This document shows positions 1 through 64,000 of a stretch of 64,000 nt of DNA, one piece after another (position 1 is the stretch's first letter; every line of letters begins with the position of its first letter). The stretch is from the IMG/VR virus record IMGVR_UViG_3300022689_000474, positions 32,001 through 96,000 of that record. One strand, 5' to 3'. The stretch is from a virus. The notes under the pieces are model-generated. The model had not been told where the DNA came from. It saw only the letters and a list, made by a program, of their open reading frames with translations, and did no database searches. The translations under genes were made by a program, and so were the position numbers.

Positions 1-239
1 AAATCACAAGTTAAAGTATAACCGGCAGTACATAGACCTACATGTATAGCTACACTCATATTGCATGCAAATACTGTAGCACTAGGAGTAGCTAAGAATC
101 CTGCATAACATGAATCAGTTAGCCTACTAATAGGTTTACCATGAGAATATACAAACCAACATCCCATATATACTGGTCCAGTACCAGAATATGGATATGT
201 TGCTACAGTTAAATCACCTACTCTCATTGGATGTGGCAT
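1..239 (-). CDS. PAAR-like spike-tip protein (partial, runs off the window start; absent from ORF track)
   Basis: Manual translation from ATG at 239: MPHPMRVGDLTVATYPYSGTGPVYMGCWFVYSHGKPISRLTDSCYAGFLATPSATVFACNMSVAIHVGLCTAGYTLTCD. RVGD, GKPISRLTDSC and SATVF segments with Cys/His match the PAAR repeat pattern. Confidence 0.7.
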   Translation of the reverse strand, partial: MPHPMRVGDLTVATYPYSGTGPVYMGCWFVYSHGKPISRLTDSCYAGFLATPSATVFACNMSVAIHVGLCTAGYTLTCD

Positions 240-645
240 ATAATTTATCTTCAAATTCTTTTATTTCTTCGTAAACTTTTTTCTTATCTAAAAAATCTTT
301 TATTATATCTTTTGGGTAAGTATCTTCCCATTCTTTTTTTCCCCATCCAAAAGGGCTTTCAAAAGAATCAATAATAAAAGGAGTACCATATGGATGAGAA
401 AATATAATAGGTCCATTAGTAAAACATTTAAAACCTTTTTCCTCATTTATAAGTATAAATATATTATGTATCTTTATTAAAATACCTTCTTGAGAATCAG
501 TAACTCTATCTAACCATACTTTAATAGATTTTAAATAATCATAATTCATTGAAGAATAGTTTTGTAAGTTGCTTAAATCTATTATTTCTATTTTTTTTAT
601 TATCTTCCAAGTAATCTTTAATATATCTATTATATTTCTTATCAT
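214..645 (-). CDS. hypothetical protein
   Basis: 143-aa ORF overlapping the PAAR-like start; no recognisable motif. Confidence 0.6.
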   Translation of the reverse strand: MIRNIIDILKITWKIIKKIEIIDLSNLQNYSSMNYDYLKSIKVWLDRVTDSQEGILIKIHNIFILINEEKGFKCFTNGPIIFSHPYGTPFIIDSFESPFGWGKKEWEDTYPKDIIKDFLDKKKVYEEIKEFEDKLYATSNESR

Positions 646-726
646 AATATTTTAAAGTATTTACCAAATGGTTCATGTTATTCATAATACATCACTTATT
701 ATCTACATGTATATATATTATATTTA

Positions 727-747
727 AAGCTTGGGTACCCCAAGCTT
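727..747. terminator. intergenic stem-loop, possible terminator for 797..1309(-)
   Basis: AAGCTTGGG-TAC-CCCAAGCTT, a perfect 9-bp stem in an AT-rich intergenic gap; U-tract is weak. Confidence 0.5.
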
Positions 748-796
748 AATTAATTAATTAATATATATTATAAGATATAAGATATACTTGATTTTA

Positions 797-1309
797 CTAT
801 GTAAGAGAGTTATATATAGGATTATTCTCCTGTATAGAAGGTACAAATTGATCTTCTGATTCTTTATCTATTTTTATTTGAGAAACATCTATAAGAATTC
901 CATCAGATCTAATATCACTAACCTCAGTATAAAAATGTTTACATTGATAATAAATAGGACTATATATATCTAACATTAAAGAATTTATGGAAGGATTTGT
1001 TTCTATATCAAACATTTTACCCTTTTCCAAATCCATAAGTTCATAGACAGAGGAACTAATTTCACCTCTATTTGTAAAGAATAAAGGGCCTAGTGGTTCC
1101 ATCATTCTAATACGACCTAATTTATTATAATCACTTTCTATACGGATTTTAGAGAATAGGTAGACTTTTTCTATTAAGACTCCATATACACTTATATTTA
1201 TCTTCCCATCTTTAGTCTTAGTGACTTTATTAATATCAGACCAGATACCTACCTTTCTAAAGGAATTATCATGTTTAACTAAAATTAATTTATCAATTAT
1301 TTTATTCAT
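797..1309 (-). CDS. hypothetical protein
   Basis: 170-aa ORF, no motif recognised. Confidence 0.65.
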   Translation of the reverse strand: MNKIIDKLILVKHDNSFRKVGIWSDINKVTKTKDGKINISVYGVLIEKVYLFSKIRIESDYNKLGRIRMMEPLGPLFFTNRGEISSSVYELMDLEKGKMFDIETNPSINSLMLDIYSPIYYQCKHFYTEVSDIRSDGILIDVSQIKIDKESEDQFVPSIQENNPIYNSLT

Positions 1310-1342
1310 ATTTACTCTTTTAGATTATATATATATATATAT

Positions 1343-2629
1343 ATGCATTATAACAATTTGGTCAATTTGGCACCTTTTAGTAGTATACTTGAGTATAGAC
1401 CTCAAGAGGATACTTTTTTTTATATAAGTGTGAGTAAGGGTTTAGAGGATTTTTATAATATCTCTTCAAAAGATTTTATTAATAAACCATTATATTTTTC
1501 AGTATCTAAAACTAGAGATATTGATATAGAAAAATGTCATGAAAAGTTTACTAATCTAATAATGACTTCTCTTCGTTATGGTTCTAGTATAGAGATATTA
1601 AAATTATCTACTTTCTTAAAAACTAAAAATAAAGAGAAGTTAGTATGTATTATTTCTTTAAGAATAAAAAATAATGTCTTATTAAACTTAGGATTTCCAA
1701 TATCTGAGTCTTTATTTTTAAAAAGTTCTACTAGGATTGATTTATTGAAAGATACTTTATCATCTATTCTAGATAATATAGATAGCAATATTATTATAAT
1801 AGATCAATCATTAAATATATTGTATGTAAACAGATATCTTAAAAATGATTATATGGATCATTCTTTCAAAGAGATAGTAGATGGTAATATATTCTCTGAT
1901 ATAAATAGATATATAGAAGATACAGTATCTATATATGACAAACCAAATATCTTTTGTAAAGAATACAATATAGATAATCTATCTTATAAGGTAAAAGTTA
2001 ATCCTATTTTGGAAGAAAGAGAATTAGTAAATATATTTATGATCATTATAGAAGACATTACAGAATATCAGAAATTAGTATTAAAAAGTAAAATATTACA
2101 AAAAGAGTTAGATATACAAAAAGATAAGATTGATATTATATTAAGAGGATATAAATCATCTAAAGAAGAGAGTATTAATGATAATCCCAATTTAGATTTA
2201 GTAAGAAGAATAACTACAGCTACAATAAAAGGTAAGGTGAAAAGTATAACTCCTATGGATCATCAACTTATTGGTATATTAAAAGATATAGAAGATATGA
2301 AGAAGGATCATGAAAGATTAATGAATAATATGTTAAATTCAGATGACAAGATATCTTCAAAAGTTTCAGAACTAGAATTATTTATAAATAAGACAGACCA
2401 TAATATTAAATCTATTGAGAAAGTTTTAAATAAATTGGAAAAAGAGATAGTATCTAGTGAAGACTTAACATTATTAAATGTATTATTAATGTCTCCTAAG
2501 AATCAACTGATAATTTTATTTATAATAATAATAATATCGGCGGTTTTATTAGAAGATATAGTTATAGAAAGAGTAAAAAATTATATATTAAATCCATCTT
2601 CTGTTATAGAAGAAATTCTAGAGGAATAG
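1343..2629 (+). CDS. PAS-domain protein with coiled coil and C-terminal transmembrane helix
   Basis: Clear PAS/PAC (LSSILDNIDSNIIIIDQSLNILYVN...YKVKVNPIL...FMIIIEDITEYQKL); probable N-terminal PAS (FFYISVSKGLEDFYNISSKDFINKP); heptad-rich segment; hydrophobic LIILFIIIIISAVLL near the C-terminus. No kinase or cyclase output domain. Confidence 0.75.
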   Translation: MHYNNLVNLAPFSSILEYRPQEDTFFYISVSKGLEDFYNISSKDFINKPLYFSVSKTRDIDIEKCHEKFTNLIMTSLRYGSSIEILKLSTFLKTKNKEKLVCIISLRIKNNVLLNLGFPISESLFLKSSTRIDLLKDTLSSILDNIDSNIIIIDQSLNILYVNRYLKNDYMDHSFKEIVDGNIFSDINRYIEDTVSIYDKPNIFCKEYNIDNLSYKVKVNPILEERELVNIFMIIIEDITEYQKLVLKSKILQKELDIQKDKIDIILRGYKSSKEESINDNPNLDLVRRITTATIKGKVKSITPMDHQLIGILKDIEDMKKDHERLMNNMLNSDDKISSKVSELELFINKTDHNIKSIEKVLNKLEKEIVSSEDLTLLNVLLMSPKNQLIILFIIIIISAVLLEDIVIERVKNYILNPSSVIEEILEE

Positions 2630-2969
2630 AAATTTCTTCTGTCTTATTTATAAAATCTTTCATTTTTTTATCTAATTTTAATTCCTTAGATAAAGAGTAT
2701 TTTACTCTTTTATTACTATTATGATTGGTTTTTAAAGATGGGTATTTAACTTTTAAGTAATTATCTAAAAGAATATATAATCCTTTTAATAATACTTCTT
2801 TCTCTGAGCATTGAAATTCTTCTGCTAATTTATCAATTACGAGTCTTTCTTTCTGTTGTAAACTAAGAATTATTTTTTCTTTATCTTTCTTTATTCTATA
2901 TTTATATATATTATCAATATAACTCTTATCATTATAAAATTTACTAAATTTTCTTATTTGTCTTTTCAT
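2604..2969 (-). CDS. small basic protein, possible ribbon-helix-helix DNA-binding protein
   Basis: KIILSLQQKERLVIDKLAEEFQCSEKEVLLKGLYILL fits the CopG/RHH strand-helix-helix pattern; start overlaps the DnaJ stop. Confidence 0.5.
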   Translation of the reverse strand: MKRQIRKFSKFYNDKSYIDNIYKYRIKKDKEKIILSLQQKERLVIDKLAEEFQCSEKEVLLKGLYILLDNYLKVKYPSLKTNHNSNKRVKYSLSKELKLDKKMKDFINKTEEISIPLEFLL

Positions 2970-4126
2970 ATAATATTACTCTTAGATAAATAATTTATCA
3001 TATCCATATGATTATCATTTAATACTTTATAATTTATATTTCGTAATTCTAATTGGAATTTATAAACATTTCCATTTTTATCTTTTATCTCTTTCTTTCC
3101 TAATTCACTATTAGGTTTAATATAAACTCTTATAGAAGGTTCTTGACCTCTTTGTATTATTTGTTCTTTACCTTTTATGAGTTCCATCAAAGATATCCTT
3201 ATAATACCTAAATCTTCTATTTTCTTTTTGTTTCTAGGTTTCTTCTTAGTATATTCTTCCTTTCTTTTATCATTATCTTTATAAGAAGCATCGGAATATG
3301 GGATAATTCTTATCACTAAATCTCCTGAGATGAAAAAGCCTTTATCTAGAGGGTTTAATTGAACTTCATCTCCTTTTCCTGGTAAAGTGATAAAGAAATC
3401 TTCCGATATATTAGTAGGCACTCTAACTCTTACATAAGTATTTATATTAATATATCCTTTACCAACACATTTACTACATATACTTGGAGAATCTATTACT
3501 CCTTGTCCTCCACAATATTTACAATTAACTATGACATGATTTGTAGGCGTTCTATCAATACCTGAACCTCCACATTTATCACACGTTTTACTTTCTTTAC
3601 CAGTACCAGAACATGAGGGACAGATGGTTCTCTTGATATAATATATCTGTTTATTAATAAATTGAGTATTTCTACCTTTATTTATATCTTCTTTAGTAAG
3701 TCTATAGTCTATATATTTATTAGGACCTTTTGCCTGATATTGAAAATCAAATGTGGTATTAAAATTATTATTCCTTCTACTATTAGTATATATCTCTTCC
3801 CAAAGAGTTTGACCAGTAGAAACGTCATATCCATGATTAGAGTTATAAGAGGTTTTATAACTTTTCTTCTTATTAGTAGTTTTGTAATAAGGATTATTTT
3901 TAGTATATTGATTAGATGAAGATGTTTGAGATTGAGTATATATCCCCTTATCTCTACATTCAATAATAAAGTTATAAGCTTCATTAATCATCGTGAATTT
4001 TTCTTTACCTTGTGGATTAATATCAGGATGATAAGTTTTAGCTAGTTTTCTATAAACTTTTTTTATTTCTTCAGTAGAAGTATTTGGATCTACTTTTAAT
4101 CTATTATAAGATTCTTCTAAATTCAT
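2966..4126 (-). CDS. dnaJ: DnaJ-family co-chaperone (J domain + zinc finger + C-terminal domain)
   Basis: J domain EIKKVYRKLAKTYHPDIN...FTMINEAY; four CxxCxGxG repeats (CPSCSGTG, CDKCGGSG, CKYCGGQG, CSKCVGKG); LPGKGD...GDLVIRI C-terminal motif. Confidence 0.92.
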   Translation of the reverse strand: MNLEESYNRLKVDPNTSTEEIKKVYRKLAKTYHPDINPQGKEKFTMINEAYNFIIECRDKGIYTQSQTSSSNQYTKNNPYYKTTNKKKSYKTSYNSNHGYDVSTGQTLWEEIYTNSRRNNNFNTTFDFQYQAKGPNKYIDYRLTKEDINKGRNTQFINKQIYYIKRTICPSCSGTGKESKTCDKCGGSGIDRTPTNHVIVNCKYCGGQGVIDSPSICSKCVGKGYININTYVRVRVPTNISEDFFITLPGKGDEVQLNPLDKGFFISGDLVIRIIPYSDASYKDNDKRKEEYTKKKPRNKKKIEDLGIIRISLMELIKGKEQIIQRGQEPSIRVYIKPNSELGKKEIKDKNGNVYKFQLELRNINYKVLNDNHMDMINYLSKSNII

Positions 4127-4161
4127 ATTTAAATAATTTAAATTAGTAAAGAATATAGTAA

Positions 4162-5652
4162 TCAGTCTTGATATGTAAAAGTATTTCGACTTCTCTTCTT
4201 ACTGATATACAAAGCTTTATCTGCATTTTCTATAGTCTTAGAGCAACCAGCACTTAGAGTTATAAAATTACTTATAGTAGATGTAGGGTGTACTATTTTC
4301 TTATCAGCTATTTTAGAACTTATTCTTTCGTATATAGAATTTAATATTTTAATATGATCTTTTTCTTTAACCTTTGGATCAATATTTATCACTATACAGA
4401 ATTCTTCTCCACCAACTCTAGCTGCAGCATCTTTCTTTTTAATAGTATTCTTTAAAGTCTTAGCTACTTCTATTATAATCTCATCTCCTCTTGGATGTCC
4501 ATAAGTATCATTTATAGCTTTAAACCAATCTATATCCAGCATCATATAATATATAATATCTTTACTAAAATAACTTAATTTCTTTATATACAATTCTAGA
4601 CCTCTTTTATTCATAATACCAGTCAAGGGGTCTGACATATATAATTTCTTAATTTTAATATATTTAAAAGAAAAATCACTTAATCTCTTAATAATATAAA
4701 ATAGTATTAAACCTGTAGAAGATAATAATATATTAAAATAGAAAGATATTATTACTGTAATACTAATCGATAAAAGTATAACTAAGAATGAATATTTAAA
4801 TATATTCTTAATAAGTAATGTACCTAAAGAAAATAATACAATTGTCGATGTATTACCCACTAATAAGTAATAGTTATTTCTTCTAGATAGTATTTCTATT
4901 GCATGTAATATAGTAGCGGGATATATACTATCATTTAATATCATAGGATTCTTTATATGTGTTGCCAATCCTGTTGCATCATATCCTATAATAACAACTT
5001 TATTATTTGTATCTCTCTCTATTTTATTACCTGATAATAGATAATCTAAATCATAGGTATTTATATTGGAAGGACTTTCGGGCCAAAGTAATATTATTTT
5101 TTTATACCTTTCATCTGTAAAGGCACCTAAATATGGAGATGCTTCTTCCAATATATTATTAGATGATATACTTTCTAAAGTAAGTAAAGCACCTCCAAGA
5201 GATATAGTAGAAAATACTCTTCTATAAAGGGGATTTTCAGTACTAATATTACTAAAACCTACAGCGCTGTAAGGAATAGAGGGGTCAGGATAAATTACAT
5301 AACCATTAGACCCAAGGACCATACTCATTATTATTCCTGATTGGTTCTCTATAGAAAATAGATCTAAAGGATCATCTTTTTTTTCACCAGAAAACAAGAC
5401 ATCAAAAATAAAATATTTAGCATCTATATTATTAATTGCTCGTGATAAAGTTTGTCTAGAAATAGGAAGTTCTTCTAGATTTTCAATATCTGAATCGGAT
5501 ATCAATACTAATGATAAAGAGTAAGTATCATAATCCTTAAACTTATTAAATATTAAATTTATAATATTTATTTCTATAGGATTGATCCAAAAACATAGAA
5601 AGAAAACAGTAATAAATGTTCCTATACTTTCTAGAATTTTACTCCTTACCAT
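4162..5652 (-). CDS. CHASE2-domain membrane diguanylate cyclase (GGDEF)
   Basis: N-terminal TM; CHASE2-like motifs (FIFDVLFS, KVVIIGYDATGLATHIKNP, PATILHA); about three TM helices; GGDEF domain DPLTGIMNKRG...LDIDWFKAINDTYGHPRGDE...ARVGGEEF...ADKALYISKKRSRN. Confidence 0.9.
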   Translation of the reverse strand: MVRSKILESIGTFITVFFLCFWINPIEINIINLIFNKFKDYDTYSLSLVLISDSDIENLEELPISRQTLSRAINNIDAKYFIFDVLFSGEKKDDPLDLFSIENQSGIIMSMVLGSNGYVIYPDPSIPYSAVGFSNISTENPLYRRVFSTISLGGALLTLESISSNNILEEASPYLGAFTDERYKKIILLWPESPSNINTYDLDYLLSGNKIERDTNNKVVIIGYDATGLATHIKNPMILNDSIYPATILHAIEILSRRNNYYLLVGNTSTIVLFSLGTLLIKNIFKYSFLVILLSISITVIISFYFNILLSSTGLILFYIIKRLSDFSFKYIKIKKLYMSDPLTGIMNKRGLELYIKKLSYFSKDIIYYMMLDIDWFKAINDTYGHPRGDEIIIEVAKTLKNTIKKKDAAARVGGEEFCIVINIDPKVKEKDHIKILNSIYERISSKIADKKIVHPTSTISNFITLSAGCSKTIENADKALYISKKRSRNTFTYQD

Positions 5653-5661
5653 TTTGTTTAT

Positions 5662-6150
5662 TTATAAAGGACAAGAAAGGCTTAAAGTATTTGATTCACC
5701 TTTATATATAATATTACTAGGAGAGGATAAATCTAAGATTATACTTTCAAAATTTAACATTCCATTCTTACTTATTTGTCTTCCTATTATAGTTAAGTTC
5801 TCATCGACATTATATTCTCCAAGAGGTTCAGTAATATTTGAATCTTCTAAGGTATTAATAGAAGCAGATCCGATGATAATATTATCATCTTTCAGTACAC
5901 CTTTAAAACAAAAGATATATGATTCATCAGTATCACTATAATATATACCTGTTACTAACTTTCCATCTATAATAATCTCTATTTCAGTATTACCTTTTGT
6001 AATTATATATTTACCATTACCTCTAAAACTTAAATTTTTAAGAATCTCTTCTGAGTTATCATATAATATTAAAGAATGAGATGTATCAATATTTCCTATT
6101 ATAGATATAAATAAAGTACAGAAGAATAAACTATATTTTAATATTCTCAT
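5662..6150 (-). CDS. small exported protein (signal peptide), unknown function
   Basis: MRILKYSLFFCTLFISIIGNIDTSHS signal-peptide-like start; beta-rich body with two Cys; 9-bp gaps to both neighbours. Confidence 0.7.
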   Translation of the reverse strand: MRILKYSLFFCTLFISIIGNIDTSHSLILYDNSEEILKNLSFRGNGKYIITKGNTEIEIIIDGKLVTGIYYSDTDESYIFCFKGVLKDDNIIIGSASINTLEDSNITEPLGEYNVDENLTIIGRQISKNGMLNFESIILDLSSPSNIIYKGESNTLSLSCPL

Positions 6151-6159
6151 AAGATTTAT

Positions 6160-6999
6160 TTAATTGATTTGAATAATATTATCAAAAGTTTCTGTATATC
6201 TATTATCTATTGATTTTAAAAAAGTATCATTAAGAGTATTGTTAGTTAGAACTATATCAAAGGTACCGTCTACAGAATCTCCAAATGTAAAAGAACCATT
6301 AGATCTTTTTATATAAAAGCCTCTTTTTAAGTATCCTTTTATTCTGATGTAAATATTATCACCTATAAAGATATATTTTATACTATATAGTCTTAAAGCC
6401 GCATCATAATTATCTATAGTAAAAGTATTAGATAACCTATAATCATCTTTATTTATTAAAGAACCTTCTCCTTGTTGAAGACGGTTGATAAATCTACCAT
6501 CAATAGATGAATTTATAACTTCACCTTCTGTAACAAGTATCATAGAATTACCTTCATCATCAACTAATAATTCAAATGCAGTACCCCTAACAGAAGTTAT
6601 ACTAGAGGGTGTTCTAAGATTAATTTCTTCATTAACCTTAACTCTTACTTGACCTAATTCTATATAGAGATTTCCAATATACTGCGGGTCAGTACTTCTT
6701 TCTATTTTAACTATAGAATTTTCTCTAACTAAAATATCATATTTACTATTATTTAAACTATCTATATATATATTAACAGAGCTATTTTCTAAACTTCTTA
6801 TCTCATTACCATACGAATCTATTTTAGTATTTGTACTAATCAAAGAATTATTAAGATAGACCCTACCAGATATATTATTAAGAAATAAGTATTCTTTAAA
6901 ATTTATAGCTTTTGCTGGTTCTATAAAAGAACCAAACAATAGAAAAATAGAGAATAATATTCTATATAGAAGTTTTATATTACAAATATTTTTTATCAT
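6160..6999 (-). CDS. exported FecR-domain protein
   Basis: Signal peptide ending PAKA; FecR signature LYIELGQVRVKV...LRTPSSITSVRGTAFELLVDDEGNSMILVTEGEV. Confidence 0.85.
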   Translation of the reverse strand: MIKNICNIKLLYRILFSIFLLFGSFIEPAKAINFKEYLFLNNISGRVYLNNSLISTNTKIDSYGNEIRSLENSSVNIYIDSLNNSKYDILVRENSIVKIERSTDPQYIGNLYIELGQVRVKVNEEINLRTPSSITSVRGTAFELLVDDEGNSMILVTEGEVINSSIDGRFINRLQQGEGSLINKDDYRLSNTFTIDNYDAALRLYSIKYIFIGDNIYIRIKGYLKRGFYIKRSNGSFTFGDSVDGTFDIVLTNNTLNDTFLKSIDNRYTETFDNIIQIN

Positions 7000-7057
7000 A
7001 AATATTTTTCTATCATAATAATAATGGATTAAAGTAAATTAAAGTAATTGAATACAT

Positions 7058-7555
7058 ATGACTAATTCAGCGAATATCGACTCTATTAGAGTAACTTATC
7101 CCCCTTTCAATTTACCTTCAGGAAGGAAAGTACAATTCAAGGTACTATCTTACAAAGAACGTAGATCTTTAGTCCAAAGTTTTAAGAATGATTCTGGATG
7201 TCTTTTGGAGGAATGGTTTGCCGCTTATTGTTTAGTAAAAGTAGATGATACTCCTGTAGCCAAAGATTGGGAAATAAATTCTAATTGGCCAGAAAGGATG
7301 GCAGGCTGGACTAGTAAAGATGTTATGTTTTATTGTAGAGTATTTGCTGATACAGAAATGTTATCAGAACAAGGAGATCAAGAGGCAAGAGAAGTGGCAA
7401 AAAAACTACTTGGGGAGGAGAGCAAAATGGAGGAGAAATCAGCTCAAGAATTGGAGGAGGTCCCATCACAGATATCAGATCTAATTACCTCTTCCCCTCC
7501 CGGATCTACTCAGAACAAAAGGAGAAATCTCAAAGTAAATACAACTGGAGCATAG
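7058..7555 (+). CDS. putative tail assembly chaperone (gpG-like, unshifted product)
   Basis: FNLPSGRKVQFKVLSYKERR start typical of myophage tail chaperones; in-frame A AAA AAA slippery heptamer at codons AKK (7399-7405). Confidence 0.65.
   Translation: MTNSANIDSIRVTYPPFNLPSGRKVQFKVLSYKERRSLVQSFKNDSGCLLEEWFAAYCLVKVDDTPVAKDWEINSNWPERMAGWTSKDVMFYCRVFADTEMLSEQGDQEAREVAKKLLGEESKMEEKSAQELEEVPSQISDLITSSPPGSTQNKRRNLKVNTTGA
7399..7405 (+). other. candidate -1 programmed ribosomal frameshift site
   Basis: GCA AAA AAA CTA in the frame of 7058; the -1 frame has no stop from 7351 to 8088 and is the frame of ORF 7603..8088. Confidence 0.75.
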
Positions 7556-8088
7556 GAAAATTAGTTCATGCATATGTAGCATCTAATAACTTAAGACTTT
7601 TTATGGAGTCGAGGAGTAATCATTTTTTCCTCGACCATCCATATATAGGTCTTATATCAAGTATAGCTTCTCCTAATTTCTCAAAGGGATATGGTTTTCT
7701 CTTCTATGATGTGACTTATATGATAAGTGGAGCAGGAAATATTATTAGATGGGAAAGATGTATCCCAAGAAATCCAGAAGAAATAATACATCTATCCTAT
7801 CTAAGAAATAGATTAGTTGATTCAGTATCAAAGAATATAAGACAGAAATTAGATCTAGATTCGTGGGTAAAGTTGAATGAAGTTATAAATCTACCATTAG
7901 TCCCAGGATTTAGTTATATGGACCTTGATGATTTCTTAAAGGTAGCTATTATAGAAACTGTAAATTCTTTAATAAGAGATTTAAATAAAAAGGAACAAGA
8001 GTTATATCAAAAGTTAATGCAATCTAGAAAGGATGAACAACCATATAGAAGTCCTATGGAAGGGGTACCGAAGCCAAACTTTAGGTAA
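7405..8088 (+). CDS. frameshift extension (gpT-like) of the tail chaperone; includes track ORF 7603..8088
   Basis: Manual -1 frame translation TTWGGEQNGGEISSRIGGGPITDIRSNYLFPSRIYSEQKEKSQSKYNWSIGKLVHAYVASNNLRLF continues into MESRSNHF...; fusion product 343 aa. Confidence 0.7.
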   Translation, partial: TTWGGEQNGGEISSRIGGGPITDIRSNYLFPSRIYSEQKEKSQSKYNWSIGKLVHAYVASNNLRLFMESRSNHFFLDHPYIGLISSIASPNFSKGYGFLFYDVTYMISGAGNIIRWERCIPRNPEEIIHLSYLRNRLVDSVSKNIRQKLDLDSWVKLNEVINLPLVPGFSYMDLDDFLKVAIIETVNSLIRDLNKKEQELYQKLMQSRKDEQPYRSPMEGVPKPNFR

Positions 8089-8164
8089 GAATATTTAATG
8101 AAGGATATGTTCTTATAAAAAGGTTATATGATATGTATCATAATATATCAAGTAGAATAAAAAT

Positions 8165-9547
8165 ATGAGTGATAAGATACCTTTAGATTATAGAGAGAGT
8201 GATATAAAAACATTTCCTGCCACTAAAGATGTTAATCTACCTCCAGATCTTCGGGCCCCAAGATCTTTAGGTCAAAAAGGTAGGATATCATCTTATATAT
8301 CAAGGGATGGAGATATATTTACAAGTTGTGTAAGACCAAATTATAAATTATTAGCAGCATGGGATTCAGCTAGAAGAAAAGAACCAGTAATAAATAGAGG
8401 ATTAACTATAACTGTAAATAGTATAGTAGCTAAATTAGGAAGATATATACATCCTGATCCAGAAATAGAAGACTTCATATCGGAGAATTTAGAAGGGAAA
8501 ATAAAAAGAATATTATCAGAACTTGCAGATAGTTTAACTTGGAGTGGTTTTACTGTAGGTGAGAATATATATAAAGTAAGAAAGAATAAATATGGAGATA
8601 GACAAATATGGTTAGATGATATTATGGTATTTCATCCTCTAGAGCCATTATTTAAGTTAAATGCGAATGGTAGATTAACTCATGGAGAAAGAGTTCAACA
8701 TGATAGATATCTAACAGGAATATGGGTTCCATGTTCAAGTAAAATAAATAGATCAATAGGTCCATCTTTCTCTGGTAGTCATATTAGATTAGAAAGAAGT
8801 AAAGTAATTCATTGTAAGATGGGACCAGGTTCAGGTGTAAGTCCTTATGGATCATCATTAATAGAAAGTGTATTTAAATATCATATATATAAAGAATTAT
8901 TCTTAGATATGCAGGCAACGGCTTTAGATAGATATGGAAGTCCTTTAATATATATGAAAGTACCATATCAACAGACATCTGATGATTATGAAGAGCCAGA
9001 TGGAACTGTTAGAAAAAAATACTTTCATGAATATGCAGAAGAAAAGTTATCTGATTTAAGTAAACATCAAGTATTAATAATACCAACAATACCTGGTGGA
9101 GAATCAATTGAATTAGGTTCTTTAACAACTGGTAATAATTTTAGTTCTGCTTTCAATGATGCTATAGATTTATGTGATGATAATATCTTAATGGGTTTAG
9201 GTATACCTAATCTTATAACTAAAGATAAAAATAATGGATTAGGGAGTAGTGGGTCTGCAGAGAGACAAGTAGATATTTATCAGATGCATATAACTACTAT
9301 ATATGATAATTTGATAAATTCTTTATTACAGCATGTTATACATCCATTAATCTTATGGAACTTCAGTATATATAATAAACCATTAGCTAAAAAACCAGGT
9401 AGTTTTTTAGTAAGACCAAGTTTAATAACAGAGATGAAAACATATGTAGATGTAATAAGATTACTACATGAGACTAATAATCTAAAAGCTTCTGATATTG
9501 ATGTAATAAGAGATTTATTTAGATTACCGTATAATAAGCCCAAATAA
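8165..9547 (+). CDS. portal protein (DUF935 / Mu gp29-like)
   Basis: 460 aa; DSLTWSGFTVGENIY, PYGSSLIESVFK, LDRYGSPLIYMK, FNDAIDLCDDNILMGL, LLQHVIHPLILWNF fit DUF935 portals; position upstream of protease and capsid. Confidence 0.8.
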   Translation: MSDKIPLDYRESDIKTFPATKDVNLPPDLRAPRSLGQKGRISSYISRDGDIFTSCVRPNYKLLAAWDSARRKEPVINRGLTITVNSIVAKLGRYIHPDPEIEDFISENLEGKIKRILSELADSLTWSGFTVGENIYKVRKNKYGDRQIWLDDIMVFHPLEPLFKLNANGRLTHGERVQHDRYLTGIWVPCSSKINRSIGPSFSGSHIRLERSKVIHCKMGPGSGVSPYGSSLIESVFKYHIYKELFLDMQATALDRYGSPLIYMKVPYQQTSDDYEEPDGTVRKKYFHEYAEEKLSDLSKHQVLIIPTIPGGESIELGSLTTGNNFSSAFNDAIDLCDDNILMGLGIPNLITKDKNNGLGSSGSAERQVDIYQMHITTIYDNLINSLLQHVIHPLILWNFSIYNKPLAKKPGSFLVRPSLITEMKTYVDVIRLLHETNNLKASDIDVIRDLFRLPYNKPK

Positions 9548-9575
9548 TAAAAGTTCACTTAAACTATTTTATGAA

Positions 9576-10433
9576 ATGAACCATAAAAATATACCCCCGG
9601 ATGGGGTACATGCTCCATATTCATATATATATGAAAGTTCTATACAAAGGAACTCATCAACAGGTTTTATTGCAGAAGATATAGGTAAGTTAAGTTATCA
9701 ATTAGATAATGGAGAGATATATGTATTAATAGATACAAGACCAACATGGATAAAGATTTTAAGTGAAGGAGATAGAACTTTACCAACTGGTCCGGCTGGA
9801 GGTCATCTTACTGGAACATTTCCAAATCCGTTAGTACATCATGATTCTCATAATCATACTCCTGGGATTTCAATACCAGCGTATCCAGAAAGTTTAACTC
9901 CATCTGGTTTTGCTGGAGGAGATTTAACAGGATCTTACCCAAATCCTTTATTAAAGTTAAGTGGTGTTATAGCAGGAACTTATACAGCACCATCTATTAC
10001 AGTAAATGATAAAGGTTTAATAACAAGTGTTGTAGGAAGTGATAATGTAGCTTTAAAAAGTGGAGCTAATTTTACTGGTGATATTCAAGTACCAAGTATA
10101 ACTATTAATGAAGGGATAAATCTAGATGGCGATTTCAAATCTAATATAATATGGAGGACTACAGGGGGAAGTTGGACTCCTAGAGCAGAAAGAGGAATGA
10201 ATCAAATGCATACATTGACCTCCAACGGAACATTAATGCCAATAAATGGTGCATCAAGTGGTCATATATTTAATTTAATAATAAAACAGGATTCCGTTGG
10301 AGGAAGAGTATTAAATTATGGGTCAGGGTACACAATAAATGGAAGTATAAAATCAACTGCTTATTCTTATTCCTGGATACAAGTTTTAGTAGTTGATCCT
10401 AGTACATTTCTAGGAAATATCATCCAATTCTAA
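9576..10433 (+). CDS. short fibre / virion appendage protein
   Basis: Two AGG(H/D)LTG(T/S)(F/Y)PNP repeats, AGTYTAPSITVNDKGLITSV fibre motif and a C-terminal LIIKQDSVGGRVL beta domain seen in phage fibres. Confidence 0.6.
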   Translation: MNHKNIPPDGVHAPYSYIYESSIQRNSSTGFIAEDIGKLSYQLDNGEIYVLIDTRPTWIKILSEGDRTLPTGPAGGHLTGTFPNPLVHHDSHNHTPGISIPAYPESLTPSGFAGGDLTGSYPNPLLKLSGVIAGTYTAPSITVNDKGLITSVVGSDNVALKSGANFTGDIQVPSITINEGINLDGDFKSNIIWRTTGGSWTPRAERGMNQMHTLTSNGTLMPINGASSGHIFNLIIKQDSVGGRVLNYGSGYTINGSIKSTAYSYSWIQVLVVDPSTFLGNIIQF

Positions 10434-10838
10434 GATATAATCCTCTATCTGTAATTTTCCTTCTAAAATCAATTTCCCATATAACATTAGAATATGTTTA
10501 CAATCTTCTTGTTTATAAGTATATCTAGGGCAGGTACATGAGAAAGATTTATTATCCTCTAATAATTCAAGAGTATATATATTCTTATTACTAGAACATA
10601 TCCAAATATTTTCTAATTGTTTACTTTCCTTTATTTCGTATCCATTAATTTCCATCCATTTATATATCTTCTTAAGAGCTTCACTTAAATCTATTTTTTG
10701 CATATTGAATACTTTTTTACCTGATTTCCAACTTATAGTAGTATTATCTATATCCAAAGAAGGTTTATTAAGTTTTTCAAATAAGTACAAACAACATTGA
10801 ATTTTGAGATAGAAAGAAAGAATGGATTCTTTTTTCAT
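10410..10838 (-). CDS. SWIM zinc-finger protein
   Basis: YTLEL...FSCTCPRYTYKQEDCKHILML = CxC...CxH SWIM motif. Confidence 0.8.
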   Translation of the reverse strand: MKKESILSFYLKIQCCLYLFEKLNKPSLDIDNTTISWKSGKKVFNMQKIDLSEALKKIYKWMEINGYEIKESKQLENIWICSSNKNIYTLELLEDNKSFSCTCPRYTYKQEDCKHILMLYGKLILEGKLQIEDYILELDDIS

Positions 10839-10855
10839 AACTAATCACCGTATAA

Positions 10856-12493
10856 ATGAATTTATTACAGATTAATGATAAGACTGTGGAAGGTAAACGA
10901 GGTATATTAAAAGTACCTCTAGTCAGAGTGGGTAAATGGGCTCATAAGGCAGCAAAGGTAATACAGTTTACCATATCAGACCTAAATCAGATAATAAAGA
11001 ATTTTAGGGATAATATCTTACAACATAAACCGTATTTAACATATGGACATGTAATAGAACCATACTCCTATGATTCACATAGGAAAAAGGGGGATTTAAT
11101 TGATATGAATATAGATGGAGATATCTTATATGGATATTTCAAGGCCAACCCTTCTACTTATGAAAGTGTATTAAATGGAGATTATGAATTCGCTTCTGTT
11201 GAATATGTAAAAGATTATATGGACCCAAAAACGGGTAATAATGTAGGTATGGTATTATTAAGGACAGCATTAACGAATTCTCCTTTTTTACCAGGAGATA
11301 TAAAAATCGAAGCATTATCCCAAAATCCTTCAATAGATAGATTATTTACGACTATTCCAATAGCAAGTAAAAATAATATAAATATTATGACAGATTCTAC
11401 CACTCAGAATTTATCAAATACTGCTACTTTAGAAAGGGGAGAAACTGAAGTAGCTCCTAATAACAATAATAATAATTCTCCTAATATAGAAAATGGGGAG
11501 AATCAATATACTCCTAATTCTATCAGTGAGACATCAGTAGAGAGTAAAGGGGAGAATCAAATACAAGATTCAAATGTTGCCCCTAAAGAACCAAGTATAG
11601 ATATAGCATCATTAAAAGAAGAGATAAGCCAACTTAAAAAGCAATGGATAGAAGCTCAAGAGTTGACGAAGAAGATATTAGAACAACAGAAGGAAATAAA
11701 TGAAAGAGCTCTGGCTCAAACAGTAAAACAAGAGAATAATGAAAAGGAGATAGTAGAGTCAAATAAAGAGGTTGAAGAAGAGAATAAAGAGAAAGAAAAT
11801 AAGGCTAAAGAAAATGATAAGGAAGGAACTAACGAAATAGAACCAGAAGGAGAAGTTAAAGCTTCTCAAGAGGTAAATCAGTCAACTAATAAAGAAAAGA
11901 AAGATGATACTACCCCTATGAATCTAAATACTGAATTAAATAAATATGTTAATAGTAACTCTGGTCCTTTAGATATAAAAGGATTAGTTCAAAGTATTCG
12001 TGATAGAGTCAGTTCTGCATATACCGCTCAGCTTCAAGATTCTCAAGCTATGGTACAGACTCTTCAACAGCAATTAAATGATATTAAAAATCAGGCTGAA
12101 GAAGAAAGGAAACAGAGAGATGCATATGCTCTTTCCCTTCAAGAGGCTCAAAATCAAGCTTTCTTAGCGAGTACTGATTTAACCAGAGATCATCTTATTG
12201 GTAATGGAGTTCCTCCAGAGTTGGCAAATCAGTTTATCCAAGTACAATCAGGTTTATTAACCCAACAGAGTAAGATAAATTTATCATTAGATGGACAGGA
12301 ACCTAAAGAATTAGATATTACAGAAGCCCTTTGTGAATTATTCATTAGAGCGGTCTCTTGTAATCCCGTGAATCTATCTGTTTCAGGTCAATCTACTTTT
12401 AGTGGAGGGACTTATGATCCTACCGGTAGAACTCAAAGAATCCGACAGGTTATCGAAAGGAATAGAAAAAGAGCTCAAGAATTGTATAAATAA
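10856..12493 (+). CDS. prohead protease-scaffold (Mu gpI-like protease + acidic/coiled-coil scaffold)
   Basis: GKWAH...IIKNF...YGH...YEFASVEY...DPKTGNNVGMVLLRTALTNSPFL matches the Mu-like protease I family; followed by E/K/N-rich and coiled-coil regions. Confidence 0.8.
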   Translation: MNLLQINDKTVEGKRGILKVPLVRVGKWAHKAAKVIQFTISDLNQIIKNFRDNILQHKPYLTYGHVIEPYSYDSHRKKGDLIDMNIDGDILYGYFKANPSTYESVLNGDYEFASVEYVKDYMDPKTGNNVGMVLLRTALTNSPFLPGDIKIEALSQNPSIDRLFTTIPIASKNNINIMTDSTTQNLSNTATLERGETEVAPNNNNNNSPNIENGENQYTPNSISETSVESKGENQIQDSNVAPKEPSIDIASLKEEISQLKKQWIEAQELTKKILEQQKEINERALAQTVKQENNEKEIVESNKEVEEENKEKENKAKENDKEGTNEIEPEGEVKASQEVNQSTNKEKKDDTTPMNLNTELNKYVNSNSGPLDIKGLVQSIRDRVSSAYTAQLQDSQAMVQTLQQQLNDIKNQAEEERKQRDAYALSLQEAQNQAFLASTDLTRDHLIGNGVPPELANQFIQVQSGLLTQQSKINLSLDGQEPKELDITEALCELFIRAVSCNPVNLSVSGQSTFSGGTYDPTGRTQRIRQVIERNRKRAQELYK

Positions 12494-12539
12494 TTTATTT
12501 AAAGTTTAATATAACTTCTTTTATTTTTAGTATAATACT

Positions 12540-13808
12540 ATGCATAATAACACTAATTTTAGTCCTTATATTTCACCTTTTCAGCCTACGACAAGTGATT
12601 TATATCCTGCGGAACCTATTTATACCGAACTGGCACGATCCTTTTCTAATATAGTAGGAGTTACTCCTCTTACAGAGATGTTTCCGGTAGAAGAAATTCC
12701 TCAAAGGATTGTCATAATGGATATTAGCTTTGAGAATATTCCTACAATCATGCCCCTTGTGGATTGGGCAAAACCAGATGTAATTACAGGATATAATGCT
12801 GGAAGATCAGAAAGAAGAGTTATTACTCCTCTGGCAATTAGAGAAAGTAAATTTATTTCATATGGTCAATTGAATACTAGGATTCGTCCTGGTACTTTAA
12901 GTGAATTTGCTGATCCAGATCAAATCATTGAACAAACTATAAGAGATCTAGTCACTTCTCATAACCTGACTTGGGATGTTTATAGAGGTATGATGTTAAT
13001 GGGTGGTATTAGTTATACTGATCCTCGTACTGGTGCTTCTATTGATGTTACTTCTGGAATTCCTATTCATAATCAATGGTCTTATGATACTACTGAAGGT
13101 TATAGAGGTAGAAATGAATCTTCACTATTCTTAAGAATGGATGATGCTAACTCTCTTAATAGTTTAACTCAAGGGACTCCTTGGACAGATCCGAATGCGG
13201 ATATTATAGGTACTATGATGAAAATCTCTAGTTGGTTTAGAACTACTAATAAGTCTAGAGTTACCCGTATTGCTATGAGTTCTTCTTTGGCCCATATCTT
13301 AATGTTTAATAATCAAGTTAAACACTTTATGGGTATGCCGGTCTTTAATCTGTTTCCTAATCAAGTTGTAGATGGAGCTCCCCAAAATATTAATAATACA
13401 ATGATGAACTTTACTGTGGGTTCAGAAGGTCTACAAAGTATAGCAGGCATTCCTATTACTACTATAGAAACTATCTATAAAGATCCTGTTACGAATACAG
13501 CTCGTTCTGTTTTCCCGAAGAATAGAATAGTTCTTCTATCTGAAGTTGATGCTCTAAATAATAGAGAAGCTCCTGGTCGTACTCAATATTGTATATCTGA
13601 GAATGAAGATAGTAGCCCGGGTATGTGGACTCGTACAGTAGATCATACTCTACCCCCTCAAGCTCCTGGATTATATATTCAGTTAGGTAATGCAGGTATG
13701 CCTTATCTTAAATTCCCCTTCCGTGTAGCTCATATGGTTGTGGGTAGTCCGAATGATATCAATAAGAGATTGGGTGTTGTAGGTGATTATCAGTTTGGTA
13801 TGCCTTAA
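12540..13808 (+). CDS. major capsid protein (Phage_cap_E-like, HK97 fold)
   Basis: 422 aa after the protease; LTEMFP, PLVDWAKP, TPLAIRESKFI, PWTDPNADIIG, IAMSS, VFPKNRIVLL, PGMWTR, GMPYLKFP motifs of lambda-E-like capsid proteins. Confidence 0.85.
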   Translation: MHNNTNFSPYISPFQPTTSDLYPAEPIYTELARSFSNIVGVTPLTEMFPVEEIPQRIVIMDISFENIPTIMPLVDWAKPDVITGYNAGRSERRVITPLAIRESKFISYGQLNTRIRPGTLSEFADPDQIIEQTIRDLVTSHNLTWDVYRGMMLMGGISYTDPRTGASIDVTSGIPIHNQWSYDTTEGYRGRNESSLFLRMDDANSLNSLTQGTPWTDPNADIIGTMMKISSWFRTTNKSRVTRIAMSSSLAHILMFNNQVKHFMGMPVFNLFPNQVVDGAPQNINNTMMNFTVGSEGLQSIAGIPITTIETIYKDPVTNTARSVFPKNRIVLLSEVDALNNREAPGRTQYCISENEDSSPGMWTRTVDHTLPPQAPGLYIQLGNAGMPYLKFPFRVAHMVVGSPNDINKRLGVVGDYQFGMP

Positions 13809-13933
13809 GGTCCAAGTTAAATAAATAAATAATTGTTGATATTTTATTAATGTTGATGAATTATTCTTATATTAGTTAAGTAGTAATTTTATCTTTAATC
13901 AAATTTATAATTAGTTTTCATAGGTAATAAATT

Positions 13934-15484
13934 ATGCCATCATTAAGTCACAATACAGAATTTTTGATGCGACATGCTAGAACTCTAGGTACTATTAGAA
14001 CTTATGTTCCTGGGGGAGTGGCAATCGCACCTGATGCAGTTATTCTTCATGATACTGCTTCTTTAGATATTGCTATAGGTGGTGTCTACGATACTGCCCG
14101 GTTAGATCCTGCTAATCGAGCTGCATGGGAAGCTCAATTAGCTGCTTATGTGCCTCCTGCTACAGCTCATATTATTTCATTTTTAGGAGGAGTAATGGAG
14201 TTTGGTGCTAGAGAATATACTCTGGATTCTGGTCCCATGATAAATGCAGGAGATACTTTTCATTCTCAAGCTATTGATTTAGAAGAAATCTGGGATCTCC
14301 TTTCTACTGGTAGTTATGTACTTGCTGCTGTTCCGGATTATGGAGAACCTAAGTTACCCGCAGAAGCAACTGCATTGGGATTAGATTATTATATTACTAG
14401 AGATGGTAATGGTGAATTTACACTTCAATATGCTGAAGATCCTTTTGTAGCTAATGAAGTTGCTAAAGCTGGTGGTTACTCTAGACTACAATCTTTAATG
14501 CTTAATGGTACTGCGACTCCTATCCAAAGACAAGCATTATATAGAATAGCTAACTCTAGAGTTATGATGGATATATGTATTAAAGGAGTTAGATATATAT
14601 TACAGAAAGTAGCTGATGCTCCTCTTTGTTGTAATGGAGGTGTTAATTACTCCTTAGATACTATTAGGTTCATGAGTAATACCTCTATGGAAGTACCTGG
14701 TGCTCCCTTTACTACAACTTTACAAGATGGTACTAATGCTTTTGGTTTGACAGCTGACTTTGGAGGTCTCATAGATGGTGTTTATCCTATAGCTACTTTC
14801 TTTGCTGGTGCCCCTGTTTCTCCTAATGTTACCTTAATACCGGGTGAACCTGTTGCTACAGTTGCTAATGCTAATATCTCTTATATAAGAGGTGTGGGTC
14901 CTGATTTTGGTCCTCCTGATGTCGCTGAAGGTGATCCTAGTAATGGTCCTGGTAGTGAATTGGGATATCTTAAAGGAATTACTTTCTATGAAACCCAAAG
15001 GGATGCAGAGTTAAGAATTAATGGTAGAACATTGGTTGAACCTCAATCTTATGAAGAGATTGAAGCATTTATGGCTTACTTGATGCAATCTCCAGGAGAT
15101 GATCCTTGTAATGTTTGTATGGGTCTTGGTTGGGAAACAGTAGCATTTGCTACGGCAAGTTTCTTTGATCTTTCTAATGCTTGTTCTGCACCCCAATCAG
15201 CTCAAGGTATTCATCCTCTAGATTTAGGTTTCTTTACTGCTAATAATGTTACTTCTTTTGGTCCGGATATTGAATGGTTAGGTAGAGTTAATCCTATCTA
15301 TTCTCAAGGTAGTAATATTCCTATATATGCTCCTTCTGTTGGTGGATCTGCCTTACATATGCATGCTAATCCAGTTCCTTTAATAAGATTTGATATCTTA
15401 GTTGATCCAGCAGCAGTAGCTCCTGTTCCTCATGTAACAATATTACCTGAGAGTGTAACGAGAAGCTATAGAGTTCTTCCGTAA
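13934..15484 (+). CDS. putative abundant capsid-associated structural protein
   Basis: 516 aa, A/G/P-rich, GCT/GGT/CCT codon use like the capsid and sheath genes, AGGT Shine-Dalgarno; no family recognised. Confidence 0.55.
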   Translation: MPSLSHNTEFLMRHARTLGTIRTYVPGGVAIAPDAVILHDTASLDIAIGGVYDTARLDPANRAAWEAQLAAYVPPATAHIISFLGGVMEFGAREYTLDSGPMINAGDTFHSQAIDLEEIWDLLSTGSYVLAAVPDYGEPKLPAEATALGLDYYITRDGNGEFTLQYAEDPFVANEVAKAGGYSRLQSLMLNGTATPIQRQALYRIANSRVMMDICIKGVRYILQKVADAPLCCNGGVNYSLDTIRFMSNTSMEVPGAPFTTTLQDGTNAFGLTADFGGLIDGVYPIATFFAGAPVSPNVTLIPGEPVATVANANISYIRGVGPDFGPPDVAEGDPSNGPGSELGYLKGITFYETQRDAELRINGRTLVEPQSYEEIEAFMAYLMQSPGDDPCNVCMGLGWETVAFATASFFDLSNACSAPQSAQGIHPLDLGFFTANNVTSFGPDIEWLGRVNPIYSQGSNIPIYAPSVGGSALHMHANPVPLIRFDILVDPAAVAPVPHVTILPESVTRSYRVLP

Positions 15485-15526
15485 TAAGAATTGTTGGATT
15501 TGGATTTATGAATTAATTGTATTGAG

Positions 15527-15561
15527 TTTTATTATCCGACTGAATAAGTCGGATAATAAAA
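15527..15561. other. perfect 15-bp inverted repeat (stem-loop)
   Basis: TTTTATTATCCGACT-GAATA-AGTCGGATAATAAAA; intergenic; followed by As rather than Us on both strands. Confidence 0.75.
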
Positions 15562-15596
15562 AAGTAATAGTAAAATAAATAAATTGAGTAATTTAT

Positions 15597-16319
15597 ATGG
15601 CTTCTAGTAAAATAATTGTAAATATACAAACTCCTTTCAGACATGGGAATAGATTACTCCCTAGAGGACAACAAATGGTCTATTCTATATCTAATGATAA
15701 AGATATGAAGGATTTATTCAATCTTATGAATAATCCTATGTCTAAAAATGGAGTATATCTGGGTGAAGCTGATAGAAAGTTATATGATAAATATGTGAGG
15801 GAAAAATATGATAGGTTTGGAAATTCTGCTTTTAAAGAAAGTGTTGAAATGAATACATCTTATTTACAACCTCCTGAAGAACCAGTAGAGTCCCCCTATT
15901 TAAATGCTGTCTCTTTATCTAAAAAAGGAGATCAATACCCTAAGAATGATTCACAACAAAATGTAGAAAAGAGTATTACTACACTATTAGCTGAATCTGA
16001 AACTAGAGATAAATCAGAATACGTTAAAGAAGATTTAGTTGAACAAGAACATATTGAAACTGTCAGTGTGGAAGATGAAGATAATACAGATAATTCTATA
16101 AATGTAGAAGATCTTAAAAGAGAATTTGAGGAAAGATATGATCATTTAGTTAGTGCTCATTATACTAAGATCCAAGATAGAGCTAAAGAGTTGAATATTG
16201 AATATACAGTTAAAGATGATACTATTCTAGAAATACTTGAAGCTGAATTCTTGGAGAGTGCTGTTAATTTTGGTATAGAAGAGACTTTAGACGAACTTTT
16301 AAAATCAAAGAATAAATAA
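15597..16319 (+). CDS. hypothetical head-module protein (small N-domain, acidic linker, helical C-domain)
   Basis: 240 aa between capsid and neck genes; KIQDRAKELNIEYTVKDDTILEIL resembles a Rho-N/HeH-like helical motif. Confidence 0.55.
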   Translation: MASSKIIVNIQTPFRHGNRLLPRGQQMVYSISNDKDMKDLFNLMNNPMSKNGVYLGEADRKLYDKYVREKYDRFGNSAFKESVEMNTSYLQPPEEPVESPYLNAVSLSKKGDQYPKNDSQQNVEKSITTLLAESETRDKSEYVKEDLVEQEHIETVSVEDEDNTDNSINVEDLKREFEERYDHLVSAHYTKIQDRAKELNIEYTVKDDTILEILEAEFLESAVNFGIEETLDELLKSKNK

Positions 16320-16337
16320 AATCTATAGTTATCCTTC

Positions 16338-18197
16338 GTGAATAATATGGACTTAATAACTAAGGATACAGAATTATTGGGAATCGTTACAGATGAATCT
16401 TTTATATCATCGGTCAGAAGGGCCTCTATCCTAGGAAGTGATGGAGGTCTATTTTCTGATGATGATATTATTAAAATAGCTTTATATGATGCATATCCTA
16501 GAATCTTAATGAGAATATCTCTTACTAGAGATAAAGATAATAATCCTTTATTTAAAGGAATAGGGGTAAAGAAAACAGATTATAGTTTACAGTTTATAAA
16601 ATCATTAGAGATATTAAAATCTCCACCTTATAGTTTTGGTCTTAAAAGAGTTGCTATTTCTTTAACTGCTAGTTATTTAATAAAAAGTTTACCTCTTAAT
16701 GCTGATCTTAAATTCTTTGACTTGGGAGAAAGTTTAGAGAAAAGTGCTATATCAGATTTGGAACAATTAATTGGTGTATTGATAGATGATCAATCTATTA
16801 TTGATCTTATTAATAACGATTCTTCTTTAGATAATAAGATTTTCTTATCCTCTAAAGTTCCTTATAAAGCTTTATTCTTTTCTTATTCAATAGATCTTGG
16901 TTCTATACCACCTGATAGTTTTGATTTAGTGGAAGAAGATATAGCTCTGTATGAAGGAGTATCTCTTCATACCTCTTTAAATATTCCTCAGAATTACTCT
17001 GGAGTTTGTTATATCAATATGAGTTATACTGGTTCTGATAAGTTTATAAAAGAAGCTTTTATTATTGATCCTCAATGGTCTCTTATTGATATATGTAATC
17101 TACTTACAGAAGTTATTAATGAGTTTAATGTAGATGTAAATTCAAATGTAATTGCATCTCTTAATATTAGTAAAGAACAGGTAAATGAAGTTACTTATTC
17201 TAAAGCAGAATTGTATCCAGACTCCACTACTAATAGAGAGAAAAAGTTATTATTTACTATTTATCCAAGAGTTCATGTTATTGAACTTAGTACCCTTAAT
17301 CTTTCTAGTATTCGTAATAGAGAGGTTATACATGTCGACCTTAGAACTATAAATAATAATTTACTCCCCGAAGTATTAGATTCTACTATATTGAATACAT
17401 TAAGACCTCTTACTTCTAAAGGTATAGATGGTATTTATTTTGGAGTTATAAATAATTATTACGCTTTAACTAAAGAAGGACCTCACTCTCTAATAGTAGA
17501 AGTAGATAAAGGAGATATTATATCTACTCAAGATTCCAGTGAAGTACCTATTAATAATAAAGTTAATAATAAGGATCTTATTATAGATACTTTTTATTTC
17601 AGAATACCAAGTAATTTAACTTTAGTACAAGGTCTTATGGTAGTTAGAGTAAGTACTTCTCCTAATATAACTTCTATTAAAGAATGGATAATAAATATAC
17701 CTTCTGGTACTAACGCAGATGAAATAGCTAAGATCTTTCATATGTCATTCTACGATAAAGAATATATTACAGAAGTATTAGGAAGTTTGGCACATTCTAA
17801 TGCAGTTCAAATGGTATCTTTTATAAAAACTAGGGAGGTTGTAAGGATTATTGTAGATATATTAGAAGTACCTCTAGGAGTAGAAGTAGCTACAGGTAAT
17901 AATATTAATAATATAACTCCTTATAAACCTGGCCATAGATCTATAAATATACCAAGTGTACCCAAAGATAAAGAAGATTTACAGAGTATAGAAGAATCAA
18001 ATTATAATAAACCCAAGAAATTAAATATTGGTAAAAGTAGTCCTCCTTCTATATCTCCTCAACTTCAAGCTGTTAGGAAAAAATTAGAAGAATTAGATAA
18101 ATGTAATTATCCAAATTATGGAAAATGCCTCCCATACCCCTCAATCATCAGGGCCGGAAGATTCGGATGGTGCTGTCCCGAGGATTATACAGAGTAG
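16338..18197 (+). CDS. putative head-tail adaptor with long C-terminal extension
   Basis: N-terminal helical part (DDDIIKIALYDA...LKRVAISLTASYL...LEKSAISDLEQL) resembles Mu gp36/HK97 gp6-type adaptors; true start may be ATG 16347. Confidence 0.5.
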   Translation: MNNMDLITKDTELLGIVTDESFISSVRRASILGSDGGLFSDDDIIKIALYDAYPRILMRISLTRDKDNNPLFKGIGVKKTDYSLQFIKSLEILKSPPYSFGLKRVAISLTASYLIKSLPLNADLKFFDLGESLEKSAISDLEQLIGVLIDDQSIIDLINNDSSLDNKIFLSSKVPYKALFFSYSIDLGSIPPDSFDLVEEDIALYEGVSLHTSLNIPQNYSGVCYINMSYTGSDKFIKEAFIIDPQWSLIDICNLLTEVINEFNVDVNSNVIASLNISKEQVNEVTYSKAELYPDSTTNREKKLLFTIYPRVHVIELSTLNLSSIRNREVIHVDLRTINNNLLPEVLDSTILNTLRPLTSKGIDGIYFGVINNYYALTKEGPHSLIVEVDKGDIISTQDSSEVPINNKVNNKDLIIDTFYFRIPSNLTLVQGLMVVRVSTSPNITSIKEWIINIPSGTNADEIAKIFHMSFYDKEYITEVLGSLAHSNAVQMVSFIKTREVVRIIVDILEVPLGVEVATGNNINNITPYKPGHRSINIPSVPKDKEDLQSIEESNYNKPKKLNIGKSSPPSISPQLQAVRKKLEELDKCNYPNYGKCLPYPSIIRAGRFGWCCPEDYTE

Positions 18198-18945
18198 ATA
18201 TGAACATAGATTATTTGGTCCACCTATCCCATCTATATACTATTTATGTATATATGTGTATAGAAAAATAGTAACTCATCCTTTAATAAGATCTCCTATA
18301 GTTAGAGATCCATTAAGTGGAGAGCCTATATTTATAAAAAGATATAAACTTAAGAATGGTGTTGAATTAAAAGAAGGTTTAGCTTGTTCTATATTTCCTC
18401 ATAGTTCTCCGACTGATTCATTTGCTTTACCTAGTCCAACTGAAACTTCAGTATCCGCTTTATTTAGCCATCAGAACTTAGATCCTAATTTTGATGATGT
18501 AGTTTATCATATTTCTATAAAGTTACATTATGCTACTACTACAGTATTTGTACCCCATCCTAATGAAGAATTGAGAAAAATATCAGAAGTTAGAGGTGTA
18601 GGTCCTTTGAGTAGATATTATGATACTAATAATGAGGTAGAAGTAGATTTAGATCTAAATCCATCATTAGTAATAATAGGAGATTATATGGAATTAGTAA
18701 GGTATGCAATATTAGATAATACTCATACAGTAGATCTTCCTATACCATTTAATAAACTTGAAGTACTCTATTTTAACTTTAAAGACGCTCCTTGGGAAAA
18801 AGGTAGAAATATCTATTTCTCAGAAGGAGAGATATTATTAAGAGTAGATACTAAGATATCTAGAATATGGGATATAAATAAACCAATATTAGAAAGGATC
18901 AAATGTTATATGTTAGAATTACAACACGTTTCTGATTCTGAATGA
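18118..18945 (+). CDS. putative neck / tail completion protein
   Basis: 275 aa immediately before the sheath; function is inferred from position only. Confidence 0.4.
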   Translation: MENASHTPQSSGPEDSDGAVPRIIQSRYEHRLFGPPIPSIYYLCIYVYRKIVTHPLIRSPIVRDPLSGEPIFIKRYKLKNGVELKEGLACSIFPHSSPTDSFALPSPTETSVSALFSHQNLDPNFDDVVYHISIKLHYATTTVFVPHPNEELRKISEVRGVGPLSRYYDTNNEVEVDLDLNPSLVIIGDYMELVRYAILDNTHTVDLPIPFNKLEVLYFNFKDAPWEKGRNIYFSEGEILLRVDTKISRIWDINKPILERIKCYMLELQHVSDSE

Positions 18946-19009
18946 GTTATAACATTAATAAAATATAACTTTGCTGTTTAGTATATAAATATTTTAAAAG
19001 GTAATAATT

Positions 19010-22000
19010 ATGTCAATGCCAATCCCTAGGGTTAAATTTATAGAGGTTAACTCTGGATTTACACCTATAAGAATGTCTGCTAAAAATAGAATTGGTATTA
19101 TCGCTCCTTTCTCTAGAGGTCCCGCTTTTAGATGGAGATATGTTGGAGGTTATACTGATTTTGCTGATACTTGGGGAAGTGATACTTCTATTGGTTCTCT
19201 TGCATTTCAAGCCGCTTGGGATCAAGGTGCTAGAGATTTTGGATTGATAAGAGTTCTTGGTTCTGGTGCTCCTGCTCAAGGAATGATTAGATTTGGAGGT
19301 ATAGCTTCAAAACACAATAATATTCTTTTACATCTAAGGATTATAGGTGATCCTATTAGAAGATCAGATAGAGAAATTAAAGCTAATATTTTTACTAGTG
19401 GGGAATATAGGAGTAGTATTAGTGGTAGGTACTGGTTTAGAGTTGATAATAAATTTCTTGAAGATGGTGTTGAAAAATATACGATTAAATGGATCTTTGT
19501 TCCTTTAGGTGTAGATGGTGTTATAGCATGGCAAGATACTTCTGCACCTGAAATAGATATTCCATTAGATGCCATCCCTGTAGAATTTACTGATAAAGCT
19601 TTACAAGCTACTACTGATGTTTCTGGTATATCTCCTACTCTTTTGAGTGTAATTGGTTCTCAAGAAGTTGTATTTCCTGATTCCTGTTTGGGTTTACCAA
19701 GACCTGGAGAATCTTGTACTCTAGTAGGGACTCCTGGTTATGTTGTAGTTGTTAATGTTGGGGATATGAGATGGTTCTGGCATATTGATGGGGCAGATTC
19801 AGATAATATTAGAATAGATGAAGAAAATTCTGGTTATTATGGAACTCCTCCTATACCTTTAGAAGGATTTCCAGAAGGACTTAATAGTCAATTAGTGACT
19901 GATACAAGAACTGGTTTTACTAATTATCTCAATTTATTATTTACTGAATCTGAATTATCAAATGTAGAAGTATATACACCTACTGAAAGTATAATAGTTC
20001 CAGAAGATCAAACTGGTGTTGTTTTTGGCATAGAAAGAGGATTAACATTACAATTTGAGACTTTAAATACTATAGATCCTATATATCTAGAAGTAGGTGA
20101 TATGTGGTCTATAAGAGTTAATTCTGATACTTGGAGAATACCTATTTCAGAAGGAGCAAGTCCTAATCAAATAGCCACTAGTATGATAGAAGTCTTAGCT
20201 GGTGATGATCCATTAGGTGAAATAATTAGGACTAAAGAAGATGATGGTATTATTTTTAAGTTAATGGAAGAAGAAACAGGAGTACAAGGTAATAAATATA
20301 CTTATTATGTAGATTTAGAAACTCCTGATGGAGAAGTTATAACAGAAGCTAGTTATACGGGAGCGCCTGTTGATCCTGTTACTGGTTCCTATCCTCCTAT
20401 GGAAATATCTTCAGTTCAAGTTCCTATTAACTTTGCACATCATATTCAAGAGGGTGCTAGTGTTAGTAATTTACATGCTGGAGATCCTTTTAGTGTCTAT
20501 GTTGTTTCGGGCTCTGGTTTTACTCTTCCAAATTATGATGAGAATATTACTATTCCTCCAAATACTACTGTAGCTTCTATTGATATCCCGGCTTTCTCGG
20601 CAGCTGGTAGTGGTGCTTTGGCTGTTATAAATCTTTCTAATCCTATTACTGTTATTGGTTCTGGACAATCAGTATTCCATTTTGATAATACTAATGCTGG
20701 TGTTGATCTTGGAGCAGGGGGTTTAGGTATGACAATGAGTAATTATACTTTTTATCAAACTCGTTATATGTCAGGAGGTATAAATGGACCCCGTTCTGCA
20801 TATAGAGATTTTTATTCAATAGATGGATATAAACTATTGACTCTAGTAGCAACTTCAGAAGGACAATGGGGAAATTCTATAAGAGTAACTATATATCCTC
20901 TTACTACAGAAACATTTAACTTAAGAATCGTTGATCTAAATACTGATAGTTATGATCCTCCTATAGCTGAAGAGTTCTACGCTAACCTTAGTTTTAGAGA
21001 TGTAGATGAAAATGGATTCCTTAATCAATTGAATCAATCTAAATTTGTCAGAGGTGTCTTTGTTCCTAAAGCTCTTAATCCTAATGTTAGTCAAGTCTTC
21101 TATCAGAAGAGTATTATGAGATTGGCTCCCCCCGATCCTTTGGAAGTTGATCCTTCTGAACCAGGTCATTTATTAAATTATGGTCCTAAATGTTTAAGAC
21201 AAGTACATTTAGAAGATGGATTTGATGGTCCTCCCTTAACGGATATGGATTATATTAAAGCTATTCGTATATTGAAAAATGCACCTGCTCATATAATATT
21301 GGCTCCAGGTGTATATCAATCTGGTGTTATTAAACAATCACTTATAGCTCAAGCTCATTCTGCTACTGAACTGGAAGGTTTGAGAATAGCTGTCGTTAAC
21401 GCTAAACCATTCTTAGTACCTGAAGCTGCTAATCTTGAAACTATAGGTTATGGCTCTACTAGGGGCGTTATGGTTGCTGGATGGGGAACATATATTGGTA
21501 TTAATAATACTACTAGATTTAGTCTTAGTCCTGATGCTCCCTATTCAGGTAAGTTATCCCGTATTCCTTTCTTCTTAAGCCCTGCTGCTAGGACAGATGC
21601 TGGACCTATTTATGGTATCTCAGAGTTGGATACTCAAAATTATAATGCAATGTCTCAACTTCAGGCTTATACAGATGCTAGATTGGAAGTATTACATCTT
21701 GATCCTAACTTATCTGCATTTTATGTATTAACAGGTCGTACATTAACTTCTAATACTCAATGGGATAAGATATCTTATAGAAGAACTTTTGATATTGTAA
21801 GGGCTGATTTATATGTACTATTACAACAATTTAAGAGTGCTCCTATTAATGCCAGATTATTCTCTCAAATATCTGCTTCTATAGATGCTCATATGACTAC
21901 TATGACTCGTAATGGTTCTTTAAGATCTTTCTCTGGTACTAGTGTTAGATCATTAAATCCTGCTACAGGATTAGTTGAAGTGCATGTAGGTATTGTTCCA

Positions 22001-22075
22001 GTATATGCTGCTGATTATATAGATGTATATCTATATAGAGATGATGGTGGTAATGTTGTTAGACCTACTTCTTAA
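19010..22075 (+). CDS. contractile tail sheath protein with large insertions
   Basis: PRVKFIEV...IGIIAPFSRGP...YTDFADTWG...LIRV N-terminus; ATSEGQWGNSIRVTI; LEDGFDGP; WDKISYRRTFD...EVHVGIVPVYAADYIDV C-terminus. Confidence 0.93.
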   Translation: MSMPIPRVKFIEVNSGFTPIRMSAKNRIGIIAPFSRGPAFRWRYVGGYTDFADTWGSDTSIGSLAFQAAWDQGARDFGLIRVLGSGAPAQGMIRFGGIASKHNNILLHLRIIGDPIRRSDREIKANIFTSGEYRSSISGRYWFRVDNKFLEDGVEKYTIKWIFVPLGVDGVIAWQDTSAPEIDIPLDAIPVEFTDKALQATTDVSGISPTLLSVIGSQEVVFPDSCLGLPRPGESCTLVGTPGYVVVVNVGDMRWFWHIDGADSDNIRIDEENSGYYGTPPIPLEGFPEGLNSQLVTDTRTGFTNYLNLLFTESELSNVEVYTPTESIIVPEDQTGVVFGIERGLTLQFETLNTIDPIYLEVGDMWSIRVNSDTWRIPISEGASPNQIATSMIEVLAGDDPLGEIIRTKEDDGIIFKLMEEETGVQGNKYTYYVDLETPDGEVITEASYTGAPVDPVTGSYPPMEISSVQVPINFAHHIQEGASVSNLHAGDPFSVYVVSGSGFTLPNYDENITIPPNTTVASIDIPAFSAAGSGALAVINLSNPITVIGSGQSVFHFDNTNAGVDLGAGGLGMTMSNYTFYQTRYMSGGINGPRSAYRDFYSIDGYKLLTLVATSEGQWGNSIRVTIYPLTTETFNLRIVDLNTDSYDPPIAEEFYANLSFRDVDENGFLNQLNQSKFVRGVFVPKALNPNVSQVFYQKSIMRLAPPDPLEVDPSEPGHLLNYGPKCLRQVHLEDGFDGPPLTDMDYIKAIRILKNAPAHIILAPGVYQSGVIKQSLIAQAHSATELEGLRIAVVNAKPFLVPEAANLETIGYGSTRGVMVAGWGTYIGINNTTRFSLSPDAPYSGKLSRIPFFLSPAARTDAGPIYGISELDTQNYNAMSQLQAYTDARLEVLHLDPNLSAFYVLTGRTLTSNTQWDKISYRRTFDIVRADLYVLLQQFKSAPINARLFSQISASIDAHMTTMTRNGSLRSFSGTSVRSLNPATGLVEVHVGIVPVYAADYIDVYLYRDDGGNVVRPTS

Positions 22076-22123
22076 TGCATTATAAAACTTAGTAAACTAA
22101 ATCTTTAATTATTAATAAATATT

Positions 22124-22972
22124 ATGCCTCAAATACCTAGTTATTCTTCTACTCAAAGTGAATTATACTGTGCCCCGGTAGATAATACAGGTCTTGATCC
22201 TATGCAGGGTTTTGACTTCTTTGTTTGGGTTGCAGATGTTTGTACTGGTAAATTGGCTTGGTTTGGAGCCTTCCAAAGTTTAACTCTATCCATAAGAGAT
22301 GCTACTGAAACTTATTTAGAATTAGGACAACGTATCCCTATTCATCTTAATGGTGAAATACAAATAGCCTGGGTTCTAGAACAAGGTTTAGTTGATTATC
22401 AATTTATTTATAGGACCTTTGGTGTTAAATCAATTAGAAGGGATATGTATATTACTAGAGGTCCAAGATTCCAAATCTCTTTTGATGGTAATGCTTATGA
22501 ATTAGATAGGTCCGCAGATGGTTCTGGAAGAGGGATAGTCGCTAATGGTACTGTTGATAGAGCTAATGATAGTGGTATTGGGGGAGATGATTTATATCGA
22601 TGGGGTTCTGATGAATATTTGCACTTGAGTGCAGATTTCTATTCCTCTGATACTAACTTTAGACCTATTAGATCAGGTCGATATGATGTCTTAAGATGTA
22701 AAGTTGATTCTGTTTCTCTTGGTATAATGCCCGGTAGAAGGGTCGCAGCTGTTAGATGGGAAGGAGTTGCAGAAGGTATAGCTTATGTTAATGAGACTGT
22801 TCAACAATTTAAGACTGAAAGAACTACTAATACTAGTGGTAATTTCCTTAATCAACTTGGAGTTGAGAATATTAATATTGGGGATCTGACTGGTGCAGCA
22901 GTTGGAGGTGGTGGTGGTAGGCTTAGTAGTAATGTTGAACAACTTAATCAGACTTTGGCTTCAGGTGGTTAA
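22124..22972 (+). CDS. tail tube protein
   Basis: Follows the sheath; DPMQGFDFFVWV...GAFQSLTL...YLELG...GEIQIAWVLEQGLVD...VRWEGVAE fits T4 gp19-like tubes. Confidence 0.85.
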   Translation: MPQIPSYSSTQSELYCAPVDNTGLDPMQGFDFFVWVADVCTGKLAWFGAFQSLTLSIRDATETYLELGQRIPIHLNGEIQIAWVLEQGLVDYQFIYRTFGVKSIRRDMYITRGPRFQISFDGNAYELDRSADGSGRGIVANGTVDRANDSGIGGDDLYRWGSDEYLHLSADFYSSDTNFRPIRSGRYDVLRCKVDSVSLGIMPGRRVAAVRWEGVAEGIAYVNETVQQFKTERTTNTSGNFLNQLGVENINIGDLTGAAVGGGGGRLSSNVEQLNQTLASGG

Positions 22973-23003
22973 TAAATATTCTTTAATACTCCTTCATTAA
23001 TTT

Positions 23004-23040
23004 ATATAAAACATGGAGAATATACCTCCATGTTTTATAT
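23004..23040 (+). terminator. intrinsic terminator after the tail tube gene
   Basis: ATATAAAACATGGAG-AATATAC-CTCCATGTTTTATAT, perfect 15-bp inverted repeat with T-rich 3' arm. Confidence 0.75.
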
Positions 23041-23118
23041 TATATTTCTGTATATTAATACTTATAACTATTAGATTATTAGACATAAATATATATATAT
23101 CTAAATATATTGTATTAG

Positions 23119-25368
23119 ATGAAATTCTTTACTAAAGCAGAACCTATACCTGCAGCTGCTGTTACTTATGCTGGAGCTTTAAGCGATAAACAACCTATTA
23201 TATTTACTAGTCAATCAAGACAGAAAGATCTTGATGGTAGAAGATTAGATTGGGTTATTACTTCTGTTAAAGTTACTATGGCTAGAGATTGGTCTATTAG
23301 TCGAGCGGACTTGATTCTTACTTCAGAAATACCTGATCAAGAATGTTTGACTCCTACTCTTCCTGATATTCATCAATTTAGAGGTGGTAATTTTCCATTT
23401 CTTACAGTAGAAGATGAAATACGGATCTTTCTTGGTTATATCCGATTTGGACAATTAATTACTGCTGATTTGTTAGATGATCATGCTTTTGATTTATGTC
23501 CTTCATGTACAGATATAGAACGTACTCAAGAAGAGAATCCTAATTCCTTTGTATGTGGTCCTATATCTCCTAATGGAGAAAACTTTAAACAGAATCCGGA
23601 TAAACCTCTTTGTCCTGTATTCTGGGGTTTTATAGACGTTATTAATATTGATGTTGATCCTAATAGTGGAGTTAGATGTACTATATCTTGTAGGGATAGA
23701 TCAAGGGTATTTGCTGATACTACACTTATAGCTATTCCTTCTTTACAAGGTAGACTAATTGATACGACTCAAGAAAATGGTTTCTTTAATAATAATAGTA
23801 AAGATGGATTAGCAGCTGGTAAAAGAGAAGATATTTTAATTCAAGTTGCAAAAGGTGCTACAGGAGATTTATTTGGAGATTTGACTATAGGATCTTCTGG
23901 AGTTAAGACTTGTTGGAAACCTGTTATAGGAGGATCTGATGATATGGCAGATAATATGTATAGCCCCCCTTGGATAAATACTTCTACTACTACTACTTCA
24001 CAGAATAATTCTACTAATTCGTCTAAAGAAGAAGAAGAAGAAACTCAACAAGATAATGAAGAAGAAACTATTAATACTGAGAGCACAAATAATGATACTC
24101 CTTCTAACTCTCAGAGTGAAGATAATAAAGAAGAAACTAAAGCAAGACTTCTTACTCCCAGTAAATTAGGTGCTTTATTATTTAATAAGTATCATTTACC
24201 TCAAGGAGCAGGAGATTATCAATTAGTTCTACCTCCTGAAGATCCTGCTTTATGGATGAGAGAAGCCCAAGGGAAAAAACATTTACCTTATACAGAACCC
24301 CGTTTTCACATTTGGGTTCAGAGACCTCCTTTATCTAAAGGTAATTCTTCTGCAGTATTTAAAGTTATAAATAAGAGTCCTTTAGAGATTATAAAGTTTT
24401 TAGCAGATACTGAAGAAAGACCAACTGATTTCTTTGCCTCTCATATAAATGGAGATTTTGTATTTGGTCCTAGAGTCTTAGATGCAAGTGGTTTTCAAGA
24501 TCCTTATAGACAATATAGAACTTATTTTAATAGATTATATCCTAAAGAGTTTCAAGATAAAAAGATTCCTGTATCAGATGCTCAGAGGATTATTAGTATG
24601 AGAGCTGTTACTTCTTCTTTAGCTACTATGAATAGATTTGTAGTAGTAGATTCGGAGACTGAAGGTAGTTTTAGTTCTTTCTTAGATAAATTGAGAGTTG
24701 CAGTAGATGTTCTCCCTTGGCTCTTAGATGGAGATTCTGAAAGTCAATTATTTAAAGAAACTGGAGGGAGAAATGTATATCCTCCTTGTAGAAATCAAAT
24801 CTTATATGATGGTAATATTTCTTCTTATGGTGATAAGAAATATAATAGAGCTGGAGGTGCTCTTATAGTTGCATTGAATCAAGCTAGGAACTGGTCTAGA
24901 GAAATAATGAGTATCAGTCTTACTCTTATGGGAGATCCTACTTTATATCCAGGTGAAGCTATTAGAGTATATAATTCTATACTTCATGATTTTGGTACTA
25001 AAGTTAATCCGGGTACTGAAAAATCTTCTGCTATTCTTAAAGAAACTATGGAAGATATAGAAGCACTTAGTACAGAAAGTAAAAAAGATGTCATTCAGAA
25101 AATAGTTTCTGAGAGTAAAAGTAAAATAGCAGCTACTAGTCCTGAGAAGGGTTATAAATTGAAAGAAAGTGAAGGGGCTTCTAGTGTTCACTTTGGTAAT
25201 GAAGGTATAAGAGAACTTACTCAGAATTTATATTCACATCATGTATTGACCTCTATGAATAATTTAGTACTACCTGTTTATAAAGTTAGATCTATACAAC
25301 ATACTTTTAGAGTTGGAGGTAAGAATCCCGGTTTTACTACTAAATTAGAATGTATATCAGATTATTAA
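23119..25368 (+). CDS. baseplate hub protein (gp27 / P2 gpD-like)
   Basis: EDEIRIFLGY, PVFWGFIDVI, CTISCRDRS, SLTLMGDPTLYPGEAIRV, YKVRSIQHTF...GFTTKLEC are typical hub motifs. Confidence 0.8.
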   Translation: MKFFTKAEPIPAAAVTYAGALSDKQPIIFTSQSRQKDLDGRRLDWVITSVKVTMARDWSISRADLILTSEIPDQECLTPTLPDIHQFRGGNFPFLTVEDEIRIFLGYIRFGQLITADLLDDHAFDLCPSCTDIERTQEENPNSFVCGPISPNGENFKQNPDKPLCPVFWGFIDVINIDVDPNSGVRCTISCRDRSRVFADTTLIAIPSLQGRLIDTTQENGFFNNNSKDGLAAGKREDILIQVAKGATGDLFGDLTIGSSGVKTCWKPVIGGSDDMADNMYSPPWINTSTTTTSQNNSTNSSKEEEEETQQDNEEETINTESTNNDTPSNSQSEDNKEETKARLLTPSKLGALLFNKYHLPQGAGDYQLVLPPEDPALWMREAQGKKHLPYTEPRFHIWVQRPPLSKGNSSAVFKVINKSPLEIIKFLADTEERPTDFFASHINGDFVFGPRVLDASGFQDPYRQYRTYFNRLYPKEFQDKKIPVSDAQRIISMRAVTSSLATMNRFVVVDSETEGSFSSFLDKLRVAVDVLPWLLDGDSESQLFKETGGRNVYPPCRNQILYDGNISSYGDKKYNRAGGALIVALNQARNWSREIMSISLTLMGDPTLYPGEAIRVYNSILHDFGTKVNPGTEKSSAILKETMEDIEALSTESKKDVIQKIVSESKSKIAATSPEKGYKLKESEGASSVHFGNEGIRELTQNLYSHHVLTSMNNLVLPVYKVRSIQHTFRVGGKNPGFTTKLECISDY

Positions 25369-25377
25369 TGACTAAAT

Positions 25378-28233
25378 ATGGCAGACTTTTATAGTTCATT
25401 TGGTTCCCCTTATTTAGACTCTTCTAGAATGGTAAATGCTTCTAGAAGAGCTGTATCTAGTCATGTTTCTACTCAGATTGGTACTATTGTTAATGTTACT
25501 TTCTGTGAATTTCATGGCCATCTTACTCAAACATATATGGTCAAACTATTAGATTCTGGTTCGGATCAAATAGTTCCTTGTAGAAAAATATCTCCTCAAT
25601 CCTCTTTAGATGGTGTAGGTGATTTTTATCCTCTTGAAGAAGGAGATCCAGTCTTAGTTCTATTTAAAGAGGGGAGGGCTGATGTGGGATATATACTTGG
25701 TAGTTTTACCTCTGAAGGAGAATATCTTAAATTCTTAGTTCAAGGGGAAGGAGAAGAACCAGGTCATTTATATGATTCTGGTTTGGGAACTGTAGTAGCT
25801 AATCCTCCTTCTATACATCCTGATAGAATAGCTACTCCTGATGCTTTTATGAATATAATGCCCTCGAGAGCATTATTGGGAGATTATCAGGATCCTTCTT
25901 TAGGTAGTCGGAATAAAATGGAAGAACAGTCAAGTAGAAGATCTCAACCAGCATCTATTGAGATAAAAGATAAGTTGGGTAATTTTGCTCAATATGCTAA
26001 AGGAGATATTATTTTATATACGGATAGTGACCTTATATTCTTGAGTACTAAAGAAGTTGGGGATGAATGTGTTAAGTTGGCTAGAATGGTTAAGTACTAT
26101 AAAAAACTATTAGCTGATTTAAAGAGAAAGTTTAATTCTATTATTAGTTCCAGGTCTGGGAATCAACCAGTTAGTCGAGGAGAAGAAACTCAAACTGAAC
26201 AGAGTGATACAAATGAACAGACTACAACTACCTTAGAAGATACTCCTTCTGGTACTTTGAGAGATGTAGAAGATGGTTCTGTAGTAGAGACTCCTCAGTC
26301 CGATATACCAGAAGGTACAGATGCACAACAGACAGGACAAACAGAATTACCAATAGGTAATTCAGAATGGGATATATTTACTACTAATAGTGGGGAAACA
26401 GAATTTTCTACTTCTACTGGACAAAGTAATACTTTAAATACATTTGATGTTTCTAATGTAGAAAATTATGATTTTAGTAATATAGAGGTAGAGTCTACTC
26501 CTTCTAATTATACTTTTGGTAACTCTCAAACTAATCAGAATACTGAACAAACATCTGAAACTAATGATCAACAGACTACAGAGACAGAAGGTCCTTCTAG
26601 TAATACTCCAGGAGAATCTACATCTGGTGTGGGAGCTACTATAGGTAAACAAATAGATAGATTGAAAGCTTTTATAGGTTACTATCCTAATCCAAATTTT
26701 CATCAATATGCAACTAATAACTATCATATGCAGCAGATAGAAAAGTTAATAGATGCGACTATAAAGGAAGTAGCGGAATGTAAAAAGAATCTAGCTGCAT
26801 ATAGAGAATCAATGAATAGATTACAAAGTGGTACAAATATGGGTGATAAAACTAATGGGGAAACTTCCCCAAATCAAGAATCTTTCAGCGGTAAAGAATC
26901 AGAATATAAACCGAGAGATAATGAATGTGGTAAGACTTTAGTAGAAACTATTAAGAATCTCCAATCAATAGTAGGTAAAAGTTATGGTTCAGGTACTTGT
27001 TATGAAGGTGTAGCTGATGCTATTGATTATGCTGGTTTGGGTAAATTGGGAGGAGATTGTCAAATAAATGGTCCTAACAGTGTAGCTAATAATTTAGTAG
27101 GTTATACTTCATGGGCTATCCATTTTGCTAATTTCTTTAATGAAAATCCTAGTAACTTGGCCAAATTAGAAATAAGGAATTTAAGAGAGGATGGAATAGT
27201 AGATCCTAATGATTCAGCAGTCCCACCAGGAGCGGTAATAGTAGTTAAAAGTAACAAATATGTTACTCATCCTGCAGGGGATATAAATGTTAAGACAGAT
27301 GATGGTCAGTATTTAAATCCAAGATCTATGACTAATTGGATGACTGATAGTAGTTATTGGAATGCTAATCCTGATCTTGTAGCTGGTATATTTGTAGATG
27401 CTAGTGGTTTTAGTTTTATATCTTCTGCTAATTCTGATGGAGAGAATCAAGCTGCTAGTGAAGAAGAGATTCAAAATAGAATAGAAGAAGATCAAAATAG
27501 ATCTTTTGCATCTAAATATGGTAACGGTATTTACGAAGTTGAATATAATTATGATAGTACTAATTGGACCGATGCTGATGTTAAAGCTAAACCTATTGAT
27601 AGTGGAGGTAAACCTATAGTTGTATTACCTATCCAATACTCTGAAGGTGGTATTCAACCAGGTGCGTTAGGTAGAGGTAGAGAGTGGACTTTAGAAGCTA
27701 CTGCTGCTATGAAAAGGAAATTAGAAGCTAAAGGTTTTTATGTATTAACACCTGATGTACATGACTATTATCAACAGACGGGAGATTGGAATGAAGCTCA
27801 CCAAGCATTAGAATTCTATACAGCTGCCGTATCTAAAGGAAATAGTAATGTACAGACTATAGTAATGACTGCTGATGCCGCTCAAGGAGGTGCTCAGTTA
27901 TTAGTACCTGCTACTAGAACTAGAGATAGTTCATGGGAAAGTTCTATTGAAAATAATCTTAAAGACCTTTATTCCCAGAATGGTCTTAAGATGCATGATC
28001 CGAATCAATATTTACAACAAAGAGGACAAGCTGGTTATGGTGAAGGGACAGCTAAAGGGTATCATCCTTTAATAGAAAGGGTAGCTCAATATAATCCAAG
28101 GGTCGGTATTTTAGAAGTTGGTACTTTAGAACAGTTACTTGATAAAGGTGAAAGTATTTCAGGGGCCAGTCAGTATGCTGACCCTATATTTGACCAACTA
28201 GCTAATACAATGGCTCAACAAGCAGGTTTATAA
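25378..28233 (+). CDS. central spike protein (gp5/gpV OB-fold) fused to cell-wall-hydrolase-like domains
   Basis: IGTIVNV...VKL...GVGDFYPLEEGDPVLVLFKEGRADVGYILGSF OB-fold; CHAP/NlpC-like GTCYEGVADAI...PPGAVIVV...HPAGDINV; C-terminal amidase_3-like fold (REWTLEATAAMKRKLEAKGFYV...GILEVG). Confidence 0.75.
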   Translation: MADFYSSFGSPYLDSSRMVNASRRAVSSHVSTQIGTIVNVTFCEFHGHLTQTYMVKLLDSGSDQIVPCRKISPQSSLDGVGDFYPLEEGDPVLVLFKEGRADVGYILGSFTSEGEYLKFLVQGEGEEPGHLYDSGLGTVVANPPSIHPDRIATPDAFMNIMPSRALLGDYQDPSLGSRNKMEEQSSRRSQPASIEIKDKLGNFAQYAKGDIILYTDSDLIFLSTKEVGDECVKLARMVKYYKKLLADLKRKFNSIISSRSGNQPVSRGEETQTEQSDTNEQTTTTLEDTPSGTLRDVEDGSVVETPQSDIPEGTDAQQTGQTELPIGNSEWDIFTTNSGETEFSTSTGQSNTLNTFDVSNVENYDFSNIEVESTPSNYTFGNSQTNQNTEQTSETNDQQTTETEGPSSNTPGESTSGVGATIGKQIDRLKAFIGYYPNPNFHQYATNNYHMQQIEKLIDATIKEVAECKKNLAAYRESMNRLQSGTNMGDKTNGETSPNQESFSGKESEYKPRDNECGKTLVETIKNLQSIVGKSYGSGTCYEGVADAIDYAGLGKLGGDCQINGPNSVANNLVGYTSWAIHFANFFNENPSNLAKLEIRNLREDGIVDPNDSAVPPGAVIVVKSNKYVTHPAGDINVKTDDGQYLNPRSMTNWMTDSSYWNANPDLVAGIFVDASGFSFISSANSDGENQAASEEEIQNRIEEDQNRSFASKYGNGIYEVEYNYDSTNWTDADVKAKPIDSGGKPIVVLPIQYSEGGIQPGALGRGREWTLEATAAMKRKLEAKGFYVLTPDVHDYYQQTGDWNEAHQALEFYTAAVSKGNSNVQTIVMTADAAQGGAQLLVPATRTRDSSWESSIENNLKDLYSQNGLKMHDPNQYLQQRGQAGYGEGTAKGYHPLIERVAQYNPRVGILEVGTLEQLLDKGESISGASQYADPIFDQLANTMAQQAGL

Positions 28234-28237
28234 AAGT

Positions 28238-28714
28238 ATGAATAAATCTATAAAACCATTAGTAGTACTTCATGAATCTATCATTCCTCTAGAAAAACTT
28301 TATTCTTTCTTGAGAGATAGATCTATTGAAAATTCATATCATACTTTGATAAAAAGAAATGGTTCTATAGTTTATGTCACTTCACCTGATAAAAGAGTTT
28401 TGGCTGCTGGACAACCCTCTTCTTTTAGAGGAGAATCTATATCTGATTCTGTAGACCCTTTCGCTTATCATATTTGTCTTATTAGTCCTACTCAAAGAAA
28501 TATAGATGGGTCTCATAAAGGATATACCGAAGAACAATATAAAAGTCTGGGATGGTTACTTAAACAATTAATGATTCCTTGGGAAAGGATTACTACTCAT
28601 AAAGAAGTAGATCTTACTCGGAGAGCTAGAGATCCAGAAGGTTTTAATTATTTTATTCTTAAGAAGAATTATATAAGGGCTAGATTAATAAAACCTATAT
28701 TCTTTAAGGTGTGA
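28238..28714 (+). CDS. N-acetylmuramoyl-L-alanine amidase (Amidase_2 / AmpD-like)
   Basis: VVLHES, SYHTLIKRNGSIVY, YTEEQYKSLGWL, ITTHKEVD...RDP zinc-amidase motifs. Confidence 0.88.
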   Translation: MNKSIKPLVVLHESIIPLEKLYSFLRDRSIENSYHTLIKRNGSIVYVTSPDKRVLAAGQPSSFRGESISDSVDPFAYHICLISPTQRNIDGSHKGYTEEQYKSLGWLLKQLMIPWERITTHKEVDLTRRARDPEGFNYFILKKNYIRARLIKPIFFKV

Positions 28715-28715
28715 T

Positions 28716-30794
28716 ATGAGTCAAATAGATAAAAGTAGTGAAGATTATAAAGCATTTCTTAGGGCTTTAGAGTTTACTGCAAAATGGGAAGGAGGCTTTT
28801 CTGATCATCCTGATGATGTGGGAGGACGTACTTATAAAGGTGTTACTCAAGGTTCTTGGGATAGTTTTGCTTCATCTAATAGTCAGTATTCCGCGAAAGA
28901 TGTTGCTAGTCTTACTGATGAAGAAGTGGCTGATTTCTATTATTTAACTAGATGGAAAGCAGTTGGTTTAGATGAATCAATTCCTTATCCTCTTAGTGTA
29001 GCTATCTTTGATACCGCTGTTAATTTTAATGAAAATACTGCTTGGGCCTTTATTAATGAAGCTATCAATCCTGATTCACCTAAACATAGTCTAACTAGAG
29101 ATGAACAAGAAAAAATTAAACAACAAGTTCTAGAAATGTTAAAGAATGGGGAAATTACTCCTGAAGAATTAACTAAAAAACAACTTGATAGAAGGTTAAC
29201 TCAACATCACCAAACTGCTAGTAAACATGGTGACCAGCAGTCTTTTATACAGGGATGGGAAAATAGAGTAAATGATTTAGCTAATTTAGCTGGATATAAT
29301 GGAGCTGATGTTGGAGAGCCTATGGAGTATGATACCGATACACCTACTTCAGGTTCGACCCCCCCTACTTCAGGTTCGACCCCCTCAGCCTCTTCTCCTG
29401 ATAACACCTCTGAGACGGGACCTGCTATTTCAGCAACTGGTTCATCAGGAACCTCTGGTAGTATGGTTTCAGACGGTATATATATGATTAAAGCTACCTT
29501 TGAAAGGTTTCCTCTTATAGAAAGTATGAGACATAGAAAGATATTTGGAGGTTATAAACTTAAAGCTTCTCAAATGATAGGTGTAGGAGCTACAGATAAA
29601 GTAGGTGGACCTGGTGTCGGTAATACTAAATCTACTCAAGAAGATTCTAATAATTCCTCAGATGATAGTAATGTTGAATTTGATTATGGAGGTGTATGGG
29701 GAGATCCTTTACCTGCTAGTGATTCTATCCTTACATCAGGATATCAACAAGATAGAGGTGGTAGGCCCCATCCAGGTGTTGATATAGCTTCTTGGACTGA
29801 TGCTGATGTAGTGGCTTCTGCTGATGGTGTAGTGTCAGACATTTCTTTAGGACATAGCGGGGGTTTTGGTAATCTAGTAGTACTCACTCATAGTGTTGGA
29901 GATCAAACTATATATACTCAATATAATCATATGGCGGATGGTTCTATCGTTGTTAGTAAAGGAGATAAAGTTACTAAAGGACAAAAGTTAGGTAAACAAG
30001 GTGCTACGGGTGTAAGTAGAGGAGCTCATCTTCACTTTGAATTAAGGAATACCTTTAGTGATTCTAGGGCTAATTTCTTATCTACTCATTATGATCCCTC
30101 TTGTGTTATAGAAAGATGGAAGAGTCATTGTTCTTATAATCAACCCAATGGTTCTACAATGATGCCTCCTAATCCTCCTGCTAAAGAACCTTCTAATAGT
30201 GGTGAAGCAGCTTCTAATGGAGGGTCAGGTGATTCGGGGAGTACAAATGGTGAAAGTGGAAGTGAGGCCGGAGTCTCTCCTGATACTTCTGAAGAGGAGG
30301 GTACTTCAAGACAAACTTTATATGGACATAAGAAATATGATGAAGCTCCTGCTTCTGATTTAGTAGATGTGGCAGGTATGCAATTAAGAACTCAAGCTGC
30401 AGATTCTTTTAGAGAGATGGTAGATGCAGCATCTGCTGAAGGTATTAATCTTGTAGGAGTTTCTGGTTTTAGATCTATAGCAGATCAAGATTATTTATTC
30501 CATGAAATAGCTAAACAAAGGGGTCAAACTCTTGAAGAGAGAGCTAAAGTAAGTGCACCTCCAGGATATAGTGAACATCATACTGGTCTTACAGTAGATT
30601 TTGGAGATGGTAATAATCCTGATACACATGTTGAACCCTCATTTGAGAATACTGCTGCTTATAGATGGTTAGCTGAGAATGGGCCTAGATATGGTTGGGA
30701 AATGAGTTTTCAGAAAGGAGATCCTAATGTAAGTTATGAACCATGGCATTGGAGATATATAGGGTCAGCCGAAGCTCAAAGTATTTTTAGATAG
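28716..30794 (+). CDS. three-catalytic-domain peptidoglycan hydrolase (GH108 + M23 + M15B/VanY)
   Basis: WEGGFSDHPDDVGGRTYKGVTQ...FDTAVN...FIQGWENRV (GH108 + PG-binding); HPGVDIA...YNHM...HLHFE (M23); SGFRS...SAPPGYSEHHTGLTVDF...YEPWHWRY (M15B). Confidence 0.92.
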   Translation: MSQIDKSSEDYKAFLRALEFTAKWEGGFSDHPDDVGGRTYKGVTQGSWDSFASSNSQYSAKDVASLTDEEVADFYYLTRWKAVGLDESIPYPLSVAIFDTAVNFNENTAWAFINEAINPDSPKHSLTRDEQEKIKQQVLEMLKNGEITPEELTKKQLDRRLTQHHQTASKHGDQQSFIQGWENRVNDLANLAGYNGADVGEPMEYDTDTPTSGSTPPTSGSTPSASSPDNTSETGPAISATGSSGTSGSMVSDGIYMIKATFERFPLIESMRHRKIFGGYKLKASQMIGVGATDKVGGPGVGNTKSTQEDSNNSSDDSNVEFDYGGVWGDPLPASDSILTSGYQQDRGGRPHPGVDIASWTDADVVASADGVVSDISLGHSGGFGNLVVLTHSVGDQTIYTQYNHMADGSIVVSKGDKVTKGQKLGKQGATGVSRGAHLHFELRNTFSDSRANFLSTHYDPSCVIERWKSHCSYNQPNGSTMMPPNPPAKEPSNSGEAASNGGSGDSGSTNGESGSEAGVSPDTSEEEGTSRQTLYGHKKYDEAPASDLVDVAGMQLRTQAADSFREMVDAASAEGINLVGVSGFRSIADQDYLFHEIAKQRGQTLEERAKVSAPPGYSEHHTGLTVDFGDGNNPDTHVEPSFENTAAYRWLAENGPRYGWEMSFQKGDPNVSYEPWHWRYIGSAEAQSIFR
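29343..29384 (+). repeat. 21-bp perfect tandem duplication in the GH108-M23 linker
   Basis: CCTACTTCAGGTTCGACCCCC x2 (PTSGSTP x2), creating a C7 run at 29359-29365. Confidence 0.9.
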
Positions 30795-30827
30795 ATAAAT
30801 TTAAGTTGTATAGGTAAAGGTATATAT

Positions 30828-31550
30828 ATGAAACCATCGTATTTAGTATTAGATAATAGAATGGATAGATCTCCCTGGCTTAATTTAGGAGAAATATTAT
30901 CAAGTTATACTAACTCTCCACATTTATTTCAATTGTTTAAGTTTTTATATACTTATTCTATGAGAGTTGAAGATAAAGAGAAAAAAGAGGGGAGAGTATT
31001 TGTAGACTATAGATCATTAGCTTCTTGTTTAGTGTTGTATCCAATTTCATATAGAGTTTTATTGGCCACTTTACTTTATAGGGCTGAATATAAACAATAC
31101 CAGATTTATATGACTTATACTCATTTGAAAGATAGATTATCTTATGTACCATGGTATCCACTATATTTGGTAGATCTAACTTGTAAAATAAGAGGAGAAG
31201 CATTAAATCATAGGTTTATAAATATGTTAAGTATGGAAGATGATAATTCTTTAGATATATCCTTTTTACTTCATACATTAAGGATTAAAGATGATATTAA
31301 AAAATATTTAATACCAGAGGTTTTAGACGTTAATTCTTTCTCTTTTCATATGAAACAATTAAGTACTGTATTACCCTTATTTTCAGTTATAGATGAAGAT
31401 GATTTCTTTAAATTATTAAATAAAAATGATAGATCTTTAGCTACTAAGATGTTGATTGAAAGTCTTAATCTTTCCCCTTCTTTGTATACTAAATTAATTA
31501 CCTTTAATAGAAAGGTCTTGAAAAGAGTTTATGTTAATAATATCTATTAG
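30828..31550 (+). CDS. hypothetical protein
   Basis: 240-aa ORF with AGGT SD; no motif. Confidence 0.7.
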   Translation: MKPSYLVLDNRMDRSPWLNLGEILSSYTNSPHLFQLFKFLYTYSMRVEDKEKKEGRVFVDYRSLASCLVLYPISYRVLLATLLYRAEYKQYQIYMTYTHLKDRLSYVPWYPLYLVDLTCKIRGEALNHRFINMLSMEDDNSLDISFLLHTLRIKDDIKKYLIPEVLDVNSFSFHMKQLSTVLPLFSVIDEDDFFKLLNKNDRSLATKMLIESLNLSPSLYTKLITFNRKVLKRVYVNNIY

Positions 31551-31559
31551 GTTACAATA

Positions 31560-32909
31560 ATGAGTTTCGATGAATATAAAGTAGTTAATACAGAATATGT
31601 TCCCAGACCTGATCTTAATAATATTACGCTTTCTCCTTCTTTAAAACAAGCACATATACAATCTCTATTATTTAACTCATATAATACTTTAGTTAGAACT
31701 GAGTCCTTAATAAAGAATATAAAAAAGGGTCTTAAATCTACTCCTATTTCTCTTAAATACTTTTCAGGTTTGATAGAATCTATATTAATAAAATTATTGA
31801 CTTCTAGTACTATTACTAATAAAGATGCAACATTCTTATCTCCTCACTATTATAAGTATCAAGAAAGAGTTGCTAGAAAAGATGTCCCATATGACGTCTC
31901 TAAAGTTATTACTTATGGTTATTCTTATATATGGGGTGGTATGTATGGAACTCCATTATATTATAACTATTTATCTAAAAATTTAGACCATTATCAGAAT
32001 CCAGCTAACCTTGCTCATATTGTATATTCTTATTTCTTTAAAAAGATAAGACAAAATTCTATAGATAATTTATATTTACCAGAACTATCTAACCTTATAG
32101 ATGACCTCTTCCTAAATGGTATAAATAATATGGAATTGGTAGGAGATAACTTGATTTACTTCTTTCATAAGAATTTTCTTTACTCTTTTCCTAAATATAC
32201 TGCTATGATAGATTGTATCTCTTCAGTTATGCAGATAAAAGATTTATTAGATTATTCTTGGGGTACATATCAAGATAGTAAGATTATTAAAGAATTATAT
32301 CTCCATATGGTTAATCAAGGTCTTAACACTACTAAAAAGCCTTATAATGATATCCCTCATCTAAATCTATCTCAATCTGATGTAAAAGCTATTATGAACT
32401 CTTCTGGTATGTTAGAGGTAATAAGGATTAATAATGATTTACCTCAGATAAATGATATTCTATCTTCTAATAAGATAACTTCTTATAAACCTTTATCTTA
32501 TCTATCTATATTTCATTCTCTTATGCTCAATATAATCCCTGGACCTGGAGGTTATAATGAAGTCTTAGTTATGTTAGCTTTAATATTATTAGTTCGAGCT
32601 TTTTGTTTATGTCATGTGGAGAATAATGGTGCATTAGGAGATATACCTTTTAGTAAACTAAATAAGTTTGATTCATTTAATATCTCTAATAATTCATCTC
32701 TCAGTCCTAGTATAGGAAGTTTATCTAGTCATATCGAGAATAGAAATAAAGTAGAAGAAATATTATATAGAAGTAATAGATTAATCTATTTATCTGGGGT
32801 TTTATTAAGAAAAACTAATTTGTATGACCTTAATATTCTAGGTAATAATATATCTTCTATTAGTGGTTATACAGATAAAAGTCCAATTAAATTAGATATA
32901 AATACTTAA
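31560..32909 (+). CDS. hypothetical protein
   Basis: 449-aa helical-looking ORF with AGGT SD; no motif. Confidence 0.7.
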   Translation: MSFDEYKVVNTEYVPRPDLNNITLSPSLKQAHIQSLLFNSYNTLVRTESLIKNIKKGLKSTPISLKYFSGLIESILIKLLTSSTITNKDATFLSPHYYKYQERVARKDVPYDVSKVITYGYSYIWGGMYGTPLYYNYLSKNLDHYQNPANLAHIVYSYFFKKIRQNSIDNLYLPELSNLIDDLFLNGINNMELVGDNLIYFFHKNFLYSFPKYTAMIDCISSVMQIKDLLDYSWGTYQDSKIIKELYLHMVNQGLNTTKKPYNDIPHLNLSQSDVKAIMNSSGMLEVIRINNDLPQINDILSSNKITSYKPLSYLSIFHSLMLNIIPGPGGYNEVLVMLALILLVRAFCLCHVENNGALGDIPFSKLNKFDSFNISNNSSLSPSIGSLSSHIENRNKVEEILYRSNRLIYLSGVLLRKTNLYDLNILGNNISSISGYTDKSPIKLDINT

Positions 32910-32913
32910 TAAT

Positions 32914-35900
32914 ATGCCAAACTTAACATCTCAATCAGTACCTTTCTCTTTATCTGCAGAAGAGGTATATGATCAATTAAGTATATTAGAAGAGGGATAT
33001 AACTTAAATGATCTTGTAAATAGTAATATAAATGAACTTACATTAGATAATGTCGCTGAATTAGGAATTACTTCAGCAGATTATAATATACCACTTAATC
33101 CTCCTAGTCCTCCTACTAATGAAGAAGTATCTGAACAAACTAATACTACATCAAGTACTGAAGAAACTGGAAATATATCAGTAGGTCCCTATGAAAATAT
33201 AGATGGTTTAGAAGTAGCTAATAATGTTACATTACAAGATTACGATACTTCTAAAGTTGATAAGTTTGAAGAGTTATTATCAGAAGATGCTAATTTAACT
33301 ACAAGTAAAGCTAGTGATGCTTTTAGTGATCTTGTAGAAAATCCTAAAGGAGAAGATAATGAAGGGTCGGGAGAAAAATCTAATGAGACCGGTGATGGTG
33401 ATAAGAACGATGGTAGTGCTTCTAACCTTACTAATTCTGATGAAGATAATGATCTTATAGCAGGAAAGGTTATGGCTGAAGCTAGAGCTGCTGTTAAAGG
33501 TTCAATAGTTCAAGAGGATGCAGTAAACCTTAGTATGAAAGCTAAGAAAACTACTAAAGAAACTAAAGAAAGTCTAGATGCTGCTCAACAAGGAAGTACT
33601 ACAGAAAGAAATGGAAAAGTAACTGAAGGGTCTGAAGAAGTTTTAAAGACTGCTAATCAAACTATAAGTAAAGCTATAGATGAATTAGTAGAATCAAAAG
33701 CTACTAATTCAGGTATAAGATTCTCGGCTAATGATGCGATAAGTTTTAGTACTCATAAAGGTATAAATTTATCTACATCAGGAGCTATTACGAATATAGC
33801 TGCACAAAAGAATGACTATTCCAATGTTTTGTATACTTCTACTGAATATTCATATACTGAGAGTAATCTATCTAATACTGATACAAATATAAAGGTCGAT
33901 AATAGTAAGAATAGTATTTCTCGTAATGTTAATTCCTTAGAATATTCTAGAAATAGAGAAATAAATACTGAAGTTACTTCTTTAAATGCTACAGAAGCTT
34001 TACAAACTGCATCTAAAGAAAGAGTTGAAGTATTTGAAAATGCACAAACACAAGGAGGTACATATAAACTTTCTGTAGAGAAGAATCAAATAAATAATAT
34101 AGGTGAATCTCTTATTGTAAGTGTAGGTTCTGAAGTTCCTAATAAAACAGAATCTCCAGCTTTTAATCCTTTATCAGTAATATCAGATGTGGCTTCTGGA
34201 AAAGGAGGTTATCTATTATCAATAACACCTGATACATATGATTTACAACAGGAAGGAGCTATAAATATACATTCTAGTCAGAATCAAACATATGTTGCTG
34301 ATTCTATAACTGATATATCAGATAAAAATAGAGTATCTCTTAGTAAACAAAATATAATCTCTTATACACCAGGTAATGAATTTAGAGTATCAAATAATAT
34401 GACTACCGCAACATTACTTGGTGGTGGTACATCTATTTTAGGTAGATTTTCTTTTATGGGAGGTCTATTTGGAATGATAAGTAATGTTGCAGAAATAGCT
34501 TCTAATATATTACCTGGTCTGTCTCTACCCTCTGATTTACCTATGCCTCCTATAGGAGAAAGACCTAATGCAGGACTCAAAGTAGATATAGATGCTTGTA
34601 TTCCAAGTAAATATAAAGATTATATATCTGGTACTAGCCCCGAAGGTAGTTCGGAGGATTTAAATTCTGATATATCTAATGATATATCTTCAGATTATTC
34701 TTTTTCTGATTCACCAATTTTAGATGATCTTACTAATACAGGTAATTTAGATCAAACTTTAGATAATACTTATTCTATACAACCCCCTTCTGATTTGGGT
34801 GAAACTTTTAATGCAGGACCTATAGGTGATATTACTCTAATAGAAAATGAAGGTACTGAAGTAGATGGAGTACAAGATGAAAATGCTGGAGATATTATCA
34901 GTGGTACAGAAGTAGATGATCTAGATGGATCTTCTCAGACTTTAGATGACCCCATACCTTCAGAGGATGAATTAGTAGAAAGTTTAGATGAGAAGAAACC
35001 TACTTCTAAAGAATGGACATCTGGTAGAGGGGTTGAGACATCTCAAGGTTTCTCTGCAGATAGTAAAACTAAGAACCAAGAACAACCGGATGCTTCTACT
35101 CAAAAGAAATCAAAAACAGGATCATCTTTAAGTAGTACAGATAATAAATCAAGTTCAAAAGGAGTATCAAGAGAGAAAAGGATGAAAGTATGGTTTGCTC
35201 CTCATACCTACTTTGATCTATTTGAAGAAGATGACTTTGAATATAATAATGCCCCACCGTATCAAGGTGATCCTATGGATGTAGGTAAGACAGATGTAAA
35301 GGTTGAAGAGGGTAATACTCCGGAGTTAAATAAAATAGCAAAGAAATCTATAGAAGATAGTATAGAGTCTTCTAATTTAGAAGAATCTTCTAAAGAGAAA
35401 TTATTAAGTAATACTTCTAATGTATTAAATGCTTTGTCTTCTCTAAATATAACTAATTCTGAAGAAATATCTAGAGATATTGTTATAGGAACTTTAAGTA
35501 CTTTAAATTTAAATTTAGATGAGAATGAAAAAGACATTTTATACCATTCTTATTTAGAATTAAATGGTAATATAGCTTTATCCATTGGTATATTTGGTAC
35601 TATAATGCCATTAATACAAGATGCTGCTAATGTAGCTTCAAATGTATTTTCTCAAGTCTCTTCTATAAGTAGTATGGTAGGTATAGATATAGAAGGAGGA
35701 TTCGCAGATTCTGTTATGAGCGTTATAGATCAAATTAAAGGAGGTCTTAATGTAAGTTCTGTGGCATCTTTATTAGATAGTTCTGGAGAGTTAAGTAAGT
35801 TTATTCCTGTAGGTCAAAGTATTATAGCTATGCTTAATAATCCTGAAGGTAAAGTAGATATAAAAGATACTATTATTAACACTTTATTACCACAAGTAGA

Positions 35901-37659
35901 ATCTTTAGTACAACCAATATTAGGAGGTTATGATTCTATAAGTATTAGTAATATAACTACATCTATTAGTAATCTTCTTAGTGATGGTGCTTTAGATGGT
36001 ATGGGACCTGAAGAGATATTATTAAGAGCTCAAGGATTATTAAGTCAATCAAATATTTTACCTGATGAAGTAAATACTTTAATGCAATCAATAGGTCCTC
36101 TACTTACCTCTTTTTCTGAAGGGGGGAGTATAAATAGTTTGATAGGAGGTGATTTAATATCTCAAATAACTTCTAGTTTAGGTATAGATATGTCTCCAGT
36201 AAGTAATGTAATAGGTAATCTTGAGGGAATAGTGGGTAGTGTCAATGCTTTATTAACTATTCCATCTATCCTAGATGCTATGAATGATTATGATATACCT
36301 TTACTAACTCAGATAAGTTCTGCTATTGAATGTGTTGATCTATTCTCTCGTATCAAAGATATTATTGGTATAGTTAAAGACCCTTTAAATTATCAATCTC
36401 AATTCTCTAATCCAGGAGCTTTACAATCTTTGGGTTTACCTATTGATTCTTCTATGACTAGTATTCAAGGTTTAATGACGGGTCTCCTGGGTGATGATAT
36501 TTTAACTGGTCAAAGTTCAGGTATTATTTCTAGTACTTTAGGAGTTATATCAACATTAAGAAGTTCTTTAGGTAGCTTTTCTTTAGCAGGATTAGGAGAT
36601 GACACTTATTCAAATAATTCCTCTTCTGAAGGATCAGAGTATGATAGTTCTTCAGAGGAATCAGTAGATATAAATGGAATAAGTAATAGTTCGGATGAAT
36701 TATCCCAGACACTTAATAATGAAATGTTAGGAACACAGACTATAGCATCAGGTAGTTCAAATTCATATAATTTAATAAATGAATATGTAACAGATCAAAG
36801 TAATAATATAATTCCTGGATTTTACTCTGAACCTCGTATTAGATCGATAGATACAATTGAAGGAGAAACTTTAGAAGGTTATTTCTCTGTAGATGAATTA
36901 GGTAATGTAGCAGTAAGATCTCAAGGAAAACATGATTGTGAGGATCTTATAAGTAGAATATATAATACTAATCAGATAGTAGCAATAGAAGAGAATTTAG
37001 ATTTAGATAATGTAGAGTTTGGAACGTATGTTCCTCTTGATGAGAATAATCCTTTAAACCCTGATTATAATTTAGATGGTCTAATTTCATATAATGATTT
37101 AATGAATGATCCAAATTACAGAATATTCTTTGAAGATCCAGAACTTGGGGAATTTGAGATAAAAGATTCAAGCATATATCTAAATGATATAGGAGTATCT
37201 GATATAAATGGTAATCCATTGGGCTTTTGGACTTCAGGAGTTAATAATGATAATGGAGGTTTAGATATAATAAGAAATTCTGTTTATGATAATGTGAATA
37301 GAATATATGATGAAGATAATAATCTTTTAGGTGTCTCTACTAATAATAATAATATTAATTTAGAGACATTTGATCCAAACGGTTTAGTTTCTACTATTAA
37401 TTATACTTGTGAAGGTAGATTTAGTGATTTTATTAATAGTTTTAAAAGATTAGATAAATTTAATAGATTTATCATATTAAATGAAGATAATATATTTGAA
37501 GTACTTCCTTATGGTAGTATTAACTATAATAACACTGATAAGATATCTTATTCTTATTCTAGTAAAGTAGAAAGGTTTGATATTAATACTATTAAAGAAA
37601 TCTCAGTAATGATTGATAATAGACTTTTATTACAGTGGTCCCAAGATGAAAGATTTTAA
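32914..37659 (+). CDS. large acidic virion protein with a gp5-C-like beta-helix segment and amphipathic helical region
   Basis: 1581 aa; about 8-residue strand periodicity (GIRFSANDAISFSTHKGINLSTSGAITNIA...KLSVEKNQINNIGESLIVSVG); later G/S/I/L-rich amphipathic helices. Confidence 0.55.
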   Translation: MPNLTSQSVPFSLSAEEVYDQLSILEEGYNLNDLVNSNINELTLDNVAELGITSADYNIPLNPPSPPTNEEVSEQTNTTSSTEETGNISVGPYENIDGLEVANNVTLQDYDTSKVDKFEELLSEDANLTTSKASDAFSDLVENPKGEDNEGSGEKSNETGDGDKNDGSASNLTNSDEDNDLIAGKVMAEARAAVKGSIVQEDAVNLSMKAKKTTKETKESLDAAQQGSTTERNGKVTEGSEEVLKTANQTISKAIDELVESKATNSGIRFSANDAISFSTHKGINLSTSGAITNIAAQKNDYSNVLYTSTEYSYTESNLSNTDTNIKVDNSKNSISRNVNSLEYSRNREINTEVTSLNATEALQTASKERVEVFENAQTQGGTYKLSVEKNQINNIGESLIVSVGSEVPNKTESPAFNPLSVISDVASGKGGYLLSITPDTYDLQQEGAINIHSSQNQTYVADSITDISDKNRVSLSKQNIISYTPGNEFRVSNNMTTATLLGGGTSILGRFSFMGGLFGMISNVAEIASNILPGLSLPSDLPMPPIGERPNAGLKVDIDACIPSKYKDYISGTSPEGSSEDLNSDISNDISSDYSFSDSPILDDLTNTGNLDQTLDNTYSIQPPSDLGETFNAGPIGDITLIENEGTEVDGVQDENAGDIISGTEVDDLDGSSQTLDDPIPSEDELVESLDEKKPTSKEWTSGRGVETSQGFSADSKTKNQEQPDASTQKKSKTGSSLSSTDNKSSSKGVSREKRMKVWFAPHTYFDLFEEDDFEYNNAPPYQGDPMDVGKTDVKVEEGNTPELNKIAKKSIEDSIESSNLEESSKEKLLSNTSNVLNALSSLNITNSEEISRDIVIGTLSTLNLNLDENEKDILYHSYLELNGNIALSIGIFGTIMPLIQDAANVASNVFSQVSSISSMVGIDIEGGFADSVMSVIDQIKGGLNVSSVASLLDSSGELSKFIPVGQSIIAMLNNPEGKVDIKDTIINTLLPQVESLVQPILGGYDSISISNITTSISNLLSDGALDGMGPEEILLRAQGLLSQSNILPDEVNTLMQSIGPLLTSFSEGGSINSLIGGDLISQITSSLGIDMSPVSNVIGNLEGIVGSVNALLTIPSILDAMNDYDIPLLTQISSAIECVDLFSRIKDIIGIVKDPLNYQSQFSNPGALQSLGLPIDSSMTSIQGLMTGLLGDDILTGQSSGIISSTLGVISTLRSSLGSFSLAGLGDDTYSNNSSSEGSEYDSSSEESVDINGISNSSDELSQTLNNEMLGTQTIASGSSNSYNLINEYVTDQSNNIIPGFYSEPRIRSIDTIEGETLEGYFSVDELGNVAVRSQGKHDCEDLISRIYNTNQIVAIEENLDLDNVEFGTYVPLDENNPLNPDYNLDGLISYNDLMNDPNYRIFFEDPELGEFEIKDSSIYLNDIGVSDINGNPLGFWTSGVNNDNGGLDIIRNSVYDNVNRIYDEDNNLLGVSTNNNNINLETFDPNGLVSTINYTCEGRFSDFINSFKRLDKFNRFIILNEDNIFEVLPYGSINYNNTDKISYSYSSKVERFDINTIKEISVMIDNRLLLQWSQDERF

Positions 37660-38251
37660 TAAAGATTTAAATATATCTTCTGCAGAATTTCTAGATACAT
37701 TACCTAGATTATTACAATTACATAATACATTAAAGAAGACCCCCGATTTCTTATTAAATAATATGGATAATTCTTCTTTATTAAAAGTATTTAAAAGAAT
37801 AAGTTTACCACCTAATAAATATAAAGGTTGTGGGGGTTTACCTAAATTATCTATTGAGGATGCTCAAATAATTATAGATATAATCTATCCTCAAGATAAT
37901 ATGATTCAATTTACCTTACCTTCTTCTATTAATAAAAACCCTAAAAATACTAAATTATCTGAATTACCTGGTAGAGGTAATACTATAAGAACTGTAGTAG
38001 ATTTTTATACAATGAGAAGAGATAATATGGTATTGAAATGTTATAAAGGTGCATCTCAATATTGTTCTTCTAATTTAGATTTTCTTATTATGGATTTAGA
38101 TCATAATATAGGTACCGGGACGGCATTAGTAAGTCCTTATCAAAGAAATTTATTATTAGAAGATAGTAATGGAATAAAATATGAAATTCTTATAAAAGAA
38201 TTATTAAGTAAATTAAAACCATTCTTTAAAGAATCATATCTATTAATGTAA
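37613..38251 (+). CDS. hypothetical protein
   Basis: ORF in the baseplate run; start more likely the downstream MKDFNK ATG overlapping the previous stop. Confidence 0.65.
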   Translation: MIIDFYYSGPKMKDFNKDLNISSAEFLDTLPRLLQLHNTLKKTPDFLLNNMDNSSLLKVFKRISLPPNKYKGCGGLPKLSIEDAQIIIDIIYPQDNMIQFTLPSSINKNPKNTKLSELPGRGNTIRTVVDFYTMRRDNMVLKCYKGASQYCSSNLDFLIMDLDHNIGTGTALVSPYQRNLLLEDSNGIKYEILIKELLSKLKPFFKESYLLM

Positions 38252-38267
38252 ATATGAGGTTATTTAA

Positions 38268-38660
38268 ATGTTAAAGATCCCGAGTACCCCTATAAAGAAA
38301 AGGGGTATATTTTTATATGTAAAGGTAAATAATATGCCTAAGAATATAAGAGTACCAATAAATATATTAATAGAGTACTCTAAACAGAACTTTAGGGCAA
38401 TGAAGAAAAGTTGTGATGATAAAGTAGTAAAGATATTAGATGAAACTATAGATCATAATGGTAAAGGTTTTACTTATAATCATGAGATGAATGTTGATCT
38501 TGATAAAGGTTATTACTTTATAGGATTATCTATAAATAAATTCTTCACGGGTGAAGATACAAACAGTATGATTATATCTTTACATAGATCTAGTCCCCGT
38601 TTAGTAATAGGTTATCCTTATTCCATATATGAAAATTTAGAGATAAGTTATAGTTTATGA
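38268..38660 (+). CDS. hypothetical protein
   Basis: 130 aa, GAGGT SD. Confidence 0.65.
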   Translation: MLKIPSTPIKKRGIFLYVKVNNMPKNIRVPINILIEYSKQNFRAMKKSCDDKVVKILDETIDHNGKGFTYNHEMNVDLDKGYYFIGLSINKFFTGEDTNSMIISLHRSSPRLVIGYPYSIYENLEISYSL

Positions 38661-39115
38661 TAGATCTAAAGTTAGAGAATGGTGATATTCAGTTCTCAGA
38701 TACTAATTACAGAGATTCTATATATATTCCCGGTTCTACTTCTGAGACGTATAATGATTTAATAACTGAGAGTGGAGTTGAAGTGGCCGATAAATTATTT
38801 AAAAGATTGATAATAACTCCTCTTGGTCATATCACCTTAAGAGTATTACATGATATAGGGACAGCCAATATAGATTTCAATATAGGTAATGGAATATATC
38901 AAGAGTTATCCCAACCATTAAATATAAATCTAGTCAATAAAGCTTATAAACATATAAGTCACGCTATTAAATTTAAACCTAGAGGAGTCAAAGTTTTATC
39001 TATAGATGTATTAGTACCTTCATTTGAGACAGTACATATATATATATACTATTCTATAAATAAAAAGAAGTATACATATAATAAAACTATGACTTTAACA
39101 GATTATGAAACTTAG
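38657..39115 (+). CDS. baseplate wedge subunit (gp25/gpW/Mu gp46-like)
   Basis: MIDLKLENGDI...KRLIITPLG...IGNGIYQELSQP...HAIKFKPRGVKVLSIDV; directly before baseplate J. Confidence 0.75.
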   Translation: MIDLKLENGDIQFSDTNYRDSIYIPGSTSETYNDLITESGVEVADKLFKRLIITPLGHITLRVLHDIGTANIDFNIGNGIYQELSQPLNINLVNKAYKHISHAIKFKPRGVKVLSIDVLVPSFETVHIYIYYSINKKKYTYNKTMTLTDYET

Positions 39116-40175
39116 AAGTGTAAATCAAGTCATATCTTCTTTTAGAAGGTATATCAGTTCTATTGATCCTAAACTATCTCTATTTCCTGCATATGGTAAT
39201 TTATATATAATATTTAGAGCCATATCTTCTGTAATAACTTCACAAGAGTATGATTTCCTTACTGAAATAAATAAATATAATATAAATCTTGCTGAGAAAG
39301 ATATTTTAGATGCTTTAGGAAATCAATATGGAATTGAAAGATTAATGGGGTCTAAAGCAAGTGGAGGTGTATTAATATCAGGTAATACTCAATTTATAAG
39401 AAAAGGAACTATATTAACAAATGTTAGTCAAGACTTAGAATATGAAATAACTAGTAATATAAGGTTAATAAATAATATAGAAACAATGGCACCTGTATTA
39501 TCTCTTATTAAAAGTTCTAGAGCAAATATTAGAGAAGGTACTTATTTATATTCCAGGGCTTACCCTAATCATAATTTTTTAGTTGGTTCCTTTAGAGATT
39601 CTTTTAATACAGTATCCGGTCCAATATTAGGAGGTATGGATAAAGAAAGTGATTCAGATTATAGAAGTAGAATAAAAGGTCATATAAATGGAACTATAAA
39701 TGCTAGTTCTTATGTAAATATTTACTCTAAACTTAAATCTTTAGATTTTGTAGGAGATCTTTTTATTAGAGAACATTGGCCTGTACCAGGTATCGTTACT
39801 ATATATAGTAATATAAAAGATACTTATTTGATAGAAGAAATGAATAAAGTATTATTACCTCTTCGTCCATTAGGTGTTTCTCTTATTTATAAACCTGTAA
39901 TGAAATATTCAGTTAATATAGAGTTAAGTGTAAAGGTTAGTAGTACTGATTCTATAGATACTGTAGATAATTTCTTAGATGGGGAAATACATAACTATTT
40001 CTCTTCTCTAATAATAGGTCAAACATTGAGTAGGGTGGATCTACAATCTTCTTTATCTTCTTCTTTAATTGGAGTAAAGTCTTTAACTATACTTAAACCG
40101 GAGTCTGATGTTATGGTAACTGAAGATGTACTTTTGGTTCCTGGTCAAATTAGAAAATCATTCCATGAAATTTAA
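39105..40175 (+). CDS. baseplate J-like protein
   Basis: AEKDILDALGNQYGIERL..SKASGGV, IRKGT, GGMDKESDSDYRSRI, PGIVTIY, LRPLGV motifs. Confidence 0.9.
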   Translation: MKLRSVNQVISSFRRYISSIDPKLSLFPAYGNLYIIFRAISSVITSQEYDFLTEINKYNINLAEKDILDALGNQYGIERLMGSKASGGVLISGNTQFIRKGTILTNVSQDLEYEITSNIRLINNIETMAPVLSLIKSSRANIREGTYLYSRAYPNHNFLVGSFRDSFNTVSGPILGGMDKESDSDYRSRIKGHINGTINASSYVNIYSKLKSLDFVGDLFIREHWPVPGIVTIYSNIKDTYLIEEMNKVLLPLRPLGVSLIYKPVMKYSVNIELSVKVSSTDSIDTVDNFLDGEIHNYFSSLIIGQTLSRVDLQSSLSSSLIGVKSLTILKPESDVMVTEDVLLVPGQIRKSFHEI

Positions 40176-40177
40176 TT

Positions 40178-43100
40178 ATGTCCTGTTATTATGATAACTA
40201 TAATAGTTTGAGGTTTCTCAGTACCTTAGATGACATTTATAATTCTTCTAAAAGTTTACGTCTAGAATTTCAATTATTAGACTTTTATCCATCTTCTACT
40301 ACTCCTTCAGTACTTAGAGGTTCTATTAAGGGTCTTGATCTTTATAGAAATTATACTGATTTATTTGAACCCGGTTGCTTTCAATCTGGTTGCTTTATGG
40401 AACCAGGCTCTTGGAGTGAATATGATGAAATGGATCTTGTTCCTGATTACTCTAATTCTCCTTTATTTTCTACTGATTGCTTCTCAATTGGTTGTTGGGA
40501 TGACTTTAGTCATAGCTGTTCTATATCTATTTATTCCTCTGATACACCTAATATTTGTAATTCTAATTATGAATTGGTAGATTCTTATACAGATTGTATA
40601 GGATATTCTCCTATTCTAGAAGATTATTTTGATCCCCCTTCAAGTCCAAATGTAAGGAACTTTACAATGGGTCATTATGTTTATCTATCTAATAGATATA
40701 GACAATATATTACTAAATTAAATAGATATTATTCTGGTTCATTAGAAGGTAATAGTTATGTAGAAAGAGGTACTACTAGAGAAAAGTATTTTATCACTTA
40801 TCAAAATATGTTTGGTAGTGAATGTTATACAAATGTACCAAGCCCGATGGGGTTATTAAATTTATATTTTGTAGGAGGTACTAGTCCTGTATTATTAGCT
40901 TCATTTTCTCCAGATAGATCCATTGTATGTAAATATAATCAAACTTATTCGTTTGAAGGTAAAAGTTATTCCTCTTTATTATTTATAGGTTCACGAGCTG
41001 TAATACATGAAATAGAGTTTCTTAAAAGTGAATTTATTCTTAATCCCCCTAATCTTACTTATAAAGATTGTAATAATTATAGTTCCCCTAGAATTATTAC
41101 TAGGTCGAATAGGAACTTTTTATATAAAGATGATTCTGGTTTGAGATTATTATGGTACCCAGGATCTTTAGATGAAATAGGTAATTCATATGTAGTAGAT
41201 ATAGGTTATATCAATGATAGATATGGTGAAGAAGGTCTTATTACATATTATGATTATAATGTACCACTAAATTCTAATGGTATATTTAAATCTACTACTA
41301 CAATGATAGATGGTATACTAGCTATAAGGTTAAAAAGAGTTACTAAGTATAACATCACTATCTTAAGAGTATTTATTTATCCACTAGATATTCATTTGAT
41401 GAGAACTTATTATCTATTAGGTGAAAGATCTAGAGATAGTAATATTGTTAATCTCGAAGCTCTTAGTATTTCTCTAATACAAATAATGTTAAGTGGTCAT
41501 TTAGAAGATCATTTATGTGTAGAAAGAAGAGGACATTGGTACTTAGAACCTTATCTTAGAAAAGTATTGAAGGAAGAATTTGATATTTTATATAAACTTA
41601 TAGATAATATATCTGATTTGAAATATTTAAGTAGATATGGTTCTATCCCTTTAAGATTATCAGTATTTGGTATATCTGAACCTATCTACGATGATAATTA
41701 TTTTCCTTCTTTTTCTAAAGGTTTATTTGTAGATTACCTATTTGAACCAGGTTGTTTTGATAATTGTATTTATCTTGAAGGTGCAGATAGAGAGATTTCT
41801 AATAGATCATTAGCATGGTTATTATATGCTTTATGTTCTTATTCGAGAGTATTTCCATCTGATAGAAATAGATATAAAAGCTTTATAAATAGGATAGCTA
41901 ATTATCTTATATCAAATATAGATCATAGATATAGATTGATATATAAAGGATGGACTCATAATGATATTTATAGTTATTCCGAATTAATAGATGATTATCC
42001 TACAAGCACTAATATTGTTACTTGTCTAGCTTTACTTAAAGCTTATGATGTTACTAAAGAAACTGCTTTTCTAGAAGTAGGAACTGATTTATATCAAGGT
42101 ATATTAAATTATTTATATTTACCTGATATGCAAGTATGTGCTCATTCTTTAGATATTGATGGTGTCTCTTTAGATTCTTTATTACATTCTTTATGGTTAT
42201 TCTTAGAACTTAATAATGCACCCTTTGTAGAAAAGATATTAAACTTATTATTAATCAGATTAAAACCAAGAGATGATATAGATGTATATACCTCGATATA
42301 TTATGAAGATCAAATGGAGGATATAGAAAATATTTATTATAACGGTCTCTTAATAACTACTATTAATAAAGATAATTCCATTCTTTCTTCAATACCTTTT
42401 AATATGACTGAAGAAGACTTTATTAATACTCTAAATGATGAAGAATATCAATTTATATATTTATCTCTTTTATCTCATAGATTAAATGAAGCTCTAAATA
42501 CTTATAGTTTTGATCCTTTATATATTCCTATTATTGATCACTTTAAGAATAAGTTGAATCAATATGATTGTTTAACTCATTCTTATCATTCATTAATAAG
42601 AACTAATATTCTTAATAATAATTTATTATTTGGACATAAATTATTTAAAATAGAATGTCTAGAAAGTGTTAATACTCTTATAGCTTCTAGGAAGTATTTA
42701 TATAATAAATTGAAAGGTAGTATACCAACTAGATTTAATTGGTTTAGTAGAGCTTCTTTATTACCTTCAGGAAATATGGGTAAGATGTTATTAACATTCT
42801 CTAAAGCTCTTGCTCCAATATCTATACTTATAAGTAGAATTTCAGAATTCTTTATACTTAAAGATGCTAGAGGTGTATTATTAGACCAAGAAGGTGAAGA
42901 TATATTAATGCCTAGGTTTGATGGGGAAGTTTATTTAGATTATTTAGATAGAATGAAGAAATTTATGCATATAGAAAATGGTACTAGACAGGGTCTAATG
43001 AATCTATTTGAGCTATATCATATCAATTCTAACACATATAGAAAGAAGGTTATAGGTACATCAGATATATATAATACTAGTTATAATTCAGAATTTATTA

Positions 43101-43522
43101 GTGATGATTATACTTTAGGTTATTTATACTCTGAAGGGAGTCATGATGATGAGTATTTAATAACTGATATGAATATACCTCCAGTAGTTATGAGAAATGT
43201 AATGGATAAGAAAGGTTTAGGTGTTAGTCTTTCTTTCATTACGTTAAATAATATATACTCATGTAATCCTAAAAATGAAGGAGATATATATATAACTCCT
43301 CCATCAAGTATAATGCCAGAAATATCATCTTCATTAATATGTACTAGTGATTGTTATGACGTATATAGAATTTCTATACCTGAAACATATCCTTATCCAC
43401 TATATATAAATAACGATGGAGATCCTCCAAATATTCTATATGTTTCTACAATTCCACTTGAAGGTAGTATAGATGTGTTAATTCCTCCAAATACTCAGAA
43501 AGTGATAATGATCAATCCTTAA
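40178..43522 (+). CDS. large baseplate protein: Cys-rich N-terminus, alpha-barrel-like middle, gpI-like wedge domain
   Basis: C-terminal ARGVLLDQEGEDILMPRFDGE..LDYLDRM...GTRQGL is P2 gpI/wedge-like; middle AWLLYALCSY...ANYL...TNIVTCLALLKAYDVTKETAFLE resembles six-hairpin (alpha/alpha)6 glycosidase repeats. Confidence 0.6.
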   Translation: MSCYYDNYNSLRFLSTLDDIYNSSKSLRLEFQLLDFYPSSTTPSVLRGSIKGLDLYRNYTDLFEPGCFQSGCFMEPGSWSEYDEMDLVPDYSNSPLFSTDCFSIGCWDDFSHSCSISIYSSDTPNICNSNYELVDSYTDCIGYSPILEDYFDPPSSPNVRNFTMGHYVYLSNRYRQYITKLNRYYSGSLEGNSYVERGTTREKYFITYQNMFGSECYTNVPSPMGLLNLYFVGGTSPVLLASFSPDRSIVCKYNQTYSFEGKSYSSLLFIGSRAVIHEIEFLKSEFILNPPNLTYKDCNNYSSPRIITRSNRNFLYKDDSGLRLLWYPGSLDEIGNSYVVDIGYINDRYGEEGLITYYDYNVPLNSNGIFKSTTTMIDGILAIRLKRVTKYNITILRVFIYPLDIHLMRTYYLLGERSRDSNIVNLEALSISLIQIMLSGHLEDHLCVERRGHWYLEPYLRKVLKEEFDILYKLIDNISDLKYLSRYGSIPLRLSVFGISEPIYDDNYFPSFSKGLFVDYLFEPGCFDNCIYLEGADREISNRSLAWLLYALCSYSRVFPSDRNRYKSFINRIANYLISNIDHRYRLIYKGWTHNDIYSYSELIDDYPTSTNIVTCLALLKAYDVTKETAFLEVGTDLYQGILNYLYLPDMQVCAHSLDIDGVSLDSLLHSLWLFLELNNAPFVEKILNLLLIRLKPRDDIDVYTSIYYEDQMEDIENIYYNGLLITTINKDNSILSSIPFNMTEEDFINTLNDEEYQFIYLSLLSHRLNEALNTYSFDPLYIPIIDHFKNKLNQYDCLTHSYHSLIRTNILNNNLLFGHKLFKIECLESVNTLIASRKYLYNKLKGSIPTRFNWFSRASLLPSGNMGKMLLTFSKALAPISILISRISEFFILKDARGVLLDQEGEDILMPRFDGEVYLDYLDRMKKFMHIENGTRQGLMNLFELYHINSNTYRKKVIGTSDIYNTSYNSEFISDDYTLGYLYSEGSHDDEYLITDMNIPPVVMRNVMDKKGLGVSLSFITLNNIYSCNPKNEGDIYITPPSSIMPEISSSLICTSDCYDVYRISIPETYPYPLYINNDGDPPNILYVSTIPLEGSIDVLIPPNTQKVIMINP

Positions 43523-43528
43523 TATATT

Positions 43529-44668
43529 ATGAATAAAGATCAAGTAAAGTTAATTATAGTAAAGGTAAATCCTTATACTCTTAGTACTGCTATTATTGCT
43601 TATAAATTAGGAATAAGAAATATAACTCTTATAGATAATAACCCTTTAAAGTACTGGGGACCTGTATATAAGCCCTTAAAGTTAGAAATGAATACTCCAG
43701 TTACTATGGACTTAGTATCTATGAGTAATATAGGTAGAGAATATTCTCTTGCTAAGTTCTTAGACTTTATAGATAAATATCCTTTGTCTCAAGCTAATAT
43801 AGAAGGAAGTAAAACTTTTATACCATATATAAAATTCAGAAAGTATTTAGAAAATACAGTAATGAGTTTAAAAGGTTATGGAATAAAGTTTATAGAAAAG
43901 GGTATAGAAGGTATATATAGTAATTATATAAAGTTAGAAGATAATTCTTCTATAAATTTTACACATATTGTATTAGGTTATGAGGATTATGAAGAGATAT
44001 ATCCATCTTGGATTACCTCAACACAAATAGGTGATAAGAGATTAGATGATATTATGATACAAGATATGGAAAAGGATTTAGATATAAAATGTGCTATTGT
44101 TGGGACAAGTAATAAATGTTTATATTATTGTAATTTATTATCAGAAAAGAATATACAAAATACTTGGTTCCCAGATAAAAGGTTTATAAATAGAAAATAT
44201 GTTTTACCTTCTTTTAGAGAATGGAGTTCTAAGACTGCTTATTCTTCTTATTATTCAAATATACCATCTAAGTATTTCAAACAGAAATATAAAAATTCTA
44301 TAGAGAATTATCCAATTGGTCTTAAAGCTTCTTTATTAAATCATTTAAATAACTATAAAGAAAGTAAAAGAGTAGATACAGAATTGACTAGTTCTAAAAA
44401 AGTTAATGATCAAATAAATAGATATGAATTTATTTATTGTGATTTACAGAAATCATATAATATATCAGCGTTACCTATAAAAGATAAATTATCTAAATCA
44501 GAGGTATATACAACTTTACCTAAATTAAGGAATACATATAATGCAATAGATAATGAGAAAATGTTTTTCATAGGACCTTATAGTATGGATATTGGAGGTG
44601 TATTTCAATCTACACTTAATTCTACTGGATATACATCTGAGATAATAATAAAAGAAATAATAAAATAG
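43529..44668 (+). CDS. degenerate FAD/NAD(P)-binding (lysine/ornithine N-monooxygenase-like) protein
   Basis: LIIVKVNPYTLSTAI..ITLIDNNP...W, MNTPVTMDLVS, FRKYL, HIVLG...P.W, CAIVGTS, MFFIGP..M..GG follow the two-Rossmann layout, but the GxGxxG glycines are lost. Confidence 0.5.
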   Translation: MNKDQVKLIIVKVNPYTLSTAIIAYKLGIRNITLIDNNPLKYWGPVYKPLKLEMNTPVTMDLVSMSNIGREYSLAKFLDFIDKYPLSQANIEGSKTFIPYIKFRKYLENTVMSLKGYGIKFIEKGIEGIYSNYIKLEDNSSINFTHIVLGYEDYEEIYPSWITSTQIGDKRLDDIMIQDMEKDLDIKCAIVGTSNKCLYYCNLLSEKNIQNTWFPDKRFINRKYVLPSFREWSSKTAYSSYYSNIPSKYFKQKYKNSIENYPIGLKASLLNHLNNYKESKRVDTELTSSKKVNDQINRYEFIYCDLQKSYNISALPIKDKLSKSEVYTTLPKLRNTYNAIDNEKMFFIGPYSMDIGGVFQSTLNSTGYTSEIIIKEIIK

Positions 44669-44677
44669 GTACAAGAT

Positions 44678-45214
44678 ATGAATCCTTATAAGTACCAAAC
44701 TTTCAATACATTAACTTTTGCTGGTAGAAGAAAAAGAGCTTTATATTTTATACAAGGGATATATGAACCATATATAGTATTAGCTAAGCCAACTATTTGG
44801 AATTCAGATGATATTCCTCCAACAGATTATCCCAATGATATTGAATTTATATCTGAACCTATAATATATAAGAAAGTAATATCTATAGAGATATTAGAAG
44901 GTAATGCTTGTAATATAAAAAATGCTAATAAGTTTTCATATATAAATAATGGGTTTATAAAGACTTATCAAGAAGATACTGTTCAAGTAATAATAACTAC
45001 TCGTTTAAATTCTTTAGATATAGGTAGTACAAGTTTTAGGATTATTGGTTTATATTCAGATTTAGTATTAAGTAATGGTATTAGTCTTGATAAAGAAATA
45101 TATCAACCATATGAAGTTAAAGACCCGGGTATACTCCATTGGTTTAGTATATCTACACCTCTTACATTTAACTATGAAGATAGTAGGGAGATAAATATAG
45201 TATTATTATTCTAA
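44678..45214 (+). CDS. baseplate wedge / fibre-attachment subunit (T4 gp8-like)
   Basis: LAKPTIWNSDDIPP...IIYKKV...FRIIGLYSDL...PYEVKDPGIL pattern commonly found upstream of DUF4815 genes. Confidence 0.6.
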   Translation: MNPYKYQTFNTLTFAGRRKRALYFIQGIYEPYIVLAKPTIWNSDDIPPTDYPNDIEFISEPIIYKKVISIEILEGNACNIKNANKFSYINNGFIKTYQEDTVQVIITTRLNSLDIGSTSFRIIGLYSDLVLSNGISLDKEIYQPYEVKDPGILHWFSISTPLTFNYEDSREINIVLLF

Positions 45215-45227
45215 AAATAGTTCTGAT

Positions 45228-48200
45228 ATGAGTGAAATATATAGTTATAAAAGTTTAGATATATATAGAGATAGGGCTTCATCTGATAAGAATTGGTTGA
45301 GGATTATACCAATACCTGGTCGTCCTATACAAAATAATGAGTTGATAGAATTACAATCTATAGTACAAAATCAACTTAAATTGGCCTTATCTTCTATATA
45401 TAAAAATCATTCTCCTATAGATGGATTACGTATATATATACAAGAAAATACTATTAAAGTTACTCCTGGTAAATTCTTTATAGATGGATTTGTTTTAGAT
45501 ATACCAAGTGCTATCTTCTCTCAAAATATAGCTGTAGATAGTCAAACAGCTTTACTTAATAGTATTGATTTTGAAGAGACAATAACCATTGGTATTAAAG
45601 TAGATGAACAGATAATTACAGAAATAGAAGATCCTAGTCTTAGAGATCTTATTAATAATACAAATTTATATGGTTATCCAGGAGCTCATAGATTAGTTTG
45701 GAATGCTAAGGTAGTGTTTAATGATCCCTCTTCATTTCAAATAGGTTATGTAAAAAGAGGAGTTGTTTATCAAAGTAGAATATCATCTATAGGTAAATTA
45801 GAAGATCTTATAGCTCTTACAAATTATGAAAGAAATGGCAATTATATATCTTCAGGATACGAAGTAGAAGCTAATAATCAATTTACATCTATAAATCAAT
45901 TTGTAAATTATAGTGGATATTATTCTCCTGAAAGTACTAATTTAAAGTTTATTAGATCTTTACAAGAATCTTTAGACGAAGCTCAGTTAAATTATGATAA
46001 TTTATCTACTTCTCTATCTTCTGCTTTGAGAGATTATAATAATAATCCTACTGATACAGCATCTTCTTTTATTAATAAAAGTTCTAAAAGATTAAATAAT
46101 ATTTTATATGATATAGATTTTTATAGATCTAAATTATCTGAATCTATAAATAATCTAAATGTAGATTATGGAAACTTGAGATCAGAAGGTATTATAGATG
46201 AAATTATAGTTGCTCCTGGTATTGCTTCTGTAAAGGGGTATCGTGTAGAGAAATCATCTTCTACTAAATTCTCTATACCTAGAGTTTTAAGTGAAGGTAG
46301 GGTTATAGGGGCTAAATTTAGATATCGTAATGATAATTCTGTAACCCGTAGATCAATTTTATTACATGAAGGTTATACCATACCTGGAATTAAAACTTTA
46401 GAAAAAGAATTATATATATCTTTATCAGGTATTTTATATCAAGAATTATCTCTTTCTCCTAAAATTACTGTTTTATTAAATAATAATCTACCTGAATATG
46501 TCATTAATATGGATTCTCTTATAGATTTCATTGTTAATGAATTAGTATTCTCTATATCTCTACATCCTAATATTCAGATATATGATCATACATCTCCAGA
46601 TAGGGATAGAGTAGTATTAAGATCTATAATTAATAATAATTTAATAATATCTAAGGTATCAAATAATACGATAGAGTTTTCTTCTATAACAGCATCTATA
46701 AAGATGATAAATACAACTACATCAACAGACTTTATGGAGTGGGATAGGAGGAGTACATATATAGGGGATGCTTCTACTCTTAGAGATTTTCAATTGGGGT
46801 TTAGACCAGTAGTAGAAATAGATTCATTAGTAGCTGACTTAGAAAAGTTAAATGAAGCGGTTATAAGGAGTAATGGAGATAGAGATATGTTAGGAGATGA
46901 TTCAGTATTTTCAGTTATTAGAGTATTCCAAGGTGGTATATCATTTACAGAAAATATAGATTTTATACTAGATGGTCTCAATAGTATAAGATGGATCTCT
47001 TCTAATAGACCAAATCTTAATAGTATTTATTATGTTAGTTATATATATACTGAACCATTAGAACAAGATATACATTATAGATTAAATAGATTAAATGACA
47101 GTATAGAGTTTATAAGTGATAAGAAACCAGTACAAGGAGGTACTTTTACTGTAGATTATACATATGCTATAGATAGATATGGTTATGTTTCTTTGAATAG
47201 ATTTGGAAATATTAAAGTACAATTCAATGAGTTAGATGTAAAGGTAATACCATCTCCACCTAAAGATGAATTATTATTATCTAAATTAGTAATGAATCCA
47301 AAGGGAATAGAAGTATATAATAATGAGTATTCTAAATCCCTTACAGTCTCTCAATTAAATAGTTTCGAACAGAGATTAAAGGAAATAGAAATAAATATAG
47401 ATACTACTCTTGATATTATAGAAGGTTATGGTTATGTAAGTAGTGAAACACCTCTTAGTATATCTAAAAGTTTCTTATTTGAAAAGCTTAATGAAGATAT
47501 TAATTATGTAGAAAGTACTTTCTCCTATTTACCTCTTATAGGAGCAGCAGGACCTATATCTTATTATGCAGATTTAGAATTAAGAAGAGTATCAGGAGGA
47601 CATTTAATAAGGAATAATTTAGATAATACACCAAGTGCTGTTTGTTTACCTTATTCTAATAATACTTTACCTATTGGAGTAGAAAGGGAAACTACTTCAA
47701 GTATTAATCTAACTTATATAGAAAGAGATAGAGCATATATACACGTATCTCCCAGATCATTCTTTTATAATTACACAGCTGATTCTACTGATACTAATGT
47801 GACGTATCCATCATCATATATATCTTTATTACTTTCTAATAATATCAACTCTCCAAGTATTAGTAAGTTTGCTAGATCATTATTTAGAAATTATACAAGA
47901 TATATATTACCCCTTAATTATGATGTACAGAGTAGTATTGAATATGGTATCTCTTATGATACTTTATATACTTTAGATGAATTGAAAGATCTAGAGGGTC
48001 TTTCAGGTATAAAGATAAGACCTGATTATATCTTAGTATACTCCTGGAATTTACCTAAATCTAAAAAAGGATTTACTGTATATATAGATGGTGATCTAGT
48101 AGATAATTTAATCCCTTTAGAAGGAACTCAAATAGTAGGTAATACTCTTACTTCATCATTTGAAGGAGAGCTAAAGTTTAAGATATTTTTACCATCTGAC

Positions 48201-49514
48201 TTGAATACCGGGTCATATATTATCTCTATAGTTAGAGGAGCTTTTAAAGCTGAAGGAATATTTAATATAATGAATAATCCAGTTAATAATATGGTAATGA
48301 GTTCTAATAATATTTGGGATAGTAGTGTAGATCTCCTTACTTATTCAGATCAATGGAACTATTCTGAAGGTATTATTAATACCAATTCTACTTATGATAT
48401 CTCTGTTAGTGATACTTCATCTAGTAGTCTTTATACTAATTCTAGAAGTCCTATTAATCAATTATTTATATGTTCTTCTACTTTCTTTATAGATTCTATA
48501 GATATTAGTTATACTAATTTAGGTATTAGTGGTACATATATATTATTTAGAGAAACATTATTATCAGGAGAATATTCTAATGTAGAATATATTCCTAGTG
48601 AAAGTGTATTATCTAAAGGATTTCCTATATCTACAATAGTAGAAGATGGTATTAGTACAATAACTTATAAATTTCCTGAGCCTATAAAAGTTAATAGAGG
48701 AGATATATATTGTGTAAGTATAGAGAGTCTTGGAGACGAATATACTTTACTTACTAATAACTTTAATTATAAAGAGGATAATGATTATCTCATCTTTTAT
48801 GATGATTATAATAATTACAAATTATTATTATCTAGTGATGGATATTCTCTAATAGAATCTTCTAATCAAAACTTAATATATAATCTAAATATATGTAATT
48901 TCTCAGAAGATATGATAGTTACTGTTGATTTAGGTAATTATAATCATCCTTCTTCAAGTATTATATCTCACTTCTCTTTAAATTGTGGTTTATTAGTACC
49001 TGAAAGTACTTCCATTTCATTTGAATATAATGGAGGTTCAGGATGGAAATCATTCTATCCTAATTCTTTAATCAGTATAGATAGTAATAGTAGTGTATTA
49101 AGTTTAAGAGCTAATTTATATAGTAGTGATGTAAATGTATCTCCAATTTTATCTTTAGAAGGAAGTTCTGTTGCTTTATATACAAATTCAGGAAGTATTA
49201 TTATATATAGTAAACCAATTATATCTACAGATACTTATACAAATGTAGAAGTTCATATAGAACTAAAAGTAAATAGTACTACTACTATGTCAGTTATAGG
49301 GTCATCAACTTCTGGAGATACTTGGTTCAACTTAAATAAAGATCCTAGAGAATTCTTAATTGATTCAACAGGTACAGTTGTTAGGTATATATATAGAAAG
49401 GTAGATTTACCTTCAAATGTAATAAGGAATAATTTTATATTTAAGATAAATTGTAATTTCACCCAGGCTCATGACTTTTCTTTTATAAAAGTTATAAAAG
49501 TATATGCCTATTAA
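45228..49514 (+). CDS. DUF4815-family baseplate / receptor-binding protein
   Basis: YRDR...KNW..I...PGRPIQNNELIELQSI, EDPSLRD...YGYPGAHRL, YERNGNYISSG, PGIASVKGYRVE. Confidence 0.8.
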   Translation: MSEIYSYKSLDIYRDRASSDKNWLRIIPIPGRPIQNNELIELQSIVQNQLKLALSSIYKNHSPIDGLRIYIQENTIKVTPGKFFIDGFVLDIPSAIFSQNIAVDSQTALLNSIDFEETITIGIKVDEQIITEIEDPSLRDLINNTNLYGYPGAHRLVWNAKVVFNDPSSFQIGYVKRGVVYQSRISSIGKLEDLIALTNYERNGNYISSGYEVEANNQFTSINQFVNYSGYYSPESTNLKFIRSLQESLDEAQLNYDNLSTSLSSALRDYNNNPTDTASSFINKSSKRLNNILYDIDFYRSKLSESINNLNVDYGNLRSEGIIDEIIVAPGIASVKGYRVEKSSSTKFSIPRVLSEGRVIGAKFRYRNDNSVTRRSILLHEGYTIPGIKTLEKELYISLSGILYQELSLSPKITVLLNNNLPEYVINMDSLIDFIVNELVFSISLHPNIQIYDHTSPDRDRVVLRSIINNNLIISKVSNNTIEFSSITASIKMINTTTSTDFMEWDRRSTYIGDASTLRDFQLGFRPVVEIDSLVADLEKLNEAVIRSNGDRDMLGDDSVFSVIRVFQGGISFTENIDFILDGLNSIRWISSNRPNLNSIYYVSYIYTEPLEQDIHYRLNRLNDSIEFISDKKPVQGGTFTVDYTYAIDRYGYVSLNRFGNIKVQFNELDVKVIPSPPKDELLLSKLVMNPKGIEVYNNEYSKSLTVSQLNSFEQRLKEIEINIDTTLDIIEGYGYVSSETPLSISKSFLFEKLNEDINYVESTFSYLPLIGAAGPISYYADLELRRVSGGHLIRNNLDNTPSAVCLPYSNNTLPIGVERETTSSINLTYIERDRAYIHVSPRSFFYNYTADSTDTNVTYPSSYISLLLSNNINSPSISKFARSLFRNYTRYILPLNYDVQSSIEYGISYDTLYTLDELKDLEGLSGIKIRPDYILVYSWNLPKSKKGFTVYIDGDLVDNLIPLEGTQIVGNTLTSSFEGELKFKIFLPSDLNTGSYIISIVRGAFKAEGIFNIMNNPVNNMVMSSNNIWDSSVDLLTYSDQWNYSEGIINTNSTYDISVSDTSSSSLYTNSRSPINQLFICSSTFFIDSIDISYTNLGISGTYILFRETLLSGEYSNVEYIPSESVLSKGFPISTIVEDGISTITYKFPEPIKVNRGDIYCVSIESLGDEYTLLTNNFNYKEDNDYLIFYDDYNNYKLLLSSDGYSLIESSNQNLIYNLNICNFSEDMIVTVDLGNYNHPSSSIISHFSLNCGLLVPESTSISFEYNGGSGWKSFYPNSLISIDSNSSVLSLRANLYSSDVNVSPILSLEGSSVALYTNSGSIIIYSKPIISTDTYTNVEVHIELKVNSTTTMSVIGSSTSGDTWFNLNKDPREFLIDSTGTVVRYIYRKVDLPSNVIRNNFIFKINCNFTQAHDFSFIKVIKVYAY

Positions 49515-49526
49515 ATTAATAAACAA

Positions 49527-52337
49527 ATGTCTGAGTACTTAGATACAAATTCTATAAATTATTTAGACCGTTCTAATAATTTGAATTATAAATATAAAAA
49601 GATATTATATAGATCAGGAGTTAGAATCCAAGTATCTGAATTATTAGAAACTCAAGGACTCTTAATATCTCAAATTGTTGATTCTTTATCTAATATACAT
49701 GGAAATATTAGAATTCTAAATGGTTTAAAAGTTAGAAAGACTAAAATTATAGAGGATAGACAAAACTTTTCTATAGATACGGGTACCGTTTTATTTAATG
49801 TAAATGAAGTAAAACTTATATTATATATACCATTTATTAGATTTTCTTTACCTGTTGTAACTGAAGATAATTTCTCATGGCATTTATCTCTTAGTTTGAA
49901 AAAAGAAGTAATTAGTTCTAAAAATTTATATCTATCAAGACAACTATCTATCTTACCTACTAGTTCAGATATATTAAAATATGAACCATATATAGGTATA
50001 AATGATCTTTTAGCCAACTTTATATTTACTTCTATATATAAAGTTGGTGATGATATAAAAATATATGATAGACATTCTAAAGAATCATCTATATCAATAA
50101 ACCCATCTACTAGATCAATTCCTAAAAGTATAGAAGATATTATATTCAAATCTCATCCTACTGAATCTGATCGATATATTATATCTGGACTTATAGTAAA
50201 GAAAATATCATCTACTAAAGTAAAGATATCTCCAGGTATTTGTTATATAAAATCTAATAGGATTCAACTCGGAGTTGGTTATATAATAAATCTATCAACT
50301 TTAAATATATCTATTAATGAAACTAGATCTATATGTATTTCAACTTTAGGAATTTTAGTAAAGAATGAAAGTTATTTAGATAAAGTTAATTTATTAAGTT
50401 TTGTAAATACTGAAGGCCCCTCAATAGGTACTTCTATAGCTAAAGATTCTTCATTTCCCATTTTAGAACTAGCTAAAGTATCTAGAATAAATTCAAATAC
50501 TTATGATGTAATAACGAGTCCCAATAGATTACCTCAATTTCGACTTAAAGATTTAGAGAATAGGTTAGATCAATTAAAATATCAAATAGCAGATTTACAA
50601 GTATACGCAGATAATATAAGTAGTAATCCAGGTTCATTATCAATAGGAGATACTATATCTGAATCTAACATATATACTCTTACAGATCATTCAGATATAG
50701 AAAATAACTTTTCATTTGATTCAAGAAATAAGACTATAAGTCTACCTGAAATTAATAATATTATCCCAGTATCTAGTTATACAAGTGGTGATATAAAAAT
50801 AACACCATCTATATATTCATTGGGTTCTATAGATAATTTAATTAGTACATATATAGATATAAATAATGGAATCTTTGAATTAATACAAGCTTCATCTGTA
50901 GATATAATATATACTAACCCTTGGTATTTACCAGATGATATAGAAACTTTAAGTGAAGATTTTAATATAGTAATATTTTGTATAGGTTTTAACCCCCTCG
51001 AAACTATTCTTTCTGTTCAATTAGGATCTATAGGGTTAGGTATCTCTAGTGTAGACTTTGGTAGGAGGGATACTAATTCTAATATATTAACTAGTCCTAC
51101 AGGATGTATTAAGTTAAGTTGCATTATACCTTCTGGTACTAATATAAAAGTAAATAGAATACTAACTGTACAAGGTGTAAATAATTCTATAACTAAATTA
51201 ATATCTCCGGAATATAAAGATATTTTAAATAGAAATAATCCATTTGAGATAGATTTAAAATCAAATATTATATCTCAAAGTATTACATCAAATACTAATG
51301 GATTAATAACTTCTATAAAGATATATATTAAATACACTGGTATAGAATTAACATATGAAGGTTTTTCTAGATCTCCAGCTTTAGTAATATTATTTGGATT
51401 AAATTCGGGAATAGAACCAAATTTAAATATATCTAATTATATATCAATGGGATATATAAGTATATATGAATTAATGAATATAAGTAATATTAATGGTTCT
51501 ATAGATATATCATTATTAGAGCCATATTATATAAAGGAACAAGAGGTATATAATATTACAATAATGTCATTAATAGATGGTTTACAGATAAAGTATCTAA
51601 ACTATTATGCAAATAATAATGCATATATGGAAGGTAGTTTAAGTGAAATGATATTCAATAAGACTTGGGAGGAAAGACATATAAAGGATTTAATGTTAGA
51701 TATAAAAGGTGTTAGAAACAATCTAGATAGTAATACAACTTTCACTAATATTATAAATACTAACGAACCTGTTAGTAGTTTAGAAATATATCCTGAGTCA
51801 CAGGAGATATCACAAAATATTGGTATATCTGTACTTACATCTCAAAGTCAACCATATAAAAGTAATTTAATTCTTCCAATTAATACATCATATATAGAAG
51901 TAAATTGGAATATAAACCCTCCTATATACGGTATAGATACATCTAAATACTTATATATAATGAAGAGTAAAAAACATAATGGTAGATGGATCTCTGTACC
52001 AATATTATTAAAAAGCATTCCAAGAAATTATATCTCTACGGTATTAGGAATAAGTAATAATAGTAGTTCAAAGATAAAAGTATATGTATCTCTAGATAAT
52101 AAAGAATCTTGGTTACCATTAGAGATTGGAAATATAGTACCTATAAGAACTAGTAATATAGAAAGTTCATTTTATCGACAAGAATGGACTCTTTCTATAA
52201 ATAACTTATCACTTATAAACCAAGTAAGGAGTATAAACTCCATTATATTGAGATTAGATTTAGATTTGATAGTCAATACATCTTATAATAATGACAATAT
52301 CCCATATATAAAAGATATTTCTATACTTATGGAATAA
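49527..52337 (+). CDS. second, diverged DUF4815-like protein
   Basis: YLDR...YKKILYRSGVRIQVSELLETQ, KISPGICYIKSNRI, LKDLENRLDQL parallel the motifs of the upstream gene. Confidence 0.7.
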   Translation: MSEYLDTNSINYLDRSNNLNYKYKKILYRSGVRIQVSELLETQGLLISQIVDSLSNIHGNIRILNGLKVRKTKIIEDRQNFSIDTGTVLFNVNEVKLILYIPFIRFSLPVVTEDNFSWHLSLSLKKEVISSKNLYLSRQLSILPTSSDILKYEPYIGINDLLANFIFTSIYKVGDDIKIYDRHSKESSISINPSTRSIPKSIEDIIFKSHPTESDRYIISGLIVKKISSTKVKISPGICYIKSNRIQLGVGYIINLSTLNISINETRSICISTLGILVKNESYLDKVNLLSFVNTEGPSIGTSIAKDSSFPILELAKVSRINSNTYDVITSPNRLPQFRLKDLENRLDQLKYQIADLQVYADNISSNPGSLSIGDTISESNIYTLTDHSDIENNFSFDSRNKTISLPEINNIIPVSSYTSGDIKITPSIYSLGSIDNLISTYIDINNGIFELIQASSVDIIYTNPWYLPDDIETLSEDFNIVIFCIGFNPLETILSVQLGSIGLGISSVDFGRRDTNSNILTSPTGCIKLSCIIPSGTNIKVNRILTVQGVNNSITKLISPEYKDILNRNNPFEIDLKSNIISQSITSNTNGLITSIKIYIKYTGIELTYEGFSRSPALVILFGLNSGIEPNLNISNYISMGYISIYELMNISNINGSIDISLLEPYYIKEQEVYNITIMSLIDGLQIKYLNYYANNNAYMEGSLSEMIFNKTWEERHIKDLMLDIKGVRNNLDSNTTFTNIINTNEPVSSLEIYPESQEISQNIGISVLTSQSQPYKSNLILPINTSYIEVNWNINPPIYGIDTSKYLYIMKSKKHNGRWISVPILLKSIPRNYISTVLGISNNSSSKIKVYVSLDNKESWLPLEIGNIVPIRTSNIESSFYRQEWTLSINNLSLINQVRSINSIILRLDLDLIVNTSYNNDNIPYIKDISILME

Positions 52338-52374
52338 ATGATAATTATTTAATAACACTAATTACATTTTAATT

Positions 52375-54747
52375 ATGGTAAGAATATACATAACTAATAG
52401 TTTTCGTTATAAATTTGGAGACTTAAAAGATATATATCTAGAAAAGAATTCTGTTTATATTCTTGATCCTAATAATGTTCAAGATAAAGCTGAATTAGAT
52501 TATATACTTAGTCCTACTTTCCCATATAGACATTATATTACTGTTGAAGGTTATACACATTATCCTGGTTGTGTAGGAACTCCTTCTCCGGGTCCTACTC
52601 CTACCCCTTCTCCTATTCCTGGTCCTAGTCCTACTCCTACTCCTACTCCTGGTCCTAGTCCTACTCCTTCTCCAGGGCCTTATCCAGGACCAGGACCTAG
52701 TCCTTATCCTGGACCCAGTCCCTCTGATCCCTGTAGAATATCAATACCGATAATAGGAACATTACCATCATATCCAAGTTTAGGTTGTACAGTAATAACG
52801 ACAGAAGATAAATTAAAGTCATGGAATGGAACAAGATGGATAGAATTTGGGAATAATACAGGAAGTAGTCCAGGTGATAATTGTGTAATACCAGCATTAT
52901 ATGGAGACGTATATAGTAATGGAATAACAAATGAAGTAAATATATCACCAGAAGTAATAATAAATTCTGATATATCTCCAAATGCAAAGATAGAGTTAAG
53001 TAAATTAGAAAGGAATCCTTTAGATAGAATAAACCATGTTGGAGTACAACCTGCTAGTTCTATAATAGATTTTGACGCTAGAGTTAGAACAAATAGATTA
53101 GATCAATTTAGGCCTCCAAATTCAGATATATCATTAAATAATTATAGATTGATAAATCTTGCTGACCCAACAGCTCCTCAAGACGCAGTCAATCTAAGAT
53201 ATTTAAATAGTTCATTATCAAGTATAAACTTTTGTGATTTAATTGGTCCTACATGTGATATAGACCTGAATGGATATAAATTACTTAATGTTGGAGAACC
53301 AATTCATCCAACTGATGGTGTTAATAAAGAATATGTTGATGATCTAGTTGATAGAATAAATGTATTGATAGGGGCTGATGTAGTTTCTACTAGAAATATT
53401 CCTGGTCCTACAGGAACTGGTATGGTAATAGATGGTATCACTATTACTTCTAATATGACTGTCTTATTAGTTAATCAAGATGATGAAAGGATGAATGGAG
53501 TTTGGATAACTAATGGAGGTTTATGGATAAGACATACTGGGGCTAATGAGACTAGTGATTTAAAAGGAGGTCTAGCAGTATTAATAAATAGAGGTGCAGA
53601 ATACCAATCAACAGCATGGATGTTAATGGGTAATGTGGATATGATAGTTGTAGGTGTTTCTTCGCTTAACTTTGTTCAATGGAATGGACTAGCTGTTATA
53701 AATTCAGGAAATGGTCTTTATGAGAATTTAAATACTATACATATTGGTGTAGTTCCTGGAGAATTATTTGCATATCCCGATAGAATAGGTATAGATCCTG
53801 GTTGGGTTGGTCAAGATTCTATTTCTCATGTTGGTAATATAGTTCATGGTACTTGGCAGGCTACCCCTATAGCTGTTGAATATGGAGGTACTGGATCTAA
53901 TAATCCCGCAGGTGCTAGATTAAATCTTAGAGCTGCAGCTAGTGGAGTTAATGGTGATATTACTGCTATTACTGGTTTACTTACCCCTCTTAGTATATCT
54001 CAAGGAGGTACTGGAGCTTGTGATGCACCTGGGGCTAGAACTAATTTACAAGTAGCTGATTGTATTAATGGTGTATCTACTTGTATTACTCAATTACCTA
54101 ACTTTATAGGCCCTTTATTAATAAATCAAGGAGGTACAGGAGCTACTGATGCAGATACTGCTAGATTTAATCTTAGTGCAGCTAAAAGTGGAGCTAATAG
54201 TGATATTACGAGTCTTAATGGATTAACTACTCCTCTTGCAATAAATCAAGGAGGTACTGGAGCTACAGATGTAGCTACAGCTAGAACTAATTTACAAGCC
54301 GCTCAGAGTGGTGTTAATAGTGATATTACTAGTTTGACAGGATTGACTACTCCTATAGCTATAAATCAAGGAGGTACTGGAGCTACAGATGCAGTTACAG
54401 CTAGAACTAATTTACAAGCTGCTCAAAGTGGAGCTAATAATGATATTACTAGTCTGACAGGATTGACTACTCCTATAGCTATAAATCAAGGAGGTACTGC
54501 AGCTACAGATGCAGTCACAGCATTAACAAATTTAAATGGAGTTTCTGACGGTACTAATTTAGGGACAGGTAGTGGTTTATTTGTACAAAAGAATGGAACT
54601 GTATTAGAATTTAGGACTATAAGAGCACAACCTGGAATAACAGTAACAGTAGTTGGGAATGAACTGGTTATAGCGCCGAATTTAACAGCAGGAGTAGGAG
54701 TGACATTAACTACAGTAGGGGACTCTATAGTAATTAGTTCACCTTAA
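52375..54747 (+). CDS. fibre protein 1 (Pro/Thr linker, 40-aa GGTGA repeats)
   Basis: PT/PS/PG linker; INLADPTAPQDAVNLRY-type repeats; VLLVNQDDERMNGVW domain; repeated PIAINQGGTGATDAxTARTNL units. Confidence 0.85.
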   Translation: MVRIYITNSFRYKFGDLKDIYLEKNSVYILDPNNVQDKAELDYILSPTFPYRHYITVEGYTHYPGCVGTPSPGPTPTPSPIPGPSPTPTPTPGPSPTPSPGPYPGPGPSPYPGPSPSDPCRISIPIIGTLPSYPSLGCTVITTEDKLKSWNGTRWIEFGNNTGSSPGDNCVIPALYGDVYSNGITNEVNISPEVIINSDISPNAKIELSKLERNPLDRINHVGVQPASSIIDFDARVRTNRLDQFRPPNSDISLNNYRLINLADPTAPQDAVNLRYLNSSLSSINFCDLIGPTCDIDLNGYKLLNVGEPIHPTDGVNKEYVDDLVDRINVLIGADVVSTRNIPGPTGTGMVIDGITITSNMTVLLVNQDDERMNGVWITNGGLWIRHTGANETSDLKGGLAVLINRGAEYQSTAWMLMGNVDMIVVGVSSLNFVQWNGLAVINSGNGLYENLNTIHIGVVPGELFAYPDRIGIDPGWVGQDSISHVGNIVHGTWQATPIAVEYGGTGSNNPAGARLNLRAAASGVNGDITAITGLLTPLSISQGGTGACDAPGARTNLQVADCINGVSTCITQLPNFIGPLLINQGGTGATDADTARFNLSAAKSGANSDITSLNGLTTPLAINQGGTGATDVATARTNLQAAQSGVNSDITSLTGLTTPIAINQGGTGATDAVTARTNLQAAQSGANNDITSLTGLTTPIAINQGGTAATDAVTALTNLNGVSDGTNLGTGSGLFVQKNGTVLEFRTIRAQPGITVTVVGNELVIAPNLTAGVGVTLTTVGDSIVISSP
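52580..52730 (+). repeat. Pro/Thr/Ser/Gly low-complexity coding repeat
   Basis: Encodes TPSPGPTPTPSPIPGPSPTPTPTPGPSPTPSPGPYPGPGPSPYPGPSPSDP. Confidence 0.85.
54121..54533 (+). repeat. 120-bp (40-aa) tandem coding repeat, about 3.4 copies plus two degenerate upstream copies
   Basis: ATAAATCAAGGAGGTAC recurs at 54121, 54241, 54361 and 54481; the units at 54241 and 54361 are nearly identical. Confidence 0.92.
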
Positions 54748-54793
54748 TAAATATATATAAATATCAATAAATATATAGATATACATAAATACC

Positions 54794-57700
54794 ATGGTAG
54801 AAATCTTTATATTAACAGGATTCCAACACATATTTGGAAGTAAAAATGTATTTTTAGAATCAGGTACGACGTATTATTTAAGTTTAGATGGGGATAGAGA
54901 AGAATTAGCATGGATGTTAAGTTCTAATTTTCCTTATAGAAATAGAATAAATATTCGTCTAACTCCAGCTGTAGTATCTGCTTTAGGTACAAGCGGGAAT
55001 TCCTCTTTAGTACAATTCTCTACTCCACCATCTAATCCATCTCCCGGAGATATGTATTTTAATACTGTCTCTAGAAGACCTTATGTATGGGATGGTTCTG
55101 AATGGGTTGATCTTACACAAAGTGGAACAACTAGTAGTAGTATAATACCTCCATTAGAGGGAGATATTATAAGTTCTGGGTTTGATAATAATGCTCAGAT
55201 AGCTCCCGGAGTTATTACAAATAATGATATCGCTGCAACTGCGGCTATATCACTTAATAAATTAGAAACTAATCCTCTTAATAGAAATAATCATTTTGGT
55301 ACTCAGCTTTCTTCTACTATCTCTGATTTTGTTGATAGAGTAAGACAAGAAAGAATAAATGAGATGGCCATCCCGGGTGGTAATCTCAATATGAATAATT
55401 ATAGGTTAGTTAATTTAGCTCCTGCAATGATGGATCAGGATGCAGTTAACTATGCTCAAGCTCTAAATATGATAGAAGGGATTACAGATTTAAATAATTT
55501 TGTAGGTCCTTTAAGATTAGATCAAGGGGGTACTGGCATTACCGCTAATAATGCTATAGAAGCATTAAATGCTCTACAAGGTATTGGTGATGCTACTAAT
55601 TTAGGAGGAGCAGCAGATGGAGCAAGAGTATATTCTCATAAGAATATAAATACTGGTGCTGTACCTTCAGTATTAAATTTTAGAAGGGTAAGAGGAGGTT
55701 TAGGAATAGAAGTATTTGAAGCCGGTAATTATATTGAAATTGGTTTAGGTTCGGCAGATGTATTAGATATAAATACATCATTGGGAGGTTATCCAGTAAT
55801 GATTGAAAAAGGAGGTACTGGTGCTATGGAACCTTTAGGTGCTAGATTAAATCTTGGAGTCGTAGGTAATGCTGAAAATACTGTGGCTCCTACTTTAGCA
55901 ATAGCTACAGTATTTCAAGAGAAAGTTGGTGATATATTAAGATTTAGATCTCTACAAGAAGGCTTGGGTATTGATCTAGATCAAAATTTAGCTATTGATA
56001 GAATAAAAATATCTGTTAGAGAAAATGATTTATGTTTACAAAATCTTAATGGTGCTTTAGAGTTAAATTCTACTCAAGTAGCTGGTCAACTTCCTATATC
56101 TAAAGGAGGTACTGATGCTGAAACTCCTTTAGAGGCTAGAAATAATCTAGCAGCAGTTGGAGATGCAATATCTCTAGGAGGTGTTTCTATATTAGGAGCC
56201 CCAACTAAAGATTTTACAGGTCCTGATCCTACAGTACTAAGATTTAAAGGTCTAGTTACAGATCCTGCTCTTCCATTAATAGTTTTAGATGATTCAGATC
56301 CTAATCAAATATCTATTGAATTTGATCCTTCTCAACTTGATATTAGTCTTACTACTGGAGATTTAGATGCTACTACTAGATTAGCTGGGGTTGTACCCAT
56401 TGCTAGTGGTGGTACTAATGGTACTACTGTAGGTGAAGCTAGAGTTAATCTAGGTCTTATTTATAAAGTACAAAAAGTACTTGGATCAACGGGACAATCA
56501 TTAGTTCCTGCTACTAACCCTTTAGTACTTGATGCTGGTTTAGGTTATGCCATGAATCTAAGGGGTCTTAGACCGGGTAATGGTATTACTATAGAACCAT
56601 CTTTAAATGGTCATGATTTATTAATATCTACGAATATACCAGATAATTATGATATTGCTAATATAGGAACTGGTACAGGAACTTTTTATCATAATAGAAT
56701 TGGAAATACTTTTAATTTTAAAACTCTTAAAGTGGGACCCGCAGGTGGTCTAATTATTCAGAATAATCTTCAAGAAGTAGTTGTAACTCCAAATATAGCT
56801 AATGCTGTAAATATAGGAACAGGTACTACTCTACTTGCACCTTTTACTTTACCTGGAGCAGAATTAAGATTTAGAAGTATAAATTCTTTGACTGGTTCAT
56901 TAGAAGATGATGGTATTGATATATCTACAAATGGTAATGAAGTATTATTAGCTACACATATAGCTAATATTTCTTCTGTAGGTACAGGTTTTCATTTACA
57001 TCAAGATCTATTAGTAGGTCCAGGTAATGATGTTAAGTTTAAAACTGTATTGACAGAAGGTTTACTACCTGGCATGTCTATAATAGATACAGGGGATGAA
57101 TTAAGGTTCCAAGCATTTCTGGCTGATGCTTTATCTGTAGGTATAGGTACTTCTATATTAAAAACTATTACTCCAATAACTCAACCTGGTACTGTATTGG
57201 AATTTAAATCTATTACTGAAGGTCCTGGTATATCTATAGTTGAATTACTAGATGAAGTTCAGATAAATAATAGAGTAGTTAGTGTAGGAGGATTTACTTC
57301 TATATTATCTCCTACTGTTATTAATCCTGGTGATGCTATTGAGTTTAGATCTCTTAGAGCTGGTCCTGGTATTCAAATAACTACAGTAAACCCTAATGTT
57401 ATAGATATAGCTTCGACTATACCTGAATATCTTATTGCTAATGTTGGTGGAGGTGTTGGACAAGTATTTAGAGATAGAGTGGGAAATACTTTTAATCTCA
57501 AAACTCTTAGACCTGCTGTTGGTGATAGAATTAGAATAATTAATGAAGCTTCTCTTATAACTTTAGATATAGATGAAGCTAATTTAGATATTAATAATTT
57601 AGGAGGAGTTCCTCTTACTATTGCTGGGGGAGGTACTGGTGCTACTACAATTCCAGGTATTAGAGATAATATAAATGTAGTCTTTGATGTTATGGATGCA

Positions 57701-58432
57701 GGAGCAGCTGGGGCAGCAGCTATTAGTATTATAGATAGTGTTTATAATTCAGTAGGGGAAGGTAAGATAGTTGAATTGAAGAAATTAATGGCGGGTAATG
57801 ATATTCTTATCAGTGAAGTAGGATCTGATTTAGTAATCGAATCTACTGCCGTTATGACACCTATACCAGGTCTTAATATAGGGACTGAACCTGGAGAAGT
57901 ATTTGTAGTAGGATCAGAGACTACTGGTCAATATGAATATAAGACTATTGGTTATGAAGCAGTCAATCCTGGTATAGAGATAGTTAATAATGCAGATTCA
58001 ATTATTTTGCAACCATATATCGCTTCTGTAAATGAAGTGGCAGGTGTTGGTGAATCTTTAATTAATACTCCTGTAGCTCTCCCTATAGCTACTCCAAATA
58101 CTACTGTTGAATTTAAGAAGATAACTGCAGAAGCTAATACACCTATTACAGTACAGACTGTAGGTTCAGTATTAGAAGTAGGTATCTCTCAATTAGGTGC
58201 TTTTGTTGATGGAGTGGCTGGTGTTGAGACCGCTGTTGGTAGTGGTATTTATGAATATAATGTCAATCATAATTTAAATGTTACCGGTACACAGATGATT
58301 GTTCAAGCTAGTACTGCTGCAGGACAAGTGGCTCAGATTATTTCTATTGCTTCTGGAGGGGCTAATACGGCTACTATTAGGACAAATAGTCCCGGACCCT
58401 TAAACTTTAGAATAATTAAAGTCGGTCCTTAA
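54794..58432 (+). CDS. fibre protein 2 (paralogue of fibre 1)
   Basis: Shares the N-terminal domain and the LEGDI.S.G...I.P.VI.N.DI...A.I.L.KLE.NPL.R.NH.G.Q segment with fibre 1; many GGTG and N.G.G...L.FR(S/T)L..G.GI repeats. Confidence 0.85.
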   Translation: MVEIFILTGFQHIFGSKNVFLESGTTYYLSLDGDREELAWMLSSNFPYRNRINIRLTPAVVSALGTSGNSSLVQFSTPPSNPSPGDMYFNTVSRRPYVWDGSEWVDLTQSGTTSSSIIPPLEGDIISSGFDNNAQIAPGVITNNDIAATAAISLNKLETNPLNRNNHFGTQLSSTISDFVDRVRQERINEMAIPGGNLNMNNYRLVNLAPAMMDQDAVNYAQALNMIEGITDLNNFVGPLRLDQGGTGITANNAIEALNALQGIGDATNLGGAADGARVYSHKNINTGAVPSVLNFRRVRGGLGIEVFEAGNYIEIGLGSADVLDINTSLGGYPVMIEKGGTGAMEPLGARLNLGVVGNAENTVAPTLAIATVFQEKVGDILRFRSLQEGLGIDLDQNLAIDRIKISVRENDLCLQNLNGALELNSTQVAGQLPISKGGTDAETPLEARNNLAAVGDAISLGGVSILGAPTKDFTGPDPTVLRFKGLVTDPALPLIVLDDSDPNQISIEFDPSQLDISLTTGDLDATTRLAGVVPIASGGTNGTTVGEARVNLGLIYKVQKVLGSTGQSLVPATNPLVLDAGLGYAMNLRGLRPGNGITIEPSLNGHDLLISTNIPDNYDIANIGTGTGTFYHNRIGNTFNFKTLKVGPAGGLIIQNNLQEVVVTPNIANAVNIGTGTTLLAPFTLPGAELRFRSINSLTGSLEDDGIDISTNGNEVLLATHIANISSVGTGFHLHQDLLVGPGNDVKFKTVLTEGLLPGMSIIDTGDELRFQAFLADALSVGIGTSILKTITPITQPGTVLEFKSITEGPGISIVELLDEVQINNRVVSVGGFTSILSPTVINPGDAIEFRSLRAGPGIQITTVNPNVIDIASTIPEYLIANVGGGVGQVFRDRVGNTFNLKTLRPAVGDRIRIINEASLITLDIDEANLDINNLGGVPLTIAGGGTGATTIPGIRDNINVVFDVMDAGAAGAAAISIIDSVYNSVGEGKIVELKKLMAGNDILISEVGSDLVIESTAVMTPIPGLNIGTEPGEVFVVGSETTGQYEYKTIGYEAVNPGIEIVNNADSIILQPYIASVNEVAGVGESLINTPVALPIATPNTTVEFKKITAEANTPITVQTVGSVLEVGISQLGAFVDGVAGVETAVGSGIYEYNVNHNLNVTGTQMIVQASTAAGQVAQIISIASGGANTATIRTNSPGPLNFRIIKVGP

Positions 58433-58456
58433 TAAGAAGTCTTTTAGGTAAAAGAA

Positions 58457-58492
58457 TTAAAGGCTTCCTAGAAATAGGGGCCTTTAACTTTA
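58457..58492 (+). terminator. intrinsic terminator after the fibre genes
   Basis: TTAAAGGCTTCCTA-GAAA-TAGGGGCCTTTAA stem with a GNRA loop, then CTTT. Confidence 0.7.
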
Positions 58493-58525
58493 TATAATAC
58501 CTCTATTAATAAATTATTATTATTT

Positions 58526-58957
58526 ATGAATGTTATACTATTTGAATTACTTAATAAAATAGATTATTTAAGTAGAAAACCTCTTAAGATAGAAATAGGA
58601 AGTGAATTGGCTAGGGATCAATATGTATCTCTTCATAAAAGATTCCCTGATATGCCAGATGATAAGAAGTTGGGTATAGCTAACTTATTACAGAATTATA
58701 ATCTTAGAGACTTTACAGATTTAGAATTAAAGACATTATCTGAATTAAGATTAGATCTATTATTTCATAATCCTAATCAATCTATTGAAAGACAAATATT
58801 AAGGGGTAAAAGATTATATGATACTGGTTCTCCTAGAGTTTATAGATTATTATATGATAATAATGTTAATGCGGAGAATATAGAATATATGAGAGCTACA
58901 ACTTCTTTTACTCCTATTACTATTATTAAGAATTTAGCAGATATTTATATTTATTAA
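58526..58957 (+). CDS. hypothetical protein
   Basis: 143-aa ORF, no motif. Confidence 0.65.
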   Translation: MNVILFELLNKIDYLSRKPLKIEIGSELARDQYVSLHKRFPDMPDDKKLGIANLLQNYNLRDFTDLELKTLSELRLDLLFHNPNQSIERQILRGKRLYDTGSPRVYRLLYDNNVNAENIEYMRATTSFTPITIIKNLADIYIY

Positions 58958-58974
58958 TAAGAGGTATTTAAATT

Positions 58975-61900
58975 ATGAGTGATCCACTTTATGAATCTCA
59001 ATTAGCTACATTAAACCTAGAAGATCCACCTATTGAACAGGGTCCAGATGTAACTTGTTATAAATATGTATTGGTTCCAGACTATCTTGTAGATTTCTAT
59101 AAGAATAATATTAAAGATAGGTCTAAAGTTTTAATTAATGAAGAAATGGATGGAACGGGGGATAAGAAAATAATAATGGTTGATATTACTATAGATAATT
59201 TTGTCCTCTTTGAAGCTCTTAATTATTTAGCAGAAGAAATAAGTGGATTTTCTACATTTACTGATGTAAGTAATGAAGAACAATATATAATATTAGAAGA
59301 AATCTTAAATAATCCTTCTTATAAAAATGCTGTTTCAGAATATATAAATAAAAAAATCTCTGAAACAACTAAAAGTCTTGGATTGAGTAATGATATAAAA
59401 GTGACATATAGATTAATAGGATTTGAAGCTCTTTATACTTTTTATAACTTGGATAGTATTTTTAAGAAAAGTGATATAGGAGCGACTCTTACTATAGATC
59501 AAGATCTCTTAGATTTTTCTACTCGATTACTTAGAGAAAGTATCAAAGGTTTAAGACTATTTACATTTGACCCCCCATTAGTAGAGAAAAAAAATCCTGA
59601 TGATAGTTTTAGATATGAAGTAATACCTCTTCATTTATTTAAGAATGCTCAAGTAGGTTTTGAGTATGATATTACGTTTAATATAGATTATGTACCTCAA
59701 GAGGGCTGTCAAGAACCTCAAGCTGAAACTGCCCCTACTCAACCAACTCCAACTATTACAGCAGAAGAAGCTACAGTACCAATAGATGCTACTTCTATTA
59801 GTCCGATAGAAGATGAAGAGGTAGTATCACAAACTACTCCTAATGGATCTCTTTACTGTCCTACTGATGAACAGGTTGAGTTAGAAATAGATACCTTAAG
59901 AAAAAAAGCAATTCTTTCATATGAAACTCTAATATCTGAAGCTGAAAGTTTTACATTCACAGATTCAGTATCGGAGTTATATAACAATATTAAGCCATCT
60001 TTAGTTAATATAGATAAAGAGAATTTATTAGATTCTATATTTTCTAAAACTATTGGAGAAGATACTACTCTATCTAAATTAATTCAAGCACAAGACAATC
60101 TAAATCAAATAATACTTCAAATAACAAATGACAGTATTCCATCATCAACTGATCTTGATAAAAACAAGTTAGAGACTTTATACAACCATATTCAAAATAT
60201 TATAGATATACATCGACAGTATCTAACTTTGATAAATTATAAGGATAATTGTGAAAATCCAGAAGTAAATGATAAACTTATTGAACCTGAACCTGTTGAA
60301 CCTACAGAGAAACCAGAAGTACCTCAAGAAGAAGTAGAAGTAGATGCAGGTCCTTGTGAAATATTCCCTAATAAAGGAAATGATGATTGGGGTATTAAAT
60401 TTACTTATAAAGAAAGTCCTAATATAAGTGGATTACTTAGGGCTAGTTGTGAAGGTACTGCCGGTTCATTCTATGATGATACTGGAGAGAATGATGATAT
60501 TGAAGAAGAAGTTCTTCTTAATAATCAAGAAGAAGGCGGAGAAGGATCAGAAGATAGACAAGCTTTAGCAGAAGCTACAATAAACACAATAGAAGAGAGA
60601 GAACAAAGAATAGCAGAAGAAGGTAGTGCGGTATCAGGGCCAAGTACTCCTGAGTTATCATCATCTTCTGGAGGTTATTCATCAGGAGGAGAATTACATG
60701 AATGGGAAATGACTTTATTACCCGCCATGAGATCAGTAGTTCCAAAAAGTCCTGGTATGGATGTTCCTAATGTAATGCCTGGTTTACAATTCCAGATACG
60801 TTCAAATATAGCTAAACATAGAGTACCTGGAGGACAAGCTATATATCAGAATTTAGGTGTAGATTCTGTCATGGTAACTATAGTAGGTTGTTTTACAGGT
60901 GATGGGGGGTATGCTACAGAAGCTTCCTTGGCTGGAAGGGGAGAGAGTGTAACTACTGCTTCTCCAATACTTTCAGAGGGTGATAATCCTTTCATAAATT
61001 TAAGTAGAGAACTAAGTGATGATGAAAAAACCCAACTTGAGAACTTTCCTTTAGAAACAGATCCCCAGAATGCATTAAATACATTTAATAGTTCTAATGT
61101 TACAGATATGAACTTTAATGGTTTATCTAGTATATCTACAAGTTCTATGAAACCTACAGGAAGGGGAGGAAGAATATGGGAATTAGATGGATGCCCCTGT
61201 GATCCTGATATGGGTAACTCTTATTTATCTAATAGTGACCAACCATATATAGTAGGTAGTGGAAGTAAAGTAATACCTCAATACTTTAATGGACCTGATT
61301 GGAATCAGAGACCAACGATGTTTACATTATATGAACAATTAAGGAGATTAGATTCATATCATGAATTTACTTCTTTTTATAAAATGGCTATAGAACAAGG
61401 AAGAGAATTAGAAATAGAGATAAATTTAGATAAATATAGTAATGGTTTAGAATCTCAAAAGAATTTATATAAGAAGTATGGATTAGATTCTACATCATCA
61501 GTAAAACATATGGATAGTGATTGGGGTCCTTTAAGGAATGGTGCTAATGGTAATCCTAGATTCAAAGGACTTATTAAAGCAATGGAAGTATATCATTCTA
61601 AAGGGGATAGAACATGGTATTTAATGCAAGTAGAATTAACGGATTTAGGTCTTACTACTGATATCCCTTTAAATCTTACTAAGATAGTACAAGAGGCAAG
61701 TGATCAAGCCATACAAGAAGCAGGTAGTGAAGATGATAGTGGATTTACAACAGAGTCGAATAGATTACTTGACTGTTTACTTATGGAACATCCTGAATAT
61801 TCTGTGGATCAATTTAATGATGTACCTAATAGAGCTTATTATAGATCAAGTACTAGTGATTCTAATAAAAATAATAGAATGGTATGGTCTACTACAACTG

Positions 61901-64000
61901 GACAAGGTATGTTATATACTGTTGAGAAAGTAAAAGTAGCTAAGCAAGAAATTAAGTATGCTAAAGCAATTGGTTCAAAGACTCTATTAGAACCTAGAGA
62001 AATGATAGGAGCTCTTATAGAAGGAGGAAGAAGTAGTAGATGGAAGTTATCTGATATAAGATCTTTTAAGAAATATTTACATTTATTAAATACTGGAGCT
62101 ATTTATGCCATTCCAAATTCTGCTGCGGGAAATTGTGGTAATCAAGCCCCTAGACCGAGAGAAGAAGGAAATGAACTTGAAGTTGCTCTTGGACCTTCTG
62201 AAGCTGTAGGAGATAATACATTAAGATATGGAAATATTCAATCTATTCCTTGGTTGAGTGAATTACTTGAGGGTGTTGACTCGAAGGATCCTAATCATTT
62301 AGGTTATTGGAAACCTAAACAATGGAAAACAGAAGAATTAGGAGGTGGAGAAAGTGAAAACGTTACTAAACTTTTCTCCTCTTTAAATGAGATTTATAAT
62401 GATGAAGATCTAACCGATTCTAATATTGATACTGCTTGGTTTATGGGATATAGATTAAAACTTATTAAAACTGGCCCATTACAAGGCTATGGACTTATTA
62501 GAAGAAGTAATAACGCTTTTACAATATTAAACCCTGCCCAAGTTATTCTTAATATTACTGAAGGTGAAGGCACTGGTAATTGGAAAAACTTTAATGTTGA
62601 AGGAGACTTAGAAAAAGTCATAAGTAATGTTTGTTTAAGAAGAAATCCTAACGGAATACTTGATAGGATGTCTACTGGTTATGGAAGTGATGATCCACAA
62701 CTTATAAAAGAACAAGCTGAGTCTTGTATGACCTTTTTTACTCAGGGTGATATAGCTAATTGGCAGTCTTCTTCTATAGATACTGGAGATCCATATAGGA
62801 TTGGAGATGGAGAATTAATCAGAAGACTTGTTGCTAAAGTTTTACTAAGTTGTGGGAGTCTAGTTGTAGATGTAGTTGGTGGATTGTTTTTATCAGTAGC
62901 AGCTGGTTTATTAACTGGTGGTGTTTTAGCTTTTATAGGAGCAGTCTTTACTCTTTTTACTGCGGTTGTTGCTTTAATTGATTGTCTTAAAGCAAGTTGG
63001 GATATAATTCAATACTTAAGGTTAGAAGATAAAAGTAGAATTTCTGTACCCAGTAATCAGGAATTACAACTAGATATTCTCTTTGCATTAGTTCCTTTCG
63101 TTCCCCAATTAGGTGCTTTTAAAACATTTGTTAATGCGGCTCGAGGTGCTTTTCAAAAGATTAAAACTGTTGCTCAAGCCTTTGAAAAGATACCTATATT
63201 AGGTAGTGTAATAGGCGTCGTTAAAAAAATGTATAAAGCACTTGTTGATTATGTTAAACCTTCTCCAGGCACAGAGGCACTTCTAAATAGAATCTCTGAT
63301 TTTCTTGAAGATGTAAGATTGAAAATGGGGAAAAAACCAGCTCCTACTACTCCTGGTACTCCTGGTTCTAGTACTCCTGGTACTCCTGGTTCTAGTACTC
63401 CTGGTACTCCTGGTTCTGGTAGTACTCCAGGTATACCTTCATTAAAATCAGTAGATGATTTTATAGATGAAATTCCTACTAATATAAGGCAGAGTATTGG
63501 AGAAAATAATCTACAAAGCTTTTTTAATGATCTTGCAAATAAATTTGGTATTCCTAGTAATGCAACTCCAGGTATTACCATTGATGGTGATCTCTTGTAT
63601 TCATGGCATGATGCTGCAGGTGTTCGTCATGAATTAACTCTTTTTCCTAGTGCTGAGTCAGGAAAGGTTCGTATAAAATATGGAAGGGGTCCTGATATAG
63701 GTCAAGTAAAAACTGTAAGTGATGGAGTATATAATGTAGATGATATAGATAATATTATTACTAATCCCCCTCCTAATAATACTCCTCCAGGTACTACCTC
63801 TCCCCCTGTAAATAAAATCTCTGTACAAGATTTTAAAAATCAAGTTACTTTATCACCACAAGTTGTTGATTCTATAAATGCTAATCAACTAACATCAGAT
63901 CAATTTATAGACAGTCTAATAAATAAATTTAATATATCTCAAGATGCTAATTTCACCACTCTAGCAGATGGTTCAATTATTGCTGATTGGGAAGTTAATG
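58975..64000 (+). CDS. giant protein (>1675 aa, partial; absent from ORF track) with tube-initiator-like fold, hydrophobic hairpin and repeats
   Basis: GAGGT SD at 58961, ATG 58975 (MSDPLYESQL...). Every segment translated by hand was open, and the track reports no closed ORF in this frame. Contains SNIAKHRVPGGQAIYQNLGVDSVMVTIVGCFTG...QGRELEIEI...FKGLIKAMEVYHSKGDRTWYLMQVEL (P2 gpU / Mu gp43-N-like). Confidence 0.85.
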   Translation, partial: MSDPLYESQLATLNLEDPPIEQGPDVTCYKYVLVPDYLVDFYKNNIKDRSKVLINEEMDGTGDKKIIMVDITIDNFVLFEALNYLAEEISGFSTFTDVSNEEQYIILEEILNNPSYKNAVSEYINKKISETTKSLGLSNDIKVTYRLIGFEALYTFYNLDSIFKKSDIGATLTIDQDLLDFSTRLLRESIKGLRLFTFDPPLVEKKNPDDSFRYEVIPLHLFKNAQVGFEYDITFNIDYVPQEGCQEPQAETAPTQPTPTITAEEATVPIDATSISPIEDEEVVSQTTPNGSLYCPTDEQVELEIDTLRKKAILSYETLISEAESFTFTDSVSELYNNIKPSLVNIDKENLLDSIFSKTIGEDTTLSKLIQAQDNLNQIILQITNDSIPSSTDLDKNKLETLYNHIQNIIDIHRQYLTLINYKDNCENPEVNDKLIEPEPVEPTEKPEVPQEEVEVDAGPCEIFPNKGNDDWGIKFTYKESPNISGLLRASCEGTAGSFYDDTGENDDIEEEVLLNNQEEGGEGSEDRQALAEATINTIEEREQRIAEEGSAVSGPSTPELSSSSGGYSSGGELHEWEMTLLPAMRSVVPKSPGMDVPNVMPGLQFQIRSNIAKHRVPGGQAIYQNLGVDSVMVTIVGCFTGDGGYATEASLAGRGESVTTASPILSEGDNPFINLSRELSDDEKTQLENFPLETDPQNALNTFNSSNVTDMNFNGLSSISTSSMKPTGRGGRIWELDGCPCDPDMGNSYLSNSDQPYIVGSGSKVIPQYFNGPDWNQRPTMFTLYEQLRRLDSYHEFTSFYKMAIEQGRELEIEINLDKYSNGLESQKNLYKKYGLDSTSSVKHMDSDWGPLRNGANGNPRFKGLIKAMEVYHSKGDRTWYLMQVELTDLGLTTDIPLNLTKIVQEASDQAIQEAGSEDDSGFTTESNRLLDCLLMEHPEYSVDQFNDVPNRAYYRSSTSDSNKNNRMVWSTTTGQGMLYTVEKVKVAKQEIKYAKAIGSKTLLEPREMIGALIEGGRSSRWKLSDIRSFKKYLHLLNTGAIYAIPNSAAGNCGNQAPRPREEGNELEVALGPSEAVGDNTLRYGNIQSIPWLSELLEGVDSKDPNHLGYWKPKQWKTEELGGGESENVTKLFSSLNEIYNDEDLTDSNIDTAWFMGYRLKLIKTGPLQGYGLIRRSNNAFTILNPAQVILNITEGEGTGNWKNFNVEGDLEKVISNVCLRRNPNGILDRMSTGYGSDDPQLIKEQAESCMTFFTQGDIANWQSSSIDTGDPYRIGDGELIRRLVAKVLLSCGSLVVDVVGGLFLSVAAGLLTGGVLAFIGAVFTLFTAVVALIDCLKASWDIIQYLRLEDKSRISVPSNQELQLDILFALVPFVPQLGAFKTFVNAARGAFQKIKTVAQAFEKIPILGSVIGVVKKMYKALVDYVKPSPGTEALLNRISDFLEDVRLKMGKKPAPTTPGTPGSSTPGTPGSSTPGTPGSGSTPGIPSLKSVDDFIDEIPTNIRQSIGENNLQSFFNDLANKFGIPSNATPGITIDGDLLYSWHDAAGVRHELTLFPSAESGKVRIKYGRGPDIGQVKTVSDGVYNVDDIDNIITNPPPNNTPPGTTSPPVNKISVQDFKNQVTLSPQVVDSINANQLTSDQFIDSLINKFNISQDANFTTLADGSIIADWEVN
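63349..63417 (+). repeat. 24-bp tandem coding repeat (TPGTPGSS, about 3 copies)
   Basis: ACTCCTGGTACTCCTGGTTCTAGT x2 plus a 21-bp third copy. Confidence 0.9.

Follow-up and report, generated by a model that had tools for sequence, protein, structure and literature searches.

Positions 4162-6999 of the window, the 64,000-nucleotide stretch of viral DNA analysed here, raise the question of what a phage would do with three adjacent genes that appear to encode two exported proteins and a membrane-bound signalling enzyme. We read these genes as a phage-carried extracytoplasmic sensor module that is predicted, from sequence features, to make c-di-GMP in the infected cell, and we assign this reading a probability of about 0.6.

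Layout and phage origin of the cassette

The three ORFs lie on the minus strand at 6160-6999, 5662-6150 and 4162-5652 and encode, respectively, a putatively secreted FecR-domain protein of 279 amino acids (P0003), a putatively secreted small all-beta protein of 162 amino acids (P0002) and a predicted CHASE2-TM-GGDEF diguanylate cyclase of 496 amino acids (P0001). Both spacers between them are exactly 9 bp, and the first plus-strand gene starts at 7058, 58 bp from the cassette; the ORF coordinates thus confirm the preliminary description of three same-strand genes with 9-bp gaps, separated from the virion genes by a 58-bp divergent gap. The AT-rich divergent region (7000..7057) presumably holds the cassette promoter. 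Promoter scanning gave 49 sites against 40 expected, in AT-rich DNA (25% GC) that makes promoter and terminator scans uninformative. Genes for the portal and major head proteins are the immediate right-hand neighbours of the cassette, which itself is part of a rapidly evolving accessory block encoded on the other strand from the virion genes. At the other end of the cassette, 35 bp downstream, on the same strand and in conserved synteny, is a DnaJ-like gene (2966..4126, minus strand) with a J domain and a CXXCXGXG zinc finger. No terminator was found between this gene and the cassette by a scan that is uninformative at 25% GC; the DnaJ-like gene may be co-transcribed with the cassette and is a candidate member of the module. 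None of the PADLOC-DB component models matched the six proteins of the block (the cassette and its neighbours), and a defence-system identity for the cassette was ruled out on this basis.

The cassette is genuine phage DNA, as opposed to a piece of host genome in a chimeric assembly. The phage record spans 152 kb (~82% complete), and each of its ends is over 30 kb away from the cassette. The cassette genes have a GC content of 24-26% and a GC3 of 11-15%, inside the distribution of the phage genes (27.2 +/- 4.7% and 14.5 +/- 3.7%, respectively). The earlier statement that its base composition matches the surrounding phage DNA therefore stands for the genome overall and fails for the immediate right-hand neighbours, as the adjoining virion genes are richer in GC (29-39%). 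This local difference, like the 'provirus' label that the record carries in IMG/VR, could be taken as a sign of an assembly chimera or of a recently captured, decaying host fragment. Such an origin is extremely improbable, given that the composition equals the phage average far from both ends of the record, that all reading frames of the cassette are open with dN/dS below 1, and that the gene order is repeated in three independent assemblies from other runs (L002, L004 and L093). At the level of assembly, then, the chimera that the preliminary description had considered is contradicted.

These assemblies also document how the cassette evolves. L004 is 98% identical to the window and L093 is 66% identical, with the start of its cyclase gene following the small gene. 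Between L002 and the window, identity is 42% for the FecR-domain protein, 58% for the small protein and 52% for the cyclase, compared with 88% for the portal and 96% for the major head protein, so that the cassette proteins diverge far faster than the structural proteins. By the NG86 method, dN/dS is 0.23 for the cyclase, 0.22 for the small protein and, for the FecR gene, 0.53 against L002 and 0.22 against L093, values that are rough because dS is saturated (~1-2.3). All three cassette genes are under purifying selection. The synteny and dN/dS comparisons proposed at the outset thus gave an order conserved in diverged phages and a ratio below 1 for every gene. No more carriers were found in IMG/VR, scanned with alignments of the cyclase, the FecR-domain protein and the portal as well as two degenerate DNA patterns, and a scan of JGI metagenomes returned GGDEF-domain matches of at most 43% identity and no further cassette; both scans use exact short patterns and detect close relatives only.

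The 'provirus' label and the position of the cassette in a fast-evolving accessory block, opposite in strand to the virion genes, would also suit cargo of lysogenic conversion or of a carrier state, in which a resident phage drives its host into a sessile, aggregated, high-c-di-GMP condition that protects both. Prophage-like GGDEF-bearing records in the phage collection (Klebsiella, Salmonella) fit this picture as well. However, in its build the genome resembles a large lytic myovirus that encodes a replisome of its own. Both ends of the record are phage replication modules, whose genes include NAD ligase, NrdD/NrdG, helicases, ThyX, primase and clamp loader as well as PolA, a RecA-like protein and dUTPase, and no integrase, repressor or host flank is present among the genes scanned at either end. 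Since the record is only ~82% complete, an integrase could sit in the missing part; we nevertheless regard lysogenic cargo as unlikely.

The putatively exported proteins and the CHASE2-GGDEF receptor

By sequence, the matches that place the cassette in the CHASE2 and FecR families are weak (41 and 23-25 bits). For P0003 (6160..6999, minus strand), the Pfam FecR profile (PF04773) scores 22.6 bits by hmmscan against a cut-off of 24, and 24.8 bits in the six-frame search. The low score is independently backed by relatives and by fold: the orthologue P0006 reaches 29.3 bits, all ten of the distant phmmer relatives scanned are Pfam FecR proteins, and an AF2 model (pLDDT 81) matches the FecR-type periplasmic domains 4m0n and 6ovk_R in Foldseek with a probability of 1.00 (E ~1e-4). 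On these profiles and models P0003 is a FecR-domain protein, and its orthologues are 42% (L002), 66% (L093, partial) and 98% (L004) identical to it. The protein opens with a hydrophobic, signal-peptide-like N-terminus ending in ...EPAKA; the FecR fold starts right after this segment, ~35 residues in, with a beta-sandwich core at about residues 37-190, and is followed by a C-terminal alpha/beta domain to which no family is assigned. P0003 was found to have neither a LysM domain nor a cytoplasmic anti-sigma domain. The anti-sigma regulators E. coli FecR and Pseudomonas PupR have the periplasmic FecR fold in common with P0003 (the 6ovk_R match), whereas P0003 has only the signal-peptide-like N-terminus and lacks their cytoplasmic anti-sigma domain. 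A domain scan of the genes neighbouring the cassette revealed no ECF sigma factor or TonB-dependent transducer, and the identification of P0003 as a FecR-type anti-sigma factor was rejected on the combined lack of the domain, the sigma factor partner and a nearby transducer.

P0002 (5662..6150, minus strand) likewise carries an N-terminal hydrophobic segment, and is predicted to be all-beta, with ~9 strands in a barrel-like arrangement. It belongs to no family in Pfam, PHROG, NCBIfam or PADLOC, its fold has no Foldseek match at E <= 0.001, and its best structural matches in the PDB are generic small barrels only (VIA Z <= 5.8). Orthologues in L002 and L093 are 58-66% identical. The possibility that P0002 is a lipoprotein was discarded, as no lipobox is present and L002 does not conserve the Cys of the signal region.

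The third gene (4162..5652, minus strand) joins a sensor to an enzyme. CHASE2 (Pfam PF05226) matches residues 25-251 of P0001 at 2e-10 and 41.1 bits against a cut-off of 26.3, with 42.7 bits in the six-frame search and 36.0 bits for the phage counterpart P0004, and conserved CHASE2 columns are common to P0001 and cellular CHASE2 proteins. Hydropathy shows a first segment (about residues 5-35) and, at residues 263-321 (4690..4866), a hydrophobic cluster of 59 residues; these delimit a sensor domain of about residues 36-262 (4867..5547), predicted to be periplasmic, between the first transmembrane segment and the cluster. A three-helix membrane layout is described for CHASE2 proteins (PMC5192318), and by analogy the cluster probably forms three transmembrane helices, a count that would put the GGDEF domain on the cytoplasmic side; with two helices the domain would face outward and be useless. 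The Atlas model of P0001 superposes on bacterial CHASE2 proteins over residues 1-330 with a TM of 0.78-0.84. A word-based search among 5.8 billion proteins gave only two relatives of the sensor half. Prediction of a complex of mature P0003, mature P0002 and the CHASE2 periplasmic domain returned a score of 0.00 on shallow alignments and gives no verdict.

The catalytic half is far more familiar. The GGDEF domain (residues 340-490; 4183..4635) matches Pfam PF00990 at 1.4e-29 and 103.4 bits against a cut-off of 23.8 (106.4 bits in the six-frame search) and TIGR00254 at 103.8 bits against 37.4. The translation contains DIDWFK, INDTYGHPRGD, RVGGEEF and a distal K..R in SKKRSRN, which supply N381, D390, R412, GGEEF, K485 and R489; every class of catalytic residue has its counterpart in the alignment with active cyclases of known structure (WspR and 3ign, among others) and is kept in P0004. 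GGEEF and GGDEF are both active forms. N381 and D390 constitute what we take to be the GTP-specific pair (cf. PleD N335/D344; Hypr GGDEF enzymes), from which c-di-GMP rather than cGAMP is expected. An assignment of P0001 to the cGAMP-producing Hypr-GGDEF enzymes was rejected on the presence of the guanine-specifying Asp. The RxxD motif of the allosteric I-site, which is common in GGDEF cyclases and not defining, is absent, with KKKD in P0001 and KKRD in L002 and thus a Lys three residues before the Asp in both.

The domain might instead not synthesize c-di-GMP, serving as a receptor or scaffold, acting on another nucleotide or being normally off, with the periplasmic proteins doing a separate job. 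Many GGDEF proteins are non-catalytic, and the non-canonical I-site (KxxD) and the very divergent sensor half would suit such a function. However, degenerate GGDEF domains normally lose the catalytic and substrate-binding residues, whereas in P0001 these positions are all intact and are conserved between phages at 52% overall identity, and we consider a non-synthase quite improbable. Profiles, hydropathy and translation together bear out the make-up given in the preliminary description, with intact motifs in a FecR, small exported and CHASE2-TM-GGDEF protein series, and the sequence features uphold its anatomy of an extracytoplasmic sensor joined to a competent-looking diguanylate cyclase.

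FecR-CHASE2 modules in bacteria and other phages

To our knowledge no CHASE2 receptor has a known ligand, and we know of no explanation, even in bacteria, for the role of the FecR-domain partner. The pairing itself is well represented. The nearest cellular relatives of P0003 adjoin CHASE2-Guanylate_cyc and CHASE2-HisKA genes (loci L010 and L012), and the window fits the same pattern, with its FecR-domain gene adjacent to and co-oriented with a CHASE2 receptor gene. The Burkholderia 'BiofilmReg' operon comprises a response regulator, a LysM-FecR protein, a CHASE2 histidine kinase and a DUF4136 lipoprotein (PMC5192318), and a Campylobacterota CHASE2 adenylate cyclase is clustered with a FecR-domain protein, a phosphodiesterase and a TPR protein (PMC9239204). 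These relatives and clusters agree with the earlier statement that FecR and CHASE2 genes are neighbours in bacteria. As in the window, a secreted FecR-domain protein stands beside a CHASE2 receptor, often with a small exported protein, and the output domain is interchangeable (PMC5192318, PMC9239204). In contrast to the phage cassette, the bacterial clusters are chromosomal, have histidine kinase or class III cyclase outputs and include other third partners, and P0003 lacks the LysM of the bacterial LysM-FecR proteins. Bacterial CHASE2-GGDEF cyclases with the same two-domain architecture form an Atlas cluster ('putative diguanylate cyclase', 560 aa, 117 members) that resembles P0001 by predicted structure only (TM 0.83 over residues 1-330); the word-based search gave no cellular match by sequence to the CHASE2 half.

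The preliminary description knew of no characterised phage system of this architecture, and here it must be corrected. Pelagibacter phage HTVC008M (gp017-gp019) and Methylophilales phage Melnitz (gp102-gp104) each carry a triad of FecR, curlin-repeat protein and CHASE2-class III cyclase, with 136-143 bits for CHASE2 and 38-43 bits for FecR. The pairing of FecR with an adenylate cyclase in the T8SS (curli) clusters of pelagiphages was published in 2022, and expression is reported from ocean metatranscriptomes (PMC9599517); the papers on these phages make no mention of CHASE2. From the profile matches, the proteins annotated as 'adenylate cyclases' in HTVC008M and Melnitz can be re-annotated as CHASE2 receptors, and their 'iron regulator FecR' is more likely a CHASE2 partner. 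The phage-borne order is that of the window, from FecR through a secreted protein to a CHASE2 sensor with cytoplasmic nucleotide-cyclase output. The differences lie in the output, a class III adenylate/guanylate cyclase as against GGDEF (Melnitz has a Guanylate_cyc match and no GGDEF); in the middle gene, a curlin-repeat protein unrelated to P0002; in the surroundings, as those triads adjoin CsgF/CsgG while no CsgG or Curlin_rpt gene occurs in the 152 kb of the window's record (~82% complete); and in the phages themselves, T4-like Kyanoviridae on SAR11 and OM43 as against an unrelated lineage with a Ma-LMM01-like capsid. Since those proteins and the ones encoded in the window share kinship at family level only, the captures look independent.

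Several other phages have an annotated GGDEF gene, namely Bacillus phages G and SP-15, Bordetella phages FP1/CN1/CN2, Acetobacter phage phiAX1, Pseudomonas phage Y1 and a Mu-like marine virus (PMC7785012). Their GGDEF domains are 25-35% identical to that of P0001; by tblastn and PHROG the similarity is confined to the GGDEF domain, with no match extending into the CHASE2 half and none accompanied by a FecR match. Bacteria and marine phages therefore already provide known examples of the module of FecR and CHASE2-cyclase, and to call the cassette a candidate new system was too strong; in kind it has been seen in phages before, while its output domain and middle gene set it apart. What is new in the window is the GGDEF output, the beta-barrel partner, a phage lineage unrelated to the others and a setting free of curli genes.

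Proposed signalling in the infected cell and host leads

We infer a scheme for topology, partner-receptor contact, signal, enzyme activity and downstream phenotype in which the operon would be transcribed leftward from the 58-bp divergent region and the two soluble proteins, FecR-fold and small beta-barrel, would be exported to the periplasm or cell surface. The CHASE2 receptor would sit in the inner membrane and hold its GGDEF domain on the cytoplasmic side. As an analogy to the FecR-CHASE2 modules of bacteria suggests, the two exported proteins may capture an envelope or extracellular cue, or relay it to CHASE2, which in turn would gate dimerization and activity of the GGDEF domain; a comparable case is CyaD1, which makes cAMP constitutively in a construct without CHASE2 (PMC5498481). 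The domain would then convert 2 GTP to c-di-GMP, with an output that is probably poorly self-limited because KxxD takes the place of RxxD at the I-site. Through c-di-GMP effectors of its own, the host would then alter motility or pili, exopolysaccharide and aggregation, to the gain of the phage. No PilZ, EAL, CsgG or curlin gene was detected in the 152 kb of the record (~82% complete).

A weakened feedback site would also favour a flood of c-di-GMP aimed at a nucleotide-based immune or stress pathway of the host rather than at surface behaviour, and phages and hosts do contend over cyclic-nucleotide signals (e.g., Panoptes). Yet simple flooding needs no extracytoplasmic sensor, c-di-GMP is not known as an immune messenger of the systems catalogued in PADLOC, and neither the cassette proteins nor their neighbours have a match there; we judge this form of counter-defence very improbable. 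The preliminary description proposed that the module might sense envelope damage or neighbouring infection and serve superinfection exclusion or lysis timing; these functions are hypothetical. A compact, self-contained phage version with an easily read c-di-GMP output could provide a tractable model for CHASE2 receptors.

Together with the pelagiphage clusters of FecR and CHASE2 adenylate cyclase, the cassette suggests a pattern that goes beyond perturbing host second messengers, in that phages may come equipped with outward-facing sensors of their own and use them to choose the moment. In its widest form, unrelated phage lineages would have repeatedly captured the FecR-CHASE2 sensor and coupled it to a second messenger that differs between lineages, cAMP for the myophages and podophages of SAR11 and OM43 and c-di-GMP for the window, with fast-evolving exported partners, in the window a beta-barrel outside known families, setting cue specificity and extracytoplasmic sensing during infection being a general phage strategy. 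Damage to the envelope, secondary adsorption or cell density could then be the cue, and lysis timing, superinfection exclusion or the aggregation of future hosts the purpose. We put this forward tentatively, as a somewhat unlikely but conceivable generalization.

As to the host, a scan of genome collections with the major head protein and NrdD gave no match, and no tRNA gene was found in the window and the four loci scanned, which cover the record apart from kb 96-125. There are only two leads: the sole relatives found for the major head protein are from cyanophages (~40% identity), and the nearest Atlas clusters are mostly from Cyanobacteriota. The NrdD/NrdG genes of the phage count against an oxygenic host.

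Gene order and predicted products of the cassette

Three ORFs on the minus strand of the window, at 6160-6999, 5662-6150 and 4162-5652, encode a FecR-domain protein of 279 aa (P0003), a middle protein of 162 aa (P0002) and a CHASE2 and GGDEF protein of 496 aa (P0001), with 9 bp at each gap between ORFs and 58 bp between the cassette and the first, divergent plus-strand gene at window 7058. The three-gene FecR, small exported protein and CHASE2-GGDEF arrangement reported in the preliminary description, including its spacing, is confirmed by the ORFs, profile matches, motifs, signal-peptide-like N-termini and models, with export as a prediction. Directly downstream of the cyclase lies a gene for a DnaJ-like phage protein with a J domain and zinc-finger repeat (window 2966-4126, minus strand), whose place is kept in the related assemblies L002, L003 and L004; no terminator was found between the two genes.

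The cyclase P0001 matches the GGDEF profile at 1.4e-29 and the CHASE2 profile at 2e-10 (41.1 bits; cut-off 26.3). Its translation contains DIDWFK, INDTYGHPRGD and RVGGEEF, with SKKRSRN supplying the distal Lys and Arg, and the catalytic motifs line up with solved active cyclases, in agreement with the earlier reading of them as intact. The feedback site is KxxD, not RxxD, in P0001 and its orthologue. Hydropathy places one segment at the N-terminus and a hydrophobic cluster over the 59 residues 263-321, a pattern that appears to fit the single helix, periplasmic domain and three further helices usual in CHASE2 proteins. An Atlas model covering residues 1-330 can be superposed on CHASE2 proteins of bacteria, a CHASE2-GGDEF cluster among them (TM 0.78-0.84).

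Against Pfam FecR, P0003 is borderline, scoring 22.6 bits in hmmscan and 24.8 bits in a six-frame search (cut-off 24). Its assignment as a FecR-domain protein, already made in the preliminary description, is supported by the score of its orthologue (29.3 bits), by distant phmmer matches in a library of 1.84 billion representatives (FecR proteins in 10 of 10 scanned) and by an AF2 model (pLDDT 81) that matches two periplasmic domains, those of PupR and of an anti-sigma factor from Parabacteroides, with probability 1.00. The N-terminus is signal-peptide-like and nothing more, which rules out reading P0003 as an anti-sigma factor and makes it a predicted secreted FecR-domain protein. P0002 likewise begins with a signal-peptide-like segment, and its model is all-beta and barrel-like (pLDDT 79); no family was found for it in Pfam, PHROGs, NCBIfam or PADLOC, and no convincing solved structural relative.

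Phage origin and maintenance

The 152,052-bp IMG/VR record, of which the window spans bases 32001-96000, bears the label 'provirus', which is not backed by its gene content; no integrase or host-like gene was found among the ~30 proteins scanned in it. Genes for phage replication and nucleotide metabolism occupy both of its ends (NAD ligase, helicase, NrdD with its activase and a 2OG oxygenase in the left arm; ThyX, primase, helicases, clamp loader, PolA, a RecA-like protein, dUTPase and a PD-(D/E)XK nuclease in the right), and portal and major head genes adjoin the cassette on its right. The cassette GC of 24-26% and GC3 of 11-15% fall within the distribution of the phage's own genes (genome GC 29%, GC3 14.5%), which bears out the compositional match proposed earlier with respect to the genome as a whole, though not to the adjoining virion genes on the right, whose GC is higher. 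Relatives of the major head protein among 50,697 phage records are confined to the Ma-LMM01 group and a Microcoleus phage, at ~40% identity. The NrdD with radical-SAM activase, in the left part of the record (L006 10950-13665; the same positions in the whole record), is a hint that the host is anaerobic or microaerobic, which sits oddly beside these cyanophage-only capsid relatives.

The arrangement recurs in an 84-kb Logan contig (L002), where the portal and two small genes are followed divergently by FecR, small protein, CHASE2-GGDEF and DnaJ genes, leading to a giant 4848-aa gene. The same order is kept in a 98% strain (L004) and in a third lineage (L093, 66%), in which the small gene precedes the start of the cyclase gene. 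Such recurrence in separate assemblies rejects an assembly chimera, the concern raised at the outset that a host fragment had been joined to phage DNA. Identity between L002 and the window is 42% for FecR, 58% for the small protein and 52% for the cyclase, and 88% and 96% for the portal and major head protein. Values of dN/dS are 0.2-0.5 for the cassette genes versus 0.03-0.06 for portal and capsid, ratios that are rough since dS is saturated; with the arrangement kept across assemblies, they reject a decaying fragment. Conserved order and dN/dS together identify the cassette, from sequence comparison, as a maintained but fast-evolving accessory operon. Neither CHASE2 nor GGDEF was found in Ma-LMM01 and My-WqHQDG, the nearest cultured relatives by capsid, which points to acquisition within the window phage's sub-lineage.

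Phage counterparts and proposed signalling

Several phages already have annotated GGDEF genes, whose matches to P0001 end at the GGDEF domain, and a diguanylate cyclase carried by a Mu-like marine virus has been discussed (PMC7785012). With P0003 and the CHASE2 half of P0001 as queries, tblastn gave no match in phage records. A canonical cellular CHASE2 query matched Methylophilales phage Melnitz, which encodes in one run CsgF, CsgG, a curlin-repeat protein, a FecR-domain protein, a second curlin-repeat protein and a 683-aa CHASE2 and Guanylate_cyc protein (CHASE2 8e-41; FecR/CHASE2 cyclase stretch at MZ577097.1 52712-56876). In Pelagibacter phage HTVC008M, gp017-gp019 form the same run (NC_020484.1 9560-13807; CHASE2 136 bits, FecR 38.5 bits). 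In both, the 'adenylate/guanylyl cyclase' gene has a strong N-terminal CHASE2 (136-143 bits), and the upstream gene annotated 'FecR' or 'hypothetical' encodes a FecR-domain protein. Discussion in the Melnitz paper is limited to the curli pore, and CHASE2 is not mentioned. In pelagiphage curli clusters 'FecR' and 'adenylate cyclase' genes, reportedly widespread and expressed in the ocean, are described as putative regulators; FecR is taken as an iron regulator, and CHASE is absent from the text (PMC9599517). For the FecR of Melnitz and HTVC008M the iron-regulator reading is probably wrong, and a role as CHASE2 partner fits better.

The kind of module that combines a FecR partner with an exported protein and a CHASE2-bearing nucleotide cyclase is thus already present in phages and published. 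The preliminary description, which knew of no such phage system, was right that the cassette is phage-encoded but not that its general architecture lacked a precedent. What is new in the window version is the GGDEF output in place of the Melnitz and HTVC008M cyclase (Guanylate_cyc in Melnitz), an unrelated beta-barrel middle gene in place of the Melnitz curlin-repeat protein, the absence of the curli genes that stand beside both triads, and a different phage lineage. The window and Melnitz proteins are related at family level only, which points to independent capture.

The genes for the closest cellular relatives of P0003 are followed immediately by genes for CHASE2-Guanylate_cyc and CHASE2-histidine kinase proteins. 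Clusters described in bacteria encode a secreted FecR-domain protein beside a CHASE2 receptor and often add a further small exported protein (PMC5192318, PMC9239204): LysM-FecR, CHASE2 histidine kinase and DUF4136 lipoprotein in Burkholderia (PMC5192318), and CHASE2 adenylate cyclase, FecR-domain protein, phosphodiesterase and TPR protein in Campylobacterota (PMC9239204). An S. meliloti CyaD1 construct without CHASE2 gave constitutive cAMP (PMC5498481), which suggests, by analogy, that CHASE2 may hold output off until signalled. Because of these clusters and the CyaD1 result, we propose that the two exported proteins would pass a cue from the envelope or from outside the cell to a gate formed by CHASE2, which would control the cytoplasmic, GTP-specific GGDEF domain, and that the absent RxxD Arg would weaken product inhibition. 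No PilZ, EAL, CsgG, curlin gene or second GGDEF was found in the 152,052-bp record, and any c-di-GMP signal would therefore have to work through effectors of the host. Possible benefits to the phage are effects on pili or motility, on exopolysaccharide, on aggregation, on exclusion or on the timing of lysis.

Divergence and large ORFs around the cassette

Against L002, divergence jumps between window 1-7000 and 7058-15484: the virion genes are 64-96% identical, whereas the leftward accessory block, from FecR to the genes preceding the giant ORF, shows just 37-73%. Within the virion module a SWIM zinc-finger ORF on the opposite strand (window 10410-10838, minus) is 35% identical to its L002 counterpart, versus 64-75% for its neighbours. 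The sole plus-strand gene of the leftward block (window 1343-2629) is a 428-aa ORF without family; near its C-terminus a single segment (residues 377-412) is very hydrophobic, and the ORF is conserved in L002 at 48% identity. Giant ORFs of 4838 aa (record positions 16006-30522; conserved in L002 and L004), 2610 aa (90975-98807) and 5484 aa (109005-125459) are also encoded.

Follow-up and report, generated by a model that had tools for sequence, protein, structure and literature searches.

A 2,610-residue protein of an Ma-LMM01-like phage combines a predicted tail-tube-fold domain with a conserved hydrophobic hairpin and is a candidate baseplate ring protein

To account for the passage of DNA through the inner membrane once the tube of a contractile-tailed phage has pierced the outer layers, current proposals turn to the tape-measure protein. 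The closest described counterpart of the protein analyzed here is found in phage Ma-LMM01, in the form of two separate genes, gp111 and the next gene, gp112, annotated only as coding for hypothetical proteins. The gp112 product starts with a hydrophobic segment that is followed by a D-x-x-x-L-x-P motif. Homologues of the PHROG family concerned, phrog_37225, are also present in MaMV-DC/DH01/DL/CH. Inspection of the literature found no paper mentioning gp111, and no virion proteome for Ma-LMM01-type phages. In structural terms the nearest described protein is gp43 of phage Mu, a hexameric tube initiator (PMC11915804).

The window analyzed here is a 64,000-nt stretch of the virus record IMGVR_UViG_3300022689_000474 (152,052 bp), which belongs to an Ma-LMM01-like, cyanophage-like contractile-tailed phage. 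It contains a giant ORF (58975..64000, + strand) that stays open for 1675 codons (58975..63999) up to the window edge. The gene continues for 2,807 bases past the window end, to genome position 98807 (window-equivalent position 66807), and codes for a protein of 2,610 aa (locus L001, positions 1–7833, equivalent to genome positions 90975–98807). Neither a stop codon nor an N was found across these 7.8 kb, which confirms the single uninterrupted frame reported in the initial annotation. The GC content of the DNA here is 30–34%; a chance origin for a 7.8-kb open frame is therefore impossible. A ribosome binding site (AAGAGGT, 58959..58965, + strand) lies 9 nt 5′ of the ATG at 58975.

The first 570 residues (58975..60684, + strand) make up an acidic N-terminal extension with Pro/Thr/Glu-rich linkers, for which searches of Pfam, PHROG and phage sequences (tblastn) gave no match. 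The only part of it common to the orthologue (P0006, see below) is a D-W-G-I-K-F-T-Y patch (residues 470–477). Across the gp111 family, the length of this extension ranges from 0 to 2012 aa (median 197). The core that follows (residues 576–924) matched phrog_37225 with an E value of 4.9e-32, the sole PHROG match of the protein, and showed about 38% identity to Ma-LMM01 gp111, in which the same two core halves are found. The tblastn matches to Ma-LMM01 gp111 and to phage My-WqHQDG had E values of 1e-35 to 2e-15. The giant protein has 138 homologues (94 at E ≤ 1e-10), and both core halves were detected, in order and around a variable loop of 11–316 aa (median 35.5), in 136 proteins. The N-terminal half (residues 576–645; 60700..60909, + strand) includes the motifs LLPAM, PGLQF and NIAKHRVPG..YQ.LG, while the C-terminal half (residues 789–920; 61339..61734, + strand) includes LDSYHEF, NPRFKG and DRTWY. 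Between them lies an insert of 143 aa (residues 646–788; 60910..61338, + strand), predicted to be disordered or of low confidence, where Ma-LMM01 gp111 has one of 20 aa.

In the AlphaFold model of the core the strands reached pLDDT values of 85–96. A VIA structural search returned tail-tube-fold proteins for all of the best 50 matches; initiators ranked first, and the best match was the tube initiator Mu gp43/N (chain 9ki1_0, verified to be the Mu DNA circularization protein N, of which PDB entry 9ki1 contains six chains). Dit proteins and lambda gpM scored within 1 Z unit of the initiators. The tube fold was visible through the VIA search and not through Foldseek, which yielded no row below E 0.19 when run with the tube model, baseplate and CIS chains dominating the list. 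The modelling thus indicates a tail-tube fold for residues 576–920, which belong to the uncharacterised family gp111/phrog_37225. A split tube fold had been proposed initially for positions 60700–61645; this region was found to correspond to the family core (residues 576–645 plus 789–894), and its model agrees with that proposal. At the sequence level, no Pfam family was found in 10 distant gp111-family proteins, the PDB sequences contained no relative when searched with either the giant protein or the family profile, and megablast against phages gave no match.

A spacer of about 360 aa (residues 925–1284; 61747..62826, + strand), kept only in the close relatives P0005, P0006 and P0014 and with no usable match in the ESM Atlas, connects the tube fold to a hydrophobic Gly/Ala-rich block (residues 1285–1345; 62827..63009, + strand). 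This is the sole strong hydrophobic block in the protein. It reaches a Kyte-Doolittle 19-residue maximum of 2.68, includes an uncharged stretch of 58 aa, and has the length of a two-helix hairpin with a turn near T-G-G (1313–1315); the hydrophobic stretch pointed out earlier (62827–62985) lies within it and is real. The final two cysteines of the protein, Cys1293 and Cys1337, bracket the block; of 23 aligned hairpin-bearing proteins, about 18 have cysteine in one of the corresponding columns and about 16 in the other. A lipoprotein lipobox at L-L-S-C was considered and rejected, as it sits 1,290 residues into the protein. Next comes a segment (residues 1364–1450; 63064..63324, + strand) with a conserved D-x-L-x-x-L-x-P motif (LDILFALVP) and then a basic amphipathic helix-like sequence. 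The LDILFALVP segment, like the TPGTPGSS linker described below, had been noted initially, and both are present. The stretch from residue 1285 to 1375 resembles the beginning of Ma-LMM01 gp112, and the giant protein corresponds to gp111 and gp112 fused.

Since the alignment with the syntenic orthologue P0006 runs from the tube fold across the hairpin, the fusion of these two parts is real. About 30 of 139 family members have the hairpin fused behind the tube domain, and 17 of them have the hydrophobic block between two cysteines. The module formed by the hydrophobic block, its two flanking cysteines and the following D-x-L-x-x-L-x-P is conserved, and the hairpin it contains may insert into a membrane. 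The hairpin, whether fused or downstream, is lacking in most of the family, for instance in five IMG/VR loci and in Microcoleus phage My-WqHQDG; it is therefore not essential to the core role of the family. A scan of IMG/VR with the tighter family alignment identified five loci, none of them with the hairpin; a scan with a single domain found none.

Small alpha+beta repeats joined by Pro/Thr linkers make up the last ~1,150 aa of the protein. The linker before the first of them, (TPGTPGSS)x3, is of Pro/Thr/Gly type and arises from a 24-nt tandem repeat (63344..63421, + strand; L001 4370–4447; 3.2 copies, 96% matches). A first A-type repeat (residues 1478–1600; 63406..63774, + strand) was recognized by jackhmmer and modelled with AlphaFold (pLDDT 79, pTM 0.72) as three short helices, a five-stranded antiparallel sheet and a short helix. 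A second copy (residues 1605–1716; 63787..64000, + strand) crosses the window edge. Past the window, on the same strand, jackhmmer detected further significant A-type copies (L001 residues 1788–1851 and 2147–2192); weak ones lie near residues 1895–1951, 1980–2038 and 2310–2350, and two B-type repeats at residues 2376–2497 and 2494–2610. The further domains initially suspected after the linker are thus these A-type and B-type repeats, one of which was modelled. Pro/Thr/Ser/Asn-rich linkers join all of them, and no cysteine occurs beyond residue 1337. An assignment as Rhs/YD repeats was rejected, given that the W-x-D..G..R units recur only every ~115–130 aa, each folding as a small domain of its own.

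The last 1,140–1,170 aa had no homologue of similar or shorter length among 5.8 billion proteins, in a word-based search that low-complexity linkers may blind. The modelled repeat had no fold match in the PDB, with no enzyme, carbohydrate-binding or Ig-like match, and the ESM Atlas offered no usable match for the repeats. The C-terminus could not be aligned with that of the closest orthologue, P0006, and the length after the hairpin is ~1,265 aa in the giant protein, ~780 aa in P0006 and ~600 aa in Ma-LMM01 gp112. Together, these data suggest that the C-terminal array is a lineage-specific, cysteine-free, non-enzymatic string that probably serves in binding or as a spacer, and no toxin.

The phage genome encodes a portal, a major head protein, a sheath, Baseplate_J, a BW3TFN wedge component, tail-fibre-like proteins and a terminase, and the genes flanking the Ma-LMM01 counterpart are syntenic with the giant locus from BW3TFN through to the terminase. 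The giant gene belongs to a tail/baseplate gene block and comes right after two tail-fibre-like genes. Directly upstream of it lies a gene for a 143-aa protein (58526..58957, + strand), at the position held by gp110 in Ma-LMM01. A gene of ~140 aa was present directly 5′ of the family members in every locus examined (L010, L013–L017 and Ma-LMM01; 138–145 aa in L013–L017), and the 143-aa product matched that of the 164-aa gene preceding the orthologue P0006 (BLASTP, E 1.7e-4). On the 3′ side are orthologues of Ma-LMM01 gp114, gp116 and gp118, of which gp116 has been assigned as a baseplate structural protein (10.1101/2024.12.13.628456). A distant, 267-aa family member was found directly 3′ of gp25-like, wedge and BW3TFN genes. 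The giant gene is located ~33 kb downstream of a hub-like gene (23119–25368) and 21 kb downstream of a tape-measure-like gene (32914–37659); a tube-like protein is encoded at 22124–22972. The tape-measure-like gene is a 1,581-aa Ser/Gly/Ile-rich ORF between the lysin and wedge genes; its position and composition probably make it a better tape-measure candidate than the giant protein. An HMM search of the genome found no second tube-fold gene, and hhalign comparison of the family profile with the 212-aa, 282-aa and 158-aa neighbours revealed nothing.

These observations lead us to propose, with moderate confidence, that the giant ORF is a candidate late structural gene coding for an expanded baseplate protein of the tube-initiator type that carries a membrane-inserting module. 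The protein would be present in the virion, and it may be co-injected. Its core domain would assemble into a ring of six-fold symmetry where the central hub meets the tail tube, acting as the tube initiator or as an extra adaptor ring, as do Mu gp43/N, P2 gpU and Pvc7. Fused to this ring would be the module made of the Gly/Ala-rich two-helix hairpin, the two cysteines, the D-x-L-x-x-L-x-P motif and the basic amphipathic helices. In the virion the tail tip could enclose and shield the hairpins; once the sheath has contracted and the spike is lost, they would insert into a host membrane, where they might anchor or extend the DNA conduit. This would resemble what has been proposed for hydrophobic segments of tape-measure proteins, and also the entry of Mu N into the cell together with the DNA. 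Several considerations weaken the initiator-type reading. The gene does not lie between the hub and tape-measure genes as in P2 and Mu. Moreover, Pfam, hhalign and PDB profile searches revealed no sequence or profile similarity to any known initiator, neither to the DNA circularisation N-terminal domain nor to a LysM add-on (hhalign against Mu gp43 gave a probability of 0.1). The hairpin is missing from most of the family. Finally, six C-terminal extensions of ~1,300 aa would have to be housed in the tail tip.

A different location in the baseplate, as a Dit-type or second ring that organises the fibres and bears an external adhesin string, is rather unlikely but has several observations in its favour. 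The hydrophobic block would then be buried in protein contacts, and the repeats would be outward whiskers binding polysaccharide of the host envelope or mucilage. This would fit the position of the gene directly after two tail-fibre-like genes, the VIA scores of Dit and lambda gpM, so close to those of the initiators, and the dispensability of the hairpin in most of the family. Pro/Thr linkers between small domains are typical of extracellular binding arrays, and a cysteine-free, non-alignable C-terminus is expected of fast-evolving host-contact parts. However, an uncharged block of such length and hydrophobicity, with conserved flanking cysteines, resembles a membrane element and not a protein core; the fold search with the repeat gave no carbohydrate-binding or Ig-like domain, and the repeats have no relatives in other fibre or adhesin proteins.

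A more far-reaching version of the initiator-type reading, which we consider unlikely, is that the ring itself supplies the channel. On release at the tail tip, six hairpins stapled by disulfides would build a 12-helix pore that prolongs the tube without a break, and the bead string of 1,150 residues would be fed into the host ahead of the DNA, as pilot or cargo. If true, this would provide an envelope route independent of the tape measure. It is quite unlikely, in turn, that the protein is a tape-measure-like or lumen ejection protein that partly or wholly replaces the classical tape measure, the part after the tube fold residing in the tube lumen and being expelled ahead of the DNA as an inner-membrane conduit. 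Tape-measure proteins commonly have hydrophobic segments, which have been proposed as inner-membrane conduits (P2 preprint, 10.64898/2026.09.14.750843), and none of the ORFs in this genome had a match to a tape-measure family as such. Nevertheless, the separate 1,581-aa ORF is the better candidate, the giant protein itself gave no tape-measure match in PHROG or Pfam, the modelled repeat is a globular alpha+beta domain with no long helix, and the post-hairpin length varies widely among close relatives.

The initial annotation had related the protein to polymorphic toxins and placed a possible catalytic tip beyond the window. Neither claim was supported by inspection of the complete protein: residues 1–1675 gave no Pfam match at E ≤ 1 and the full 2,610 aa none at E ≤ 0.1, no homologue of the C-terminal part was detected, the repeat fold does not look enzymatic, and Pfam scans found no pre-toxin or trafficking domain (PT-TG, PT-VENN, PT-HINT, LXG, PAAR etc.). 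Seven hairpin-bearing relatives, including the syntenic orthologue, likewise lacked any enzyme or toxin domain and any Pfam family. A delivered effector of this kind, with hairpin and pre-toxin-like segments, a variable C-terminal cargo and a downstream immunity gene, is thus very improbable. In some type VI effectors the cargo does come after transmembrane helices, the C-termini of the giant protein and the orthologue cannot be aligned, and a 169-aa ORF followed by a terminator-like hairpin lies directly 3′ of the giant gene and is not conserved in two related loci (L010 and Ma-LMM01). This ORF had no family match, though, nor anything to mark it as a recognisable immunity gene, the C-terminus consists of repeats of one small domain, and the other downstream genes are conserved phage morphogenesis genes, the giant gene itself lying within a conserved virion morphogenesis block. 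Finally, that the ORF is an artefact in which faulty assembly or a frameshift merged two or more genes (gp111-like, gp112-like and others) is barely credible: the two parts are separate, overlapping genes in Ma-LMM01 and tandem-repeat DNA makes mis-assembly conceivable, but the 7.8 kb contain neither an N nor a stop, the short tandem repeats span no more than 86 nt and keep the frame, and independent assemblies from other samples share the tube fold-spacer-hairpin fusion (P0005, P0006, P0014 and ~26 more).

In part of the family, the putative ring protein is thus tied to a conserved membrane hairpin with cysteines on both sides, either physically or at the gene level. This coupling provides bloom-relevant Microcystis phages with a concrete candidate for the membrane step, and a misleading toxin annotation is removed.

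Compared with known systems, the giant protein differs from gp111 and gp112 in its 570-aa N-terminal extension, its 360-aa spacer and its unique repeat array of ~1,150 aa. The Mu gp43 gene is located between the tape-measure and hub genes, while the giant gene is far downstream, after the fibre genes. The tube domain of Mu gp43 is N-terminal and uninterrupted, whereas that of the giant protein is internal and split, and the Mu gp43 extension is a helix-rich/LysM domain without membrane hairpin or repeats. Other initiators and adaptor rings (P2 gpU, Pvc7/Afp7, the pyocin R2 initiator, the A-1(L) initiators) have 110–500 aa, as do T4 gp48/gp54, siphophage Dit and lambda gpM, against 2,610 aa here. 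To our knowledge, none of them carries a transmembrane hairpin or a repeat string of more than 1,000 aa. Tape-measure proteins (lambda gpH, T5 Pb2, T4 gp29, P2 gpT) share with the role proposed here a location in the tail and hydrophobic helices. In those proteins, however, the hydrophobic segments belong to long helical lumen proteins encoded beside the tube and chaperone genes, while here they would be carried by a ring protein with a tube fold.

The giant open reading frame that the initial annotation reported at 58975-64000 was confirmed, both in its coordinates and in the peptides quoted from it. The source is a single 152,052-bp virus record (bases 32001-96000 form the window), which IMG/VR lists as a provirus estimated to be 82% complete. 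The frame stays open for 1,675 codons up to the window edge, and retrieval of the downstream sequence showed it to run on to genome position 98807, encoding 2,610 aa uninterrupted by any stop or N. The sequence AAGAGGT lies 9 nt upstream of its ATG. At a GC content of 30-34%, an open frame of 7.8 kb cannot have arisen by chance.

The split tube fold predicted for this ORF was also found, with both halves and the insert between them. Residues 576-924 are the only part of the giant protein with relatives among isolated phages, namely gp111 of Ma-LMM01 and proteins of MaMV phages and of Microcoleus phage My-WqHQDG (phrog_37225, here the gp111 family). A full HMMER search with residues 561-1420 against 1.84 billion representatives returned 138 proteins that have two conserved stretches in common (aa 573-650 and 785-920); with a separate HMM for each half, 136 proteins were matched by both in the correct order. 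The loop between the halves spans 11-316 aa (median 35.5), being 143 aa in the giant protein and 20 aa in gp111, and the smallest family members are 267-268 aa long. No Pfam family was detected in any member scanned, and a PDB search with the family profile found no solved relative. An AlphaFold2 model of the tube region, built on a 60-sequence alignment (mean pLDDT 66), showed confident core strands (85-96) and a disordered insert. Foldseek returned weak rows alone for this model, mainly baseplate chains (best E 0.19). The top 50 rows of an exhaustive VIA search were all tail-tube-fold proteins, led, with their Z scores, by the Mu baseplate chain 9ki1_0 (8.1; rmsd 3.3 Å, 110 aligned), a Milano baseplate chain (8fqc_U1; 7.9), Pvc7 (7.8), a Streptomyces CIS baseplate chain (7.7), lambda gpM (7.7), the Pyocin R2 initiator (7.4) and the A-1(L) initiators (7.3). 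Both halves map onto residues 29-141 of 9ki1_0, verified to be the Mu 'DNA circularization protein N' (gp43; six chains), the hexameric tube initiator of that phage (PMC11915804).

The sole strong hydrophobic block of the giant protein (aa 1285-1345; KD maximum 2.68) is Gly/Ala-rich, with a likely turn at T-G-G. A comparable block is present 90-780 aa past the tube fold in 30 of 139 family proteins. When the 23 proteins whose blocks are longest were aligned (22 family members plus Ma-LMM01 gp112), a cysteine was seen to open the first helix in about 18 and another to close the second in about 16, with a conserved D/E-x-L-x-x-L-x-P segment after the block. The aligned cysteines are Cys1293 and Cys1337, the last two of the giant protein. 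A helical hairpin with a cysteine at either end would bring the two next to each other, and a staple by disulfide could reasonably be envisaged for this putative hairpin. The product of gp112, the gene following gp111 in Ma-LMM01, opens with an equivalent hydrophobic segment and a D-x-x-x-L-x-P element; the giant gene thus fuses two genes that are separate in Ma-LMM01. The hairpin was not found in the Microcoleus phage protein, the minimal 267-aa member or five IMG/VR loci, nor in the genes downstream in these cases.

The proposal of a structural protein stands. We infer, as for every function suggested here for the giant protein, that it could with about even probability be an expanded ring protein of the tube-initiator type, whose lineage would have acquired a membrane-insertion module. 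There is precedent: C-terminal additions to initiators differ between lineages, and Mu N passes into the host cell (PMC11915804); moreover, hydrophobic segments of tail proteins are current candidates for the inner-membrane conduit (10.64898/2026.09.14.750843). The toxin-like part of the initial annotation was not borne out. Pfam scans of the giant protein (the full length at E<=0.1) found neither a catalytic tip nor a pre-toxin domain, no toxin domain was found in seven hairpin-bearing relatives, and no immunity gene was recognized downstream. Directly 3′ of the giant gene, a 169-aa basic ORF (genome 98939-99477; positions 2939-3477 of L002, the stretch starting past the window end) matches no family and lacks a counterpart in two syntenic loci; the terminator-like hairpin after it was the only one found in a 1-kb scan (L002 2600-3600).

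The C-terminal region is Pro/Thr/Ser/Asn-rich and devoid of cysteine. Past a (TPGTPGSS)x3 linker, which is a 24-nt tandem repeat at the DNA level, lie four significant A-type repeats (aa 1478-1600, 1605-1716, 1788-1851 and 2147-2192), plus some three weak ones, with the common pattern (aromatic)-x-W-x-D-x-x-G-x-x-R; two B-type repeats occupy aa 2376-2610. The first A-type repeat, modelled with the internal copies as the alignment (pLDDT 79, pTM 0.72), folds into three short helices and a five-stranded antiparallel sheet, for which a PDB fold search gave no convincing match. The region yielded no Pfam match, no homologue in a search of 5.8 billion proteins that covered those of similar or shorter length, and no Atlas lead, and cannot be aligned with the C-terminus of the syntenic orthologue P0006. 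No other protein of the family set has a C-terminal extension as long as this one (1,716 aa). The repeat string may derive from duplications of a small domain natively following the tube fold. Residues 428-501 of Ma-LMM01 gp111 (L003:11260-12837, the Ma-LMM01 locus) gave a weak match to the A-type HMM (E 0.009, small database), and a similar W...G...Y-x-V patch is seen past the tube fold of the giant protein (aa 960-1000).

The window carries the virion genes of a phage with a contractile tail, among them those for a portal (8165), major head protein (12540), sheath (19010), probable tube (22124), 749-aa hub-like protein (23119), spike-like protein (25378; weak Phage_base_V match), Baseplate_J protein (39105) and BW3TFN wedge component (44678). 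Between the spike-like and wedge genes, an Amidase_2 gene (28238) and a 692-aa protein (28716) uniting three cell-wall enzymes, GH108 lysozyme, M23 peptidase and VanY carboxypeptidase, probably form a tail-associated lysin set (28238-30794). Directly after the BW3TFN gene, a 1,428-aa DUF4815 protein (45228-49514; E 1e-56; phrog_877 match), by gene order the counterpart of Ma-LMM01 gp108, probably serves as a large component of the baseplate or fibre network. Two fibre-like genes (52375 and 54794) and a 143-aa gene precede the giant ORF, after which come four small genes and a large terminase that bears an intein. The gene order recurs in Ma-LMM01 (gp107-gp118) and in the 109-kb metagenomic contig carrying P0006; apart from the 169-aa ORF, the genes 3′ of the giant ORF are orthologous across all three. 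The third gene 3′ of the giant ORF (178 aa) is the orthologue of Ma-LMM01 gp116, designated a baseplate structural protein in a preprint that modelled Ma-LMM01 ORFs (10.1101/2024.12.13.628456). All loci inspected (that of this phage, L010, L013-L017 and Ma-LMM01) have, directly 5′ of the gp111-family gene, a gene of some 140 aa that matches no family (here 58526-58957; gp110 in Ma-LMM01) and could encode a chaperone or structural partner. The terminase (1,294 aa; L002:6285-10169, genome 102285-106169, outside the window) is interrupted between its ATPase and nuclease parts by an intein (aa 588-919; LAGLIDADG_3 and, below Pfam's cut-off, Intein_splicing matches), on both flanks of which the 872-aa L010 orthologue aligns.

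The adjoining fibre genes and the linker style of the C-terminus would also suit a peripheral ring bearing an external adhesin string, a less probable alternative. It seems rather improbable that the giant protein is a tape-measure-like protein of the lumen: the profile search identified no tape measure in this phage, but a 1,581-aa ORF (32914-37659) fits that role better and is, by position and composition, the best candidate for it. This ORF is Ser/Asn/Gly/Ile-rich and has no Pfam or PHROG match; it is preceded by two ORFs rich in Tyr, Leu and Asn (240 and 449 aa), the latter with a strong hydrophobic segment (aa 330-355). An assembly artefact is unlikely, since the alignment of P0006 with the giant protein (30% identity) covers the tube fold, the hairpin and the sequence between them.

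No earlier assignment of a tube fold to the gp111 family seems to have been published: a literature search found no paper mentioning Ma-LMM01 gp111, and the proteome-wide AlphaFold preprint cited above does not list it. Among initiators there is no described counterpart to the architecture of the giant protein, in which a predicted tube-fold ring is joined to a hairpin bracketed by cysteines and to repeats strung over more than 1,000 aa.
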